Origin: a virus
Taxonomy: Duplodnaviria; Caudoviricetes
Length of the DNA stretch: 64,000 nt
IMG/VR virus record: IMGVR_UViG_3300037067_021792
Reading direction: 5' to 3' (one strand)
A program made the position numbers and the translations under genes. This document shows, piece after piece, positions 1 to 64,000 of this stretch. Each line of letters starts with the position of its first letter. Position 1 is the stretch's first letter. A model generated the notes under the pieces. It did no database searches, was not told the origin of the DNA, and was given only the letters and a program-made list of their open reading frames with translations.

Positions 1-705
1 GGAAGATATTACAATCCAGAGCTAGGAAGATGGATAAATAGAGATCCACTTGGAGAAGCTGGAGGATTAAATTTATATGCTTATGTTGAGAATAATCCTG
101 TTGATAGGATTGATCCGTTAGGATATTGTTGGTCATTATGTAAAAATGGCAATTGTACTGAAAATACCTGTCCCAGAAAACCTAATCGAAATCGGCACAA
201 TAGAGATTTGATTTTACCGTGTCCACAACCAGTATGCGATCTAATTAAACGAGGTACAGAAAAAGGAAAAATAGTGGGAACCACGAGTTGTCTGGGCTCA
301 GGTTTAGTACCTTGCAGTTGCACATTCCCAGAAAGAAGAAACTCTGGCAGTGATACTGCCGATGATATTGAGAACGATTGCACGGCGGCACATGAAAATA
401 CCCACTGGGTGCTCACCGGGTGCGCGAGAGATGGAGGTGGCCCGAACCCAGAATGTGCTGCATATAAGACCGAAATTGATTGTTTAAAAAAGAAAGCCAA
501 AGAATGTGGCAGTGATCCAATATGCTATCTAACGTTGGCCCGCGATGTGCTTAGGGTTGGGCATTCTTGTGCAGTGATTTGCGGAGATATGGGTAAATCA
601 AATATTGATCCAGATCGGGTAGCTGCATGTGCGAAGATGTCATTAAAAGCTTCTGAAGAGATAGTAGGACAAGCAGAACCATATATGCCCAAAGAAGAAC
701 CCTAA
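1..705 (+). CDS. Rhs repeat-associated core protein, 5'-truncated, with Cys-rich HExxH C-terminal (toxin-like) domain
   Basis: Frame 1 from base 1 reads GRYYNPELGRWINRDPLGEAGGLNLYAYVENNPVDRIDPLG, the canonical Rhs core ending in DPxG (112-123). It continues in frame into the 208..705 ORF, which has many Cys and CTAAHENTH. Confidence 0.9.
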   Translation, partial: GRYYNPELGRWINRDPLGEAGGLNLYAYVENNPVDRIDPLGYCWSLCKNGNCTENTCPRKPNRNRHNRDLILPCPQPVCDLIKRGTEKGKIVGTTSCLGSGLVPCSCTFPERRNSGSDTADDIENDCTAAHENTHWVLTGCARDGGGPNPECAAYKTEIDCLKKKAKECGSDPICYLTLARDVLRVGHSCAVICGDMGKSNIDPDRVAACAKMSLKASEEIVGQAEPYMPKEEP

Positions 706-797
706 TCTAGAGTTTAAAGATGAACCCCGCTAACTATTTGTAGGTGACAGAAAGGAGACTCTTATGTTTTAAGTTCATTCGTAAAGGAGACTCAAAC

Positions 798-1250
798 ATG
801 AGAGACAAATTCAAAGGCAAACGGCTTGACTATCGCAGGAGCTGGTTAAGTTGTCGTGGTTTTAGTTTGGACAAACAATTTGATGAATTCTATCCAGAAT
901 CACGAAAAAGAAACTATATCTCATTTAAAACTAATATTATTAGCTCACAATACACGGATTCCAATGGTAATGTTGAGACTTATTATCATTACATAACCAA
1001 ATGGATTCCCGATCGGCCCTCGTGGCAATGGTGGTATTACCGTAAACGAGAATGGATTGCACAAAGAATTGGCGTAAATACCGTTTGTGAACGACGCGGC
1101 GGCTCGATGAACTCATGGTTCCGAAAAAATCGAAATAAAGAACAGCGATTCAAGCAGAAGCAAGCACTTCAAAAAGCAATGCGGGATAACAAACTAGATG
1201 AATTCGTCCTTCCAGCACGAAAACGAGACATTCGGTGGGACTATTGGTGA
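798..1250 (+). CDS. Basic, aromatic-rich hypothetical protein
   Basis: ORF 744..1250; ATG at 798 follows an AAGGAG RBS; rich in R/K/W and ends RDIRWDYW. Confidence 0.7.
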   Translation: MRDKFKGKRLDYRRSWLSCRGFSLDKQFDEFYPESRKRNYISFKTNIISSQYTDSNGNVETYYHYITKWIPDRPSWQWWYYRKREWIAQRIGVNTVCERRGGSMNSWFRKNRNKEQRFKQKQALQKAMRDNKLDEFVLPARKRDIRWDYW

Positions 1251-1274
1251 TTACAAAAATCAACTGAATTTCTA

Positions 1275-1303
1275 TTGCAATTCGAATCGATACCCGATAT
1301 AAT
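1275..1303 (+). promoter_or_regulatory. Sigma70-type promoter
   Basis: TTGCAA (1275-1280), 17 nt, TATAAT (1298-1303), upstream of the membrane protein/SPFH pair. Confidence 0.75.
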
Positions 1304-1352
1304 ACCTTGGATTAGTCAGCATTTTGTTTGTGCCTTGAAAGGAGAACAACAA

Positions 1353-1694
1353 ATGTTATTTCTGAATGTCCTTGAATTTTTACTTATATGTTTACTGATG
1401 TGTGAAATCGGCATTCCAGCAATTAGGGGAACTAAATTTTTCCCTCTAATCAGAAGCCTTGGAGTTAGGAGTAAACTTTCAAATGTAAAAACGAAAATTG
1501 ACAACGAAAAAATCAATCTTGAAATAATGCGAGAAACAGAAGAGCTGAAACGTCTGCAGGAAAGGCAAGTAGATGGCGAAGTCGAGAAAGTCGAGGAGCG
1601 TGTCACAAGAAACGTTTGTTCCAAAAGCTGTAGTTCAGGAACCAGAAAAAAGGAGAGAAACTGTAATGAATTTAGAGAATCTGAGTGTAACTAA
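1353..1694 (+). CDS. Small membrane protein (N-terminal TM plus coiled coil), likely SPFH partner
   Basis: GGAG RBS then ATG 1353; hydrophobic LFLNVLEFLLICLLMCEIGIPAI followed by a charged helix. Confidence 0.7.
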   Translation: MLFLNVLEFLLICLLMCEIGIPAIRGTKFFPLIRSLGVRSKLSNVKTKIDNEKINLEIMRETEELKRLQERQVDGEVEKVEERVTRNVCSKSCSSGTRKKERNCNEFRESECN

Positions 1695-2943
1695 AATTGT
1701 AACAAGAGTTGTTGCAATTGTATTTGTTCTAGCTATTATATTCTCGGCGGGTAGTTTATTTGAGACTTTGGATGCTAAGCAAATTATGGTAGTCCAGAGC
1801 CCCGTTGCCGGTAAATTAACTTGGTATACTACTCCAGGTATTAAGTGGCAAGGGTTCGGATCTGTAACGAAGTATCACAAGCGGGACCAGTTCTGGTTCA
1901 GTTCCAAAGACGATCAGGGTAAAGATACCGAAGACGCCATTCGTATTCGATTTAACGATGGTGGTCATGCGACTATCTCTGGATCATTTGGTTGGGAAAA
2001 TCCACTAGATGATATCCATTTAACATTGCTTCATACTAAGTATGGAAGCCAGAGCGCGATTGAACAACAATTAGTACGAACGATCGCAGAAAAGTCAGTT
2101 TATATGACTGGTCCTCTTATGTCGTCCAAGGAATCTTATGCTGAGCGTAGAAATGAATTGTTAAATATTGTTGAAGACCAGATGCAAAATGGTGTTTATC
2201 GCACTGTGACCAGAGAAGCCAAAATGGATGATCCAATCACTGGAATCAAAAAAACTGTTAATATTGTTCAAGTGGTGACCGATAGTACAGGATTGCCCCA
2301 AAGGGTTGATGCATCTCCTTTGGCAGAGTTTGGTATCAAAACTTTTAACTTAAGTATCAATGAAGTTATTTATGACGGTGAAGTTGAAAACCAAATCAAA
2401 CAGCAGCAGCAGGCAACAATGCAGGTCCAGATTGCTGTCGCGAAAGCAAAAGAGGCCGAGCAAGAGGCAATTACTTCTCAAAAGCAAGGCGAAGCCAAGG
2501 CGATGACAGCAAAATGGGAACAAGAAGTAGTTAAAGCCAAGGCAGTTACAGAAGCCGAACAGAAGAAAGAGGTTGCAATAACCCAGGCAGAACAAGCCCT
2601 TGAAGTGGCCAAATTAGATAAAGAATCTGCTGAACAATTCAAGATGGCAGAAACTTTGCGCGGAGAAGGCGAGGCAGCTCGCAAGGCAGCAGTGATGGCC
2701 GCTGATGGTGCTCTTGAAAAGAAAATAGAGGCGTATATAGCAGTGAGTCAATACTATGCCGATGCATTGTCTAAGCATGTCGGTCCATTGGTTCCATCTG
2801 TTATTATGGGCAATAATGGCAGTGGTGAATCAACAGGACAATATTCAAGCGTTATCGACCTAATGAATATGCTGACTATCAAGACTGCTCAGGATTTGGG
2901 TCTTAGCATGAATGTTAAGCCCCAACCGACACCAGCTAAATAA
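1666..2943 (+). CDS. SPFH/Band 7 (prohibitin/flotillin-like) membrane protein
   Basis: N-terminal TM, TTPGIKWQGFGSVTKY, IRFNDGGHATISG, long A/E/Q coiled coil (AKEAEQEAI...EAEQKKEVA), LVPSVIMG tail. AGGAG RBS before ATG 1666; the ORF is open from 1573. Confidence 0.88.
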   Translation: MNLENLSVTKIVTRVVAIVFVLAIIFSAGSLFETLDAKQIMVVQSPVAGKLTWYTTPGIKWQGFGSVTKYHKRDQFWFSSKDDQGKDTEDAIRIRFNDGGHATISGSFGWENPLDDIHLTLLHTKYGSQSAIEQQLVRTIAEKSVYMTGPLMSSKESYAERRNELLNIVEDQMQNGVYRTVTREAKMDDPITGIKKTVNIVQVVTDSTGLPQRVDASPLAEFGIKTFNLSINEVIYDGEVENQIKQQQQATMQVQIAVAKAKEAEQEAITSQKQGEAKAMTAKWEQEVVKAKAVTEAEQKKEVAITQAEQALEVAKLDKESAEQFKMAETLRGEGEAARKAAVMAADGALEKKIEAYIAVSQYYADALSKHVGPLVPSVIMGNNGSGESTGQYSSVIDLMNMLTIKTAQDLGLSMNVKPQPTPAK

Positions 2944-2956
2944 TTTCTTGACGACA

Positions 2957-2993
2957 AAGCACAAGCAGAGCACTTTTGTCTCTGCTTGTGCTT
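2957..2993. repeat. Perfect 14-bp inverted repeat (hairpin) after the SPFH gene
   Basis: AAGCACAAGCAGAG (2957-2970), 9-nt loop, CTCTGCTTGTGCTT (2980-2993); no clear U-tract. Confidence 0.8.
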
Positions 2994-3024
2994 ATCTGAT
3001 CAGATACGAGTGAGACGGATAGCA

Positions 3025-3699
3025 ATGCAGACCAATCAAATACATAACGATGATTGTATCAATTTCATGCGCAATATGGAAGATAAGTGCATTGACATGA
3101 CCTTAACTGATATTCCGTATGCTGAGTGTAATAAAGAATCTGGTGGTTTACGAGAAATAGATAAGGGGGATGCAGACAAATTAAATTTTGATTTAGATAT
3201 ATTTATTAATGAAGTTATAAGAGTCACAAAGAACTCAATTTACATCTTTTGTGGCATACAGCAAGTCAGTCCGATTTACAAGAAATTCCGTGAAACAGGA
3301 TTGGTCACTCGTCATTGTATATGGGAAAAAAGAGACCCATCACCAATGAACGGTCAATTTACATGGCTTTCAGCCATTGAAAACTGTATTTTCGCAAAGT
3401 TTCCAGGTAGTATTTTTAACGAATTTTGTCAATCTAATGTATGGCGAGAGAACAGTGGGAGTTCAAAATTACATCCCACACAAAAACCGATAATGTTATT
3501 TAAGCGATTAATTGAGGCATCATCGGTTAAAGGTGAAATAATTTTTGATCCTTGTATTGGAAGTGGCACAACCGCAATTGCAGCATTAAGCTGTAAAAGA
3601 AAATTTATTGGAGTTGAAAAGAATCTAGAATGGTGCAAAACTGCACAAAGGAGAGTGAAACAGTCTCTTAGGCAGGACATATTTGCCAGTATGTCATGA
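3025..3699 (+). CDS. N6-adenine/N4-cytosine DNA methyltransferase (beta class), orphan
   Basis: TDIPY (DPPY-type motif IV), HPTQKP, and DPCIGSGTT (motif I) in beta order; no cognate nuclease adjacent. Confidence 0.92.
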   Translation: MQTNQIHNDDCINFMRNMEDKCIDMTLTDIPYAECNKESGGLREIDKGDADKLNFDLDIFINEVIRVTKNSIYIFCGIQQVSPIYKKFRETGLVTRHCIWEKRDPSPMNGQFTWLSAIENCIFAKFPGSIFNEFCQSNVWRENSGSSKLHPTQKPIMLFKRLIEASSVKGEIIFDPCIGSGTTAIAALSCKRKFIGVEKNLEWCKTAQRRVKQSLRQDIFASMS

Positions 3700-3704
3700 A
3701 TTAG

Positions 3705-3733
3705 AAAGGATTTTTGACGAATTTTATTCTAAT
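3705..3733 (+). promoter_or_regulatory. Putative phage promoter AAAGGA-N17-TCTAAT
   Basis: Same bipartite motif recurs at 9922-9894 (-), 9976-10003, 15075-15104, 18169-18198 and 21204-21233. Confidence 0.5.
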
Positions 3734-3743
3734 GTAAGTAACT

Positions 3744-6700
3744 ATGAATTGGTTACAGAAAATATTCGCCAACGGGCATTTCAATGCCCGATTTTCTAAA
3801 CGAAATTATCCAATATTTCGTATTGCAGATGACAAAATTGAGGTTCCACCGCAAATCGACAGCATGACTCCTCCTGTTGTCCCAGAAGTTGAACCAGTGG
3901 CCGCTCCGCAGACCACGGCTAAACAAACCTTATTTTTGGTTGTATCTGATAACCCTAATAATTTAACGATTGGCACTAATCCTGCGATTGGTGATCTAAT
4001 AACACAACAAGGGAAAAGGCTGTCACCAAATTGGACTGTCAATGACTATAACTTTGACTCTTTAAAAATAATTAAACACAATATTGTTAAGGGAATTTTA
4101 TCCTCGCTACAATCATTTCCGGCAAAATCTGACGACTGGGTTAAATCTAATGTTATAATTGATCGAGCATCAAACTTAGTAGTGGTGCCCAAGTCATTGT
4201 CGATGATCGTAAAAAAGAAGCCAGTTGTGTTATCGCCAAATACAGCACCGGCGGTTATGGCGTCATTACAGTTGATAGTTTCCGATATAACTAGAACTCT
4301 CCAGAATTATCGAGTCGATGCATCTGTCGAAGTGCAAAATGCAATATTCCCAGAGTCTCAGAAATTAGAATCTCCATCTGAACAATCCGGAGAACAATCT
4401 GGTTATAATTTAAAATTTGAGTTTATTAAAAACCAGTATGAACCAGATTATCATTTTCGCATAAATTTGCGTGAAGAGTTTTCTATACGTAATTTCAGAG
4501 ATAATTTCCAACAGTGGCGTGATATATTTTTGAATCTAGTGACTAAGGCAATTTTCTGCGTGCCGGGTGCTCCTCCTAAAAAAATTGGTTCCGGTAACCC
4601 GGTAGTATTTGCCTCGCCACCCACAAAATACACCAAAAAGGCAAATGTCGAACCCGAATCTACTTTTGGGACTTCCGATGGAATTGGCACAGGAGAAACT
4701 CAAGTATCGTATAAACCGGAGTATATTAGTCCAAAGTCATTCAACATGGGATCGGCAGAGCGCCGTAAGCAGGCAATTGTAGATGCCCGACAAGACCTTC
4801 ATTACTATGATGACCGAGATAGTTATTTGTATTTACGAGGCAGTTGGAATGCTTACGGTCGTTTCGCTGTTTTGCTAAATAATCAATTCGACAACCAATC
4901 CTTGAAAGATGGGTTATCGCTGCTAATGAAGTCAGAGGAACAAGAAGGACGAGCCGGACTTAGAAAGAATGTTCGAACCATTCGGGCCGGCGTGTCTTGT
5001 GTAAACTCCATGGCTGATAACTATGTTCAGGATAACTGGAAACGAGATGAGAACTTTAATAAAGTATACTATCCTGACGTGTTTTTTGATGAAAACGGAC
5101 AACCACACCGCCCAGGAGACAAGCCGGGAAGAAAACTTGATTTATTTCAACGAACTAAGGATCCACTAAAATTAGATGAAAGAACCGGATTACCTAAAAC
5201 AGATATTCCACGGTTTATGCACGCAATTAAAGATTATGCAATTCGTCGTCGGGATCCTCGAACAGGAAAAATAGAGACATATTGGCCAAAACTAGGCCAT
5301 AAAAGAACCATTCTAACAATGTATTCAAACCAGCGAAACATTTGCGGAGATGATACGGGCTTGGGCAAAACTTCAGAGTATATTATGGCAGCAGATATGC
5401 GAACTAACGAAGAGAATGCTGCCAATATAGCTAGAACATTTGGTAATTCAAGTGGTAGAGTTTTAGTAATTACACTAGCAATGCTAGTTAAGCCATTTAA
5501 CAATTCGATTGTCGAAATACTTGGAGAGCAAGCATCAATTTCGAACGATCCGGGTAATCGGGCGAAGTGGACAGTTATGTCATACGATACATTTCGTAGC
5601 GATCCCAAAAGCAAACAAATGCAGTTATTGGTGAAATCTGTTACTTCACAATGTTATGATGTTCTAATTTTAGATGAAGCCCATGTTTTGAAAAATCCGA
5701 ATTCTAATAGATCTCGGAATATCGCTGCAATATGTGATTATATTCCGTTTGTCTGGATGGGCAGCGCGACTATTTCCGCAAACCGCCCTGTGGACATTCA
5801 TCATCCACTGAAAATGTTAGGACATCCTTTGGGGCAATTAAGCCAAGCTGAATTTATGCGACAATACACCGAAATGACCAGCAATAATCCCGCATCTCAG
5901 TATGTCGATCAGACACGGGCTGATAATCAAATTGCTAGCGTAGAGGGATATGACATAGCTAATGTTCCTGCATTTTTAAAAGAAGTTGTATTTCCATCTA
6001 GGGAATATAAATCTCTATCTTCTGTTCTTGATAGAATCCAGTATGCTCAAAAAGCATCAATTCATGGCTTAAAATCTCTCGTTGATAAACAAGTGGGAAA
6101 GATAATGGATCTATCAGCAATGTTGATTCTGACGAATGTTTATACCCGACAGACCAAAGAAGATGTGTGGAAAGAAGATGCATCATTAAGACATCCTGGG
6201 AAAAGCATTGAAGATATTGATGCCACGTTACCCAAACATATTGAGCATGAAATTTTAGTTCCGCCACAACAAATAGGTCGGGATGCATTACAGGAAATTA
6301 ATCAGGAAGCGATGCATTCAGCCGATCCAAAAGGGTTTGCAATAGTAAGAAAAATTAAAATCGCTGAAAAGAAAGTCCCGATTACAATAAGCCACATATC
6401 TAATATTTGGGCACAGTCTCCTAACCCAGAGAAAATTTTGGTTTTTACGGGATTCCACGAGTCGGGTCGGCTGTTGGCAGAAGGTTTAGGGCAAAAGCTT
6501 AGCATTATGTTTCCGGGACAAAATTTTAAATGCATTCGTGCCGTTGGACCCGATATTAATATTGAGAATAGACAATCTTTTGTAGATGAGTTTAAGCAGA
6601 ATCCTGCAGCAAAAGCACTGGTATTAGGTATTGAATCTGGCGGGACTGGCATTGATGTTCCCAATATAACGAGCCACTGTTTCTTTAACGATTTGCCGTG

Positions 6701-7070
6701 GACACCCCGTGCAATTGTTCAAGCTAAAGGGCGAATCTATCGTATGAATACCAAAGATGATGTAAATATTTATTATGTTGCTGTTGATGGAACACCCGAC
6801 AAGATGTATGCCGCATCACTCAAGAAGAAAGAAGCGTTGGCGAATATGGTTCAGGGCATTAATAAGGCATATGCAGATAAGGTTCAAAATCACCAGGACA
6901 CATCCGAGGAAGTGGCACGTTCTCGTGAGATTTACTGGGATCTGGTAATGGATCAAGTTCGAGATGCGGTGATTGCCAATGAATACATTAAAACTGGCAT
7001 TTATTATGATATTACAAGACCAACGACTAATGCACATAGTTCTTCGTGGCTAAGAAAGGCGATCTCATGA
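3744..7070 (+). CDS. SNF2-family (superfamily 2) helicase/translocase with long N-terminal extension
   Basis: GDDTGLGKT (motif I), ILDEAH (II), SATISANRP (III), SGGTGID (V), QAKGRIYR (VI). Confidence 0.92.
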   Translation: MNWLQKIFANGHFNARFSKRNYPIFRIADDKIEVPPQIDSMTPPVVPEVEPVAAPQTTAKQTLFLVVSDNPNNLTIGTNPAIGDLITQQGKRLSPNWTVNDYNFDSLKIIKHNIVKGILSSLQSFPAKSDDWVKSNVIIDRASNLVVVPKSLSMIVKKKPVVLSPNTAPAVMASLQLIVSDITRTLQNYRVDASVEVQNAIFPESQKLESPSEQSGEQSGYNLKFEFIKNQYEPDYHFRINLREEFSIRNFRDNFQQWRDIFLNLVTKAIFCVPGAPPKKIGSGNPVVFASPPTKYTKKANVEPESTFGTSDGIGTGETQVSYKPEYISPKSFNMGSAERRKQAIVDARQDLHYYDDRDSYLYLRGSWNAYGRFAVLLNNQFDNQSLKDGLSLLMKSEEQEGRAGLRKNVRTIRAGVSCVNSMADNYVQDNWKRDENFNKVYYPDVFFDENGQPHRPGDKPGRKLDLFQRTKDPLKLDERTGLPKTDIPRFMHAIKDYAIRRRDPRTGKIETYWPKLGHKRTILTMYSNQRNICGDDTGLGKTSEYIMAADMRTNEENAANIARTFGNSSGRVLVITLAMLVKPFNNSIVEILGEQASISNDPGNRAKWTVMSYDTFRSDPKSKQMQLLVKSVTSQCYDVLILDEAHVLKNPNSNRSRNIAAICDYIPFVWMGSATISANRPVDIHHPLKMLGHPLGQLSQAEFMRQYTEMTSNNPASQYVDQTRADNQIASVEGYDIANVPAFLKEVVFPSREYKSLSSVLDRIQYAQKASIHGLKSLVDKQVGKIMDLSAMLILTNVYTRQTKEDVWKEDASLRHPGKSIEDIDATLPKHIEHEILVPPQQIGRDALQEINQEAMHSADPKGFAIVRKIKIAEKKVPITISHISNIWAQSPNPEKILVFTGFHESGRLLAEGLGQKLSIMFPGQNFKCIRAVGPDINIENRQSFVDEFKQNPAAKALVLGIESGGTGIDVPNITSHCFFNDLPWTPRAIVQAKGRIYRMNTKDDVNIYYVAVDGTPDKMYAASLKKKEALANMVQGINKAYADKVQNHQDTSEEVARSREIYWDLVMDQVRDAVIANEYIKTGIYYDITRPTTNAHSSSWLRKAIS

Positions 7071-8302
7071 GTTGGTTGTCAAAAATATGCGGTAAGCACT
7101 GGAAAGATAAGAAATGGGTGACACTGTGGCATCTAAGCCCAGATCGCCACAATGTTTTGATGCCACGATCTACTCTTGGCAAGGGCGAATATTCGCGAAC
7201 TGGTTTATATTTTACGGAATCATTTTATTCACTTCTTAATGACTGGATGGGATTTGTCGCTGGTAAGAAAAAGAGTGAAGGATCTTATTCCAAGTTGTTT
7301 TTACACAAAGTAATTGCACCGGAATGGGTAATTAAAAAGTGTCACAAAGAACGATATGAGGTATTTAAGGCCGAAGATGAGGCAGATGAAGCGCTTTTTG
7401 GATTTTGGGGGTGGGGACAACAAACGTTTATGCCTGAGAAATTTTTTCCATATATTAAACTAGTTAGCATTGATGAATATGATTTTGAAGAATTACAAGA
7501 TTTATACGATAATGCCCAAAGATATAGACACAATATAGAAAATTTGAGCGATCCATCTCGTTACATTGGTTTGTCTAATACTCCAGAAGATAAAGAAAAA
7601 CTGCGTAACACCAGAATAGACAATGAGTATCGTCGGTCTAAAATGACTGTTCAAGATGAAATGAAAAAACGATACCCCAAAGACAAAACTGCCGCTGGAT
7701 GGTACGAATCATCGATTTATGATAAGGCGTGGTGGATAGCACCAGATGGAACTGCTCATGATGTTCTTTCTACGCACCATCAATGGCCCAGAGAAAACAA
7801 ACAATTGCTTGAAAGTAAATACAATCTGAGTCTAGACGAATGGTATCAGAATGAGATAGAAAGATACGAAGCAGAGGAATTCAGTGATCTTCGAAACGAG
7901 AGAATTAGAGAGTTGTCCTATGCTCAAGATATTGACGAATCGCAAGTTGTGCTATCTGAAAGAGACGAAGAAGAAATTTCTAACTGGGCATCAGAATCGG
8001 CCGATGATTTATTTAATAGCAAGTATGGTCTTGCAGTCGTTGATTTGCTAATAGAAAATGGATGGATACGAGTAGCTAAAAAAAGCGTCATACACTTCGA
8101 AGGAGAAGTATCATCCAGTTTTTATAATAGAATTGAAATATTTTTGATAAATAAGATTTCTGGAGTCTGGAAGGATCGGGGGTATCGTATCGTAATTAAT
8201 GACGCCGAAATCACATCTGGTGATCTACAAGATGCGGGCACTCTTGAGTTGGCGATTAAAAAACCAAGAAGATTTTCTAGATATTATATGGATAGAAGAT
8301 GA
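7067..8302 (+). CDS. Two-domain protein with N-terminal ADP-ribosyltransferase-like pattern
   Basis: ATGA overlap with the helicase stop. TLWHLS...GLYFT...LFLHKV resembles the ART fold H/Y signature; the second domain has WWIAPDG...H...NGWIRV. Confidence 0.55.
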   Translation: MSWLSKICGKHWKDKKWVTLWHLSPDRHNVLMPRSTLGKGEYSRTGLYFTESFYSLLNDWMGFVAGKKKSEGSYSKLFLHKVIAPEWVIKKCHKERYEVFKAEDEADEALFGFWGWGQQTFMPEKFFPYIKLVSIDEYDFEELQDLYDNAQRYRHNIENLSDPSRYIGLSNTPEDKEKLRNTRIDNEYRRSKMTVQDEMKKRYPKDKTAAGWYESSIYDKAWWIAPDGTAHDVLSTHHQWPRENKQLLESKYNLSLDEWYQNEIERYEAEEFSDLRNERIRELSYAQDIDESQVVLSERDEEEISNWASESADDLFNSKYGLAVVDLLIENGWIRVAKKSVIHFEGEVSSSFYNRIEIFLINKISGVWKDRGYRIVINDAEITSGDLQDAGTLELAIKKPRRFSRYYMDRR

Positions 8303-9006
8303 ATCGAAAGAATTGGCTACAAAAATTTTCGCACATTCAGAAACGTAGAGTATCAAGATACGGACACTATGTTATTTTCCTGGTTAATGGACCACAAGTT
8401 CGCAAATCTTCTTTGTCCGCCGAAGAGTTCACTAATTTTGCAATACATGATGATTTCCCCAATTTAATACCCAAAAATGAAATTTGGATTAGCAATGAAG
8501 TATCCGGTGAAGAAAGATATTTTGCTATCCATGATGCACTATATCAATTAAAGTGCATACAACGGGGCATGAGTAAATCCGAAGCATATGAAAGAGCAAT
8601 ATTAAATGAGAAATCTATGCGACAGTCTAAACTGCTTTCACGGCATAGTCCAGAATCAACAAATAAACCTGCTCCGGAGTCAGTTTACATTAAACGATAT
8701 TGTCAATTGGGTGATATTTCTGTATGGATAGTAGACGGATCGAAGATTCGCGATTTGTTTAAAACTGATTTTGTGGATGGAGGGCATGGATATGTTTATC
8801 CGTGGATACCAAATGACGAAGTATGGATCGAGTCTGGGCTGGATGACCGGGAAATAAAATATACTTTGTATCACGAGGTGTCAGAGCGTAATTTAATGAA
8901 AAATAATCATATGGAATATCACCAGGCTCATAGTAAAGCATCTAAATTGGAATTTGAATGCCGTAACAAATCGGGATGCCCCAAACCGGAGAATTGTAAT
9001 GTTTAA
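8299..9006 (+). CDS. Tandem-duplicated domain protein; second copy has HExxE...AH (zincin-like)
   Basis: Repeat 1 FLVNG..VR...IPKNEIWI...HD versus repeat 2 WIVDG..IR...IPNDEVWI...HEVSE...YHQAH. Confidence 0.6.
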   Translation: MNRKNWLQKFSHIQKRRVSRYGHYVIFLVNGPQVRKSSLSAEEFTNFAIHDDFPNLIPKNEIWISNEVSGEERYFAIHDALYQLKCIQRGMSKSEAYERAILNEKSMRQSKLLSRHSPESTNKPAPESVYIKRYCQLGDISVWIVDGSKIRDLFKTDFVDGGHGYVYPWIPNDEVWIESGLDDREIKYTLYHEVSERNLMKNNHMEYHQAHSKASKLEFECRNKSGCPKPENCNV

Positions 9007-9532
9007 AATTACCTCGCAATTGTTACTATTTGCAGATAGAAAATATAGTTCTACGCAGATAGACGCACCCAAAAATATTGCAGATATTGTGATGAACTTT
9101 AATAAGGAAAATATAAAAGAGAAAGATTTGTTTAAATCTGATGATTCGTTTGGCAGAGAAAAAAATGTTCATATAACTGTTAAGTTTGGTATTCACACCA
9201 AAAATGCCGATGAAATTAAAGGCATAGTGTCGGATTTTGGAGGATTCGATATTGAACTTGGAACAGTGTCGAAATTTGAGTCAGATGAATATGATGTAAT
9301 TAAAGTTTCCGTGAAAAGTCCTCAACTCCACGAGCTGAATAAACTGATCGCAGATAGTACTGAATGTACTGATACTCATCCTAAATATATACCGCATTTG
9401 ACTTTGGCATATGTAAAACCAGGATCATGTGATTTCTTATTAGATAATGAGGAATTAGATGGACTGAGCTGGCATGTTAGAGAGATTGTATTTAGTAGTG
9501 TTGATGAAGAAAAATCAAACATATCACTCTAG
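8999..9532 (+). CDS. 2H phosphoesterase (T4 gp57B/Acb1-like or 2'-5' RNA ligase-like)
   Basis: Two HxT motifs: VHITVKFG and PHLTLAY; ATG 8999 overlaps the upstream stop. Confidence 0.85.
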   Translation: MFKITSQLLLFADRKYSSTQIDAPKNIADIVMNFNKENIKEKDLFKSDDSFGREKNVHITVKFGIHTKNADEIKGIVSDFGGFDIELGTVSKFESDEYDVIKVSVKSPQLHELNKLIADSTECTDTHPKYIPHLTLAYVKPGSCDFLLDNEELDGLSWHVREIVFSSVDEEKSNISL

Positions 9533-18780: not shown

Positions 18781-19905
18781 ATGCCTTGTGATGATACTTG
18801 CGAAAGGACTGTGGATTTTAATTTTACGCGGTCCAATTTAATCGAGCCAGATCCAATTTATCATTTCGCAAATATGGGTTGGGTTGGTTTCATGAAGCTC
18901 AAAGTTGCTGATTTTAATAACATTTTGAGAGTAACATCGGCGAATGTCAACCTAAAACAAGAAATAACTAAACCCGATGTTATTGATGGTCGTATTGACC
19001 CCACCGTTTATCAACTCGGTCCTAAACTAATAGATGGCACTTTCAGCATGCCACTGATAGCAGACAACAGAACAGGGGGATGTCCCCAAGACGTAACAAC
19101 CGAAGCATCAACTCTATTAAATGCTATTTGGTGTTGGGTGACTGCTCGTGGAGAACAAGGAAGATTACTGTGGAGTGACGCGGAATTAGAGATTAGATAC
19201 GCCAATCATGCCGCTTATAAATTTAGCCGTGCGATACCCAATACTTTCTCACTGTCAGTTACCCAAGGCGACATGATTAAAGTGGATATTGAAGTTTATG
19301 GCACAAGCCGATCTAGATACAATAATGTTGAATCTAGCCCTCTTATTACAGACTTTTTAGCTCCTGCGCGAGTATTAACATGGAATGATATTACTGTTAA
19401 TGGGATTGGTGGATGCAGCCGCCCTGATATTTTGTTCTACTCAAACCAAGTCCGAGAATTCAAATTAGATATTAATAATCATGCCGATCGATTTTTCACC
19501 TTAAATGGTTCTTTATATCCTTTGGACGTAAATGTGGGAAAAAGAGAAGTAACAGGATCATTAAAACTGTTGGGGCTACAGGATAGATTGCGTGAAGTGG
19601 CTGAAACAAATCAGGATTTCTTTACTGAAAAGAATGAAATCCGAATGGCAATGTATGTCGGTAACGATACATTTGACCCAAGCACCAGCACAACAATCCC
19701 AAGAGACTGGACATCAGATTCTGCACCTGCTGGTAATATTTTTGCCAAGAAGGTTACTGGTGTTGTATTTCAAATAGAAGAAATTGAAATGACTAATCAA
19801 GTATTAGAGACAACCGTAAACTGGCACGGAATGGCCGACGACACCGAAGAATACGAAGCTCTTTCGCCAAGTACGTCATGTTCCTTCCCCGCGTGGGAAG
19901 TCTAA
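18781..19905 (+). CDS. Major tail tube protein
   Basis: Two tube-like halves: GPKLIDGTFSM and VREFKLDINN...VGKREVTGSLKL; followed by a strong terminator and the chaperone/TMP genes. Confidence 0.8.
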   Translation: MPCDDTCERTVDFNFTRSNLIEPDPIYHFANMGWVGFMKLKVADFNNILRVTSANVNLKQEITKPDVIDGRIDPTVYQLGPKLIDGTFSMPLIADNRTGGCPQDVTTEASTLLNAIWCWVTARGEQGRLLWSDAELEIRYANHAAYKFSRAIPNTFSLSVTQGDMIKVDIEVYGTSRSRYNNVESSPLITDFLAPARVLTWNDITVNGIGGCSRPDILFYSNQVREFKLDINNHADRFFTLNGSLYPLDVNVGKREVTGSLKLLGLQDRLREVAETNQDFFTEKNEIRMAMYVGNDTFDPSTSTTIPRDWTSDSAPAGNIFAKKVTGVVFQIEEIEMTNQVLETTVNWHGMADDTEEYEALSPSTSCSFPAWEV

Positions 19906-19915
19906 TCCGAAATAC

Positions 19916-19946
19916 ATAGCGGGCGGGGATTCCCGCCCGCTATTTC
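19916..19946 (+). terminator. Strong GC-rich hairpin terminator after the tail tube gene
   Basis: ATAGCGGGCGGG-GATT-CCCGCCCGCTAT, 12-bp stem, followed by TT. Confidence 0.8.
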
Positions 19947-19986
19947 CCCAATTCTTGTATAATATCAAATAATTTGGAGATGCACT

Positions 19987-20475
19987 ATGCCTTTGTCGAT
20001 TAGTCCAGAACAAAAATTAATTTCTATTGAAACTTATATTGTAGAAAAAATTAAAAAGACCGGAAATAAAATTTATTATTTTATAGATGACAGAGATAAA
20101 CTCGAAGAGTATCTAGCAGATGGATACGTTATTGAGGGAAACCCAATTCCCGAAGGTCACGATCCAGAGAAGATAATCCAGAGAGTGATTACGTCATGGA
20201 AAATTCCTACATGGGGAGAACATAACTACATAATTTCCAGGTCGTTAAAGTCAATGGGCGAGGGTAAAAACAGGAAATATGAAGTAGATCCAATTAGATA
20301 TCGGGAAGAAAAAGTTAAATTATTACTAAAAAGGTGGAATTTGGTGGACCAAAATGGACATGATTTAGAAGTTTCATCGGAGAATATAGATAAATTACCT
20401 CCATTAGTGGCCATTCAATTGCTATCTGATTTCGAAAAGATAACAGAGCCGGAGGATGATGAACCAAAAAAATAA
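19987..20475 (+). CDS. Tail assembly chaperone (gpG-like)
   Basis: LLKRWNLVDQNG..LEVSSENIDKLPP pattern; ends in slippery A-AAA-AAA-TAA. Confidence 0.82.
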   Translation: MPLSISPEQKLISIETYIVEKIKKTGNKIYYFIDDRDKLEEYLADGYVIEGNPIPEGHDPEKIIQRVITSWKIPTWGEHNYIISRSLKSMGEGKNRKYEVDPIRYREEKVKLLLKRWNLVDQNGHDLEVSSENIDKLPPLVAIQLLSDFEKITEPEDDEPKK

Positions 20476-20831
20476 ATGACGCTGTTCAGAATTTCTATGA
20501 AGGTAAGGAAATAAGTATATCTGAGCAGCGTGTGATTTATGAACATATTATTGCAAGTGAATATGGATGGGATTTGGAAACAATAAGAAAAACCAGCAAA
20601 AAGGATATTGAAAATCATGTATCAGCATGCCTCGCAAAACGCATAGTTGACAGGAAATTCCAAACCCAACTCGCCGGTGCAAGTGCTGGTATTGATGTTA
20701 GCAAGTCAAAACCCGGAACAACAGGGAAAGGAAAAGGGTCTCGTGAAACTATTCATGAGACGATACGACCTACTAGGAAATATACTAATGCAGAACTACA
20801 GGAAATGTTAGATAACAAATCAGGAGACTAA
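20466..20831 (+). CDS. gpT-like extension produced by -1 programmed frameshift (gpGT)
   Basis: Heptamer A AAA AAA at 20466-20472; the -1 frame from 20472 is open (INDAVQNFYEGK...) into ORF 20532..20831 with IASEYGWDLETIR. Confidence 0.82.
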   Translation, partial: KKINDAVQNFYEGKEISISEQRVIYEHIIASEYGWDLETIRKTSKKDIENHVSACLAKRIVDRKFQTQLAGASAGIDVSKSKPGTTGKGKGSRETIHETIRPTRKYTNAELQEMLDNKSGD

Positions 20832-20832
20832 A

Positions 20833-21207
20833 ATGAATATTTTTGTATCGGACAATGACAAGATTGATGTAGACGTTTATGTGTGGAAAGAGACTGGAGA
20901 CGCCCCAAAGATTAATGCAACAGAAGAAGTTGGCAAAATACCTGAAGAGTATAAAAACGAAGCTAAAATCATAAAATTCGTTTTTCATCGTCCCAATTTT
21001 CGACAGAGCAATATAATTTTGCAGGCTGTCGGCAATGAAACTTCGGCCGGTGTAAATATGCAGGAATTGATAATAAATACTCTCTTGATTGAGATAATCA
21101 ATGAGGGCGAGAGGGTTGCAGTGCAACCGAAGAATTCAGGTAAACTCGATCCTGTGGTCGCCCGCGCTGCTGCCAATGGCCTGTTAGATAGAGTGCAAAT
21201 GGCATAG
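20833..21207 (+). CDS. Second tail-chaperone-like paralogue
   Basis: FHRPNFRQSNII...KLDPVVA parallels WKIPTWGEHNYII...KLPPLVA in 19987..20475. Confidence 0.55.
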   Translation: MNIFVSDNDKIDVDVYVWKETGDAPKINATEEVGKIPEEYKNEAKIIKFVFHRPNFRQSNIILQAVGNETSAGVNMQELIINTLLIEIINEGERVAVQPKNSGKLDPVVARAAANGLLDRVQMA

Positions 21208-21262
21208 GAATTTACGCCTCGTATTATCAATATATGCATATCGACATATATTGGAGAATTTA

Positions 21263-21802
21263 ATGTTACGTATAGGATTTTCGCCGTTTGACCTTTCTCA
21301 ACGAGAAACAAGTGGTACAGAATTTGTAAATGAAACAGTAGGAATAGGATCTAAACTTATAAGGGACCTAACATTCTGGAAAGGTAAAAAATGTTCTATT
21401 TGTGGCGATTCTCTTGATAGAGGTGGCGTGATTGATCCAGCAGGAAAAGCAAATCAGGGAAGAGGAGCAGTGTTATGCCATACTCATGCTCGACAATTTG
21501 GAATTTCCGATATCCCACAAACTGCACCGAGCTTAGTATCTCCTAAAAAAGCACAGCAAGAATCTGCTCGAAGTAAATTTGATAAAATGCGACAAAAGCG
21601 CCCGATACCTCAGGTCGATGATATCTCCGAGTCCCCAAAAACTCCGACATGGTGGGAATCCTTTATGGGAGGGTTTCAATCTGGACTCAAGGGGGACAAA
21701 ATGGATTATGAGACATGGCAATCAGACAGAATGAATCCCAAGAAATATCGTCCCAGAAAGTATCGAGATCTCAACTGGATGCAGCGACTAATCGGAGAAT
21801 AA
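21263..21802 (+). CDS. Zn-finger-containing hypothetical protein
   Basis: CSIC...CHTH; C-terminus LNWMQRLIGE. Confidence 0.65.
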   Translation: MLRIGFSPFDLSQRETSGTEFVNETVGIGSKLIRDLTFWKGKKCSICGDSLDRGGVIDPAGKANQGRGAVLCHTHARQFGISDIPQTAPSLVSPKKAQQESARSKFDKMRQKRPIPQVDDISESPKTPTWWESFMGGFQSGLKGDKMDYETWQSDRMNPKKYRPRKYRDLNWMQRLIGE

Positions 21803-21803
21803 A

Positions 21804-23990
21804 TTGGCCAAAACTACGAAAACAACCCAGTCAGTTCAGACGATCGAACAAAAACTACGTCTAATTCTAGAAGAACAAATACAAGGTTCTGGTAAAGTTG
21901 TTTCTCGGTTAAAAGAAATCCAGTCTGCTTTAGAAAAAACTAACTCAACCAAAAAAAAAGTAGAAATATCAACAGGAAAAGTTAATTCAAAACTTTTTGA
22001 TATGGGTAAAATTTTGGGAGGTACTATTGCTAAAACTTTGTTGTGGGCAACTGCGGCAGCGAAAGTGGTTAGTGCTGCTATCGCAATGTACAATGCCATA
22101 ATCAATGCCAATCGAGTGATGGTTAGATATTCTTTACTCACATCAGACGCAGCTGCTGCAATGCATCGGCTTAGATCTGCACATGACAAAGTTAATGAGG
22201 GGTGGTATAATTTTAGAGTATCCATGCAAGATGTAGCCGGCATATTAGCAGACATAGGAGAAAAAAGCATTGGTGCTCGTGCTGCGATATCCGGTATGTT
22301 GAATAATTTACCAATAACAGATCAAGTAACAAAAATGCTAGCGGATCTAAAAGGAATTCCCAGGGAACAGGCTTTGGGGCTAATTTCCAGAATTTTTGCA
22401 GGTGAAAATCCCGCTGTAGTGTCGTCTATTATAAATAGATTCAAAAACGATTTAGAGGGAATGACGAGAGCACTTCAATCTGCCGGAGAAACTGATGCTG
22501 CAAATGCCGTAGACGAATATAGAAATAAAATCCAACAAACCAACGATCCGCTTGCAAAGCAAGTTAAATTGTGGGATTGGATGTCCCGCTCATTTTCTAA
22601 TGCAGCGCAGAAAGCGGCAGAACTTGGAGCAGAAGTTATTAACGCTATTCCGACTATGATTGGATACGAAGTTAAAGTTGCCGCTGGTGGCGGCACTGTG
22701 CAGATGTACGACGTAGAGGAGCCGTCCAACGTAAGACAATTTGAACTTGTTAAACAAAGAACATCTGAGATTGTGAGTAATTTAGAAAATATGAGATCAG
22801 TAGCCACATCGGTTGGTCAAACAATGGAGTATACTGGTCCAACAGCAGTGTTAATAGAACAATCTCAATTAGCCACCAAAGAACTTGATAAATATGTTAT
22901 TAAACTAAAAGAAAATGCATCTAAGATGGAATCAATCGCAAGAAAAATGGCCGATCAATCGGAGGCATCTATCTATTTAAAAATTGCAGCAGAAATGAGG
23001 GCTAAAGCAGAATCCGTGATATCACAAAAGGTAGAATTGCAACTTAAACAATATGAAACGGTTTTAGGACTTGTCGAAAAAGAAGTAGAATTGCAAAAAA
23101 CCAATAGGCAAATAGCGGAGGCTACTTATGGAAGTGCAGCACTGAGTGTTAAAGCTCAAATGAATATTGTCCAAGCATTGCAGAAAAAGAAAATACTATT
23201 AGCCAATGAGCTTGCAGTAGTTCAGGCCAGGATATCCGAAGAACCCAATAGTTTATATTTACAAAAACAAGAATTAGAATTGCGTAATAAAATGAAACAG
23301 GTTACCGCAGAACAATTGCAGATGATAAAAGAGTTAAGGGACGGGTATTTGGATGCAGTTCAGGCTCAGGCATTTGGTGCAGGTAAGTTTGAAAAAATAC
23401 TTATTCAGCAGGAACAAAACATCGGCAAAGCGATGGATGCCAATATTGCCAAGAAGAACTTCTTACTAGGTAAAACTGGCGGCGTGGGCATTAGTGCAGT
23501 TGCGCCGATTTCGTTCACAACTGCAGGTGTTGGATACCTTGAGCGCGCTGGCGAATTAATGTCCGATGAGGATATCAGAAAAGCCAATGAGCAAGCCATG
23601 CTTGGTGTTGGCGGCGGTGCTGCAGAGATGTCTGCCGTAGTGACTGACATGGTCATTGAGGGTCTGGACGACGTAGGGAATAGCCTAGGATCGAATACGG
23701 ATGCCCTGAACAGATTAAGCGACGGGTTAAACAATTTTGCAAGCAGAGTAGGTGTTATGCCGTCTCCGGCAACTCCTGCGGGACAAACCCGAACCAGTGA
23801 ACCAATGCGAACAGCCGGTGCTGCAGGGGCAACTCTATCAGCTGCTGGGGGTGGATATTTTACTAGTATGGCAAGAGATGGTCTTAATCAGGTGCTCAAA
23901 GCAATTGAGGGGCTAGAGGAAAATTCAGTAGAAGAATATACTCCGTCTCGATCGTTACCATCGGGCACTTCTCCGCCATTAGCCCTATAG
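21804..23990 (+). CDS. Tape measure protein (728 aa)
   Basis: Ala/Lys/Gln-rich, helical/coiled-coil sequence, downstream of the tube and frameshifting chaperone. Confidence 0.75.
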   Translation: MAKTTKTTQSVQTIEQKLRLILEEQIQGSGKVVSRLKEIQSALEKTNSTKKKVEISTGKVNSKLFDMGKILGGTIAKTLLWATAAAKVVSAAIAMYNAIINANRVMVRYSLLTSDAAAAMHRLRSAHDKVNEGWYNFRVSMQDVAGILADIGEKSIGARAAISGMLNNLPITDQVTKMLADLKGIPREQALGLISRIFAGENPAVVSSIINRFKNDLEGMTRALQSAGETDAANAVDEYRNKIQQTNDPLAKQVKLWDWMSRSFSNAAQKAAELGAEVINAIPTMIGYEVKVAAGGGTVQMYDVEEPSNVRQFELVKQRTSEIVSNLENMRSVATSVGQTMEYTGPTAVLIEQSQLATKELDKYVIKLKENASKMESIARKMADQSEASIYLKIAAEMRAKAESVISQKVELQLKQYETVLGLVEKEVELQKTNRQIAEATYGSAALSVKAQMNIVQALQKKKILLANELAVVQARISEEPNSLYLQKQELELRNKMKQVTAEQLQMIKELRDGYLDAVQAQAFGAGKFEKILIQQEQNIGKAMDANIAKKNFLLGKTGGVGISAVAPISFTTAGVGYLERAGELMSDEDIRKANEQAMLGVGGGAAEMSAVVTDMVIEGLDDVGNSLGSNTDALNRLSDGLNNFASRVGVMPSPATPAGQTRTSEPMRTAGAAGATLSAAGGGYFTSMARDGLNQVLKAIEGLEENSVEEYTPSRSLPSGTSPPLAL

Positions 23991-24000
23991 GAATAGTTAT

Positions 24001-27000
24001 ATGCCAGTAGGATTTGATGGAATATGCGGACCTTCTGGTCGGCCATGTAAATTAGTATGGTCTAGCTTCTATCCCAGTAAAGTCGGTACATATCCCTCAG
24101 ATTTATTACCATCGAAGAGAACTATTTGGCATGCAACTGATGCTGGCGGGTATGATTTTACAGCTCCTATCACCGGACGAGGCGGCGAGGGACTTGGGGG
24201 TGCTGCAATTCTGGGCGGCGGAATACTAGGCGGTTTATCTGGTAGCGGACTTTTTGGTTCAGATATACAATTTGATACCTTTCAGGCGCAGTCTCACATC
24301 GCAATTATATTTGCAAAAACCATTAACAGAATTAATGCGTCTCACATCATAACTCAAGAAGAAATTGATTCTATAGATCCGGAAACAGGTATAGGAACAA
24401 TAAATGTCGGTGAATACATTTTTGAGGCCGTGGCAGTCACAGACCAGAAAGTAGAGATAAATCAAACTTTAACGCCGACAGAAATACAGGAACTAGCAGA
24501 AAGTGGAGAAACGCCATCAGATCGGATATTTAGAAAAATATTTGAGCAAGGAATACCCGCCGAAAGAAATAGATTAAAAAACATACAATTGAATAAGTTG
24601 GGAATAGAGTATAGGCTCGACAACGGAGACCCTAAATCAAGTGTTATGTTCGACCTTCCCGGAGGTGGTGATTTACATAATCCCAGTTATAGGGATGGGT
24701 CTAGTAAAATTCTAGAAGTAGATTTAAAAATGGTTATTCCGCCAACAGATAGCACAGAATCTGATCCGGGATATCCCAATGGCGTAACCGTTGGCAATGT
24801 CATTTACTTGACTTATGTTGCGGTTAAAGAACACTATATTAGACAAGTAGTAAATATTAAGCATACTTTTTTTGCAATAGCTCTTCCGCCGGAATGTCTT
24901 CAGCTGCAATTTTCTGTCAAAGCTGCTAACTATAGGTTTTATGAATGGGAAGTGCCAAGTGACAATCCCAATGACCCACCAACTATGTTGAGCGGATGGC
25001 GTGCGGTTGAGTCGTTTTCTGTACCAGTCAATGTATCATCACTTGTCACTCCAATTGAGACTCCCGACCTTGCGTTTTTCTATTACGGTCCTCAAAGTGG
25101 AATTTCACTGATACCTTATATGCCGGGGAACACCACATCGAGCGGAATAACAGGATATCAAAATAACCGTAGTTCTATGCCAAAATTTGAAGTAAACATT
25201 TCTGGGGTTATCGAAAATGCGAAGTATGAACCTTATAGAATAGTCAGCGACGATTATGAACAGTCTAATTGGTATACGACTCGGATGCCGTCAACAATGT
25301 ATAAATACTCAGATGTAATACGGCATGTATACTTTAATACCCATCCAAAAGCAATGCATAAAAGAGATGTAGATAAGTTCGGTTTTGAAAAATCTTTGGC
25401 AACTGCAATATTAAACGAAACCAAGTCAGGAAGATCTACTCTTTTCCCTTTTAGGGATGATATCAGAATGGATGACCCGACCAACTCACCAGTAGAAGAC
25501 TTATCAGCATCTAATTTATATTTTTCGCCGATACAAACACCATCAAGTGCATGGGGTGCAGACATGCAATGTGCAGTAGCGGGATCGGCGGTATTGGGTA
25601 AAAAATATAGCCCTAATGGTGATGTTCTTGGATATTTTCACATAGAAAGTCCATTGATTACAGAAACATTTGACAAAGACACGAGAGTGTTGGTTGAAAG
25701 GCATTTCACTTTCGGAGGGCAAGGACCGCAAATAGTTTCCATTGAAGGACAGGCAGGAGTATTCCAATATGTCACTGCGGCTGAAGACCCAGGAAGGAAT
25801 TTTTCTTTGTCGTATTTGACGAATAACGATGGATTTATAGTATTCCATAAATTTAATAATTCGTCTATTTCTAATGATTTCTCAAAAATGATGTTTCGCC
25901 CGGATTACAACCCACCAGTCGTTGAGGATAACAATGATCCTGTGCCATCTCAGTTCGACGTTCAACTAGGATATAGCGGAATGCTTGGTGATATACCGGG
26001 ATTCTATCCCGGAAGAATGCTGAGCTTTTCTGCCTTTATGCCTGTGAACTATGTGAAATATAAGGTCTTTGGAGACGTTGACATTCCTAACAAACAATCC
26101 CTGTCCGAGGATCAAATTGAAGAAATAACTACCAAACGAGAAGAAGGTAAATATATAATCGAAATTGGTAGTGGATACTATCAAAATACAGAAATATCGT
26201 ATACTTGTTCCGAAAAAATACCAACTCTAGTTAATGTTGTTTTGAGAAATGGAGATACTATTGTGGGTGTGATTGATTCTGTTTCCATAAATCCGGTTGA
26301 AATTAAAATGATCATAAATCACGGATGGATGCAAGCAGAGACTATCGAAATTAATTCCATTCCAAGTAGCATGAACATACATGGAGTGCTAGTGTCATCA
26401 GTAAAGGATGCATATGCGGTAGATTTTCTAAATTATAATGACAGTTCTGCTTCGGACGATATAGAAAAGAATGCGATAGATAGATTGAATGGGCGAGGAA
26501 TATTTCTTAAATCACAAGTGGCGTCTGCCGGGAGCGATGATGCTGGGCGAATGTTTTTGTTTTTCGACGACGATGATGGCGGAATTTCATGTGCTCAAAG
26601 CGACAATTGCGGAATTGCTTGGTATATACAATACGGGATTGTAGAAAAAATCGCTGATTCTCCAGCACATTATCCGTTTGTGATACAAAATGTTAAAACC
26701 AACTATACATACATATTTTTCTTATTTAATGGAAATATAATGTGTAAAAAAATTCCCTATGATTCTTTTGAATTTGGTGATAATATGTTGGTGCAGAGAT
26801 ACGAACAAGATGTTTTGGTCGGAAATTTAGATGAAGACACTTCAATATCAGAAAATGCGAGCGTATATTCATTTAGCGGAAATAACACAAGACGCAGTAC
26901 TTTGTCTTTTCTGGTAGCAGGTGATAGAAATGAGCCAGAAACGTTACGATTATCCGGCAAAAAAGGTGACTCGATTGATCCGTTTATCGAAAAATCTGTG

Positions 27001-28011
27001 GGCAACAATGTGGAGATTGTCAGAAAATATCCAATTTCAATTGGGCAGACTACTGCATTTGTGAATAATAGTATCGAAGACGCATACTTTTCTGCCTATA
27101 GAACAAATGACGGAGTTATGAGAACTTTCTTCTTGGCTCCAACATCGGATGATGCTGGAGGTGGGAATCAATTACAATGTAACTTTAGTTCCAACGATGG
27201 CTCCGATTGGTATTACTTGTGGGAATATATTCAGTATAGAAGAAATAGGCAGCGATTCGACGTTAATAATAAAAGTTCGTTTATTGATTTTAATTCAAGC
27301 GGATCATCGGAAACACCGATTGGGTCTGACCCTCAATCCCAAAACCAAAACGCTCCATTTGGTATAAACGTTCACTGGTCAAGATTAAAAAGGCACAAAA
27401 TTCCCGATGATGCAGGAGATATCACTCTAGATTCCGAAAGTCAAATATTAGAAGTATATTCACCCTATGTATTTTATCAAAAATCCACTGGAAACTTATT
27501 TATATTCTATGTCTATGAAAATTGTCTACTTTGTAAAATAGTGTCAGATTCTATTTTTGAAATACCTAGTACAAGTGATTCTGAAAATTCGAATGCTTTT
27601 GGATATGTAAAAAAAATTATAGAAAGAGACACTAAATCGTACTTCGTGGACGGAAATTTAGACCAATCTGCAATCCATGAAGAACTTCAAGGATATATTA
27701 ATAAAGATACAAATGAAAGAATGGCCAGTGGAAATATAATCTTTCAACAACAATATGGAATGGGTGCATTTACGTCAGACAGAAATATTTCCCCGCAAAG
27801 AATGTGTGCGGTTGATCTTCCAAACGGTGGATTAAGACTGTTTTACAAAATTAATTCACGAATTAAAAGTGCAATATGGAATGGGAAAGGATGGATGGCT
27901 GAAGAATTCCTAAAATCACAGGAAAATCTTCCTGAAATTGACTTTGAAGTTCCAACAGGTGCTATAGATGTATGGGGCGGGTTTGGTGGCGACAGCTTTC
28001 CGCCTCCATAA
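24001..28011 (+). CDS. Large tail-tip protein with C-terminal Asp-box (BNR)-like propeller
   Basis: SDNCGIAW and SSNDGSDW Asp-box-like motifs; internal repeat PFV...YIFF..GNIMCK / PYV...FIFY..NCLLCK; Gly-rich N-terminal stretch. Confidence 0.6.
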   Translation: MPVGFDGICGPSGRPCKLVWSSFYPSKVGTYPSDLLPSKRTIWHATDAGGYDFTAPITGRGGEGLGGAAILGGGILGGLSGSGLFGSDIQFDTFQAQSHIAIIFAKTINRINASHIITQEEIDSIDPETGIGTINVGEYIFEAVAVTDQKVEINQTLTPTEIQELAESGETPSDRIFRKIFEQGIPAERNRLKNIQLNKLGIEYRLDNGDPKSSVMFDLPGGGDLHNPSYRDGSSKILEVDLKMVIPPTDSTESDPGYPNGVTVGNVIYLTYVAVKEHYIRQVVNIKHTFFAIALPPECLQLQFSVKAANYRFYEWEVPSDNPNDPPTMLSGWRAVESFSVPVNVSSLVTPIETPDLAFFYYGPQSGISLIPYMPGNTTSSGITGYQNNRSSMPKFEVNISGVIENAKYEPYRIVSDDYEQSNWYTTRMPSTMYKYSDVIRHVYFNTHPKAMHKRDVDKFGFEKSLATAILNETKSGRSTLFPFRDDIRMDDPTNSPVEDLSASNLYFSPIQTPSSAWGADMQCAVAGSAVLGKKYSPNGDVLGYFHIESPLITETFDKDTRVLVERHFTFGGQGPQIVSIEGQAGVFQYVTAAEDPGRNFSLSYLTNNDGFIVFHKFNNSSISNDFSKMMFRPDYNPPVVEDNNDPVPSQFDVQLGYSGMLGDIPGFYPGRMLSFSAFMPVNYVKYKVFGDVDIPNKQSLSEDQIEEITTKREEGKYIIEIGSGYYQNTEISYTCSEKIPTLVNVVLRNGDTIVGVIDSVSINPVEIKMIINHGWMQAETIEINSIPSSMNIHGVLVSSVKDAYAVDFLNYNDSSASDDIEKNAIDRLNGRGIFLKSQVASAGSDDAGRMFLFFDDDDGGISCAQSDNCGIAWYIQYGIVEKIADSPAHYPFVIQNVKTNYTYIFFLFNGNIMCKKIPYDSFEFGDNMLVQRYEQDVLVGNLDEDTSISENASVYSFSGNNTRRSTLSFLVAGDRNEPETLRLSGKKGDSIDPFIEKSVGNNVEIVRKYPISIGQTTAFVNNSIEDAYFSAYRTNDGVMRTFFLAPTSDDAGGGNQLQCNFSSNDGSDWYYLWEYIQYRRNRQRFDVNNKSSFIDFNSSGSSETPIGSDPQSQNQNAPFGINVHWSRLKRHKIPDDAGDITLDSESQILEVYSPYVFYQKSTGNLFIFYVYENCLLCKIVSDSIFEIPSTSDSENSNAFGYVKKIIERDTKSYFVDGNLDQSAIHEELQGYINKDTNERMASGNIIFQQQYGMGAFTSDRNISPQRMCAVDLPNGGLRLFYKINSRIKSAIWNGKGWMAEEFLKSQENLPEIDFEVPTGAIDVWGGFGGDSFPPP

Positions 28012-28023
28012 TTAGGAGAAAAG

Positions 28024-31000
28024 ATGGCAATATTTGACGATCCATCTGATATTATTTTAGACGAGAATACTGGGATTGCAGCCGATTGCAAAGTTTGTGA
28101 TGGAGACACGCCCGATGGATGCAATCCCTCGATAGGAGACATTACTAGTCCGATTATTGGACAAAATATACTCAGTGTGTTGCCGGGATGTTCTGCCACT
28201 GGCAATCCTGGTAATACAGGGCGCGACAAAATACCCCCGACTAGTGGCAAAGTAGCCAAGGCTATAGCTGGTGAGCATGCAAGCGCAGTGGCTGGAAACA
28301 TTGGGATTGTCAAAGCAAAAGTCATTATTTGGGATCATGATCCTGTTTTTGCTAGAGCACACCAGAAACTTTCATTCCCGTTTTCTGAAAATACAGCAGA
28401 GGCGATTGAGGGAGATCTAACTAATTTTGATTTTGTCGCCAATGCTGCGTCTTTGAGACCAGTATTTATACCTCACGATATGTTTGTTGGAACAATTAAT
28501 CATAGTTGCTCTTCACCTGACTGCACAATAGGGACTGGCGATGGATGGATGAGCCGATACATAGATATAGTAGGTTCGGCCAGGTCTAATTCGGGGAAAG
28601 TTGCTAGCCATAGATTACCGGGCGGACTAATATACGAATACCAAGATGTGATTAATTCATATGGGGCTACACTATTTGGGGCTAGCCAGGATTTTTTAAT
28701 ATCAATATTACCCTTAGACAAATTTATTGAGTCTGGTATATCAATAGATTATAATCCCTACTCTGGGAGGGATATATTCCCACACCAATTGTGGATACAT
28801 TCTGGAAATATATTTAGAAGAGGAGTATTTTCTCATCCGAGTACTGCGGATAGGTATACCGCCGCTCAGCTGGAGTTATTCGGTGAGAAATACGACATTG
28901 CAGATATTTTTGCTGAGGCAACATGGGATTATACACAACATAATGTAGAGGGATATATATCTTATTGGCCCACTCAACAAACTAACTGGGTCGGGGCATC
29001 GGCTACCTCTCAATCCACTCCGGGAACCACTAACACTACCTCATCCGATGGGATCCATTGGTCATTGCATAAATTTACACCTGTATGGCAGGGACAGGAT
29101 TTCTTCTTTAGTATCAATTTTTCGGAGGTCAGGCACGATAAAGCACAAATTGGCACAGCTCATGTTTTTAATATTGACTGGCCCGAATATCACTATTTAA
29201 TGTATACCAAACCAGAAAATGCCTCCAGCGATTGGATAGAAGGTATATCGAATGAGGCATTTTATATACCTCCACAGAAAACTACCGATCAATCCGGGTC
29301 TACAGTTATAACATCGGAAGCCGAAAGCGCAGCCAGAGATGCCGGGCGAAAAGCATATTGGTGGTCAAATAAAACATACCTCTTGATAGAGATAGGAGCA
29401 CTAGACCCAAATCACAATTATTTTATTGAAATATGTGAAGGTAGGTCTCCAAGATTATTACATTTGGGAGAGGAATGGGATCATCCAGACAGGTTGAGTA
29501 AAACAAAATTAGATCCGGAAGGTTGGACTTTTATAAAGAAATGCAGAGTGCTAAGCATCTATACGGCAGTAAAATCAGATGAACTTTTTACTCAGGGCAA
29601 TGGGTTCAGAGTGTCTGTGCAAAACCATCTAGGAAGATTTGTCATCACTTTTTCTGGGAAAGAGGACCAGCCCTGGGTGATCACACGAAGAGACAGAATA
29701 GTTTCTAGAGAGACGGAAAGTCAAAATAGTCGTAGAGAAGTAGTTCCTATGATTGTTCCTGCGGCCACTTTGAGAGTTCACGGCGGTAATATTAAGGGCT
29801 CTATTAATATTACTCCAACCGAATATATTAAAGGTGCAGATTTATTCTTTCCGGGTAAACAAGCAGATACAGGCGAGGCAACCGATAATGATATTTTTAT
29901 GACTTTCGCCCATTCTGGTAGTAGTAAATATTTCCAATCTACAGATTCCACTCATCCATCTGGCAGGAGATATTTTGATGATTTAAGATTTTTGGGACAG
30001 ACTATCGGGTATGATTGCGATTCCTATGAAGTAGTTGAGGTTCATAAAAATATTCATGAATCCATCAATTTATATTCCAATTTTAACAATCAGTATAGGA
30101 ACTATGGCAAGGGTTGGGTATATGATGTCGAACTGGACGATAAGGGATTGCCCCAGAGAGAAAAAGATGAAGATGGACGAGACCTTGGTTTGTTAAAACC
30201 GCATACATTATTAAATGGAATGCTGAACGCAGGAGGTTCACCTAGCCAATTAAAAATTTATAATACAAAATCTAGTAGTGGTGGAGCAAATTTTAGGCTA
30301 GGTCTCACCGATGATGACATGCCCGATTATCCATATAAGGATTACGTGTCATTGTTCGATGTGGGAATATCATTTAAGGCTGGCTCGGTTGCTGTATATC
30401 CAGCACGAGGTATTTTATACACACCTTCCACTTCTATCACAGTAGAGGGTGGAGAAATTGTCAATATTAATCCAACATATGATCCCACTGTTATAGTTCT
30501 AGATAGCCGAGCTAAAACGAAAGTTTTTGAGAATGTTATTACTCCTATAGCAACTAGTTGGAGATTAATTGTCCTTGAGGGCGGAAAGCCATTCGGGGGT
30601 AGTGTTGCATATTCTGAAATAACAGATGCAGATCCGACAGAGTTACAACCATCTCCGGTGTTCGGTTCTTCGGGCGATTTAGTGCCTAACGGTACTGGAC
30701 AGAAAATAAAGCCAATAGACATATCCGCATTAGTTACCAAAATTAACGATGGATGGACAGCAGATAACTATACGTATTTAAATCACGAGGCGAAAGTGAC
30801 CTGCTATTTACCTGTCGGAATACCCACCGGAGACGGACTTGGGAATCCAGAAAGTGATATATCTGAAAAAGAATTTATTGATGCTTTAACAGGAAATAGT
30901 CCAGTTGAAAGTTACTATTCACTTGGTCAGAAACTTAGAGAGCTGAATGACAAAACGTTTTATGTGACCATATCATATTGGTGGGATAATGGAATTGGAA

Positions 31001-32226
31001 AACGGCATGTCACTTCGAATGACAATAGCAATCCCGGTGGATTTGAGCCAGAAGATTTATTAATACAGATGACAGGAATTGCGTATGGGGCCGAATTCGA
31101 AAAATCGGTGAATAAGCTGTTTATGAATTTCACCGTTAAGGATTATATGACCATTTTGGATAAACAATACATATTTAACTCTCCTTTTTTTGATTCTGTA
31201 ACAGATATCGTGGCTATTTATGAAATTGCCAAAATGGCTGGATTAGATTCTACATCCAAAAGTGCAACTCCATATCTCGGAGCCATAGACCGAAGACCAC
31301 TTGGAGCGTTAGAACATATAATTATAAACTCGGATGATGCTTCAGGTGTTTTCCGATATAATGGCGAGAAGATGAAGTCCACAAGATATGATCTTCCGGG
31401 ATCTTACGCATCTCTTGCCGATCCACACGTAAAATTTAGGAATGGACAAAGCTATCTCGAATGTATGAAACAAATTGCACAATATTATGGAACAAAGGCT
31501 TTATATTTTGATCGCTGGGGTGTCTTAAGATTCGAAAACATTCCGGCCGTTGAAGCCAGTTTCAGATCTGGGCTAAGAGATCAAGATGTGGAATTCAAAC
31601 CAGTTTTTAACTTTTTTACAAGCCCGTTTGCGCTTTCTGGAGTTTGGCAAGGGGTAGAGGGATTTGATGTCCCGGATTTTAATCCGTGTGTAGATGCAGC
31701 TTCTCTGGTTTATAATGTGGTCAGATACCAAAGGAGCGTAGAAGACTGCGTGAATCAGATTGTATTAATGTCAGCTAGCAATGATATCCAAATGCCAGAT
31801 GGCAGCAGAACTGGCGGATTGATTGTTGAAGGATATACATTTTTTGAGCAAATATGGAACCCCGCAGCAGAAGGATTTATTGGTTTTAGAAAACCATTTT
31901 ATCAGTCGAATGGTGCATTTGGAGGATTGCAGCAAGTACGAAATGCCTTACAATACTATAGCAAAATGAAATATCCGCCTGCACAGATATCATTCGAAAC
32001 CTATGGAGTTCCAGGGTTAAAGGCGTTGGACATAATCACCCTCGATGGAAACCTATATTACATCACCGATATTGCACATGAAATAGATGCAAGAGAAAAT
32101 CGATGGTGGATGAATATTACTGCCGAATGGCTCAAACCGTTTGAAGGCAATCTTGGAATTTTAAGTGAAAAAGGAGATACTGATTCTGGTGCTAACGAAT
32201 CCGGGTCTAAAGGAATAATTATATAA
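28024..32226 (+). CDS. Baseplate hub/Tal-like tail protein with long N-terminal extension
   Basis: C-terminal LYFDRWGVLRF ... FETYGVPGLKALDIITLDG.LYYITDIAHEID, typical of hub-family C-termini. Confidence 0.7.
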   Translation: MAIFDDPSDIILDENTGIAADCKVCDGDTPDGCNPSIGDITSPIIGQNILSVLPGCSATGNPGNTGRDKIPPTSGKVAKAIAGEHASAVAGNIGIVKAKVIIWDHDPVFARAHQKLSFPFSENTAEAIEGDLTNFDFVANAASLRPVFIPHDMFVGTINHSCSSPDCTIGTGDGWMSRYIDIVGSARSNSGKVASHRLPGGLIYEYQDVINSYGATLFGASQDFLISILPLDKFIESGISIDYNPYSGRDIFPHQLWIHSGNIFRRGVFSHPSTADRYTAAQLELFGEKYDIADIFAEATWDYTQHNVEGYISYWPTQQTNWVGASATSQSTPGTTNTTSSDGIHWSLHKFTPVWQGQDFFFSINFSEVRHDKAQIGTAHVFNIDWPEYHYLMYTKPENASSDWIEGISNEAFYIPPQKTTDQSGSTVITSEAESAARDAGRKAYWWSNKTYLLIEIGALDPNHNYFIEICEGRSPRLLHLGEEWDHPDRLSKTKLDPEGWTFIKKCRVLSIYTAVKSDELFTQGNGFRVSVQNHLGRFVITFSGKEDQPWVITRRDRIVSRETESQNSRREVVPMIVPAATLRVHGGNIKGSINITPTEYIKGADLFFPGKQADTGEATDNDIFMTFAHSGSSKYFQSTDSTHPSGRRYFDDLRFLGQTIGYDCDSYEVVEVHKNIHESINLYSNFNNQYRNYGKGWVYDVELDDKGLPQREKDEDGRDLGLLKPHTLLNGMLNAGGSPSQLKIYNTKSSSGGANFRLGLTDDDMPDYPYKDYVSLFDVGISFKAGSVAVYPARGILYTPSTSITVEGGEIVNINPTYDPTVIVLDSRAKTKVFENVITPIATSWRLIVLEGGKPFGGSVAYSEITDADPTELQPSPVFGSSGDLVPNGTGQKIKPIDISALVTKINDGWTADNYTYLNHEAKVTCYLPVGIPTGDGLGNPESDISEKEFIDALTGNSPVESYYSLGQKLRELNDKTFYVTISYWWDNGIGKRHVTSNDNSNPGGFEPEDLLIQMTGIAYGAEFEKSVNKLFMNFTVKDYMTILDKQYIFNSPFFDSVTDIVAIYEIAKMAGLDSTSKSATPYLGAIDRRPLGALEHIIINSDDASGVFRYNGEKMKSTRYDLPGSYASLADPHVKFRNGQSYLECMKQIAQYYGTKALYFDRWGVLRFENIPAVEASFRSGLRDQDVEFKPVFNFFTSPFALSGVWQGVEGFDVPDFNPCVDAASLVYNVVRYQRSVEDCVNQIVLMSASNDIQMPDGSRTGGLIVEGYTFFEQIWNPAAEGFIGFRKPFYQSNGAFGGLQQVRNALQYYSKMKYPPAQISFETYGVPGLKALDIITLDGNLYYITDIAHEIDARENRWWMNITAEWLKPFEGNLGILSEKGDTDSGANESGSKGIII

Positions 32227-32275
32227 TTGGGGGAATTGTAGTATCTCACCCTCCAATAAAATCAAAGGAGTATTT

Positions 32276-32494
32276 ATGAGACGTAAACCAGCAGCATATG
32301 GGAAAATGAGTAGGATGATCGCAAATCCAGCCAAATCTATACCAGCCGTGGGCACCGTGCAATCTAGACAGATAACACTGAATGAAATATTCAAACAAAA
32401 TTTCATCTCGGATTATCAACAGGTTATGCTCAGGTTCTCTAATGCCGCAAGAGGATTGAAATTTGGCTCTCCGCCAATGTTTGTTTCTGCATAA
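32276..32494 (+). CDS. Small hypothetical tail-region protein
   Basis: AAGGAG RBS; 72 aa filling the gap between two large genes. Confidence 0.6.
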   Translation: MRRKPAAYGKMSRMIANPAKSIPAVGTVQSRQITLNEIFKQNFISDYQQVMLRFSNAARGLKFGSPPMFVSA

Positions 32495-32505
32495 GGATTT
32501 ATACA

Positions 32506-35500
32506 ATGCCCTCCAGCACTAAGCATTATGGTTTAGGATATTTTGATTTCAACGATAACCTTGGTATGGATTTCGCGGAAGAAATAGAGGTGAGTCGGTT
32601 TATTTTTATCGATAAGCAAATATACGGGTTGATGAGTATATTTGGCAATGGAGTTCTCAGCGGATGGCTGGCATCAGAATCTGGTCCGTTCGAGATTACT
32701 GTTAGTTCTGGCTCTGGCAATATCAACTTTACATCGGCAAAAACACAATTCCCGGAAACCGTTGTTAACCTTCCTCCTAATTCAGTTCAGTACTTATATG
32801 CCAAAAGATTGTCCAAAACAGGATTCGCAGAAAATATTGAATTTGCTCTGTCCGCCACACCAAGCGTAGCAGACCCTAATTTTTTATTATTGGCATCTAT
32901 TACTATTGGCCCAACATCTATCCAATCAATCGATAATACTGTTCGACAAGAAATAGGGTTCATTGAATTAATTAAGGCAGCTATTCGTCTACATAGGCAC
33001 AGGGGGGGATCATCTAACCCTTCTAAAATAAATTTAGAATCTGAAGTCAAAGGCCAATTGCCTTCATTTCGTATTGCGGATTTTGACGCAGATAAGATTA
33101 CCACCGGCACTTTTGACTTATCTCGAATGCCGATATTGGACCACCAGCAGTTATCTAACGTAGGAATTCTTACTCACCCCCAATTGGATAGTTTTGTTAA
33201 AAACCTAGAATATAATAACAAAGAGCTTTTCGGAGAAATTGGAACTGCTAATCTTTTGCAGCTAATTATTGCACTTAAAATGGTCTATGATGACCCCGAC
33301 TCGCCGATATATCTATCAAATAGAACTGTAGATGAGAATTTTATTAATGAATTTACAGTTATACCTGGCATAACTCCTAATTCTTACATTGATTTTGATA
33401 ATTCTACTGCAATTATTGATTTGAATCAGCATTATGTCCAAGGCACCACACCAACTACTGGAACATCATTTTATGTCAGATGGGAAACTGCCCTGGCATG
33501 GCAATCGGCTTATTTGAGAGATAAAATTGTCATAGTAGGAAATTCTGTTACTCTGGCTTTTAACGAGGAAGAGGGTGAACCAATTGTTATCGAAGGTTTT
33601 GAATCCGCTACTGCACCTGGCCAGAATCTGAGTGAAACAGATCAGAAATTATTCGAAAAACAAGTTATTATCTTGTCAGATAACGCAGGCATAACTGCTG
33701 ATTCCGGTGCCACAAATGTAATAGAGGGGTTTTACTCCGGCAAATTTAAGCATCAGCAAAGTTTCAGAGTGCAATTTGTAAAAACGTTTTCAACCCCACA
33801 AAACTGGTCAACCTATGACTCATTGGTTTTGTATATTAAATGCATTAATCAGGTTCACGGACCAGTTAAAATGTATTTACAAGATTCTAAATCTAATAAT
33901 AGCGTAGCATTTACTTTACTAGATACTAATGAGATAACAGAAGGCAACTATACCAATGATTTTAAAATATTTGTCATAAACTTATCAATAATACCATTTA
34001 GAGATGATGTCAAAAAAATAATAATTTATACGGACGATCTGGAAAATGATTTTAGTTTCAATATAGATTATATCAATATACAAAGAGCAGTTTTATTGCC
34101 TGAAAATGGCAGAATGCTAATTAGGTATTCTAGCAATACCAAATTAATATTTGCTAATGTTGAATGGAACTCAACAGAACCTGCTGGTACACTAACATCA
34201 ATCAGGGCAAGAGCAGCCAATGGAACTGTGCTTTTGTCAAGAGCAAATTGGACATCGAACTTAACTAGTGGTGATGTGTTAAATTTGGAAGGCACAGATA
34301 TAGAGTTTGAAATCAAATTGTTCCCCGATGCAAACAGAGTTTTTGCTCCAACTCTTAATTCTCTAAAAATGCTAGTTATCACTGAAGCAGAAATTGATGG
34401 TTTTAAAATTGATACCCTAGATGAATTTAGCAGAGGAACTGCACAAAATGTAAATGTGTCATCTGACCTATCATTAGATACTCCAATTTTCGTTAATTCA
34501 TACTACTTCTGTCTGGCGGGTAACGTATCACAAATACATGAAAACACGAGTGGAAGTATTACTTTTACAGAGAGCGAACTGTCCATTAATGGTTTGGACT
34601 CACCAATTGCACCAAATTCCGTCCTAAAGACCATAGAAAACAATTTGACTAGAGTTAATTCTTCAAGTATGTTTGCGCCGAAATCGGTCAGAAGATTAAC
34701 TGGACGATCCTTTTTAGTGGCAGATACATTTAATGATAGAGTGTTAGAATTTAATGAAGAGGGTGAACTGCTCTCGGGTCTTGGGTCTATCAATTATCAA
34801 CATTCGTCTAAAACATTTCCCATCGCGGCATGTGTTGATACAAGAACTAATATTCTGTATATCGTTTGGAGCAGAAGCGTATCGTTTCAATCTGTTAATA
34901 TGAGTAAGATTGTTGTTCAAACTGCCACAGAATCAGTACAGTTAATAAAAGATTTTGATAAAATAATGGGATTATCAACCTCTGAACTACAACAAGTAGA
35001 CGCAAAAGGGCAGATTATGCCGGTTCATTTATATTCTCAAAACGCAAGCACAATATCCACTTTCCCATCAACTGGTGCAAATATATTTGTATCTCCTGAC
35101 GCCATAACATCTGGAATTGATACTGATTCGGTTTTTTATCGAGCGATAAGAAGCGAGTTGGGTATTCCGCTGTATGTAGGTAAATTTGCATATATTAATG
35201 GAATCTTCACTCCTACTTGGGCAGATAAAACTGAAGATAATTCCTATATTATATCTAATGCGAAAATAGCGATTAAAGAATGGTCTTTTCCTGCTGCAAT
35301 ATTTGACGGAAAGACCGAAACATGGACGTTGAACTCTGGAGTTTCAAGTATTATCGAAGTAGATGAAAACAACCAAGTTATTTTAGGGTCTGACGTTTTG
35401 AGTTTTTCTCCGTTCATCCCTGGGCGTGCTCAGAAAATTACATCACACACGATGTTGGTTGCAGGGATAACGCCATCTGGAAAATCTGGAGATTCATCCC

Positions 35501-35859
35501 AGTTGAACTTCAGATCGATTGGTGGAACTGAAGATGACATGAAAGCACAAAAACAAATACTAAAACAAGTGTTTTTTGGGTCTGATACTTCATATAGAGG
35601 CTCTATGATTATTTTTGACACAAATACGAAATCTACCATATTTGAATATATATCACCCGAAGGAACCTTAATATCTGACGCGGATATCGACCCTATCACT
35701 GGACAGTATATTGTTGCCGAAAGTAGTTTTGATGTAGCAGGAAAAATAGTTAAAATAGATGCAGCAGGAAATGTTGTCTATAGCTATGGGGAAGGATTAT
35801 TTAGCCTAATAAATGATATCACAATGCAAATTGATGGGGCAATGGTAATATCAACATGA
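32506..35859 (+). CDS. Tail fibre/baseplate-associated protein with C-terminal NHL-like propeller
   Basis: N-terminal TKHYGL and GNGVLSG...ITVSSGSG; FLVADTFNDRVLEFNEEG repeat-like motif. Confidence 0.62.
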   Translation: MPSSTKHYGLGYFDFNDNLGMDFAEEIEVSRFIFIDKQIYGLMSIFGNGVLSGWLASESGPFEITVSSGSGNINFTSAKTQFPETVVNLPPNSVQYLYAKRLSKTGFAENIEFALSATPSVADPNFLLLASITIGPTSIQSIDNTVRQEIGFIELIKAAIRLHRHRGGSSNPSKINLESEVKGQLPSFRIADFDADKITTGTFDLSRMPILDHQQLSNVGILTHPQLDSFVKNLEYNNKELFGEIGTANLLQLIIALKMVYDDPDSPIYLSNRTVDENFINEFTVIPGITPNSYIDFDNSTAIIDLNQHYVQGTTPTTGTSFYVRWETALAWQSAYLRDKIVIVGNSVTLAFNEEEGEPIVIEGFESATAPGQNLSETDQKLFEKQVIILSDNAGITADSGATNVIEGFYSGKFKHQQSFRVQFVKTFSTPQNWSTYDSLVLYIKCINQVHGPVKMYLQDSKSNNSVAFTLLDTNEITEGNYTNDFKIFVINLSIIPFRDDVKKIIIYTDDLENDFSFNIDYINIQRAVLLPENGRMLIRYSSNTKLIFANVEWNSTEPAGTLTSIRARAANGTVLLSRANWTSNLTSGDVLNLEGTDIEFEIKLFPDANRVFAPTLNSLKMLVITEAEIDGFKIDTLDEFSRGTAQNVNVSSDLSLDTPIFVNSYYFCLAGNVSQIHENTSGSITFTESELSINGLDSPIAPNSVLKTIENNLTRVNSSSMFAPKSVRRLTGRSFLVADTFNDRVLEFNEEGELLSGLGSINYQHSSKTFPIAACVDTRTNILYIVWSRSVSFQSVNMSKIVVQTATESVQLIKDFDKIMGLSTSELQQVDAKGQIMPVHLYSQNASTISTFPSTGANIFVSPDAITSGIDTDSVFYRAIRSELGIPLYVGKFAYINGIFTPTWADKTEDNSYIISNAKIAIKEWSFPAAIFDGKTETWTLNSGVSSIIEVDENNQVILGSDVLSFSPFIPGRAQKITSHTMLVAGITPSGKSGDSSQLNFRSIGGTEDDMKAQKQILKQVFFGSDTSYRGSMIIFDTNTKSTIFEYISPEGTLISDADIDPITGQYIVAESSFDVAGKIVKIDAAGNVVYSYGEGLFSLINDITMQIDGAMVIST

Positions 35860-35896
35860 TCGGTATAATACAGCATTGAAATCGGAGTGGTTCACT

Positions 35897-36979
35897 ATGC
35901 AACTTGTCTATACTCATTACATGAATTACACAGGATATTCTATTGCGGCTCAGGACTATATTTTATCAATGTTAAAAAGCAATGTTCCATTTGATATTAA
36001 GGTGAAATGGTTGAACGCTGACCCCCAGACAGGGATAAGTGCTAATCGTAGACAAATATTTACCGCATTGAAAAATAAAAAAGATGCTCTGCCTCAGACT
36101 AATTTATATCATAGCATACCTAATCTATATAAGAATATTCCACACGCTTCAAAAAATATAGGCTTTGCTATATTTGAGACGATTAATCCCCCTAAAAAAT
36201 GGGCGGAAATAATGAATAATATGAATCGTATAATAACTGCATCTTCATTTAATAAAGGAGTTTTTGAGTCTATAGGCGTTAATGCTCCAGTGTCGGTCGT
36301 TCCTCACTGTTTTGACCCGGACCTATTCAACGCCGACGTGAAGCCAGTCGGCAGATATGGGATGACTACATTTTATAGCATGGGAACATGGAAGAACAGA
36401 AAGAATTGGGAGACTTTAATAAAAGCCTTTTACGACGCATTTGAAGACAAAAACAAGGTGTGTTTAGTAATTAAAACTGATAACCCCAAAAATCTACAAG
36501 CATTGGTAGCCAGAGTAAAAAGGTTTAGTGAGTGGAGAACCAAAAATACAGCCCCGATATATGCAGATAAGGCAGAGCATTGCGAATTTGAGGAAATTCC
36601 CAAATTAATGAAGAAAGGGGATATATATGTAAGCGCCAGCCTCGGCGAGGGATTTGCAATACCAGTTATGCATGCAATGGCATTGGGAATGCCGGTAATA
36701 GTTCCTCGATTTGGTGGGCTCCTAGAGTATGCTCTGCCACAGTTTGTCACTTATATAGAACCCGCAGGATATAAAGAATTTCCAGTAATGGACGGTGTCC
36801 CACAATTTGATAACTGTATATGGCCAGTTATTACTGTTGATGCAGTCAGGGATGCGATGAAAAAAGTATTCAATGACTACCCATCCGAAAAATCAAGAAT
36901 GGCATATGAATATGTGCATATTAATTTAACCTATAATATAATAGGTCCAAAGTTCAAAGAGGCTGTTTCAAATGATTGA
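35897..36979 (+). CDS. GT4-family glycosyltransferase
   Basis: TGYSIAA, VVPHCFD, RKNWETLIKAF, YVSASLGEGFAIPVMHAMALGMPVI. Confidence 0.9.
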   Translation: MQLVYTHYMNYTGYSIAAQDYILSMLKSNVPFDIKVKWLNADPQTGISANRRQIFTALKNKKDALPQTNLYHSIPNLYKNIPHASKNIGFAIFETINPPKKWAEIMNNMNRIITASSFNKGVFESIGVNAPVSVVPHCFDPDLFNADVKPVGRYGMTTFYSMGTWKNRKNWETLIKAFYDAFEDKNKVCLVIKTDNPKNLQALVARVKRFSEWRTKNTAPIYADKAEHCEFEEIPKLMKKGDIYVSASLGEGFAIPVMHAMALGMPVIVPRFGGLLEYALPQFVTYIEPAGYKEFPVMDGVPQFDNCIWPVITVDAVRDAMKKVFNDYPSEKSRMAYEYVHINLTYNIIGPKFKEAVSND

Positions 36980-38114
36980 ATTTCAAATTAATCCGATAAG
37001 TGGACACTCATTTTCTTATTTAGATGTTCAGTTTTTCATTAAATTTCCAGGCTCCGATGCCAGAATAGAAATATTTAATGATACCACAAAAGAACAGTTA
37101 GATATATTGTCCGTATCTTCCGGGAGAATAGAAAATGAAAATACTATTATATCAAAGGGCACAGACTCTATTAGTGGATACATTAACCTTTTTAACAAAG
37201 ATAAGATGAATGAAACTCTTAATAATTATCAATATGTAGAGCTGAAGTGCATAGTTCATCTCCCGGAAAATATATTTGAATCAACTGCGATATTCTATAA
37301 TGAAAGCAAATCCCTGGATTCTGATATAGTTCCTTTTGATTTGCTAATTGATAACCCCAATATTGACCTGGAACACAATATTCCGCTCAGCATGCACGTG
37401 CTAAGTGAATCAGAACAAAAGTTCGAGTTATCCATAAGAGGAGAAAATGAACGCGAATTTTGCGCGTTTCAGGTGATTGCATATGCAGGATCATCGCATG
37501 TTTTATTACCATCTGAAATTATCTGGTCTGACACAAAACATGTCCAGAAAACCGACAAAATGTATCAAATTTATTGGTGCAAACCCGAGGGGATAGACCA
37601 CATGGGGATGCGTGGTAGAAAATATATACCAATAAAAAATGCAACTATAATTTTAAGTGGAAACATGTCTCCATCCCCGCAACTTAGAAAGTCACCCACT
37701 GGAGTTGATCTGTCGCCAGATTTCGTTTTAAGTTCAAGATATTTTGTTCCAACGTGGAAAGGGTTCACAAGTTTAGGAGGATTGCAAAACGCATATTCAT
37801 TTAACAGAATGTCAAAAATTTCTAGGTTTTTGTTTGAATCGCAGGATATAAACGAAAAAACACAACAAAGCGCAGTGTCATCGTTCAGTGCGGATCAGAA
37901 GGTTGATATGTTTAGTTCTGCCAGGAGGGATCGAACTTACAAATTTAATTTGAAACCTGGCATAATAACAGAGTCATTTGCCAAATCCTATCAAAACCGG
38001 CGCATTCCATCGGCAACTAATCAAAAATACATCAAAACGTTTTCATCTTCGGAGACAATTATGACACCCTCAAAATCCCCTCAAAAAGGATGTGGATGCT
38101 CAAGGAAAAAATAA
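36972..38114 (+). CDS. Partner protein A of giant-protein cassette 1
   Basis: MIEFQIN...LLPSEIIW...RKSPTG; ends KGCGCSRKK; similar to 47623..48417. Confidence 0.7.
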   Translation: MIEFQINPISGHSFSYLDVQFFIKFPGSDARIEIFNDTTKEQLDILSVSSGRIENENTIISKGTDSISGYINLFNKDKMNETLNNYQYVELKCIVHLPENIFESTAIFYNESKSLDSDIVPFDLLIDNPNIDLEHNIPLSMHVLSESEQKFELSIRGENEREFCAFQVIAYAGSSHVLLPSEIIWSDTKHVQKTDKMYQIYWCKPEGIDHMGMRGRKYIPIKNATIILSGNMSPSPQLRKSPTGVDLSPDFVLSSRYFVPTWKGFTSLGGLQNAYSFNRMSKISRFLFESQDINEKTQQSAVSSFSADQKVDMFSSARRDRTYKFNLKPGIITESFAKSYQNRRIPSATNQKYIKTFSSSETIMTPSKSPQKGCGCSRKK

Positions 38115-41100
38115 GTGGAATTACCTAAAGATATACAACATATAATTTCGACAGTGAGCAATGCCGCTCAACGATGCGGTACGTCTGCATATTTATCTGG
38201 TGATTATGCGAAATTAGTAATAACAGACAGAATCACTCCTAACCCAAAAAATTCTATAGATTTTATCTTAATTAATAGTTCAGAATTATCTATACCAACT
38301 TTCTATAGTTATATATCTGAGAAAATAACTATAAATAGTGAAATAAAGAATTCTGAAGAGGTATATTCCGTTATTTCGTATCCCTACATTCTTAATTTTT
38401 TTATTCGAAATAGTATTTGTGATGAGAATCAAAGATTTTCTATTGATAATATATATTATGATATATCTAAAGAGATTGTAATCGGTAACAAATCTGAAAT
38501 AATATCTGATCCGATAGTGCTAAACTATGTTGGTATAGAAAATTTCGGGATGGATGATGTTATTGACTTAGTTCTAAAAATATCTAATTTAGGAAAATGT
38601 GAGATACGTAATCTGGATTCTTTAAAAAATATTAAGCTATCTGATTTAAAGTATGGTTTGGGAAATAGTAAATTAGATATAGTAGTGGATATTCTATTAA
38701 CAAACAATCCTGGAACTGCAATCAAATTTATTGAGTCCACATTTAAAGACGGCAAACAGTGGATGGTGGAAAATCTGTTATCCTCTATGGCTGCATTGGA
38801 AATACCAATTAGTGAGGACATAGATTTAAAGGATATATTTAGCGATAAAAAAATTGAGCTGATAAATATATATAATGAATTCTTTCTAAGTAAAAATTCT
38901 TCCTATGAAACCCCAGAGGAAAGAAAGCTCAGATTAGCTACAACCCTAAAGCTTTTATTTGATTCTCCATCGTTGGTTGTGGATATTCCATATATTGACA
39001 GAATATCGGTTGCTATATCTAAACATCTGCAAGATGGGAAAATTCAGATGTTTGAAATCCCAGGTGATTGCGAGTATCCCCCATGTCCAACTTGTGACCC
39101 TACTCAATGCGGCGAAACGGGACCATCTTGTTGTTGCTGTTCATCTGTTGATATAGTTGATCAAGTGCAGTTGGAATGTCATCACAAGGTCGTAATTTCG
39201 TGCGATTCAACCGGAACAAAACCAGGGCCCAATGATGACCCGTTTCCCGCAGGATGTTCACGATGTCTAGAATCATGCAGTGGAGTTTTGGGGGTTCCTG
39301 GATATACAGATTTTTGTTCGGGAGATTTGCCATCATGGTGGTTTTTGATCCCTCCTGTGCCGTGTCAATGTGAGTGTGCAATACCCGGCTCGCCAGATTG
39401 CAATTTAACTTGTATGTACTGCAAGGGGGATAATACAAGATGCAGATCTTTAGTGAGCATCCAACCATATGATTGTAATTACGTGGTGTCTCTCACCCCA
39501 GGACCTGAATGCTGTGGTGCGCCCGCATTTATAAATTGGATGTTTGTTTTAGATTTTTCAGGCAGCATGTCAGGAAAAATTGATGAAATTATTAATGAAA
39601 TTGGCATTTTAACCCAAAAATTAGAAGATACAGCTGCAACGGCTAATTTTGCATGTACTATGTTTGGTTATAATATTCCCGGCTCCGACGCAATTCCAAT
39701 AGTAATTATTGAGTGGACATCAGATGCTAAATCATTTACAGACAATTTACAAATACAAAAAAACAAATTCCTAGGTGGTTCTATAGAGTATGATTTACTA
39801 GCTGTTAGCAAATCGATTACCGAAATCGAATGGCCACAAGCATCGTCCAGTTTTATATTCTTAATTGGCGATGAGCCAACTCAGGATCCTAGCAGAATTG
39901 ATGATAGACTATCCGGAGTAATACAATTATGTAATTTTAAGAACATAACTGTTCACGTAGCCGATATATATTCTGAGCATAGGCAAAAACTAGTGTCTTC
40001 TACCGGCGGGCAGAGATTTAATATTTCTGAGTCATTTAGTAATATAGTTGACTCATTAAATTTGGCTGCATTTCCTACCAGTTGCGACTGTTTAGATCTT
40101 AATCCAATACCAGTATATTTAAATACTCCAGAATGTGAATGCCCACAAGACCCCACCGGAGTATATTGCCGAGATCATCCGGAAGTTCAGGGATTAGAAA
40201 ATTGGTCTGAAAAATGTATGTCAATACCGATTGAAAAATGTACATCAGGAGAAACATGTAATTGTGATTGGCCTATTAGCTTATTTGTTTGTGGAACAAG
40301 CATTCAGATAACACCAACCAGCGTAAATCAGGTATGCTGTGGCGAGTTGGAGGGGTTTAATTGTGATTGTCCGTCCGTGACAGACCCCAGAGTGTGTTGT
40401 GGGGTGGATTGCCAACCATTATGCGATCCAATCGAGCCAAAATCAGTATACAACACATTGTCTGACGCTCAGCAATCGATATGGTTTAATTGCACGCAGG
40501 AGGCTGCATATGCCATTGACGAGTCATGCTATGCATTCGCAGATGGAAAGGGAGGATTTTATCAGAAATGTAAGGATGAGGTATATAGTGAAATTGAATC
40601 AGCATTTTCACAATGTTTCGAAGGACCAGACATTCCAGAAGGCGAAAAAGTCCCTTGGACATGTATGGCTGCAAAATGCCTGGCAGATGAGAGTATTCCT
40701 GATATTAGTTTAGATTGTGTATCGACTCAACATCCGGATGTTACAGTTCTAAATAATGGAATAGGAATTGTATGCTATGAAAGCTTAGATGAAGATAAAG
40801 CTCCCGTCATTAAAATTGCGCAATTTAAAACCAGTGTAGATTACGTTCTGTTATCCAATAGAGAATTTAATTTCGGAAGACTGCAAAATAATAAAAATTG
40901 GTCAAACGGTAAAGCTAAGCTATATTACTACGATGATTTGCCAATAGAAATATTACAAGGATCAAGCACTACTGAAATAAATCCAGATGGGTCGGAATGG
41001 AAAGATGCTATAGGATTTTCTTCTGGGCCACTGCAGGGCCAATGCTTTCCTCTTGGCAAGACAGAGATTGGTGTTCCGTATGGTGAAGATGAGAATGGAA

Positions 41101-44100
41101 GATTTTTGATATTCATTACTACGAATTCAATATTGAGTAGTGAATTCCCAAGTGATGACGACATATACAATATAAAATGGTTTTTGTGGGATGTACAAAG
41201 TGCAGGCAAAAAAATAGGAGATGCTTCTGCCACGGGTGGACAAAATGCTCAGTCTTATCCATATAGTAGATTTTTGTTTGATAACAGCGGGGTGGTAAAT
41301 AATATTTTATCAGGAGAGCGGGTAACGTCTCATATCTACAATGGAACAGCGGCTCCAGTGTCCAATCCTAGAATAGTCACTCTGTGTAATTATACTAGTC
41401 AACCATATGAAAATTCTCAAGTGCTTTATTTTACATACCAAGCACTTGAAGATAATAGATGGAAAGTATACTTAAAGCAATTGAGACTTTCTGAATATAA
41501 AAAAGACGATCAGATTATTGAGTCGATTCAACAAAATACGCTGATAAAATTGTCTAGTCTTGGTATAACCGATCTGATATATCGCATTGTATGTGTAAAC
41601 GATAAATGTACCGATATAGGAGAATCCAAATTTTTACTAGAAAAAATAGTCACATTTGAAGTATTAACAACTGACGGAAGAGAAGTTTTGAATCCCCAGT
41701 TTTCCTCGACCACAGAAACCTGGGGATCCCTATGCTCGGGCGTTCCTGAATTTGAATTTCCTAAGCGTAAATTATTTACAAAGTTTACTCACTCACTGAC
41801 AACGGATAAGTGCCCAGATGAATTTGGCTTTAAAGACCTGTTTCAAAATTGGACTGCTGGACAGGAATATATAGTGCCATTTACAGTGGTATCCTCCCAG
41901 TCTTTGTGGAATTTTATTAAAAGGACCAGCGATCTGGCGATAGAGCCAGGACAATATAGTAATCTGGTAATTAGCGGGATCAATGTAAATCTTTCAACCA
42001 TCTCGTCTATATGGTATGAAAATAAAACAGATTCTGAATGGAGTGTAATATCGGAATCTGATCTTTCCGATATGATGTCATATAAAGGAATGGATATCAG
42101 TGAGCCTATCCTTATATCGGTAGATGAGTCTGGAAATTGTACAAATCCCGTAATAAAGACCGATTCTAATAATGACGTTTTTATTGCATATGAACATACT
42201 GACATAAACGGGTTGCACAACATCAAACTGGTCGGCACCTGCCAACCGGTAAATATTCTGCCAGCAGGGATATACAGAGGCAAGGATATAGAATCATCTT
42301 TGGATTATTTTATATCATATGCCGATTTCGTTTACAAATGCGATATCACTTCCACCGGAGATGGGGTTAACCAACTACCGGATATGTTCATAGATTTGAA
42401 TAACGTCATACATTTAGCGTGGCAGTCCAATAGAGACAATAGATGGGAGATATACTATTGCAATTCCAACTCGTTGTTTGCCCCACAAAGGATAACTAAT
42501 CATTACGGAAAATCAATTAAACCAAAAATATCTGGTAACAAATTCGGATATTTGTTTATAGTATGGCAGGATGATAGGTATGGGAATTATGAAATCCTAA
42601 TGTCGTATAACGCAACACAACGTATTAAACCGTTATATCAACAAGACCCGTATTTGGCATCATTAAGGAATACGGGGTGGGCACACACTACCGATGATAT
42701 ACAGTTTAGTATCACCAACAATCTGAATTATCCCACATGCTACAATAATATTATTGTAAAATTTTATAATGATAGATTTTTATCTGATCTCGCATTTGAA
42801 TTGCCCGCATCTGAATATCCATTTGCATTTAATTTAAAAGATGCTCAAGATATAAATTCTAAAAATTTAGACGACATAAGCCAATGGAACACAATAGAAA
42901 ATTTCGAATTCAGTGATACATATATATTAGACCGGATAGAGTATCAATCAACTAGCAAAGAAATAGATGCATTTATTGATAATTCTGCAATTTTATCAGT
43001 AGTAATACCAAATTTGGGAAATGGTTGGCATTTGGTGTCTATTAATATCAGGGCCAGCAATACCGCAGGTCAATCTGGAGGTTGGTCCACGAATATTGAC
43101 ATAAGTGGATTATCTGGACAAACACTAGTATTGGATTATCTTTCAATACTCGGAAGATATCAACAAGTTAAAATATCATATTATAGAGATATAAATAGCA
43201 AAAATTATACGTTGATTGATTATGATGATGATGCGATATTGGAAAATAAATCTTCATGGGACAATAATCAGCCATACATAAAATTCGGTATGGACTCTGT
43301 CTCATTTGATTCATACTTGAGATTTAAAATCGATATACCATCAGGGCAAAAAATAATTGAATCCAGCCTAAAATTTTTACCATACTCTAGCCAGGCAACT
43401 ACTGTTAACGCGTTAATTAAACTACTAGACAACAATAATGCAGACTCATTCCCTGATACAATGATTAAAAACATGGTAGTATCCGATTCCCGAGATGATG
43501 CAGAAGTACATAATCGTTTCTGGACAAGTGATGGTGATACAATTGGTATTGGATACGATGGATATACCGGAGATTCATATGATGCATATTTCAGATTTCC
43601 TATAGACATTCCCAGCAATGCTTCGATAATATCTGCTAAACTAAAAATGAGATCTGCTAGTGATTCTCTTGGAGGAACTAATTTTAGGATATCGCTCATA
43701 GATACTAATGACCAATCGGAATTTTCCTCAAGCAGCAGAATTATCACACCCGTGTCAAGTTCAAAAAGCGATACATGGGGGCATAATGGAGAATTAACCA
43801 CAGATCAATCTGCATCAAAATTTTTATATTTTGGTAACGGGTCTGGAGTGACATATCAATCATACTTTAGATTTCTACTAAATGTCCCTAAAACCGAAAT
43901 AGTATCTAATGCGTATTTACTACTTACTCCATATACAACCAACTCTCAATTATGTAGTTCTATTATTAAGTTAGCATCTGTTAAGAATATTTCAGAATTT
44001 AATGAAACCGGAACAGCCGTTGTAAACGCCAGTGCTGATGCGAATTATCTGTGGTCAGGTTGGAGTTCGCCTCTGATCGGAGGACCTGCTCAGGTGGTTT

Positions 44101-47100
44101 GCTCGGGTATATATAATATAAGATTTAATAATATTCACCTGCCTACTACTCCTGCGGCAGATTATAGAGTGTATCTACATTTTGATATACCTGTATTATT
44201 ACAGGATAAAAAGTTTGTTGCCGCTTCAATATATGTTAATCGAACAACATCACAATATAGTATTCCGGTTTACAACGCGTCTCACGATCTTCATCCATGC
44301 GGATCTGTCTCAGACTTTATTCCATTTGCAATTAATCCAGTTATATATGTATCCAATCAGATCGGATGGGCACATGGAGATATTTTGCCGCTATTTTCTG
44401 AGAATATTCTAAACGAATATACATTTGCTCTAAAATCAACAGTTGCAGACGGACAGAATGATTATATCAACAGCATTGATACTGGTTTTATCCCATATTT
44501 AAACATTGATTGGGCAACAGCAGTTCCAAATCTAATGGGAGGGGTATCTTGGTCTGCATCTGGTTGGGAAATCAATGTAGAAGAAAGATCTCCAGATATT
44601 TCAGACCTAATAAATACCTGGTTAAGTTATCAAGATGTCGGGTATGTTGGTGGTAATTATATTGGTCTGGAAATTGGAGGGCAAGCAAGCAATACAGAAT
44701 TACAAACCTGTTATGCCTGGGATGACGGAAGCGGAAAACAAGCACAATTAGTGGTAGAGTATGGAGATACAGTCCCCGATGTGACATCGATGTCTGTTCT
44801 ATGGACCCCAAACGACGAGTGGAGTTTAGGAGAAGACATAGAAAGTGTGGATATTTCGTCTTTAATACAATCATATATTAGCAGGCCCGGGTATACAGCA
44901 TCTGGCAAATACATTGGCCTTGTTATTAAAAATGAGCTAAGTTTTACAAAGAAAGAGATAGACTCTTATGACGCATCTTATGGAACAGGCACAGAATTAG
45001 AGATTAAATATGTTATAAATACTGTTCCAGAAACAACCTCTAATTCTGTCATTTGGTCACCGGGTTCTTGGGAATTGGGGGTCGAAGAAGAATCTCCAGA
45101 CATATCATCGCTCGTTCAGGAATTTATTGACAGGAGCGGATATATAGAAAACAACCATATAGGCATTAAAATAGAAGAGAACGGAAGTTTTGGATACAGG
45201 GATATAGTGGCATATGATGATCCATATCTCAATAGTGTTAGTTTAGATGTTTTATATGCCGCTCCGTTATCTTGGACATTCACTTTAAATTCTATCAGTC
45301 CTCCAAGGGTTTGTTTGATGGATGGCGATACCTTCAATGGCAGTTTAAGTTTAACTCCTACTATCCGGGTAGACCAGTCGGGTTCTGTTGTATCACAGAT
45401 TCCGTTACCGATTGATTATGAAACAAATAATGCATATTTTATCCAAGTAGTAGCTACAACTGATGAAGGAAATTCAGTCGAATTTGATCAAAAACTCAGT
45501 GCATCTTGTTTAGAATGCAAACATTTGTCTCAAAATATCTGGGAACACGATTCCTGCTCTGTTAATATATTGATTAGCAATACCACTTCACAGTCTATGT
45601 CTTATAACTTTAAAATAAAATTCTATTCAGACCACAATAGACAAAAATTGATGTATGAAATTTCTAGTCTAGATAATCTTGAGTATTTTACCGTAGGAGA
45701 GAATGTTCCAGCATCTGAGCAGTGGGGCACAAATGGTCTGGATTTAGCGCAGGGAGAAGATTTTAATGTTACAGCCTGGCCAATGTTAGATAAGAACAAC
45801 GGGCTATTATGTGGTATACCGTACTATTTAGAAGTATATTATTGTTCTTCTCTAGTGCCGGATTACCATCTGTTATCAATACAGGATTGGATGTGCGAGT
45901 GCAGGTCCGAAAGGTGGACATGGATGCCAGATCATTCCGTAAAACCTCTAGGCGAAACGGCCCGGTGGCAGTGCAGCGGAGAGGGATTATCTGATATTAG
46001 GCTTACCGAAAGCATATCCAATAATCTCAATCCATCTATTATAGTGCGAAATGATTATACTGGCATTATATTATATGAAAGTAATAGACCGAAAATATTT
46101 TCTCCTAATAATACGATTGATTATGAATATAAGATTTATTGTTCGGTGTTTTCGGTTAGTCCCAATCGGCACATGTATGCGTCATCGGTAAGAAGCATAT
46201 TATCTTCGTTCTCCTATCTTATTTACAAATCAGACGTAGAATTGTGTCCGGGTCTACCATCCGAGTGTTATGATAGTAATGGAAATCGTCGGGTAATCTA
46301 TGGAAATAATGTTTCAGCAAGTGTAGACCAATTTGATAATCTATTTGTTGCCATTGAAAAACATGAAGAACCATCTGAGTGTGATATGTTTACTAAAGGA
46401 AAAGAAAAACATATAATTGTTCATAGATGCGGAATTCTAACATCAGAATTTTTATTCGATGATTTTATAGAAGAAAAACCTCAAAAGCAAACCTGCTCAT
46501 CTGATAATATTTTGAAAAAAATATACACCGTAGATGATGCTGTGTTTAATAAAACAATAAAATTAATTCGAGTTAAAAGTGAATTTGTTAAATATCACAT
46601 CACATATGCAAAAGAAAATTGTGCAGTTGTAAATCAGTGTAACATAGAATTTGAGGTTATCGGAGCACCCGAATCATCTGCTATTCAACTAAAGAATTCC
46701 GATTCCGATGTCTGGTCATCATGGATGCCCTTTAGCCCTACCATTGGAGAAAATTCCCTTAATATTAAATGGAGTTTATCCGCAGGCAGCGGTATTAAAC
46801 AAATACAATTTCAAGTTGCAACTGTAGCTGGGGTTACTGGAACGACATCGTTGAATATCATTGCTGATTATGATCCGATATCTTACTCGGTGGTGTTCTA
46901 TGGAGCTTCAGAAATAGCGCCAGACACTATGACTAATGAGGAAATCGTATCTACGATTATAAATAAGGGAGATTTATGGAAGCAAGAAAACCGACTTACT
47001 AATTTTAACGATATTCCCGTCGCGTCAGTCGGAGTAACTGTTGAATCAGTGTGGATTGATGAGTATGGAAACGAAGTTCCCGAAGGACAAGGAACGGAGG

Positions 47101-47636
47101 TTTTCAGACCTATTGAATTAAGTTCAACCTACGCACTTATTGAAATAATACCTGATATAAAATATGTGTCCCAATTTAACAGCATTTCGGATGATATTAA
47201 ATCTCAAGGGAGCGGAGAAGGGTGCATTGCGCCGACATTTGATTTTATTCATCAGGGCAGCCAAAGCTATTATAACCAGAAAACATGGTGGTCCAGGAAC
47301 AGCGACAATCAGGAAGTGTTTAGGAGTTACATACAAATTAACAAGGATGACGATTGGGGGTATAAAGATGGATTAGCAACTATTAGACCGCATTTCAAAA
47401 ATGACTGCTCAGATTCCGGATCCGTGTCTGGAATTTGTTCTGGAAATACTACCGTATTTAGTAGAAATGAAATTAATCAACTTACAACAGAAAAAACATC
47501 ATCTCAAAATCCATCTGATATTTGGAGTGAAAATAGAAATAATGTCGGTTTAATTCAATATCCAATCGTTATAAGGCCGGTAGGAGATGACCCATATTTG
47601 ATATTCGGTGATCCAAATTATTATGATCCAAATTGA
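38115..47636 (+). CDS. Giant (3173 aa) modular virion/adhesin-like protein: decayed nucleotidyltransferase-like head, Cys-rich regions, VWA, propeller repeats, nested beta-sandwich stack
   Basis: VWA FVLDFSGSMS...LIGDEP; IHLAWQSNRD/FIVWQDDRYG repeats; four YLRF/YFRF/YLHF modules; C-terminus DDPYLIFGDPNYY. Confidence 0.8.
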   Translation: MELPKDIQHIISTVSNAAQRCGTSAYLSGDYAKLVITDRITPNPKNSIDFILINSSELSIPTFYSYISEKITINSEIKNSEEVYSVISYPYILNFFIRNSICDENQRFSIDNIYYDISKEIVIGNKSEIISDPIVLNYVGIENFGMDDVIDLVLKISNLGKCEIRNLDSLKNIKLSDLKYGLGNSKLDIVVDILLTNNPGTAIKFIESTFKDGKQWMVENLLSSMAALEIPISEDIDLKDIFSDKKIELINIYNEFFLSKNSSYETPEERKLRLATTLKLLFDSPSLVVDIPYIDRISVAISKHLQDGKIQMFEIPGDCEYPPCPTCDPTQCGETGPSCCCCSSVDIVDQVQLECHHKVVISCDSTGTKPGPNDDPFPAGCSRCLESCSGVLGVPGYTDFCSGDLPSWWFLIPPVPCQCECAIPGSPDCNLTCMYCKGDNTRCRSLVSIQPYDCNYVVSLTPGPECCGAPAFINWMFVLDFSGSMSGKIDEIINEIGILTQKLEDTAATANFACTMFGYNIPGSDAIPIVIIEWTSDAKSFTDNLQIQKNKFLGGSIEYDLLAVSKSITEIEWPQASSSFIFLIGDEPTQDPSRIDDRLSGVIQLCNFKNITVHVADIYSEHRQKLVSSTGGQRFNISESFSNIVDSLNLAAFPTSCDCLDLNPIPVYLNTPECECPQDPTGVYCRDHPEVQGLENWSEKCMSIPIEKCTSGETCNCDWPISLFVCGTSIQITPTSVNQVCCGELEGFNCDCPSVTDPRVCCGVDCQPLCDPIEPKSVYNTLSDAQQSIWFNCTQEAAYAIDESCYAFADGKGGFYQKCKDEVYSEIESAFSQCFEGPDIPEGEKVPWTCMAAKCLADESIPDISLDCVSTQHPDVTVLNNGIGIVCYESLDEDKAPVIKIAQFKTSVDYVLLSNREFNFGRLQNNKNWSNGKAKLYYYDDLPIEILQGSSTTEINPDGSEWKDAIGFSSGPLQGQCFPLGKTEIGVPYGEDENGRFLIFITTNSILSSEFPSDDDIYNIKWFLWDVQSAGKKIGDASATGGQNAQSYPYSRFLFDNSGVVNNILSGERVTSHIYNGTAAPVSNPRIVTLCNYTSQPYENSQVLYFTYQALEDNRWKVYLKQLRLSEYKKDDQIIESIQQNTLIKLSSLGITDLIYRIVCVNDKCTDIGESKFLLEKIVTFEVLTTDGREVLNPQFSSTTETWGSLCSGVPEFEFPKRKLFTKFTHSLTTDKCPDEFGFKDLFQNWTAGQEYIVPFTVVSSQSLWNFIKRTSDLAIEPGQYSNLVISGINVNLSTISSIWYENKTDSEWSVISESDLSDMMSYKGMDISEPILISVDESGNCTNPVIKTDSNNDVFIAYEHTDINGLHNIKLVGTCQPVNILPAGIYRGKDIESSLDYFISYADFVYKCDITSTGDGVNQLPDMFIDLNNVIHLAWQSNRDNRWEIYYCNSNSLFAPQRITNHYGKSIKPKISGNKFGYLFIVWQDDRYGNYEILMSYNATQRIKPLYQQDPYLASLRNTGWAHTTDDIQFSITNNLNYPTCYNNIIVKFYNDRFLSDLAFELPASEYPFAFNLKDAQDINSKNLDDISQWNTIENFEFSDTYILDRIEYQSTSKEIDAFIDNSAILSVVIPNLGNGWHLVSINIRASNTAGQSGGWSTNIDISGLSGQTLVLDYLSILGRYQQVKISYYRDINSKNYTLIDYDDDAILENKSSWDNNQPYIKFGMDSVSFDSYLRFKIDIPSGQKIIESSLKFLPYSSQATTVNALIKLLDNNNADSFPDTMIKNMVVSDSRDDAEVHNRFWTSDGDTIGIGYDGYTGDSYDAYFRFPIDIPSNASIISAKLKMRSASDSLGGTNFRISLIDTNDQSEFSSSSRIITPVSSSKSDTWGHNGELTTDQSASKFLYFGNGSGVTYQSYFRFLLNVPKTEIVSNAYLLLTPYTTNSQLCSSIIKLASVKNISEFNETGTAVVNASADANYLWSGWSSPLIGGPAQVVCSGIYNIRFNNIHLPTTPAADYRVYLHFDIPVLLQDKKFVAASIYVNRTTSQYSIPVYNASHDLHPCGSVSDFIPFAINPVIYVSNQIGWAHGDILPLFSENILNEYTFALKSTVADGQNDYINSIDTGFIPYLNIDWATAVPNLMGGVSWSASGWEINVEERSPDISDLINTWLSYQDVGYVGGNYIGLEIGGQASNTELQTCYAWDDGSGKQAQLVVEYGDTVPDVTSMSVLWTPNDEWSLGEDIESVDISSLIQSYISRPGYTASGKYIGLVIKNELSFTKKEIDSYDASYGTGTELEIKYVINTVPETTSNSVIWSPGSWELGVEEESPDISSLVQEFIDRSGYIENNHIGIKIEENGSFGYRDIVAYDDPYLNSVSLDVLYAAPLSWTFTLNSISPPRVCLMDGDTFNGSLSLTPTIRVDQSGSVVSQIPLPIDYETNNAYFIQVVATTDEGNSVEFDQKLSASCLECKHLSQNIWEHDSCSVNILISNTTSQSMSYNFKIKFYSDHNRQKLMYEISSLDNLEYFTVGENVPASEQWGTNGLDLAQGEDFNVTAWPMLDKNNGLLCGIPYYLEVYYCSSLVPDYHLLSIQDWMCECRSERWTWMPDHSVKPLGETARWQCSGEGLSDIRLTESISNNLNPSIIVRNDYTGIILYESNRPKIFSPNNTIDYEYKIYCSVFSVSPNRHMYASSVRSILSSFSYLIYKSDVELCPGLPSECYDSNGNRRVIYGNNVSASVDQFDNLFVAIEKHEEPSECDMFTKGKEKHIIVHRCGILTSEFLFDDFIEEKPQKQTCSSDNILKKIYTVDDAVFNKTIKLIRVKSEFVKYHITYAKENCAVVNQCNIEFEVIGAPESSAIQLKNSDSDVWSSWMPFSPTIGENSLNIKWSLSAGSGIKQIQFQVATVAGVTGTTSLNIIADYDPISYSVVFYGASEIAPDTMTNEEIVSTIINKGDLWKQENRLTNFNDIPVASVGVTVESVWIDEYGNEVPEGQGTEVFRPIELSSTYALIEIIPDIKYVSQFNSISDDIKSQGSGEGCIAPTFDFIHQGSQSYYNQKTWWSRNSDNQEVFRSYIQINKDDDWGYKDGLATIRPHFKNDCSDSGSVSGICSGNTTVFSRNEINQLTTEKTSSQNPSDIWSENRNNVGLIQYPIVIRPVGDDPYLIFGDPNYYDPN

Positions 47637-48417
47637 ATTTAAAATTAATAAATGTTCTAACGATAGCATTATTGAGATTAGAGCATGTCTGTACTGTCCA
47701 TTAGAATACAGCTCTATTGAGATAATGTTCAGAAGAAATAACGATATAATTCCAATTATAGATTCTTCTGCTGGGTATATCTTAGGTCATCGCGTTATTG
47801 TTAATCAAAAAATTAAGGTCATTGCAATAAATATATACAATGATAGTTGTGATGATATATCATGTGTGGTGGAATATTTAAATCAAGGACAAATGATTCA
47901 CTACGATTACAGTATTATCAAATTAAATACTAGAGATAATTTAAATCCAGAAATTAGATCAGATAAAATACCTATAGGATATTCTTCTTTAAAATTGCCA
48001 TCTAAAATAAAAATTCGTGTTTTTGACGATATAGTATTGAATTTATTATGCCCATCAGATTCATTTGTGGCATCGTTCGGAGATATGTCTAATGCTATAA
48101 CCAAAACAGATATAATTTTTTATGTATACAAAAATGCCAAAACAGTGACAATACCAAAGGAAGTAGTATGGATAAATTACAATAATTATATCGGCTCGGA
48201 ATTAAGATGTTGTGAATTGGTGAGATCGGTATCTCATAGTGTTAATATATTACATAAAGTCGAAATATCTGATATAATTAGTTTATCTGACATTCCATCC
48301 AAAAAACCGGTTAATCTAACAGATTTTAGAACGCCGACCAAGCAAATGTTTGACTGGGACGAATGGAAATTAAGCGATTTATCATTATTGCCTGTGTACA
48401 AGGCTAAAAGTCAATGA
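47623..48417 (+). CDS. Partner protein B of giant-protein cassette 2 (paralogue of 36972..38114)
   Basis: MIQIEFKIN...VTIPKEVVW...FRTPTK. Confidence 0.68.
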   Translation: MIQIEFKINKCSNDSIIEIRACLYCPLEYSSIEIMFRRNNDIIPIIDSSAGYILGHRVIVNQKIKVIAINIYNDSCDDISCVVEYLNQGQMIHYDYSIIKLNTRDNLNPEIRSDKIPIGYSSLKLPSKIKIRVFDDIVLNLLCPSDSFVASFGDMSNAITKTDIIFYVYKNAKTVTIPKEVVWINYNNYIGSELRCCELVRSVSHSVNILHKVEISDIISLSDIPSKKPVNLTDFRTPTKQMFDWDEWKLSDLSLLPVYKAKSQ

Positions 48418-51400
48418 TTATGGAAAACATTAATTGCTGTCTGGGACCATATGCAATTTATTCTCCCGATTTTCCAGGAGAGACAGGGCCAGTTTTTGTA
48501 GATACCACAAAAACCAGATTAATATCTATTATATATCACAGTGGTCAATGTATCGTTCCTCCGACAGTTGATGCTAAGGTAGTTCACGAAAAAATAATCA
48601 ATGGGTATACAGCCAGATGGTATGAGTGCCCTAATGATTTTGGCCGAATTTATACTGTAATCCCAACTGCTTGTGACATATCAATTTCCTTATTTGAGAA
48701 TGGTTTTAACAAAATTGGGGAGTGTGATGCCTCAGAATACGGTGTATTTACGTACTGTTTCGGAAAATCTTATATATTAGACACAGACCTAGATAAGTGT
48801 ACTGCTGAATTCATAATAGATGATCATAAGTTTGTTGTAACGGGCACCCCATCGAATACTGATTTGTTCGACTGTAGTAATTGTTGGGGAAACGTGCAAG
48901 TATTTTCCGGTGGAGGTGGCAGTGGTTCTGGACAAAATGCTCTTCCGGATATCCCCGATACAAATGTTCCCAATTATCCTACGCAGAATGTTTTAGCCCC
49001 AACCGGTGATGACACCAACCAATGGAATGATGATTCTATTGGGTCGGCTGATTTAGACGACAACAGTCCGATGGGATGTGTTAAAATTCTAGAAATACAA
49101 AACAATGAGAAATGTGATAGTCTTAATAACCCAGCCATCTCCTCGTCCCCTTGGGGTTCGATTATAGTTGCACATGAAACAAGAAATAGTGATGGAAATA
49201 CCTATATTTCTGCAAAGGCATCTCCACTATTAAGCAATAGACAGATAATTTTTTATAGATACCTTAGTTATGGAACATTGGTAAACAATGAAGACCAGAG
49301 CACAACAAACAGAATTTTTGAAGTATATGAAGATTTGGTTTTAGGATCTAATGTTCCGTCTAAATGGCCACAAATTGAAGATTTGGAAATTGGGTTTATA
49401 ACCGGACCGCTAAAAGGAGAATCTTTATATTTAATTATAGACAAATCTAGAGTTCTAGATAATTTAACCGGAAAATATAAATGGATATTTACATTTAATA
49501 GTGACGGGAATAAAACTATATTCTCAGATTCAAATAATATATATGACATACAGTGGTTTTTGACTGCTCCTTCGGTTTCACAGATGTCTATAAATACCGC
49601 TGATAGTGTTCAATTGATGTCTACGTGCAACTGGTATAAACTATCAGATTATATAACCCCAACCAGTAAAATTGACGAATTTTTAGGGAATAGAATTAAA
49701 GTGAAAGGTGGCTATGGAAATCCAGTACCTGCCTATTATTTGAATGAAATTAAAATGACTATGGAATTTGAAGATCCATCAATTTTGATATACTGGTATG
49801 TAATGAAACAGGTCCAGACTAATCCTGTCAATGATAATTATTTCGAGACAATTGCAGAGATTATTACCCCGTCAGGGCTATATGGATTAGCAGAATACTC
49901 CAGCGGTCAAATTAATGTCAAGCTAGACGCCAGTAACACCTACGCGATAGGTGTTGCGTTTGATTCTGGACGAGGAGATACCGACAATAGGGTGATTGTT
50001 GGATCAAATAATGTTTCATATATGCAAGATTTCGGACCATTCTTACTTGAAGGTAAGTTTGAAACATCCTACATTCCTCCGGTTAATAGCAATAGCTCAG
50101 AATTCGGGCAATGGGATGTGAGCCCGACGACGGGAATGGCTTATAATATGGAGATATGCCTAAGTGAATCTGCTCCGTCTATTCCTGAAACCCCAGGACA
50201 CAATCCAGATAGCGAAATATTTGATTGTTCTACTAAAACATTTCGAATTGCGTCATCTGATGACGGACAAGAAGACAATAATTTATTTGCCGGAAATATT
50301 ATTACACTGAAGGATTGGTCTGATACTTTCTATTTAAAGGAAATAAGACAAAAAATTGAGGTACAGTATCCGGGCCAAAAGTTATATTTTACAGTTCATC
50401 AATACGACCATGCGTCTGGATTTAGTTGTGACCAGTCTCAATCTGCAACTCACACAGAATGCAATCCATTGCTATATAAAGAGATCATTCCCAGCGTGTT
50501 TGGTTCTCCATACTGGTACTCATCTGGAACTATTAATGTCAAATTAGAGCCTCCCGCATCTGGTTCTAGGAGATATATCATCGGTGTTTCTGTGAGATCC
50601 CCAAAAGTAAAATTTTATAAATCAAAAGTAAAACCTGAAGGTGGATATTCAAACATCGCTTTAAGAACATTTTTTGGATCAGTTGCATCAAATGATTACC
50701 ACATAATAGGACCGGTAAACAGAAGATCTTATATCAGAACGACAAGTACTTATGCATTTGCTCAGGAATTTTGTTTAACAAAAACTCAGGGTGGGTCGCT
50801 ATCTAGCTTGCCTGGTTCAATGGATGGGCACGATGGATATATCCCATTCTTACCTATAGATCATATTATATATCGAACTTCATCTAAAACTGGATCTATT
50901 TTTAATAAAATACGTGTCGGATACCCAGCAGAGTTGCGTGGAATTAGAACGATTAAAGAAGTAATTGTGAAATTGAATATCCCAAATGCAACAACAATAT
51001 ATTTTTACCTTGCTGATAGCAGTGGAAAAATTCTTAAATCTCATCCAGTTACAATATCCGAAATTGGAGAACAATATTGTTCTTCTGGTGAGATATCTTG
51101 GTCTGTAGGAAGTGAAAGCTCTGATATTTATTATTGGGTTGGAGTGGGCTATGCGTATTCCAGCTCTGGAGAAATATTTAGCGGTATTTGCGAAGAAACC
51201 AGTTCAAACGTAATGTGGACTCCATTTGGGAATTTAATAGGGGGAGGGTCTAGTTCGAATGTTCCTCCATATCCTGTGGAATCCACCATTTCTATTGGAA
51301 GTCCTGCACTAACTCGTGTGTATGACATCACATTGAGATGGGCAGACGCAAATGGAAATCTCCCACTACAAGGAGCATGCTGCAGTTCTGGTGGATGCCA

Positions 51401-54400
51401 GAATTTATTATCATCCGAGTGCTCAAGTATAAGTGGAGATTGGCAGGGCAGTACAACGAATTGTTATTCATTCAATTGTGGATCTTTAGTCGGGGCTTGC
51501 TGTTTACCAGATGGAACTTGTGTTAATAACAAAACTATCGTAGAATGCGAAAATTTAAATGGTATATGGCAAAATGGCGAGGATTGTGGCAGTGTGGATT
51601 GTGACATAGGTGCATGTTGCTTTAACAATTATAGTTGTTTAAATTTATCCAGTGGAGGATGTTCATCCCAGGGAGGAAATTTTCGCGGCGTGGGAACTAG
51701 TTGTGCGTCCGAAGAATGTGGCACATCTGCATGTTGCTTGTCTGATGAAACGTGTGTTGATATTACTAAAGAGAATTGTGATTCTCAATCAGGTGTATGG
51801 AGATCTGGATATACATGTTCTACGACTAGTTGCGTCCAATCGTTTACGGGTGCATGCTGCTATAACAATGGACAATGCATAAATTCTACAGAAGATGATT
51901 GTTTAAATGTATATCAGGGAAGCTTCCAGGGCATCGGAATATCTTGCGAGGAAATAGTTTGCTCTAAATCTGGCGCTTGCTGTCGGCCCGATAGTTCGTG
52001 TGTATTTACAAGTAAAACTTCCTGTGATCAACAGTCTGGCAGATATTTTGGAGACGGAGTAACATGTGAAAATTCGGATTGCTCCGAACCACATGGGGCG
52101 TGCTGTTTCTCAGATGGAACGTGTAATGATATTCCACTTACTAATTGCATTAATGCTGGGGGTATATATTGGGGAGATAACACTAATTGTGATGATATAT
52201 CAGTAAAATGCCAGGTCTCAACCAACGTCGGAGCGTGTTGCTATAAAGATGGATCATGTTGGCCTTCTACGGAGAATGATTGCAATGAAAGCGATGGGGA
52301 GTTCAAGGGTATAGGGGTATCTTGTGATGATGCCAACTGCAATATTAGGGTATTAGAAAATGACAATGTGTTTGATTTGCCCCAAACAGTATTCCCTGCC
52401 GCGAATCCAGATATAGCAGTATTTAATAACAATCTTATGATCGATCACTCCGAAATATCATATATTACATACCAAGTATATGAAGATAACCAATGGAACA
52501 TCTATCTGAGACAGTTCCGAAGGGTTCTACCAGATAGCACGTCTCCTTCATATGAATCCCCATTTGTATTTAGTAACCCATCATATGATCTTTATCCAAT
52601 TTCTGATAACATAAATGTTATATACGATTTGGTAAATTTATTTACTACCGATGACAATAAATGGAATGCAATTTTTAGGGTCTTTTTAGAAAATGGAAGA
52701 CAGGTTTTAAATTGCGATGGAGATATTAATGGGAACATAGAGCTAGACTCTGGACAAGAAGTGGATTCTGGTAGCGTTTGGGTAGAAGCAAGATATGATA
52801 TGTCAATCTGCTCAATAAATAGTGCACCGAAATGGAGTATAGGAGATAGATTTACCGGGGGACATCCTCCAGTAGCTAGTACATTTGGCGGATCAGACAC
52901 TGACGGTTGTACTGAAATTAATACGTATCCAAATGAGTCTAGATGGTGCTATCAAAAATCCGATTGTGAACAATACGGACTATACGATTCAGGCGTGTGC
53001 CCCACTCCATATATTTCCATAATATATAATCCGTCTGACATGTGGACTATAAGCACCGGGAATGATTTGGTAACCAGAGTCAAATACCAGATGGAGATAG
53101 ATACAGATCCAAGCACTACCCGGTCTTCCTTGGTTGAGCCTGAAGTTGATTTCATGTTTGTCGTAGATTATAGCATTAGTATGAGTGCTAAAATACAAGA
53201 GATTAGGTCAGCTTTGCCGGTTTTATCTCAATCCTTAAAACAATACGGAGTGAATGTCAAGTTTGGATTATGCATATTTTCTGGATCAAATAATTTAGTT
53301 CCAGACTCGATTACGTGCGGCGGGGAAATTTTTGATGGCCTATATGGTTTTAACGGAATTTATGGATTTACAGACAACATTCAAAATATATCAGATGCTA
53401 TGTCTCCATCATCCTGGAAAACATCTGATAACTCATCCGCTGGATATGTCGCAATACAGTATGCGCTAGATGATGCACATTTTTTGTGGAGACCTGATTC
53501 TGGCAAATTCATGTTAATTGCTACTGATACTAAACCAGACGAATACGCAAATGACTGTACTTACTTGAATAATTACAATTCTGCACTCAATGCATTATCA
53601 AACAAGAATTGTAAAATTTATATTGCAGCTTGTCAGTCTGAGACAGATTGTATTGATGATACATCTGATTATTTTGATATGGGAGTTGCATCGGGGTGGA
53701 ATAGTTCATCAATTTGTCCGGATTCTTCCCATCCGACAAACTGCGGATATTTTTATGTTGGCGGACCCTACTATAAAGTATTTGATAACATTGTCAATGA
53801 TATTATTACATCCATATCAAAGCCCAAAATAGTAGAACGAGACATTCCGGGATACTCTGCGACGTTCATTAAACCAGCAGAAATCATAATAACTTATAAA
53901 AATGACCTGACAGACATCTGGACATACGAGAAACATAAGTTGTCCTTTATAGATTCAGCACCTTCTTTATCTGGACACCTTAAGGGATTATCGTCCATGC
54001 CATATGATATCGAGAATGGAATGATCTATGGCGTAGATTCTGTTCATTTGGTAGGAAACACAAACAATTGGGTGTATTTTTCTGGATCTGGAAATGTGGA
54101 ATATGACTATCCTAATGTTGGAGCACCAACAAGAGACCAGTCGAATCCCAGATTGATATTTGAAAATGCTAAAAACCCCAAAATTGCTGTCAACAACAGA
54201 GGCAATGTATTCATTGTCTGCGAAAGCATGAACAGCGGGGTAGAACATATCGTAATTAAAGGCACTGGAGATTTTGCACAACAAACGGTTACTGGCGCTG
54301 ATCTACACAGATCTACTAAATTCTGGAAAACATCTGATTTTGTTTTCGAGCATAACATCACATTGCCAGGAGAAGGGGTAAATCAGCTATGTGACTTAAT

Positions 54401-57400
54401 TATTGACAAGAATGATATCATCCATGTTACATGGCAATCGAATCGCGATGGATACTGGGAAATATATTATGCAAATGGTTACGATTTGTTCAATCCTGTT
54501 CGAATTACAAAATCTGAAAGCAGATCGGCGTTTCCGTCGATAGACATTGATGATTCTGGTAATGTATTCATTGTATATCAAGACAATCGTTATGGCCCTT
54601 ACAACATATTGCTTTCATATAGAAGCAGCGAACGGGTTGTGCCTCTTTTGCAGCAAAATGCATATTTAGGGTCTGTTCGGTCGGGATACTCTCACTACAT
54701 AACCGTATTACCGATTCTTCTTACAAATTTATCTACTCCTGTTTCAACAATTGGTACAATGTGGGGGTCCAGAAGCACCGGATCTATGAGTATGTTGTTT
54801 GGCATATCTCCCGTAACCGGAGTTCTGGGATCAAATGGAGGAGATTCCAGCTACGATATCGTTGCTTTTGCAGGAAAACGATCGGGTGAATTTTATGGTA
54901 TTACTAGGGACGGAACCTTGTTGCTACTTGCCGATTCATATGAAGACCCGTATTTGGCACTTGATTTAACCACAATATCTGAAATAGGACAAATTGTATT
55001 ATCCCCTGATCAGGAAATTTTAGATGCAACTATTGACGAGATTGGTGGTTCCTTGTGGATGTTGATCCATGATTCTACAAATATTATTATTAAACAAGTA
55101 GATGTTTTGTCTGCGAGTGTTTTACGGGAAAGCGTAATATATTATGATGTAGATCGATTAATTGGAGGCATAACTTGCACATCTGATGGAAAATTTTATC
55201 TGTCTAGTTATAGGGACGGTATATCTAAGCTATCTATAAGTGAATATCCATTAATAGGTAATGACATTATAATATTCGATTTCATTGATACCGTTAACTT
55301 TTCTGTTAATATCAAATGTTTAATAACAGATTATAATGACATAGTTTACGGTGTTTCAGATTTACTGGGAATGTATATTGTCAATGAGCATGGCGAAACC
55401 TTGGTCAATTATATGAACAATACTGATGGAGACTTGGAATATATTATTGACAATAGAGATTCAGATAATACCAATGTTATTGGCAGTTGGAAAACTGGAT
55501 CTGCAGCACCCGGAAAATGGAGTATAGATTATAGATTTAAAGACACTATCGACAGACCTATTGGATTTTTCAGGTGGGTGCCGGATTTGCCATATCCGGG
55601 CAAATATAGAGTTTCAGCTTACTTTCCTGGAGGCGGCAATCGGCCTATTGACGCCCCGTTTACTATATATCACTCAGATGGGTCAGATACCATAAGAATG
55701 AATCAAAAACCAGCAACGCCAACATTAGTAGAGCCATGGAGATATTTAGGGTTTTATTCATTTGGTGATGAGTATGGTTCGGGTGGGTATGTTGAGTTAT
55801 CCAACGATACAGATCCAGCACTTGGCTGGAAAGCAGTAATTGCCGATGCCGTGAAGTTCACTCCTGAGATTAGAATCGGGTATCAATTCACCGGTCATAC
55901 GACGAGTGTTGGAAATAGTGGATTTTTTAATACAATTTTGGAATTCTATACAAATAAAAATCTTGTTGGCCAGCCCGACCTGGTGATAGATAGTAGGGTT
56001 CATCGGGAATCTTTCACGATAGAACAATTTCCAGATGATCCATACAAACCCAATGGAGATGGAATATATCTAAAATCTGGTCAATCTGGATATATGTTTT
56101 TTGATGCGTCAAATTATCGTCCCGATGCCAGTAATCTGTCTTACCCATATGTGTTTGTTAATAACCAATCGTATTTTGTAAAAGTAATTATGATAGACCA
56201 GGATGGAAACTCTTCTTACCCTGCTTATCAGAATTCCACGTTTTCTTGTACTAAATGCTCCGTGTATGCTAGTGGAAAATTTGATTTATCCGAGTGTTCG
56301 TATTCTTTTTTAGTTAACAACACCGGATCCGATACTAGATATTTTAATTTTAGAATAAACTTTTATTCTGACGAACTGAAATTGTCTATTGTAAAGTGTT
56401 TTTATTTATCTCCAGGGTCATCGGATATAGGTTACTGCGAGGTAGATAATACCACCGGAGCAAATGAATGGGGAGAGTTCGGTCTTGCGATTAGGTCTGG
56501 CGAATCAAAATTTATTCAAATATATCCATCTCTAGATCCTGCCGGAAAATTTATATGTGGTATAGAATATCCTGTTGATATTTTATTATGCTCATCATCT
56601 GGCTCAGAAGTGTGTTCTAATTTTGGTATTGATCTAGATGTGATAGAAACATATAGCAAATATTACTTTTGTGAATGCTCTAGTGCTATCTTTGATAACA
56701 GACTACTTCATATTAATGAATTAAATCGATGGCATTCTAGCGCCCATGGCTATTCCGACACAAGAATAACCGATACACCTAACAATAATTATCACCCTGT
56801 CATATCTACTAGGTCTAGCGGATCGGCAGTAGTTGTATTTGAAGACCGAAGTTCAATTTCTGAAATTAAAGCTGCCACCTTTAGCCCATCAGACAGTGAA
56901 GATGTGTTTGGGTCTGGAACTCGCGGATGGTTTGATTATAGCACTAACTCGATTGGAGAAAAACCTGCCCTATCAATAGATATGTTTGATAGAGCGAATG
57001 TGGCTTATGAATTTAATAACGCGATATTGCCATTGTCAACCGAATTGCCTAGAAGTGTTATTGATGTGAAAACATGCAAATTTAACGACTTGATTTCTTC
57101 TGGTGATACCTCTGAAAAATGTAACATATCGTCCTTTGAATCCAATGTTATAAGCAATGACCCGTTTATTAATGCAGAAATAGTTAAAAAAATAATAGTT
57201 GAATCTTCCGATGTAGATTATTTTACATACAATTCTTCAGGAGAAGCAGTTGCCGTTATCTCTAAACGTGATGTTGTATTACAAATTTGGGGGACACCGG
57301 AGATTGTGGCAGTTAGAGTCAAAAATGAAAATGAATTATCTTATGGGAATTGGTGTCCGGCATTACCAGAAATTAATTCTTATTTTATTGAAATACAACA

Positions 57401-58043
57401 TAAGTTAAGTCCCGGACCTGGAATTAAAGAAGTTTGTGTACAAGCAATGACATATAATGGCATTACATCGGAATTTTGTGTTCCTATTATCGCCGATTAT
57501 TGTGTGATAGATTTTGAGATAAAATTATATAGCGACAGCAGTTACTCTACTGCTTTGCCTAAATATGATGAATTATATGTTGCTTCTGCAATATCCGAGA
57601 AGGACTTGAAAACCAACTCAAAGTATATTTATATAGAAATAATACCTAGCATTGATACCGAAGAATCAAACGTTAATTACGATGTGATACAACAAGGGTC
57701 CAATGATCAGTATGGGCTGGAAGCCCTAAAAGTAGTTTCGGATGATGGAAAAACCGTATTTAGGGGTAAATTTTTAATATTCTCTGATGACGGGACCTTC
57801 AATAAGGATGGAATTGCAAGGATCCAAGCGAGCATACCAAGTAGTTGTGGAGTAAGATCAGTGTCAGAAGGAACTTTTATTAAAAATTCAATCAATACAG
57901 TATTGTCTGAGTCAAGTGTTGGACCGGATGAATTGTCGCAATATCGGCAGCCAATATCGGGACATATTGGCGTTGGTGTACAAATTAGACCGGATCAAGA
58001 CCCATACTTGATATTTGGTGACATTAATTATTATTTGAAGTAA
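48414..58043 (+). CDS. Giant (3209 aa) paralogous modular protein: three beta-sandwich repeats, eight GACC Cys repeats, VWA, propellers, golvesin/Xly CBD-like domain
   Basis: VDFMFVVDYSISMS (VWA); IHVTWQSNRDG; IIDN...WRYLG.YSF...VIADAVKF (about 55440-55860); C-terminus QDPYLIFGDINYY. Confidence 0.8.
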   Translation: MIMENINCCLGPYAIYSPDFPGETGPVFVDTTKTRLISIIYHSGQCIVPPTVDAKVVHEKIINGYTARWYECPNDFGRIYTVIPTACDISISLFENGFNKIGECDASEYGVFTYCFGKSYILDTDLDKCTAEFIIDDHKFVVTGTPSNTDLFDCSNCWGNVQVFSGGGGSGSGQNALPDIPDTNVPNYPTQNVLAPTGDDTNQWNDDSIGSADLDDNSPMGCVKILEIQNNEKCDSLNNPAISSSPWGSIIVAHETRNSDGNTYISAKASPLLSNRQIIFYRYLSYGTLVNNEDQSTTNRIFEVYEDLVLGSNVPSKWPQIEDLEIGFITGPLKGESLYLIIDKSRVLDNLTGKYKWIFTFNSDGNKTIFSDSNNIYDIQWFLTAPSVSQMSINTADSVQLMSTCNWYKLSDYITPTSKIDEFLGNRIKVKGGYGNPVPAYYLNEIKMTMEFEDPSILIYWYVMKQVQTNPVNDNYFETIAEIITPSGLYGLAEYSSGQINVKLDASNTYAIGVAFDSGRGDTDNRVIVGSNNVSYMQDFGPFLLEGKFETSYIPPVNSNSSEFGQWDVSPTTGMAYNMEICLSESAPSIPETPGHNPDSEIFDCSTKTFRIASSDDGQEDNNLFAGNIITLKDWSDTFYLKEIRQKIEVQYPGQKLYFTVHQYDHASGFSCDQSQSATHTECNPLLYKEIIPSVFGSPYWYSSGTINVKLEPPASGSRRYIIGVSVRSPKVKFYKSKVKPEGGYSNIALRTFFGSVASNDYHIIGPVNRRSYIRTTSTYAFAQEFCLTKTQGGSLSSLPGSMDGHDGYIPFLPIDHIIYRTSSKTGSIFNKIRVGYPAELRGIRTIKEVIVKLNIPNATTIYFYLADSSGKILKSHPVTISEIGEQYCSSGEISWSVGSESSDIYYWVGVGYAYSSSGEIFSGICEETSSNVMWTPFGNLIGGGSSSNVPPYPVESTISIGSPALTRVYDITLRWADANGNLPLQGACCSSGGCQNLLSSECSSISGDWQGSTTNCYSFNCGSLVGACCLPDGTCVNNKTIVECENLNGIWQNGEDCGSVDCDIGACCFNNYSCLNLSSGGCSSQGGNFRGVGTSCASEECGTSACCLSDETCVDITKENCDSQSGVWRSGYTCSTTSCVQSFTGACCYNNGQCINSTEDDCLNVYQGSFQGIGISCEEIVCSKSGACCRPDSSCVFTSKTSCDQQSGRYFGDGVTCENSDCSEPHGACCFSDGTCNDIPLTNCINAGGIYWGDNTNCDDISVKCQVSTNVGACCYKDGSCWPSTENDCNESDGEFKGIGVSCDDANCNIRVLENDNVFDLPQTVFPAANPDIAVFNNNLMIDHSEISYITYQVYEDNQWNIYLRQFRRVLPDSTSPSYESPFVFSNPSYDLYPISDNINVIYDLVNLFTTDDNKWNAIFRVFLENGRQVLNCDGDINGNIELDSGQEVDSGSVWVEARYDMSICSINSAPKWSIGDRFTGGHPPVASTFGGSDTDGCTEINTYPNESRWCYQKSDCEQYGLYDSGVCPTPYISIIYNPSDMWTISTGNDLVTRVKYQMEIDTDPSTTRSSLVEPEVDFMFVVDYSISMSAKIQEIRSALPVLSQSLKQYGVNVKFGLCIFSGSNNLVPDSITCGGEIFDGLYGFNGIYGFTDNIQNISDAMSPSSWKTSDNSSAGYVAIQYALDDAHFLWRPDSGKFMLIATDTKPDEYANDCTYLNNYNSALNALSNKNCKIYIAACQSETDCIDDTSDYFDMGVASGWNSSSICPDSSHPTNCGYFYVGGPYYKVFDNIVNDIITSISKPKIVERDIPGYSATFIKPAEIIITYKNDLTDIWTYEKHKLSFIDSAPSLSGHLKGLSSMPYDIENGMIYGVDSVHLVGNTNNWVYFSGSGNVEYDYPNVGAPTRDQSNPRLIFENAKNPKIAVNNRGNVFIVCESMNSGVEHIVIKGTGDFAQQTVTGADLHRSTKFWKTSDFVFEHNITLPGEGVNQLCDLIIDKNDIIHVTWQSNRDGYWEIYYANGYDLFNPVRITKSESRSAFPSIDIDDSGNVFIVYQDNRYGPYNILLSYRSSERVVPLLQQNAYLGSVRSGYSHYITVLPILLTNLSTPVSTIGTMWGSRSTGSMSMLFGISPVTGVLGSNGGDSSYDIVAFAGKRSGEFYGITRDGTLLLLADSYEDPYLALDLTTISEIGQIVLSPDQEILDATIDEIGGSLWMLIHDSTNIIIKQVDVLSASVLRESVIYYDVDRLIGGITCTSDGKFYLSSYRDGISKLSISEYPLIGNDIIIFDFIDTVNFSVNIKCLITDYNDIVYGVSDLLGMYIVNEHGETLVNYMNNTDGDLEYIIDNRDSDNTNVIGSWKTGSAAPGKWSIDYRFKDTIDRPIGFFRWVPDLPYPGKYRVSAYFPGGGNRPIDAPFTIYHSDGSDTIRMNQKPATPTLVEPWRYLGFYSFGDEYGSGGYVELSNDTDPALGWKAVIADAVKFTPEIRIGYQFTGHTTSVGNSGFFNTILEFYTNKNLVGQPDLVIDSRVHRESFTIEQFPDDPYKPNGDGIYLKSGQSGYMFFDASNYRPDASNLSYPYVFVNNQSYFVKVIMIDQDGNSSYPAYQNSTFSCTKCSVYASGKFDLSECSYSFLVNNTGSDTRYFNFRINFYSDELKLSIVKCFYLSPGSSDIGYCEVDNTTGANEWGEFGLAIRSGESKFIQIYPSLDPAGKFICGIEYPVDILLCSSSGSEVCSNFGIDLDVIETYSKYYFCECSSAIFDNRLLHINELNRWHSSAHGYSDTRITDTPNNNYHPVISTRSSGSAVVVFEDRSSISEIKAATFSPSDSEDVFGSGTRGWFDYSTNSIGEKPALSIDMFDRANVAYEFNNAILPLSTELPRSVIDVKTCKFNDLISSGDTSEKCNISSFESNVISNDPFINAEIVKKIIVESSDVDYFTYNSSGEAVAVISKRDVVLQIWGTPEIVAVRVKNENELSYGNWCPALPEINSYFIEIQHKLSPGPGIKEVCVQAMTYNGITSEFCVPIIADYCVIDFEIKLYSDSSYSTALPKYDELYVASAISEKDLKTNSKYIYIEIIPSIDTEESNVNYDVIQQGSNDQYGLEALKVVSDDGKTVFRGKFLIFSDDGTFNKDGIARIQASIPSSCGVRSVSEGTFIKNSINTVLSESSVGPDELSQYRQPISGHIGVGVQIRPDQDPYLIFGDINYYLK
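51372..52340 (+). repeat. Eight tandem ~40-aa GACC-x4-5-C-x7-8-C...G-x4-5-C-x4-C coding repeats
   Basis: Read directly from the translation: GACCSS, GACCLP, GACCFN, SACCLS, GACCYN, GACCRP, GACCFS, GACCYK. Confidence 0.92.
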
Positions 58044-58057
58044 TTTTAGGAGAAAAT

Positions 58058-61030
58058 ATGACATTTCCAGCTCGAAGATTAGGGGGAACTTTTCCAGCAG
58101 CAGTACGTAATAGATTTTGCCCAATGTCTAGCCGGATGATTTCTGGTTATGCATTTACAGAGGGAAGTGGAACTACATTAACAAATTTGGGAGTCGGAAA
58201 CACATTAGGATCTTCATGGCCCAATATAGGAAATGGAGCAATAGTGGGCACTGAGGATTGGAAGGCTGACGCCGATGGGTCTCCTTACCTTACGATGGAC
58301 GGAGAGTACGCGCGCATTTTTCTGGCTTCCGGAGATACTACTCTAACTCGTGGAACTTTTGTAGCACGAATACAACCTATCACTAGTGGTTCTCTGTTGT
58401 GCAACCAACTTGCACTTGCTACTGCAAATCACTTTAGGGTTGGATACGCCGTTGCAACCGATGTGGCTACGGTAAACTTCATTCTCCGTAGCCCGGCCGG
58501 GGTTCTTTATACATCTCCAGGAGTGTCGTTCTCGATTGACGTTCCTCATTCAATCTTGGTTTCGTGGGGCGAAAGAGGTCTAGTTATATCAGTTGACAGA
58601 TATGATCCGAGTGATAGTCAATACACAGTGGTGGTGTCTACGAATACAGACCCGATTATTGTTCCAAATACAAAATATCTGGTTCTGCAAGCAAATGTAT
58701 CGGGAGCTAGTGGGTCCTGTGACTGGTATTCGTGCGCATTATTTGATGGGCAGCCCCAGTCTTCTCGCGAGTTTAATGATTTGTTATGTGACCCTGAACT
58801 ACCATTCAGGCCCTCGCCAACACGCACTACTCTATCACCAGTAGCTGCAGCCGACATGGGATGTGTTACAGAAACAACAGCTATAATATTGCAGAATACA
58901 GGCATTGGGATTGCAGGAGAACTACCTAGTGCATCTGTTGGAGTGAGAGCCTATGTATCTTCTGACCGATATAGTGTTATGGATGCCGCTCCGGTGTCGG
59001 CTTCTGTTAGTGCGACAACGGATGTGCAGCAGAGATTGGATATCAACTTAAGTGGGTTAACATCTGGAACCAGATACTGGTATCATAGAGAATGGACATC
59101 GGACGGATCGACCTGGCACCCATTTCCGACGGGATTCGGAACATTCCGGGCAAAACCCAGTGCGGGGGTAGAGTGTAGTTCTGCGGATTTCGCCGATGAC
59201 CACCTTGGAGGATTATCGGGATCGAATTCAGAAATATTTAATCCTGATAGTGGTGGTTACGTTCCAGAGATTGGTGGGTTTGATATTGAATTATTTGAGT
59301 CAATATCACCTCTATCTGTATCTCTTATCCCAATTTATCGGGCTTGGTTAGTATCTCGGGACATTTATAATGATCCTGTTCCAGTGGATTTAATGATTCT
59401 CTTCGGAGATCATTTCTATGTCAATAATACAGTGGTTGGTACTGGGGATTGGGATGCCCAAAGAGCCCACGATATTAGTGTTGTTAAAGATTGTTTTTAT
59501 TTGGCATCTCTGACTGGAATGATGGTCCATATTCCTGGAAATCACGACGCAGGACGGGGGGACTACGCAGACAAAGATGGAAGTGCAAAAACCAAGATTT
59601 CTACTTTATTATGGAAAACATATACAAACAATCCAACCGATGAAACTTATCCAGAGGGAGGGGAAAGCGAAGGGATTCCAACAATTACAAGCCAGCTCTC
59701 GTGGCAACACCCTATTAGCGTGGAACACGATGCGGATTGGAGAAGAACATATGAAATTGACGGAGGAGGAGATGAAGGAATAGAGCACGGAACTCCTTTG
59801 ATGAATTATTTTGCCTTTACATGGGGAGACTCTCTTCATGTAATAATTGATACTAATCGGTATTCTTTTATTGATGGTGCAACGGTTGGATCATTGGGCA
59901 TTCCTCAGAATACATGGTGTGTGGATACATTGTGGAATAGTTCCGCAAAATGGAAAAGACTTTTGGGACATTCTTTAATTTCCGGTGCTGTTACGTATCA
60001 ATGGGGAAGCGGAATTGACATTGGGCTGCTGAGCACCGAGGAAAGCAACCTTCATTTGGTATGCCAGGGAGTAGAACTTACTGAATTTGCATTTGGTCAC
60101 AATCACACATTCGGCTGGGTGATCAAGGATGGAGTTAATTATGTTTGTGTGCCCACTCCTACGAATTCTTCTTTCGTAGCAGGCACTGACCACCTGATGG
60201 AATTACAATTCGGAACCGCTCAGTCAGAAGGCTATACCCTTTATTTGGGTGCAGATGGGTCTGGGTTGTCTCGTGGGATTCAGAAGCGATTGCACCTGAT
60301 GGGATATCTTAAAACAACATGGAATATAAGTACATTTACCCATGTTTTTAGACTAACTTCCGGATCTCAGTATTCATCTGGGTCAGAACCATGTAGTGAT
60401 AGTCTGCTTTTCTCTGAACGATGGGCCGGAAAAGCTGGATTATCTTCATCCAGCCAAAGCACCGTATTAAGTGAGCGCCCTCAGAATATACTATTCGTTA
60501 TCCCTGAATCAGAACTAACAAGCCTGGGAAGTACTTGGTGGCAACATTCAAATCTTGTAAATGCCCCCGACGGTTCCCCTGCAGGGCATAATTATCGATT
60601 AGTAGATCCTCCTGGAGATTATGTAATGGAGGAGGACCACGCAGGATCTACTATTTCTTTGCACGCAAGCACTCCGGATGGAGATATCAGGGTATTTGCT
60701 ACGCCAATGAATATTTTCTCGGCCGAATTAACAAATGCGAAATTAGATCAGCCGTCATCATCGGAGTTTGAGCAACAAATTCCGGCATCCATAGTAAAAG
60801 GACAATTAATTGGGGCAATACATGTTGGTCTATATAATATGTTTGGAACATTACTAGATGATTTAACTGGGTATTACGGAACTATAGCACTACAAAAAAA
60901 TGGAAACACTGTCCCTGGACTATCTGGAACTCTGATCAAACCTTTTATAAATGGAATTGCAACTTTTGATGATTTGGTTATTAATTCAGTTGGTATATAT
61001 AGATTATTAGTTACAGTGTCTGGAGGATAG
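58058..61030 (+). CDS. LamG-like + FN3-like + purple-acid-phosphatase-type metallophosphoesterase + C-terminal Ig-like domain
   Basis: Calcineurin-like motifs ADDH, GDHFY, GNHD, LLGH, GHNH; LSGLTSGTRYWY FN3-like; NGIATFDDLVI Ig-like. Confidence 0.85.
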   Translation: MTFPARRLGGTFPAAVRNRFCPMSSRMISGYAFTEGSGTTLTNLGVGNTLGSSWPNIGNGAIVGTEDWKADADGSPYLTMDGEYARIFLASGDTTLTRGTFVARIQPITSGSLLCNQLALATANHFRVGYAVATDVATVNFILRSPAGVLYTSPGVSFSIDVPHSILVSWGERGLVISVDRYDPSDSQYTVVVSTNTDPIIVPNTKYLVLQANVSGASGSCDWYSCALFDGQPQSSREFNDLLCDPELPFRPSPTRTTLSPVAAADMGCVTETTAIILQNTGIGIAGELPSASVGVRAYVSSDRYSVMDAAPVSASVSATTDVQQRLDINLSGLTSGTRYWYHREWTSDGSTWHPFPTGFGTFRAKPSAGVECSSADFADDHLGGLSGSNSEIFNPDSGGYVPEIGGFDIELFESISPLSVSLIPIYRAWLVSRDIYNDPVPVDLMILFGDHFYVNNTVVGTGDWDAQRAHDISVVKDCFYLASLTGMMVHIPGNHDAGRGDYADKDGSAKTKISTLLWKTYTNNPTDETYPEGGESEGIPTITSQLSWQHPISVEHDADWRRTYEIDGGGDEGIEHGTPLMNYFAFTWGDSLHVIIDTNRYSFIDGATVGSLGIPQNTWCVDTLWNSSAKWKRLLGHSLISGAVTYQWGSGIDIGLLSTEESNLHLVCQGVELTEFAFGHNHTFGWVIKDGVNYVCVPTPTNSSFVAGTDHLMELQFGTAQSEGYTLYLGADGSGLSRGIQKRLHLMGYLKTTWNISTFTHVFRLTSGSQYSSGSEPCSDSLLFSERWAGKAGLSSSSQSTVLSERPQNILFVIPESELTSLGSTWWQHSNLVNAPDGSPAGHNYRLVDPPGDYVMEEDHAGSTISLHASTPDGDIRVFATPMNIFSAELTNAKLDQPSSSEFEQQIPASIVKGQLIGAIHVGLYNMFGTLLDDLTGYYGTIALQKNGNTVPGLSGTLIKPFINGIATFDDLVINSVGIYRLLVTVSGG

Positions 61031-61180
61031 GTCAGCTACTCCAGTCTAACCCCTCGGAGCTTGTGAGTGATGGAACACAACGTAAGAGTTGACTAGACTA
61101 AGAAGAAAGGAGACTATTATTCTACGTTAAGAGAACTACAATCACCCTGGAACGCCACCCTAATTCCAGGCTCTGAGCTA
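61031..61180 (+). ncRNA. omegaRNA/HEARO-like structured RNA (5' part; 3' part appears deleted)
   Basis: GTCAGCT/AGTTGAC pairing, CTACGTT, and CCTGGAA/TTCCAGG stem. Confidence 0.68.
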
Positions 61181-61328
61181 GAACCATTTAGGGGTAGTAA
61201 CAGAGGTTCTTCATAGCGCACTTATCGTAAAGCTATGAAATTTTAGGTTTAAACTTATTTAAGTGTAAGGAGGAGTGGATAATTCATTTCTAGTCTAAAG
61301 ACTCAGAGTTTCCTTATCCACAAAAAAT
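61031..61328 (+). mobile_element. Non-autonomous IS200/IS605-family (IscB-type) element carrying an omegaRNA/HEARO-like 5' scaffold and no ORF
   Basis: GTCAGCTAC...GTTGACTAGACTAAG...CTACGTT...CACCCTGGAACGC...TTCCAGGCTCTG matches the HEARO/omegaRNA pattern. Right-end hairpin TGGATAA...AGTCTAAAGACT...TTATCCA is followed by ATGA. Confidence 0.8.
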
Positions 61329-61580
61329 ATGATAATACAATGCACATCATCTGAGTTTAGTGTTATATCCAAAATAAAAGCTATTCTATTGGATAGAGAT
61401 GGAGACAAAATAACTGATTCTGATGGATACTACATTAGCTTATCGATTTTACAAATCGATGGATACTCTAGTCTATCCGGCGTGTCAAGCAAACCATTTA
61501 TAAATGGGGAGGCTGTTTTTGATGATATGTGTATTAACACCAATGGAACCCAAATTGATATAATAAACATCGAGGAATAG
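61329..61580 (+). CDS. Small Ig-like domain protein homologous to the C-terminus of 58058..61030
   Basis: LSG..SKPFINGEAVFDDMCIN versus LSG..IKPFINGIATFDDLVIN. Confidence 0.72.
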   Translation: MIIQCTSSEFSVISKIKAILLDRDGDKITDSDGYYISLSILQIDGYSSLSGVSSKPFINGEAVFDDMCINTNGTQIDIINIEE

Positions 61581-61581
61581 A

Positions 61582-63282
61582 GTGTCTGTTATTGGATTAT
61601 CATCTGAGTTTATTGTATTTTCTGAGGACTTGAACGCTCCTAAAATAACATCTCCTACTCATAATGAACAGTTCAATCTTGGAACGATTTTAATTCAGTG
61701 GGACAAACCTCAATTATATTCTGGTGACCCATACGATCCATACTCGCTGGTTTCTGGGTCAGATACTGCTACATATGAAATTGAATATACCGACAATTAT
61801 GATGGCGAAAAAACTAATTGGTATACTCTAAAACGGAGAATTCCCTGGGCTGAAGAATCATATTCTTGGGTTGTGGGGAAAATGGTTAAAAGCAATTCCG
61901 TGCGAATCAGAATGCGAACAAAAGATGTATATACAGAAGAAACTTCTGTATGGTCAATTAGTGAAACATTTTCAATAAATGTGTTCAATCTAGTTCCTCC
62001 TGCCATTATCAGCCCTGTATCTGGTAATATGTATAGTAATTTTATATTGATAATATTGGATGAAACTCAATCCAAAAATACATATCACCAAAAAATTAGA
62101 TATACTTTAGAATATTCGTCTGAAAGCCAAAACATCTCCTGGACAATAATTGTATCTAATGTGCCTCCTGGACAAAATGTGATAAGATGGAATATTGATG
62201 ATTTGCCAACGTCTAATGATTATGTGTTGCGTCTAACGGCTAAAAATTCATCGACATGCTTGGAACCAAACCTGCCAGAGCCCGATCAAATAGCCAAAAG
62301 ATATGTGTATGGAATTAAGATACAACAATCCGGTGTGTTTATAATTGATACAAAACCGCCTCAAGCCGTAATTCAAATAGCAAATAATACACATGTGACC
62401 AATCGGGTAAACCAATCTGTTAATATATTTGCCGAAGATGACACAACAGAGGTTAGCAGTATACAGTTAAGAGAGTGCGATATCAGCGGAAAGTTACAAT
62501 TGGGCAACATCAGTTCTCTTTCTCAATTCAAGGACTGTCCGCCATTGGATTATAGTATTCCATTCGATCATATTGTAAGTAATGCACCGATGGGAAGTAT
62601 ATCTAAAATCCATTGGACATTTAATGGCGTTGATAGTGAAAATAAGCCAATTAGTAGTGTGAAAAAATTGGAAGCCCTACTAATCGACGCCGGCGGAAAC
62701 AATTCTTTACAGGATATTGTTCGAGTATTTCTAACAATATTTGATAATAGCGATGACCAGATAAATGATTTTATAATAACTACAGAGCAAAGAGAAACCC
62801 TGTCATTCAGTGGCACTCAAAAATCTGTCAGTGTATCTACTTATGAAGTCGCTTATCTTGGAACAGATTCAGGGCAATTGTGGATTTTGGACCCATTCCC
62901 AAGCATGATATATGCAATTATTGACAGCCCCATCGTAAAGATATCCGAGTTTAATGATATAATACTATTATTTACTTATAATAAAACCAATGATACTGGA
63001 AACGTGTATAGGCACGATATGATTAGCCCTACTTTATTGTATACTTTCAGTAATAATTTATCTAAAACAGTTGGAACGTCTGTTTCCGGTTCAAAGTTGT
63101 ATATTGGTCTTGAGAATGGCGAGCTATGGGAATTTAATGGATCTGTTTTCAGTCTAATTAATACTTTTGTTAACCCGATAAGTTGTTTATATTCAGATCA
63201 ATCCTATCTATATATCGGATTTTCTAATAGCTCTGATCTGTCATTGTATAATGGGTCGGCATTCAGCACTTTGAGTATATAA
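61582..63282 (+). CDS. FN3/Ig-like repeats plus C-terminal beta-propeller virion protein
   Basis: APKITSP...IQWD...YEIEY and PPAIISP...YTLEYS repeats; YLGTDSGQLW / LYIGLENGELW / LYIGFS blades. Confidence 0.72.
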   Translation: MSVIGLSSEFIVFSEDLNAPKITSPTHNEQFNLGTILIQWDKPQLYSGDPYDPYSLVSGSDTATYEIEYTDNYDGEKTNWYTLKRRIPWAEESYSWVVGKMVKSNSVRIRMRTKDVYTEETSVWSISETFSINVFNLVPPAIISPVSGNMYSNFILIILDETQSKNTYHQKIRYTLEYSSESQNISWTIIVSNVPPGQNVIRWNIDDLPTSNDYVLRLTAKNSSTCLEPNLPEPDQIAKRYVYGIKIQQSGVFIIDTKPPQAVIQIANNTHVTNRVNQSVNIFAEDDTTEVSSIQLRECDISGKLQLGNISSLSQFKDCPPLDYSIPFDHIVSNAPMGSISKIHWTFNGVDSENKPISSVKKLEALLIDAGGNNSLQDIVRVFLTIFDNSDDQINDFIITTEQRETLSFSGTQKSVSVSTYEVAYLGTDSGQLWILDPFPSMIYAIIDSPIVKISEFNDIILLFTYNKTNDTGNVYRHDMISPTLLYTFSNNLSKTVGTSVSGSKLYIGLENGELWEFNGSVFSLINTFVNPISCLYSDQSYLYIGFSNSSDLSLYNGSAFSTLSI

Positions 63283-64000
63283 ATGTCAGAAATTATCACA
63301 AAAACAATTTCAATACCGTGCTCTGCTGGGGTAGAGGTAATTGGCGATGTCGGAACAACAACAACAGGCTCGCACAACTACGAAGCCCGACGAAGGGGCA
63401 GCCAAACTCCGGCAATATCTGGGGATGCCGAGAAAGTGGCCGTTATTAGTGCTGGATTTAATGGATCGTATGGCTCATTTCTTTGGCCGGCATCAAAAGC
63501 CACTATAACTGTGACTCAGGTTAAATTGGAGTTTTGGTACTACAATAACAATGTGGATGAACCCATTAAAAAAATAATATTTTTTGAGACAGACCCAATC
63601 GCGAGCATAACAAACTGGGCCACATGGTATGGGGACATAGAAAACGCCACTATCTACAAAACTCAAGAAATATATAATTTAGGGAAAACACAAAGTATCA
63701 TAGAGCTAGGAAGTGATTCCAGTGATAGTATTTGTCGGTCCTTTACAACACGCATTAGAAGTGCAGTAGCAAATGATCATGAGTTTAGTGTTGCTATTAG
63801 AAGAAGCGATTTTACAACAAGTGAATGGGGATCAATATTTATAGGAGGTGAAACTTTAGTTGGAGACACGGGCAATGGCTGGAGAGCAGCTAATTTAGAT
63901 GAGATTTCATCACCAGCAAGATTTATAATAGGCTATTCTCATACTCAGGATTCGCCGTTATCTCAATTCTATTTTAGGTATACCACCGATGATCCTACAG
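63283..64000 (+). CDS. 3'-truncated hypothetical (likely structural) protein
   Basis: ATG immediately after the upstream TAA; the frame (MSEIITKTISIPC...) is open to the window end. Confidence 0.75.
   Translation, partial: MSEIITKTISIPCSAGVEVIGDVGTTTTGSHNYEARRRGSQTPAISGDAEKVAVISAGFNGSYGSFLWPASKATITVTQVKLEFWYYNNNVDEPIKKIIFFETDPIASITNWATWYGDIENATIYKTQEIYNLGKTQSIIELGSDSSDSICRSFTTRIRSAVANDHEFSVAIRRSDFTTSEWGSIFIGGETLVGDTGNGWRAANLDEISSPARFIIGYSHTQDSPLSQFYFRYTTDDPT

What the first reader, a model, noticed from the sequence alone, without database searches (positions are those of the whole stretch)
43204..45260. Russian-doll nested domain stack (A1-A2-A3-[A4B4]-B3-B2-B1) in the 3173-aa protein
Seen: three N-half modules in a row (DDDA...SYLRFKIDIPSGQKIIESSL; DDA...AYFRFPIDIPSNASIISAKL; SD...SYFRFLLNVPKTEIVSNAYL), each ending near D..N...F, then one apparently complete domain (YLHFDIP...PYLNIDW), then three C-half modules (W..SGW....RSPDISDLI...IGL...AWD...LVVEY; W...EW..G...SVDISSLI...SRPGY...IGL...SYD...LEIKY; W..GSW..G...SPDISSLV...DRSGY...IGI...AYD...LDVLY). 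An N-half plus a C-half make one DNRLRE/PilY1-associated-type beta-sandwich, as I recall the family. Inference: each domain was inserted into the same loop of the previous one, building a rigid two-stranded stalk with the intact domain at the tip. Recursive insertion rather than tandem duplication is rare.
Basis: partly seen in the sequence, partly recalled or inferred. Interest (0 to 1): 0.8.

Follow-up and report, generated by a model that had tools for sequence, protein, structure and literature searches.

The report
Four-deep nested domain phage arm
A giant protein of an uncultured large phage carries sugar-binding-type domains set one inside another like Russian dolls, and its relatives have none, three, eight or five side-by-side copies at the same spot, which shows a rare way of building a protein arm as it evolves.

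Summary
Confirmed. Residues 1697-2384 of the 3173-aa ORF hold three N-halves, a core and three C-halves of a DNRLRE/CBM96-like beta-sandwich that 143 of 150 database hits carry intact. Folded as two separate chains without cross-half alignment rows, the halves pair A1-B1, A2-B2, A3-B3 (ipSAE 0.76, best control 0.00; mark reached by 58 of 80 solved, 2 of 110 mismatched pairs). An AlphaFold2 model gives the same three nested domains (CBM 8WAB, Z 17.2). The window's own core is not shown to be an intact domain (pLDDT under 50); orthologous cores are. Orthologs hold, in one host hairpin, nothing, 3, 4 or 8 nested layers (one clade, halves balanced where countable), or five tandem intact copies (separate lineage). 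One relative has a 2-layer cassette at a second site. Likely an out-and-back arm with a variable tip on a phage virion protein; rigidity, location and ligand are untested. Recursive nesting is known (cyanobacterial RNA polymerase Si3); I found no paper describing it for this fold. This scan already reported an 8-deep relative on other DNA (e1-5635044).

The parts
38115..47636 (+). 3173-aa giant protein that hosts the stack; probable virion protein of a large tailed phage
   Evidence: ORF; contig of 268 kb; tail-tube gene upstream; gene order kept in four relatives
39540..40046 (+). VWA-like domain of the host protein
   Evidence: Pfam VWA_4 E 1.5e-4 and VWA E 5e-4, both under the curated cut-off
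43152..43181 (+). Host strand before the insertion (GRYQQV motif)
   Evidence: In empty-site orthologs this motif lies about 15-25 residues before the RxCL motif
43203..43460 (+). A1, N-half of the outermost domain (residues 1697-1782); pairs with B1
   Evidence: 1769 touches 2352; model range 7..696
43461..43733 (+). A2, N-half of the second domain (1783-1873); pairs with B2
   Evidence: 1826 touches 2269; range 91..611; 8WAB Z 17.2, rmsd 3.5, 161 aligned
43734..44009 (+). A3, N-half of the third domain (1874-1965); pairs with B3
   Evidence: 1934 touches 2213; 1918 touches 2185; range 182..528
44010..44510 (+). Core or tip (1966-2132); probably a diverged intact DNRLRE-like domain
   Evidence: Weak in this copy; orthologous cores match NF033679 over positions 16-164 and 30-162
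44511..44765 (+). B3, C-half of the third domain (2133-2217)
44766..45014 (+). B2, C-half of the second domain (2218-2300)
45015..45266 (+). B1, C-half of the outermost domain (2301-2384)
45267..45317 (+). Host strand after the insertion, up to the RxCL motif

Best explanation
The region is a recursive self-insertion of a DNRLRE/CBM96-like beta-sandwich. Each domain is opened at the same mid-domain loop and holds the next, so the chain runs out through A1, A2, A3 to the core and back through B3, B2, B1, and every shell domain is built of one outgoing and one returning half (predicted by two methods). The stack sits in a short hairpin of a host domain that is empty in many orthologs (shown by sequence). 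It most likely works as a two-stranded spacer arm that holds a variable, probably glycan-binding, tip away from the body of a virion protein (inferred). Depth changes by whole layers because a lone half does not fold (inferred from balanced counts and from the controls). The window's fourth layer arose by doubling the outer shell on both sides, which one out-of-register double crossover between paralogous halves would give (inferred). Confidence: about 0.93 for the nested fold, 0.55 for the arm-with-tip function, 0.4 for the recombination route; the figure below is for the nested architecture with an arm-like role.
For: Halves sum to one domain: A period about 91 plus B period about 83, against 174-191 for intact tandem copies. 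143 of 150 hits carry the domain only as intact AB. ESMFold2 on AAA and BBB as separate chains, no core, half-only alignments: score 0.76, best control 0.00; the mark was reached by 58 of 80 solved complexes and 2 of 110 mismatched pairs (counts hold only roughly with my own alignments); runs agree in at least 97% of contacts, partner pLDDT at least 86; best contacts are A1-B1, A2-B2, A3-B3. The pass itself may come from likeness to solved CBM folds, but likeness does not choose among the nine possible A-B pairs. AAA has pLDDT 87 with its partner and 33-37 in the controls; BBB 59 without AAA. AlphaFold2 with intact rows placed only on the middle pair A2-B2, which nested and sequential pairing share: the shell strands mostly at pLDDT 70-95, pTM 0.60; solved domains superpose on model ranges 7..696, 91..611 and 182..528. 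Orthologs: AAABBB in six, eight plus eight in P0002 and P0003, 7 A with 7-8 B found by HMM in L008, L009, L049 where the core halves are diverged. A second, 2-layer cassette in P0002 has a shell whose A and B both match the inner shell of 3-deep stacks in 6 of 6. Host tree: nested forms are one side of a branch, SH-aLRT 98-99; nested plus tandem as one clade rejected, p-AU 0.0015. Tips vary: 171-412 residues, 24.5% mean identity against 31-38% for shells; BNR propeller-like stretch at the 8-deep tip, E 5.7e-7, under cut-off.
Against: The structures are predictions. The AlphaFold2 run without any cross-half rows failed (pLDDT 42). The second run's alignment was chosen by me so that rows fell on set modules. 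The core of this copy did not fold. The family-wide mirror test of A and B similarities is inconclusive: r 0.23 nested against -0.09 sequential, but 23% of permutations reach the nested value. The P0002 cassette's A half matches window A2 better than A3 (101 versus 70). Five of six shell halves are net acidic, unlike the basic groove of alginate-binding CBM96 (PMC9971899), so the shells may bind nothing. No test of virion location, rigidity or ligand. Trees are quick searches without bootstrap.
Confidence: 0.85

Rival explanations
1. The halves pair in the antiparallel register but between two copies of the protein (domain swapping in an oligomer), so the stack links subunits rather than forming a one-chain arm.
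For: AAA and BBB are predicted to assemble as separate chains, so pairing in trans is sterically possible. Virion proteins are often oligomers (general knowledge).
Against: The core joins A3 to B3 covalently, the single-chain model closes on itself, and the stack replaces a hairpin of about 15-25 residues whose two ends must stay close.
Confidence: 0.06
2. The fold is nested, but the stack is an array of binding modules or a tolerated passenger: every layer binds glycan for avidity, or none matters, and reach plays no part.
For: The same site holds five tandem intact copies in another lineage and is empty in many orthologs, so nesting is not needed there. The closest solved folds are all ligand-binding modules.
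Against: Shells are more conserved than tips, and tips take up extra domains. Depth was kept and grew to eight in one clade. Shell halves are mostly acidic.
Confidence: 0.3
3. Sequential pairing (A1-B3, A2-B2, A3-B1), or A-type and B-type repeats that fold as independent small domains.
For: A^nB^n order alone does not fix the register; the mirror permutation test was not significant.
Against: Contacts and superposition ranges show only nested pairs; halves lose confidence without the partner; in the window A1 is closest to A2 (36%) and B1 to B2 (42%), the mirror pattern.
Confidence: 0.02

Closest known systems
Si3 (SI3) insertion of cyanobacterial RNA polymerase beta-prime: nested sandwich-barrel hybrid motifs (PMC10895346; PMC13114784)
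   Same: Copies of one domain family nested inside each other (six levels by ECOD), inserted in a host loop, forming an elongated out-and-back body; a tandem form of the same insert exists in E. coli.
   Different: Other fold (small SBHM versus about 175-residue beta-sandwich), other setting (enzyme versus phage giant protein). Si3 mixes nested and continuous copies and branches; this stack is strictly linear with one split point, and depth varies 2, 3, 4, 8 among relatives.
DNRLRE domain (NCBIfam NF033679) / CBM96 (Pfam PF24517; PDB 7VBO) and the chondroitin-sulfate-binding CBM 8WAB
   Same: Sequence motifs and predicted fold: 8WAB Z 17.2, rmsd 3.5, 161 aligned; 7VBO Z 14.2, rmsd 3.3, 153 aligned; NF033679 41.9 bits against a cut-off of 34.
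   Different: Known members are continuous and occur singly or in tandem. Here three of four are split by up to 518 residues. Pfam PF24517 does not hit this copy. Binding is untested and the shells are mostly acidic.
TGF-beta family prodomain arm domain (e.g. 4YCG, 7POI, 5HLY)
   Same: Same beta-sandwich: Z 10.7-11.2 on the A2-B2 and A3-B3 domains.
   Different: Distant fold likeness only (10-15% identity); no nesting, no shared function implied.

Membership tests
DNRLRE domain (NF033679) | Score above the curated cut-off of 34 bits | tested here: met
   41.9 bits, E 1e-10 for the whole region; single halves stay below the cut-off
DNRLRE domain (NF033679) | One continuous domain of about 165 residues | tested here: not met
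   Shells are split; orthologous cores are continuous; the window's core is inconclusive
CBM96 (PF24517; 7VBO) | Pfam PF24517 match | tested here: not met
   No hit on the region or its modules; ortholog P0151 has a weak precomputed hit
CBM96 (PF24517; 7VBO) | Beta-sandwich fold of 7VBO | tested here: met
   Predicted model: Z 14.2, rmsd 3.3, 153 of 182 aligned on A2+B2
CBM96 (PF24517; 7VBO) | Binding of alginate or another polyanionic glycan through a basic groove | not testable with these tools
   Only composition seen: D+E exceeds K+R in five of six halves and in the core
CBM96 (PF24517; 7VBO) | Structural calcium site | not tested
   Conserved Asp positions exist in the family but were not mapped onto the 7VBO ligands
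Recursive same-family domain insertion (Si3 type) | A1-A2-...-core-...-B2-B1 order with nested pairing of discontinuous halves | tested here: met
   (predicted structures, not solved)
Recursive same-family domain insertion (Si3 type) | Whole stack inserted in a loop of a host domain | tested here: met
   Empty-site orthologs join the two flanks directly
Si3 / sandwich-barrel hybrid motif | SBHM fold inside RNA polymerase beta-prime | tested here: not met
   The repeat is a DNRLRE/CBM-like sandwich in a phage gene next to tail genes
Phage receptor-binding or tail-associated protein | Presence in the virion and binding to the host surface | not testable with these tools
   Gene context only: tail tube Pfam PF18906 E 1.8e-10, PHROG 290; no cultured relative in the phage collection

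The most novel reading that the evidence does not exclude
This phage family shows a complete natural series of how a nested protein arm is born and lengthened: an empty hairpin, a portable 2-layer cassette, then 3, 4 and 8 layers, growing by single out-of-register double crossovers that copy both halves of a shell at once, with an independent tandem solution at the same site; arm length and tip tune which hosts the phage reaches.
Probability: 0.35. Interest if true: 0.78.

Novelty: new variant of a known kind. Interest (0 to 1): 0.62.

Why it matters
Same-family recursive nesting has one well-studied natural example (Si3). Here it occurs in a different fold, with a single split point, and with relatives that show empty, tandem and several nested states at one site. 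That makes two questions testable: how nested repeats gain layers when tandem duplication alone gives orphan halves, and how a chain folds when its first half-domain must wait about 520 residues for its partner (over 2000 in the 8-deep forms). It also explains why profile searches miss such proteins: Pfam finds nothing in this ORF. A split-tolerant CBM96-like unit that stacks through two strands is a possible modular spacer for protein design. The scan has met nesting in several other folds, so the architecture may be more common in surface proteins than the literature suggests, which lowers the surprise of this single case.

Tried and rejected
Pfam on the ORF, the region and each module: no relevant hit. 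PDB by sequence: none. Foldseek on the split model: nothing at E under 0.001 in PDB or BFVD. AlphaFold2 with half-only rows failed, pLDDT 42; this is no evidence on pairing. Mirror permutation test inconclusive. Profile comparison of the window's core with intact domains: probability 0.7%. Word-index homolog search with the nested region found only the query. No DNA repeats or terminal repeats that would mark a recent duplication or a mobile element. No cultured phage relative. No RNA holder listed. Paper searches found no description of nested DNRLRE/CBM96 domains nor of the related contigs; most subscription journals are not covered. A one-contig joint 40815-45157 in run X3 rests on 24 letters at a loose setting and was disregarded. 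No whole genome was held. The host organism was not identified.
Full report
Observation. The region lies in frame in a 3173-aa ORF at 38115-47636. I delimit A1 1697-1782, A2 1783-1873, A3 1874-1965, core 1966-2132, B3 2133-2217, B2 2218-2300 and B1 2301-2384. The three A modules match each other at z 12-17 and the three B modules at z 9.5-25 against shuffles; A-B and core comparisons are at background. Two runs hold the stretch in one contig without differences, though either may be the window's source. DNA repeats are short and diverged.

What the module is. NCBIfam NF033679 (DNRLRE) hits the region with 41.9 bits against a cut-off of 34, best stretch on the first 106 of 164 profile positions. 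A search of 1.84 billion representatives gave 620 hits. With A and B profiles, 143 of the top 150 carry the domain only as intact AB units, some as stand-alone proteins of about 190 residues. So A and B are the two halves of one domain. The A period (about 91) plus the B period (about 83) is close to the period of intact tandem copies (174-191), so little was lost or added at the split. PMC9971899 links DNRLRE to CBM96, PDB 7VBO.

How the halves pair. AlphaFold2 with rows that held only A or only B stretches failed (pLDDT 42). I then placed 25 intact-domain rows on A2+B2 only. That pair is the same under nested and sequential pairing, so A1, A3, B3 and B1 were free. The model has the shell strands mostly at pLDDT 70-95, pTM 0.60, and an unresolved core. 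Solved single domains superpose on ranges 7..696, 91..611 and 182..528, that is A1+B1, A2+B2 and A3+B3; the best are CBM 8WAB (Z 17.2, rmsd 3.5, 161 aligned) and 7VBO (Z 14.2, rmsd 3.3, 153 aligned), both on A2+B2; the outer pair matches more weakly, Z up to 7. Separately, ESMFold2 folded AAA and BBB as two chains, without the core and with half-only alignments. Score 0.76, best control 0.00; that mark was reached by 58 of 80 solved complexes and 2 of 110 mismatched pairs; runs agree in at least 97% of contacts, partner pLDDT at least 86. The best contacts are 1769-2352, 1826-2269, 1934-2213 and 1918-2185: nested and antiparallel. Halves of a split domain can pass by likeness to solved structures, but likeness does not pick the register. 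AAA falls to pLDDT 33-37 without its partner.

The core. In this copy it is diverged: 0.3 bits against an HMM of 370 intact domains, E 0.07 against NF033679, 0.85 to CBM96 clusters in the Atlas. In orthologs P0151 and P0010 the core matches NF033679 nearly end to end. I infer that it is a diverged intact domain.

Relatives. Orthologs were found by the nested region and by the conserved C-terminal part; gene order is kept in four fetched loci. Between the flank motifs GRYQQV and RxCL, many have only a hairpin of about 15-25 residues. Six have AAABBB, the window has four layers, P0002 and P0003 have eight A and eight B, and L008, L009 and L049 are of the same 8-deep type with diverged core halves. 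P0154, L007 and L013 have five intact copies in tandem at the same site. On a tree of the host's C-terminal part, which excludes the insert, nested forms are one side of a branch (SH-aLRT 98-99). The 4-deep protein groups with the 8-deep ones (83-84, weak). The tandem forms sit among empty ones, and one clade of nested plus tandem is rejected (p-AU 0.0015). These are quick trees with a midpoint root; one search left out the long-branch rows, and some 'empty' labels were not checked one by one. One early insertion with later losses, or exchange of modules, is not excluded. P0002 also has a 2-layer cassette at residues about 320-715. Its A and B both match the inner shell of the 3-deep stacks better than the outer shell in 6 of 6 proteins, so that A and B travel together. 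Window A3 and B3 correspond on average to the inner shell of 3-deep forms, while A1, A2 and B1, B2 correspond to their outer shell. A1-A2 (36%) and B1-B2 (42%) are the closest paralog pairs. A family-wide mirror test favoured nesting but was not significant.

How it most likely works. Shown by sequence: the order of halves, the host site, balanced counts, variable tips. Predicted: the nested fold. Inferred: successive domains joined by two short linkers form an arm that carries the tip away from the host domain. Tips vary most (171-412 residues, 24.5% identity against 31-38% for shells), and 8-deep forms carry a BNR propeller-like insert there. The gene follows a tail-tube gene on a 268-kb contig, and the protein has a VWA-like domain, so an adhesion role on a large phage virion is the most likely function, at about 0.55. 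Five of six shell halves are net acidic, so they are unlikely to bind polyanions as CBM96 does. Growth: the first nesting needs an insertion into the domain's own loop; later layers could come from one double crossover that is out of register on both sides, which would double the outer shell as seen here. Single unequal crossovers would leave an orphan half. This route is a hypothesis, at about 0.4.

Comparison. The architecture works like Si3 of cyanobacterial RNA polymerase, a six-level recursive stack of one domain family with a tandem counterpart in E. coli (PMC13114784; PMC10895346). It is not an Si3 member. The unit is DNRLRE-like by profile and CBM96-like by predicted fold, but Pfam CBM96 does not hit it and binding is untested. 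I found no paper on nested domains of this fold. The scan's notes hold an 8-deep protein of what appears to be this family on other DNA (e1-5635044, linked by sequence to L009) and nesting in other folds; I had found the 8-deep relatives before reading them.

Verdict. Real feature; first reading supported except for rigidity and the intact tip of this copy. New variant of a known kind; interest 0.62.

Noticed in passing
P0002 residues about 320-715: A second, 2-layer nested DNRLRE-like cassette at another site of the same giant protein; its shell matches the inner shell of 3-deep stacks. P0003 also seems to have a different insert at this site.
   Followed up: partly
L007:2831-5596, L013:908-3613, P0154: Five tandem intact copies in the same host hairpin, in a lineage apart from the nested forms. 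Copies 2-5 seem to lack their own first strand, the last strand of the previous copy running straight into the DD motif.
   Followed up: partly
L009:3179-4261 and L009:6179-8161: In 8-deep stacks, propeller-like inserts of several hundred residues sit inside both the outermost N-half and the tip domain (BNR_2 E 5.7e-7 at the tip).
   Followed up: partly
L024:8438-9130, L001:15947-16909, L011:1-640: Other unclassified inserts: about 230 residues inside the tip domain of L024, about 150 in L001, and a non-DNRLRE beta-rich insert in the host hairpin of L011 that resembles the L024 one by eye.
   Followed up: no
window 13988-15076: Actin-fold gene with a full-length Pfam Volactin match (E 1.8e-59); relatives at 28-31% identity in two huge uncultured phage records, LR745208.1 and LR756511.1.
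   Followed up: partly
window 48414-58043: Paralogous 3209-aa giant with a Golvesin_C domain (E 2.6e-22) and a weak VWA match, but no DNRLRE-like halves.
   Followed up: partly
window 35876-36979: GT4 glycosyltransferase kept two genes upstream of the giant protein in all fetched relatives.
   Followed up: no
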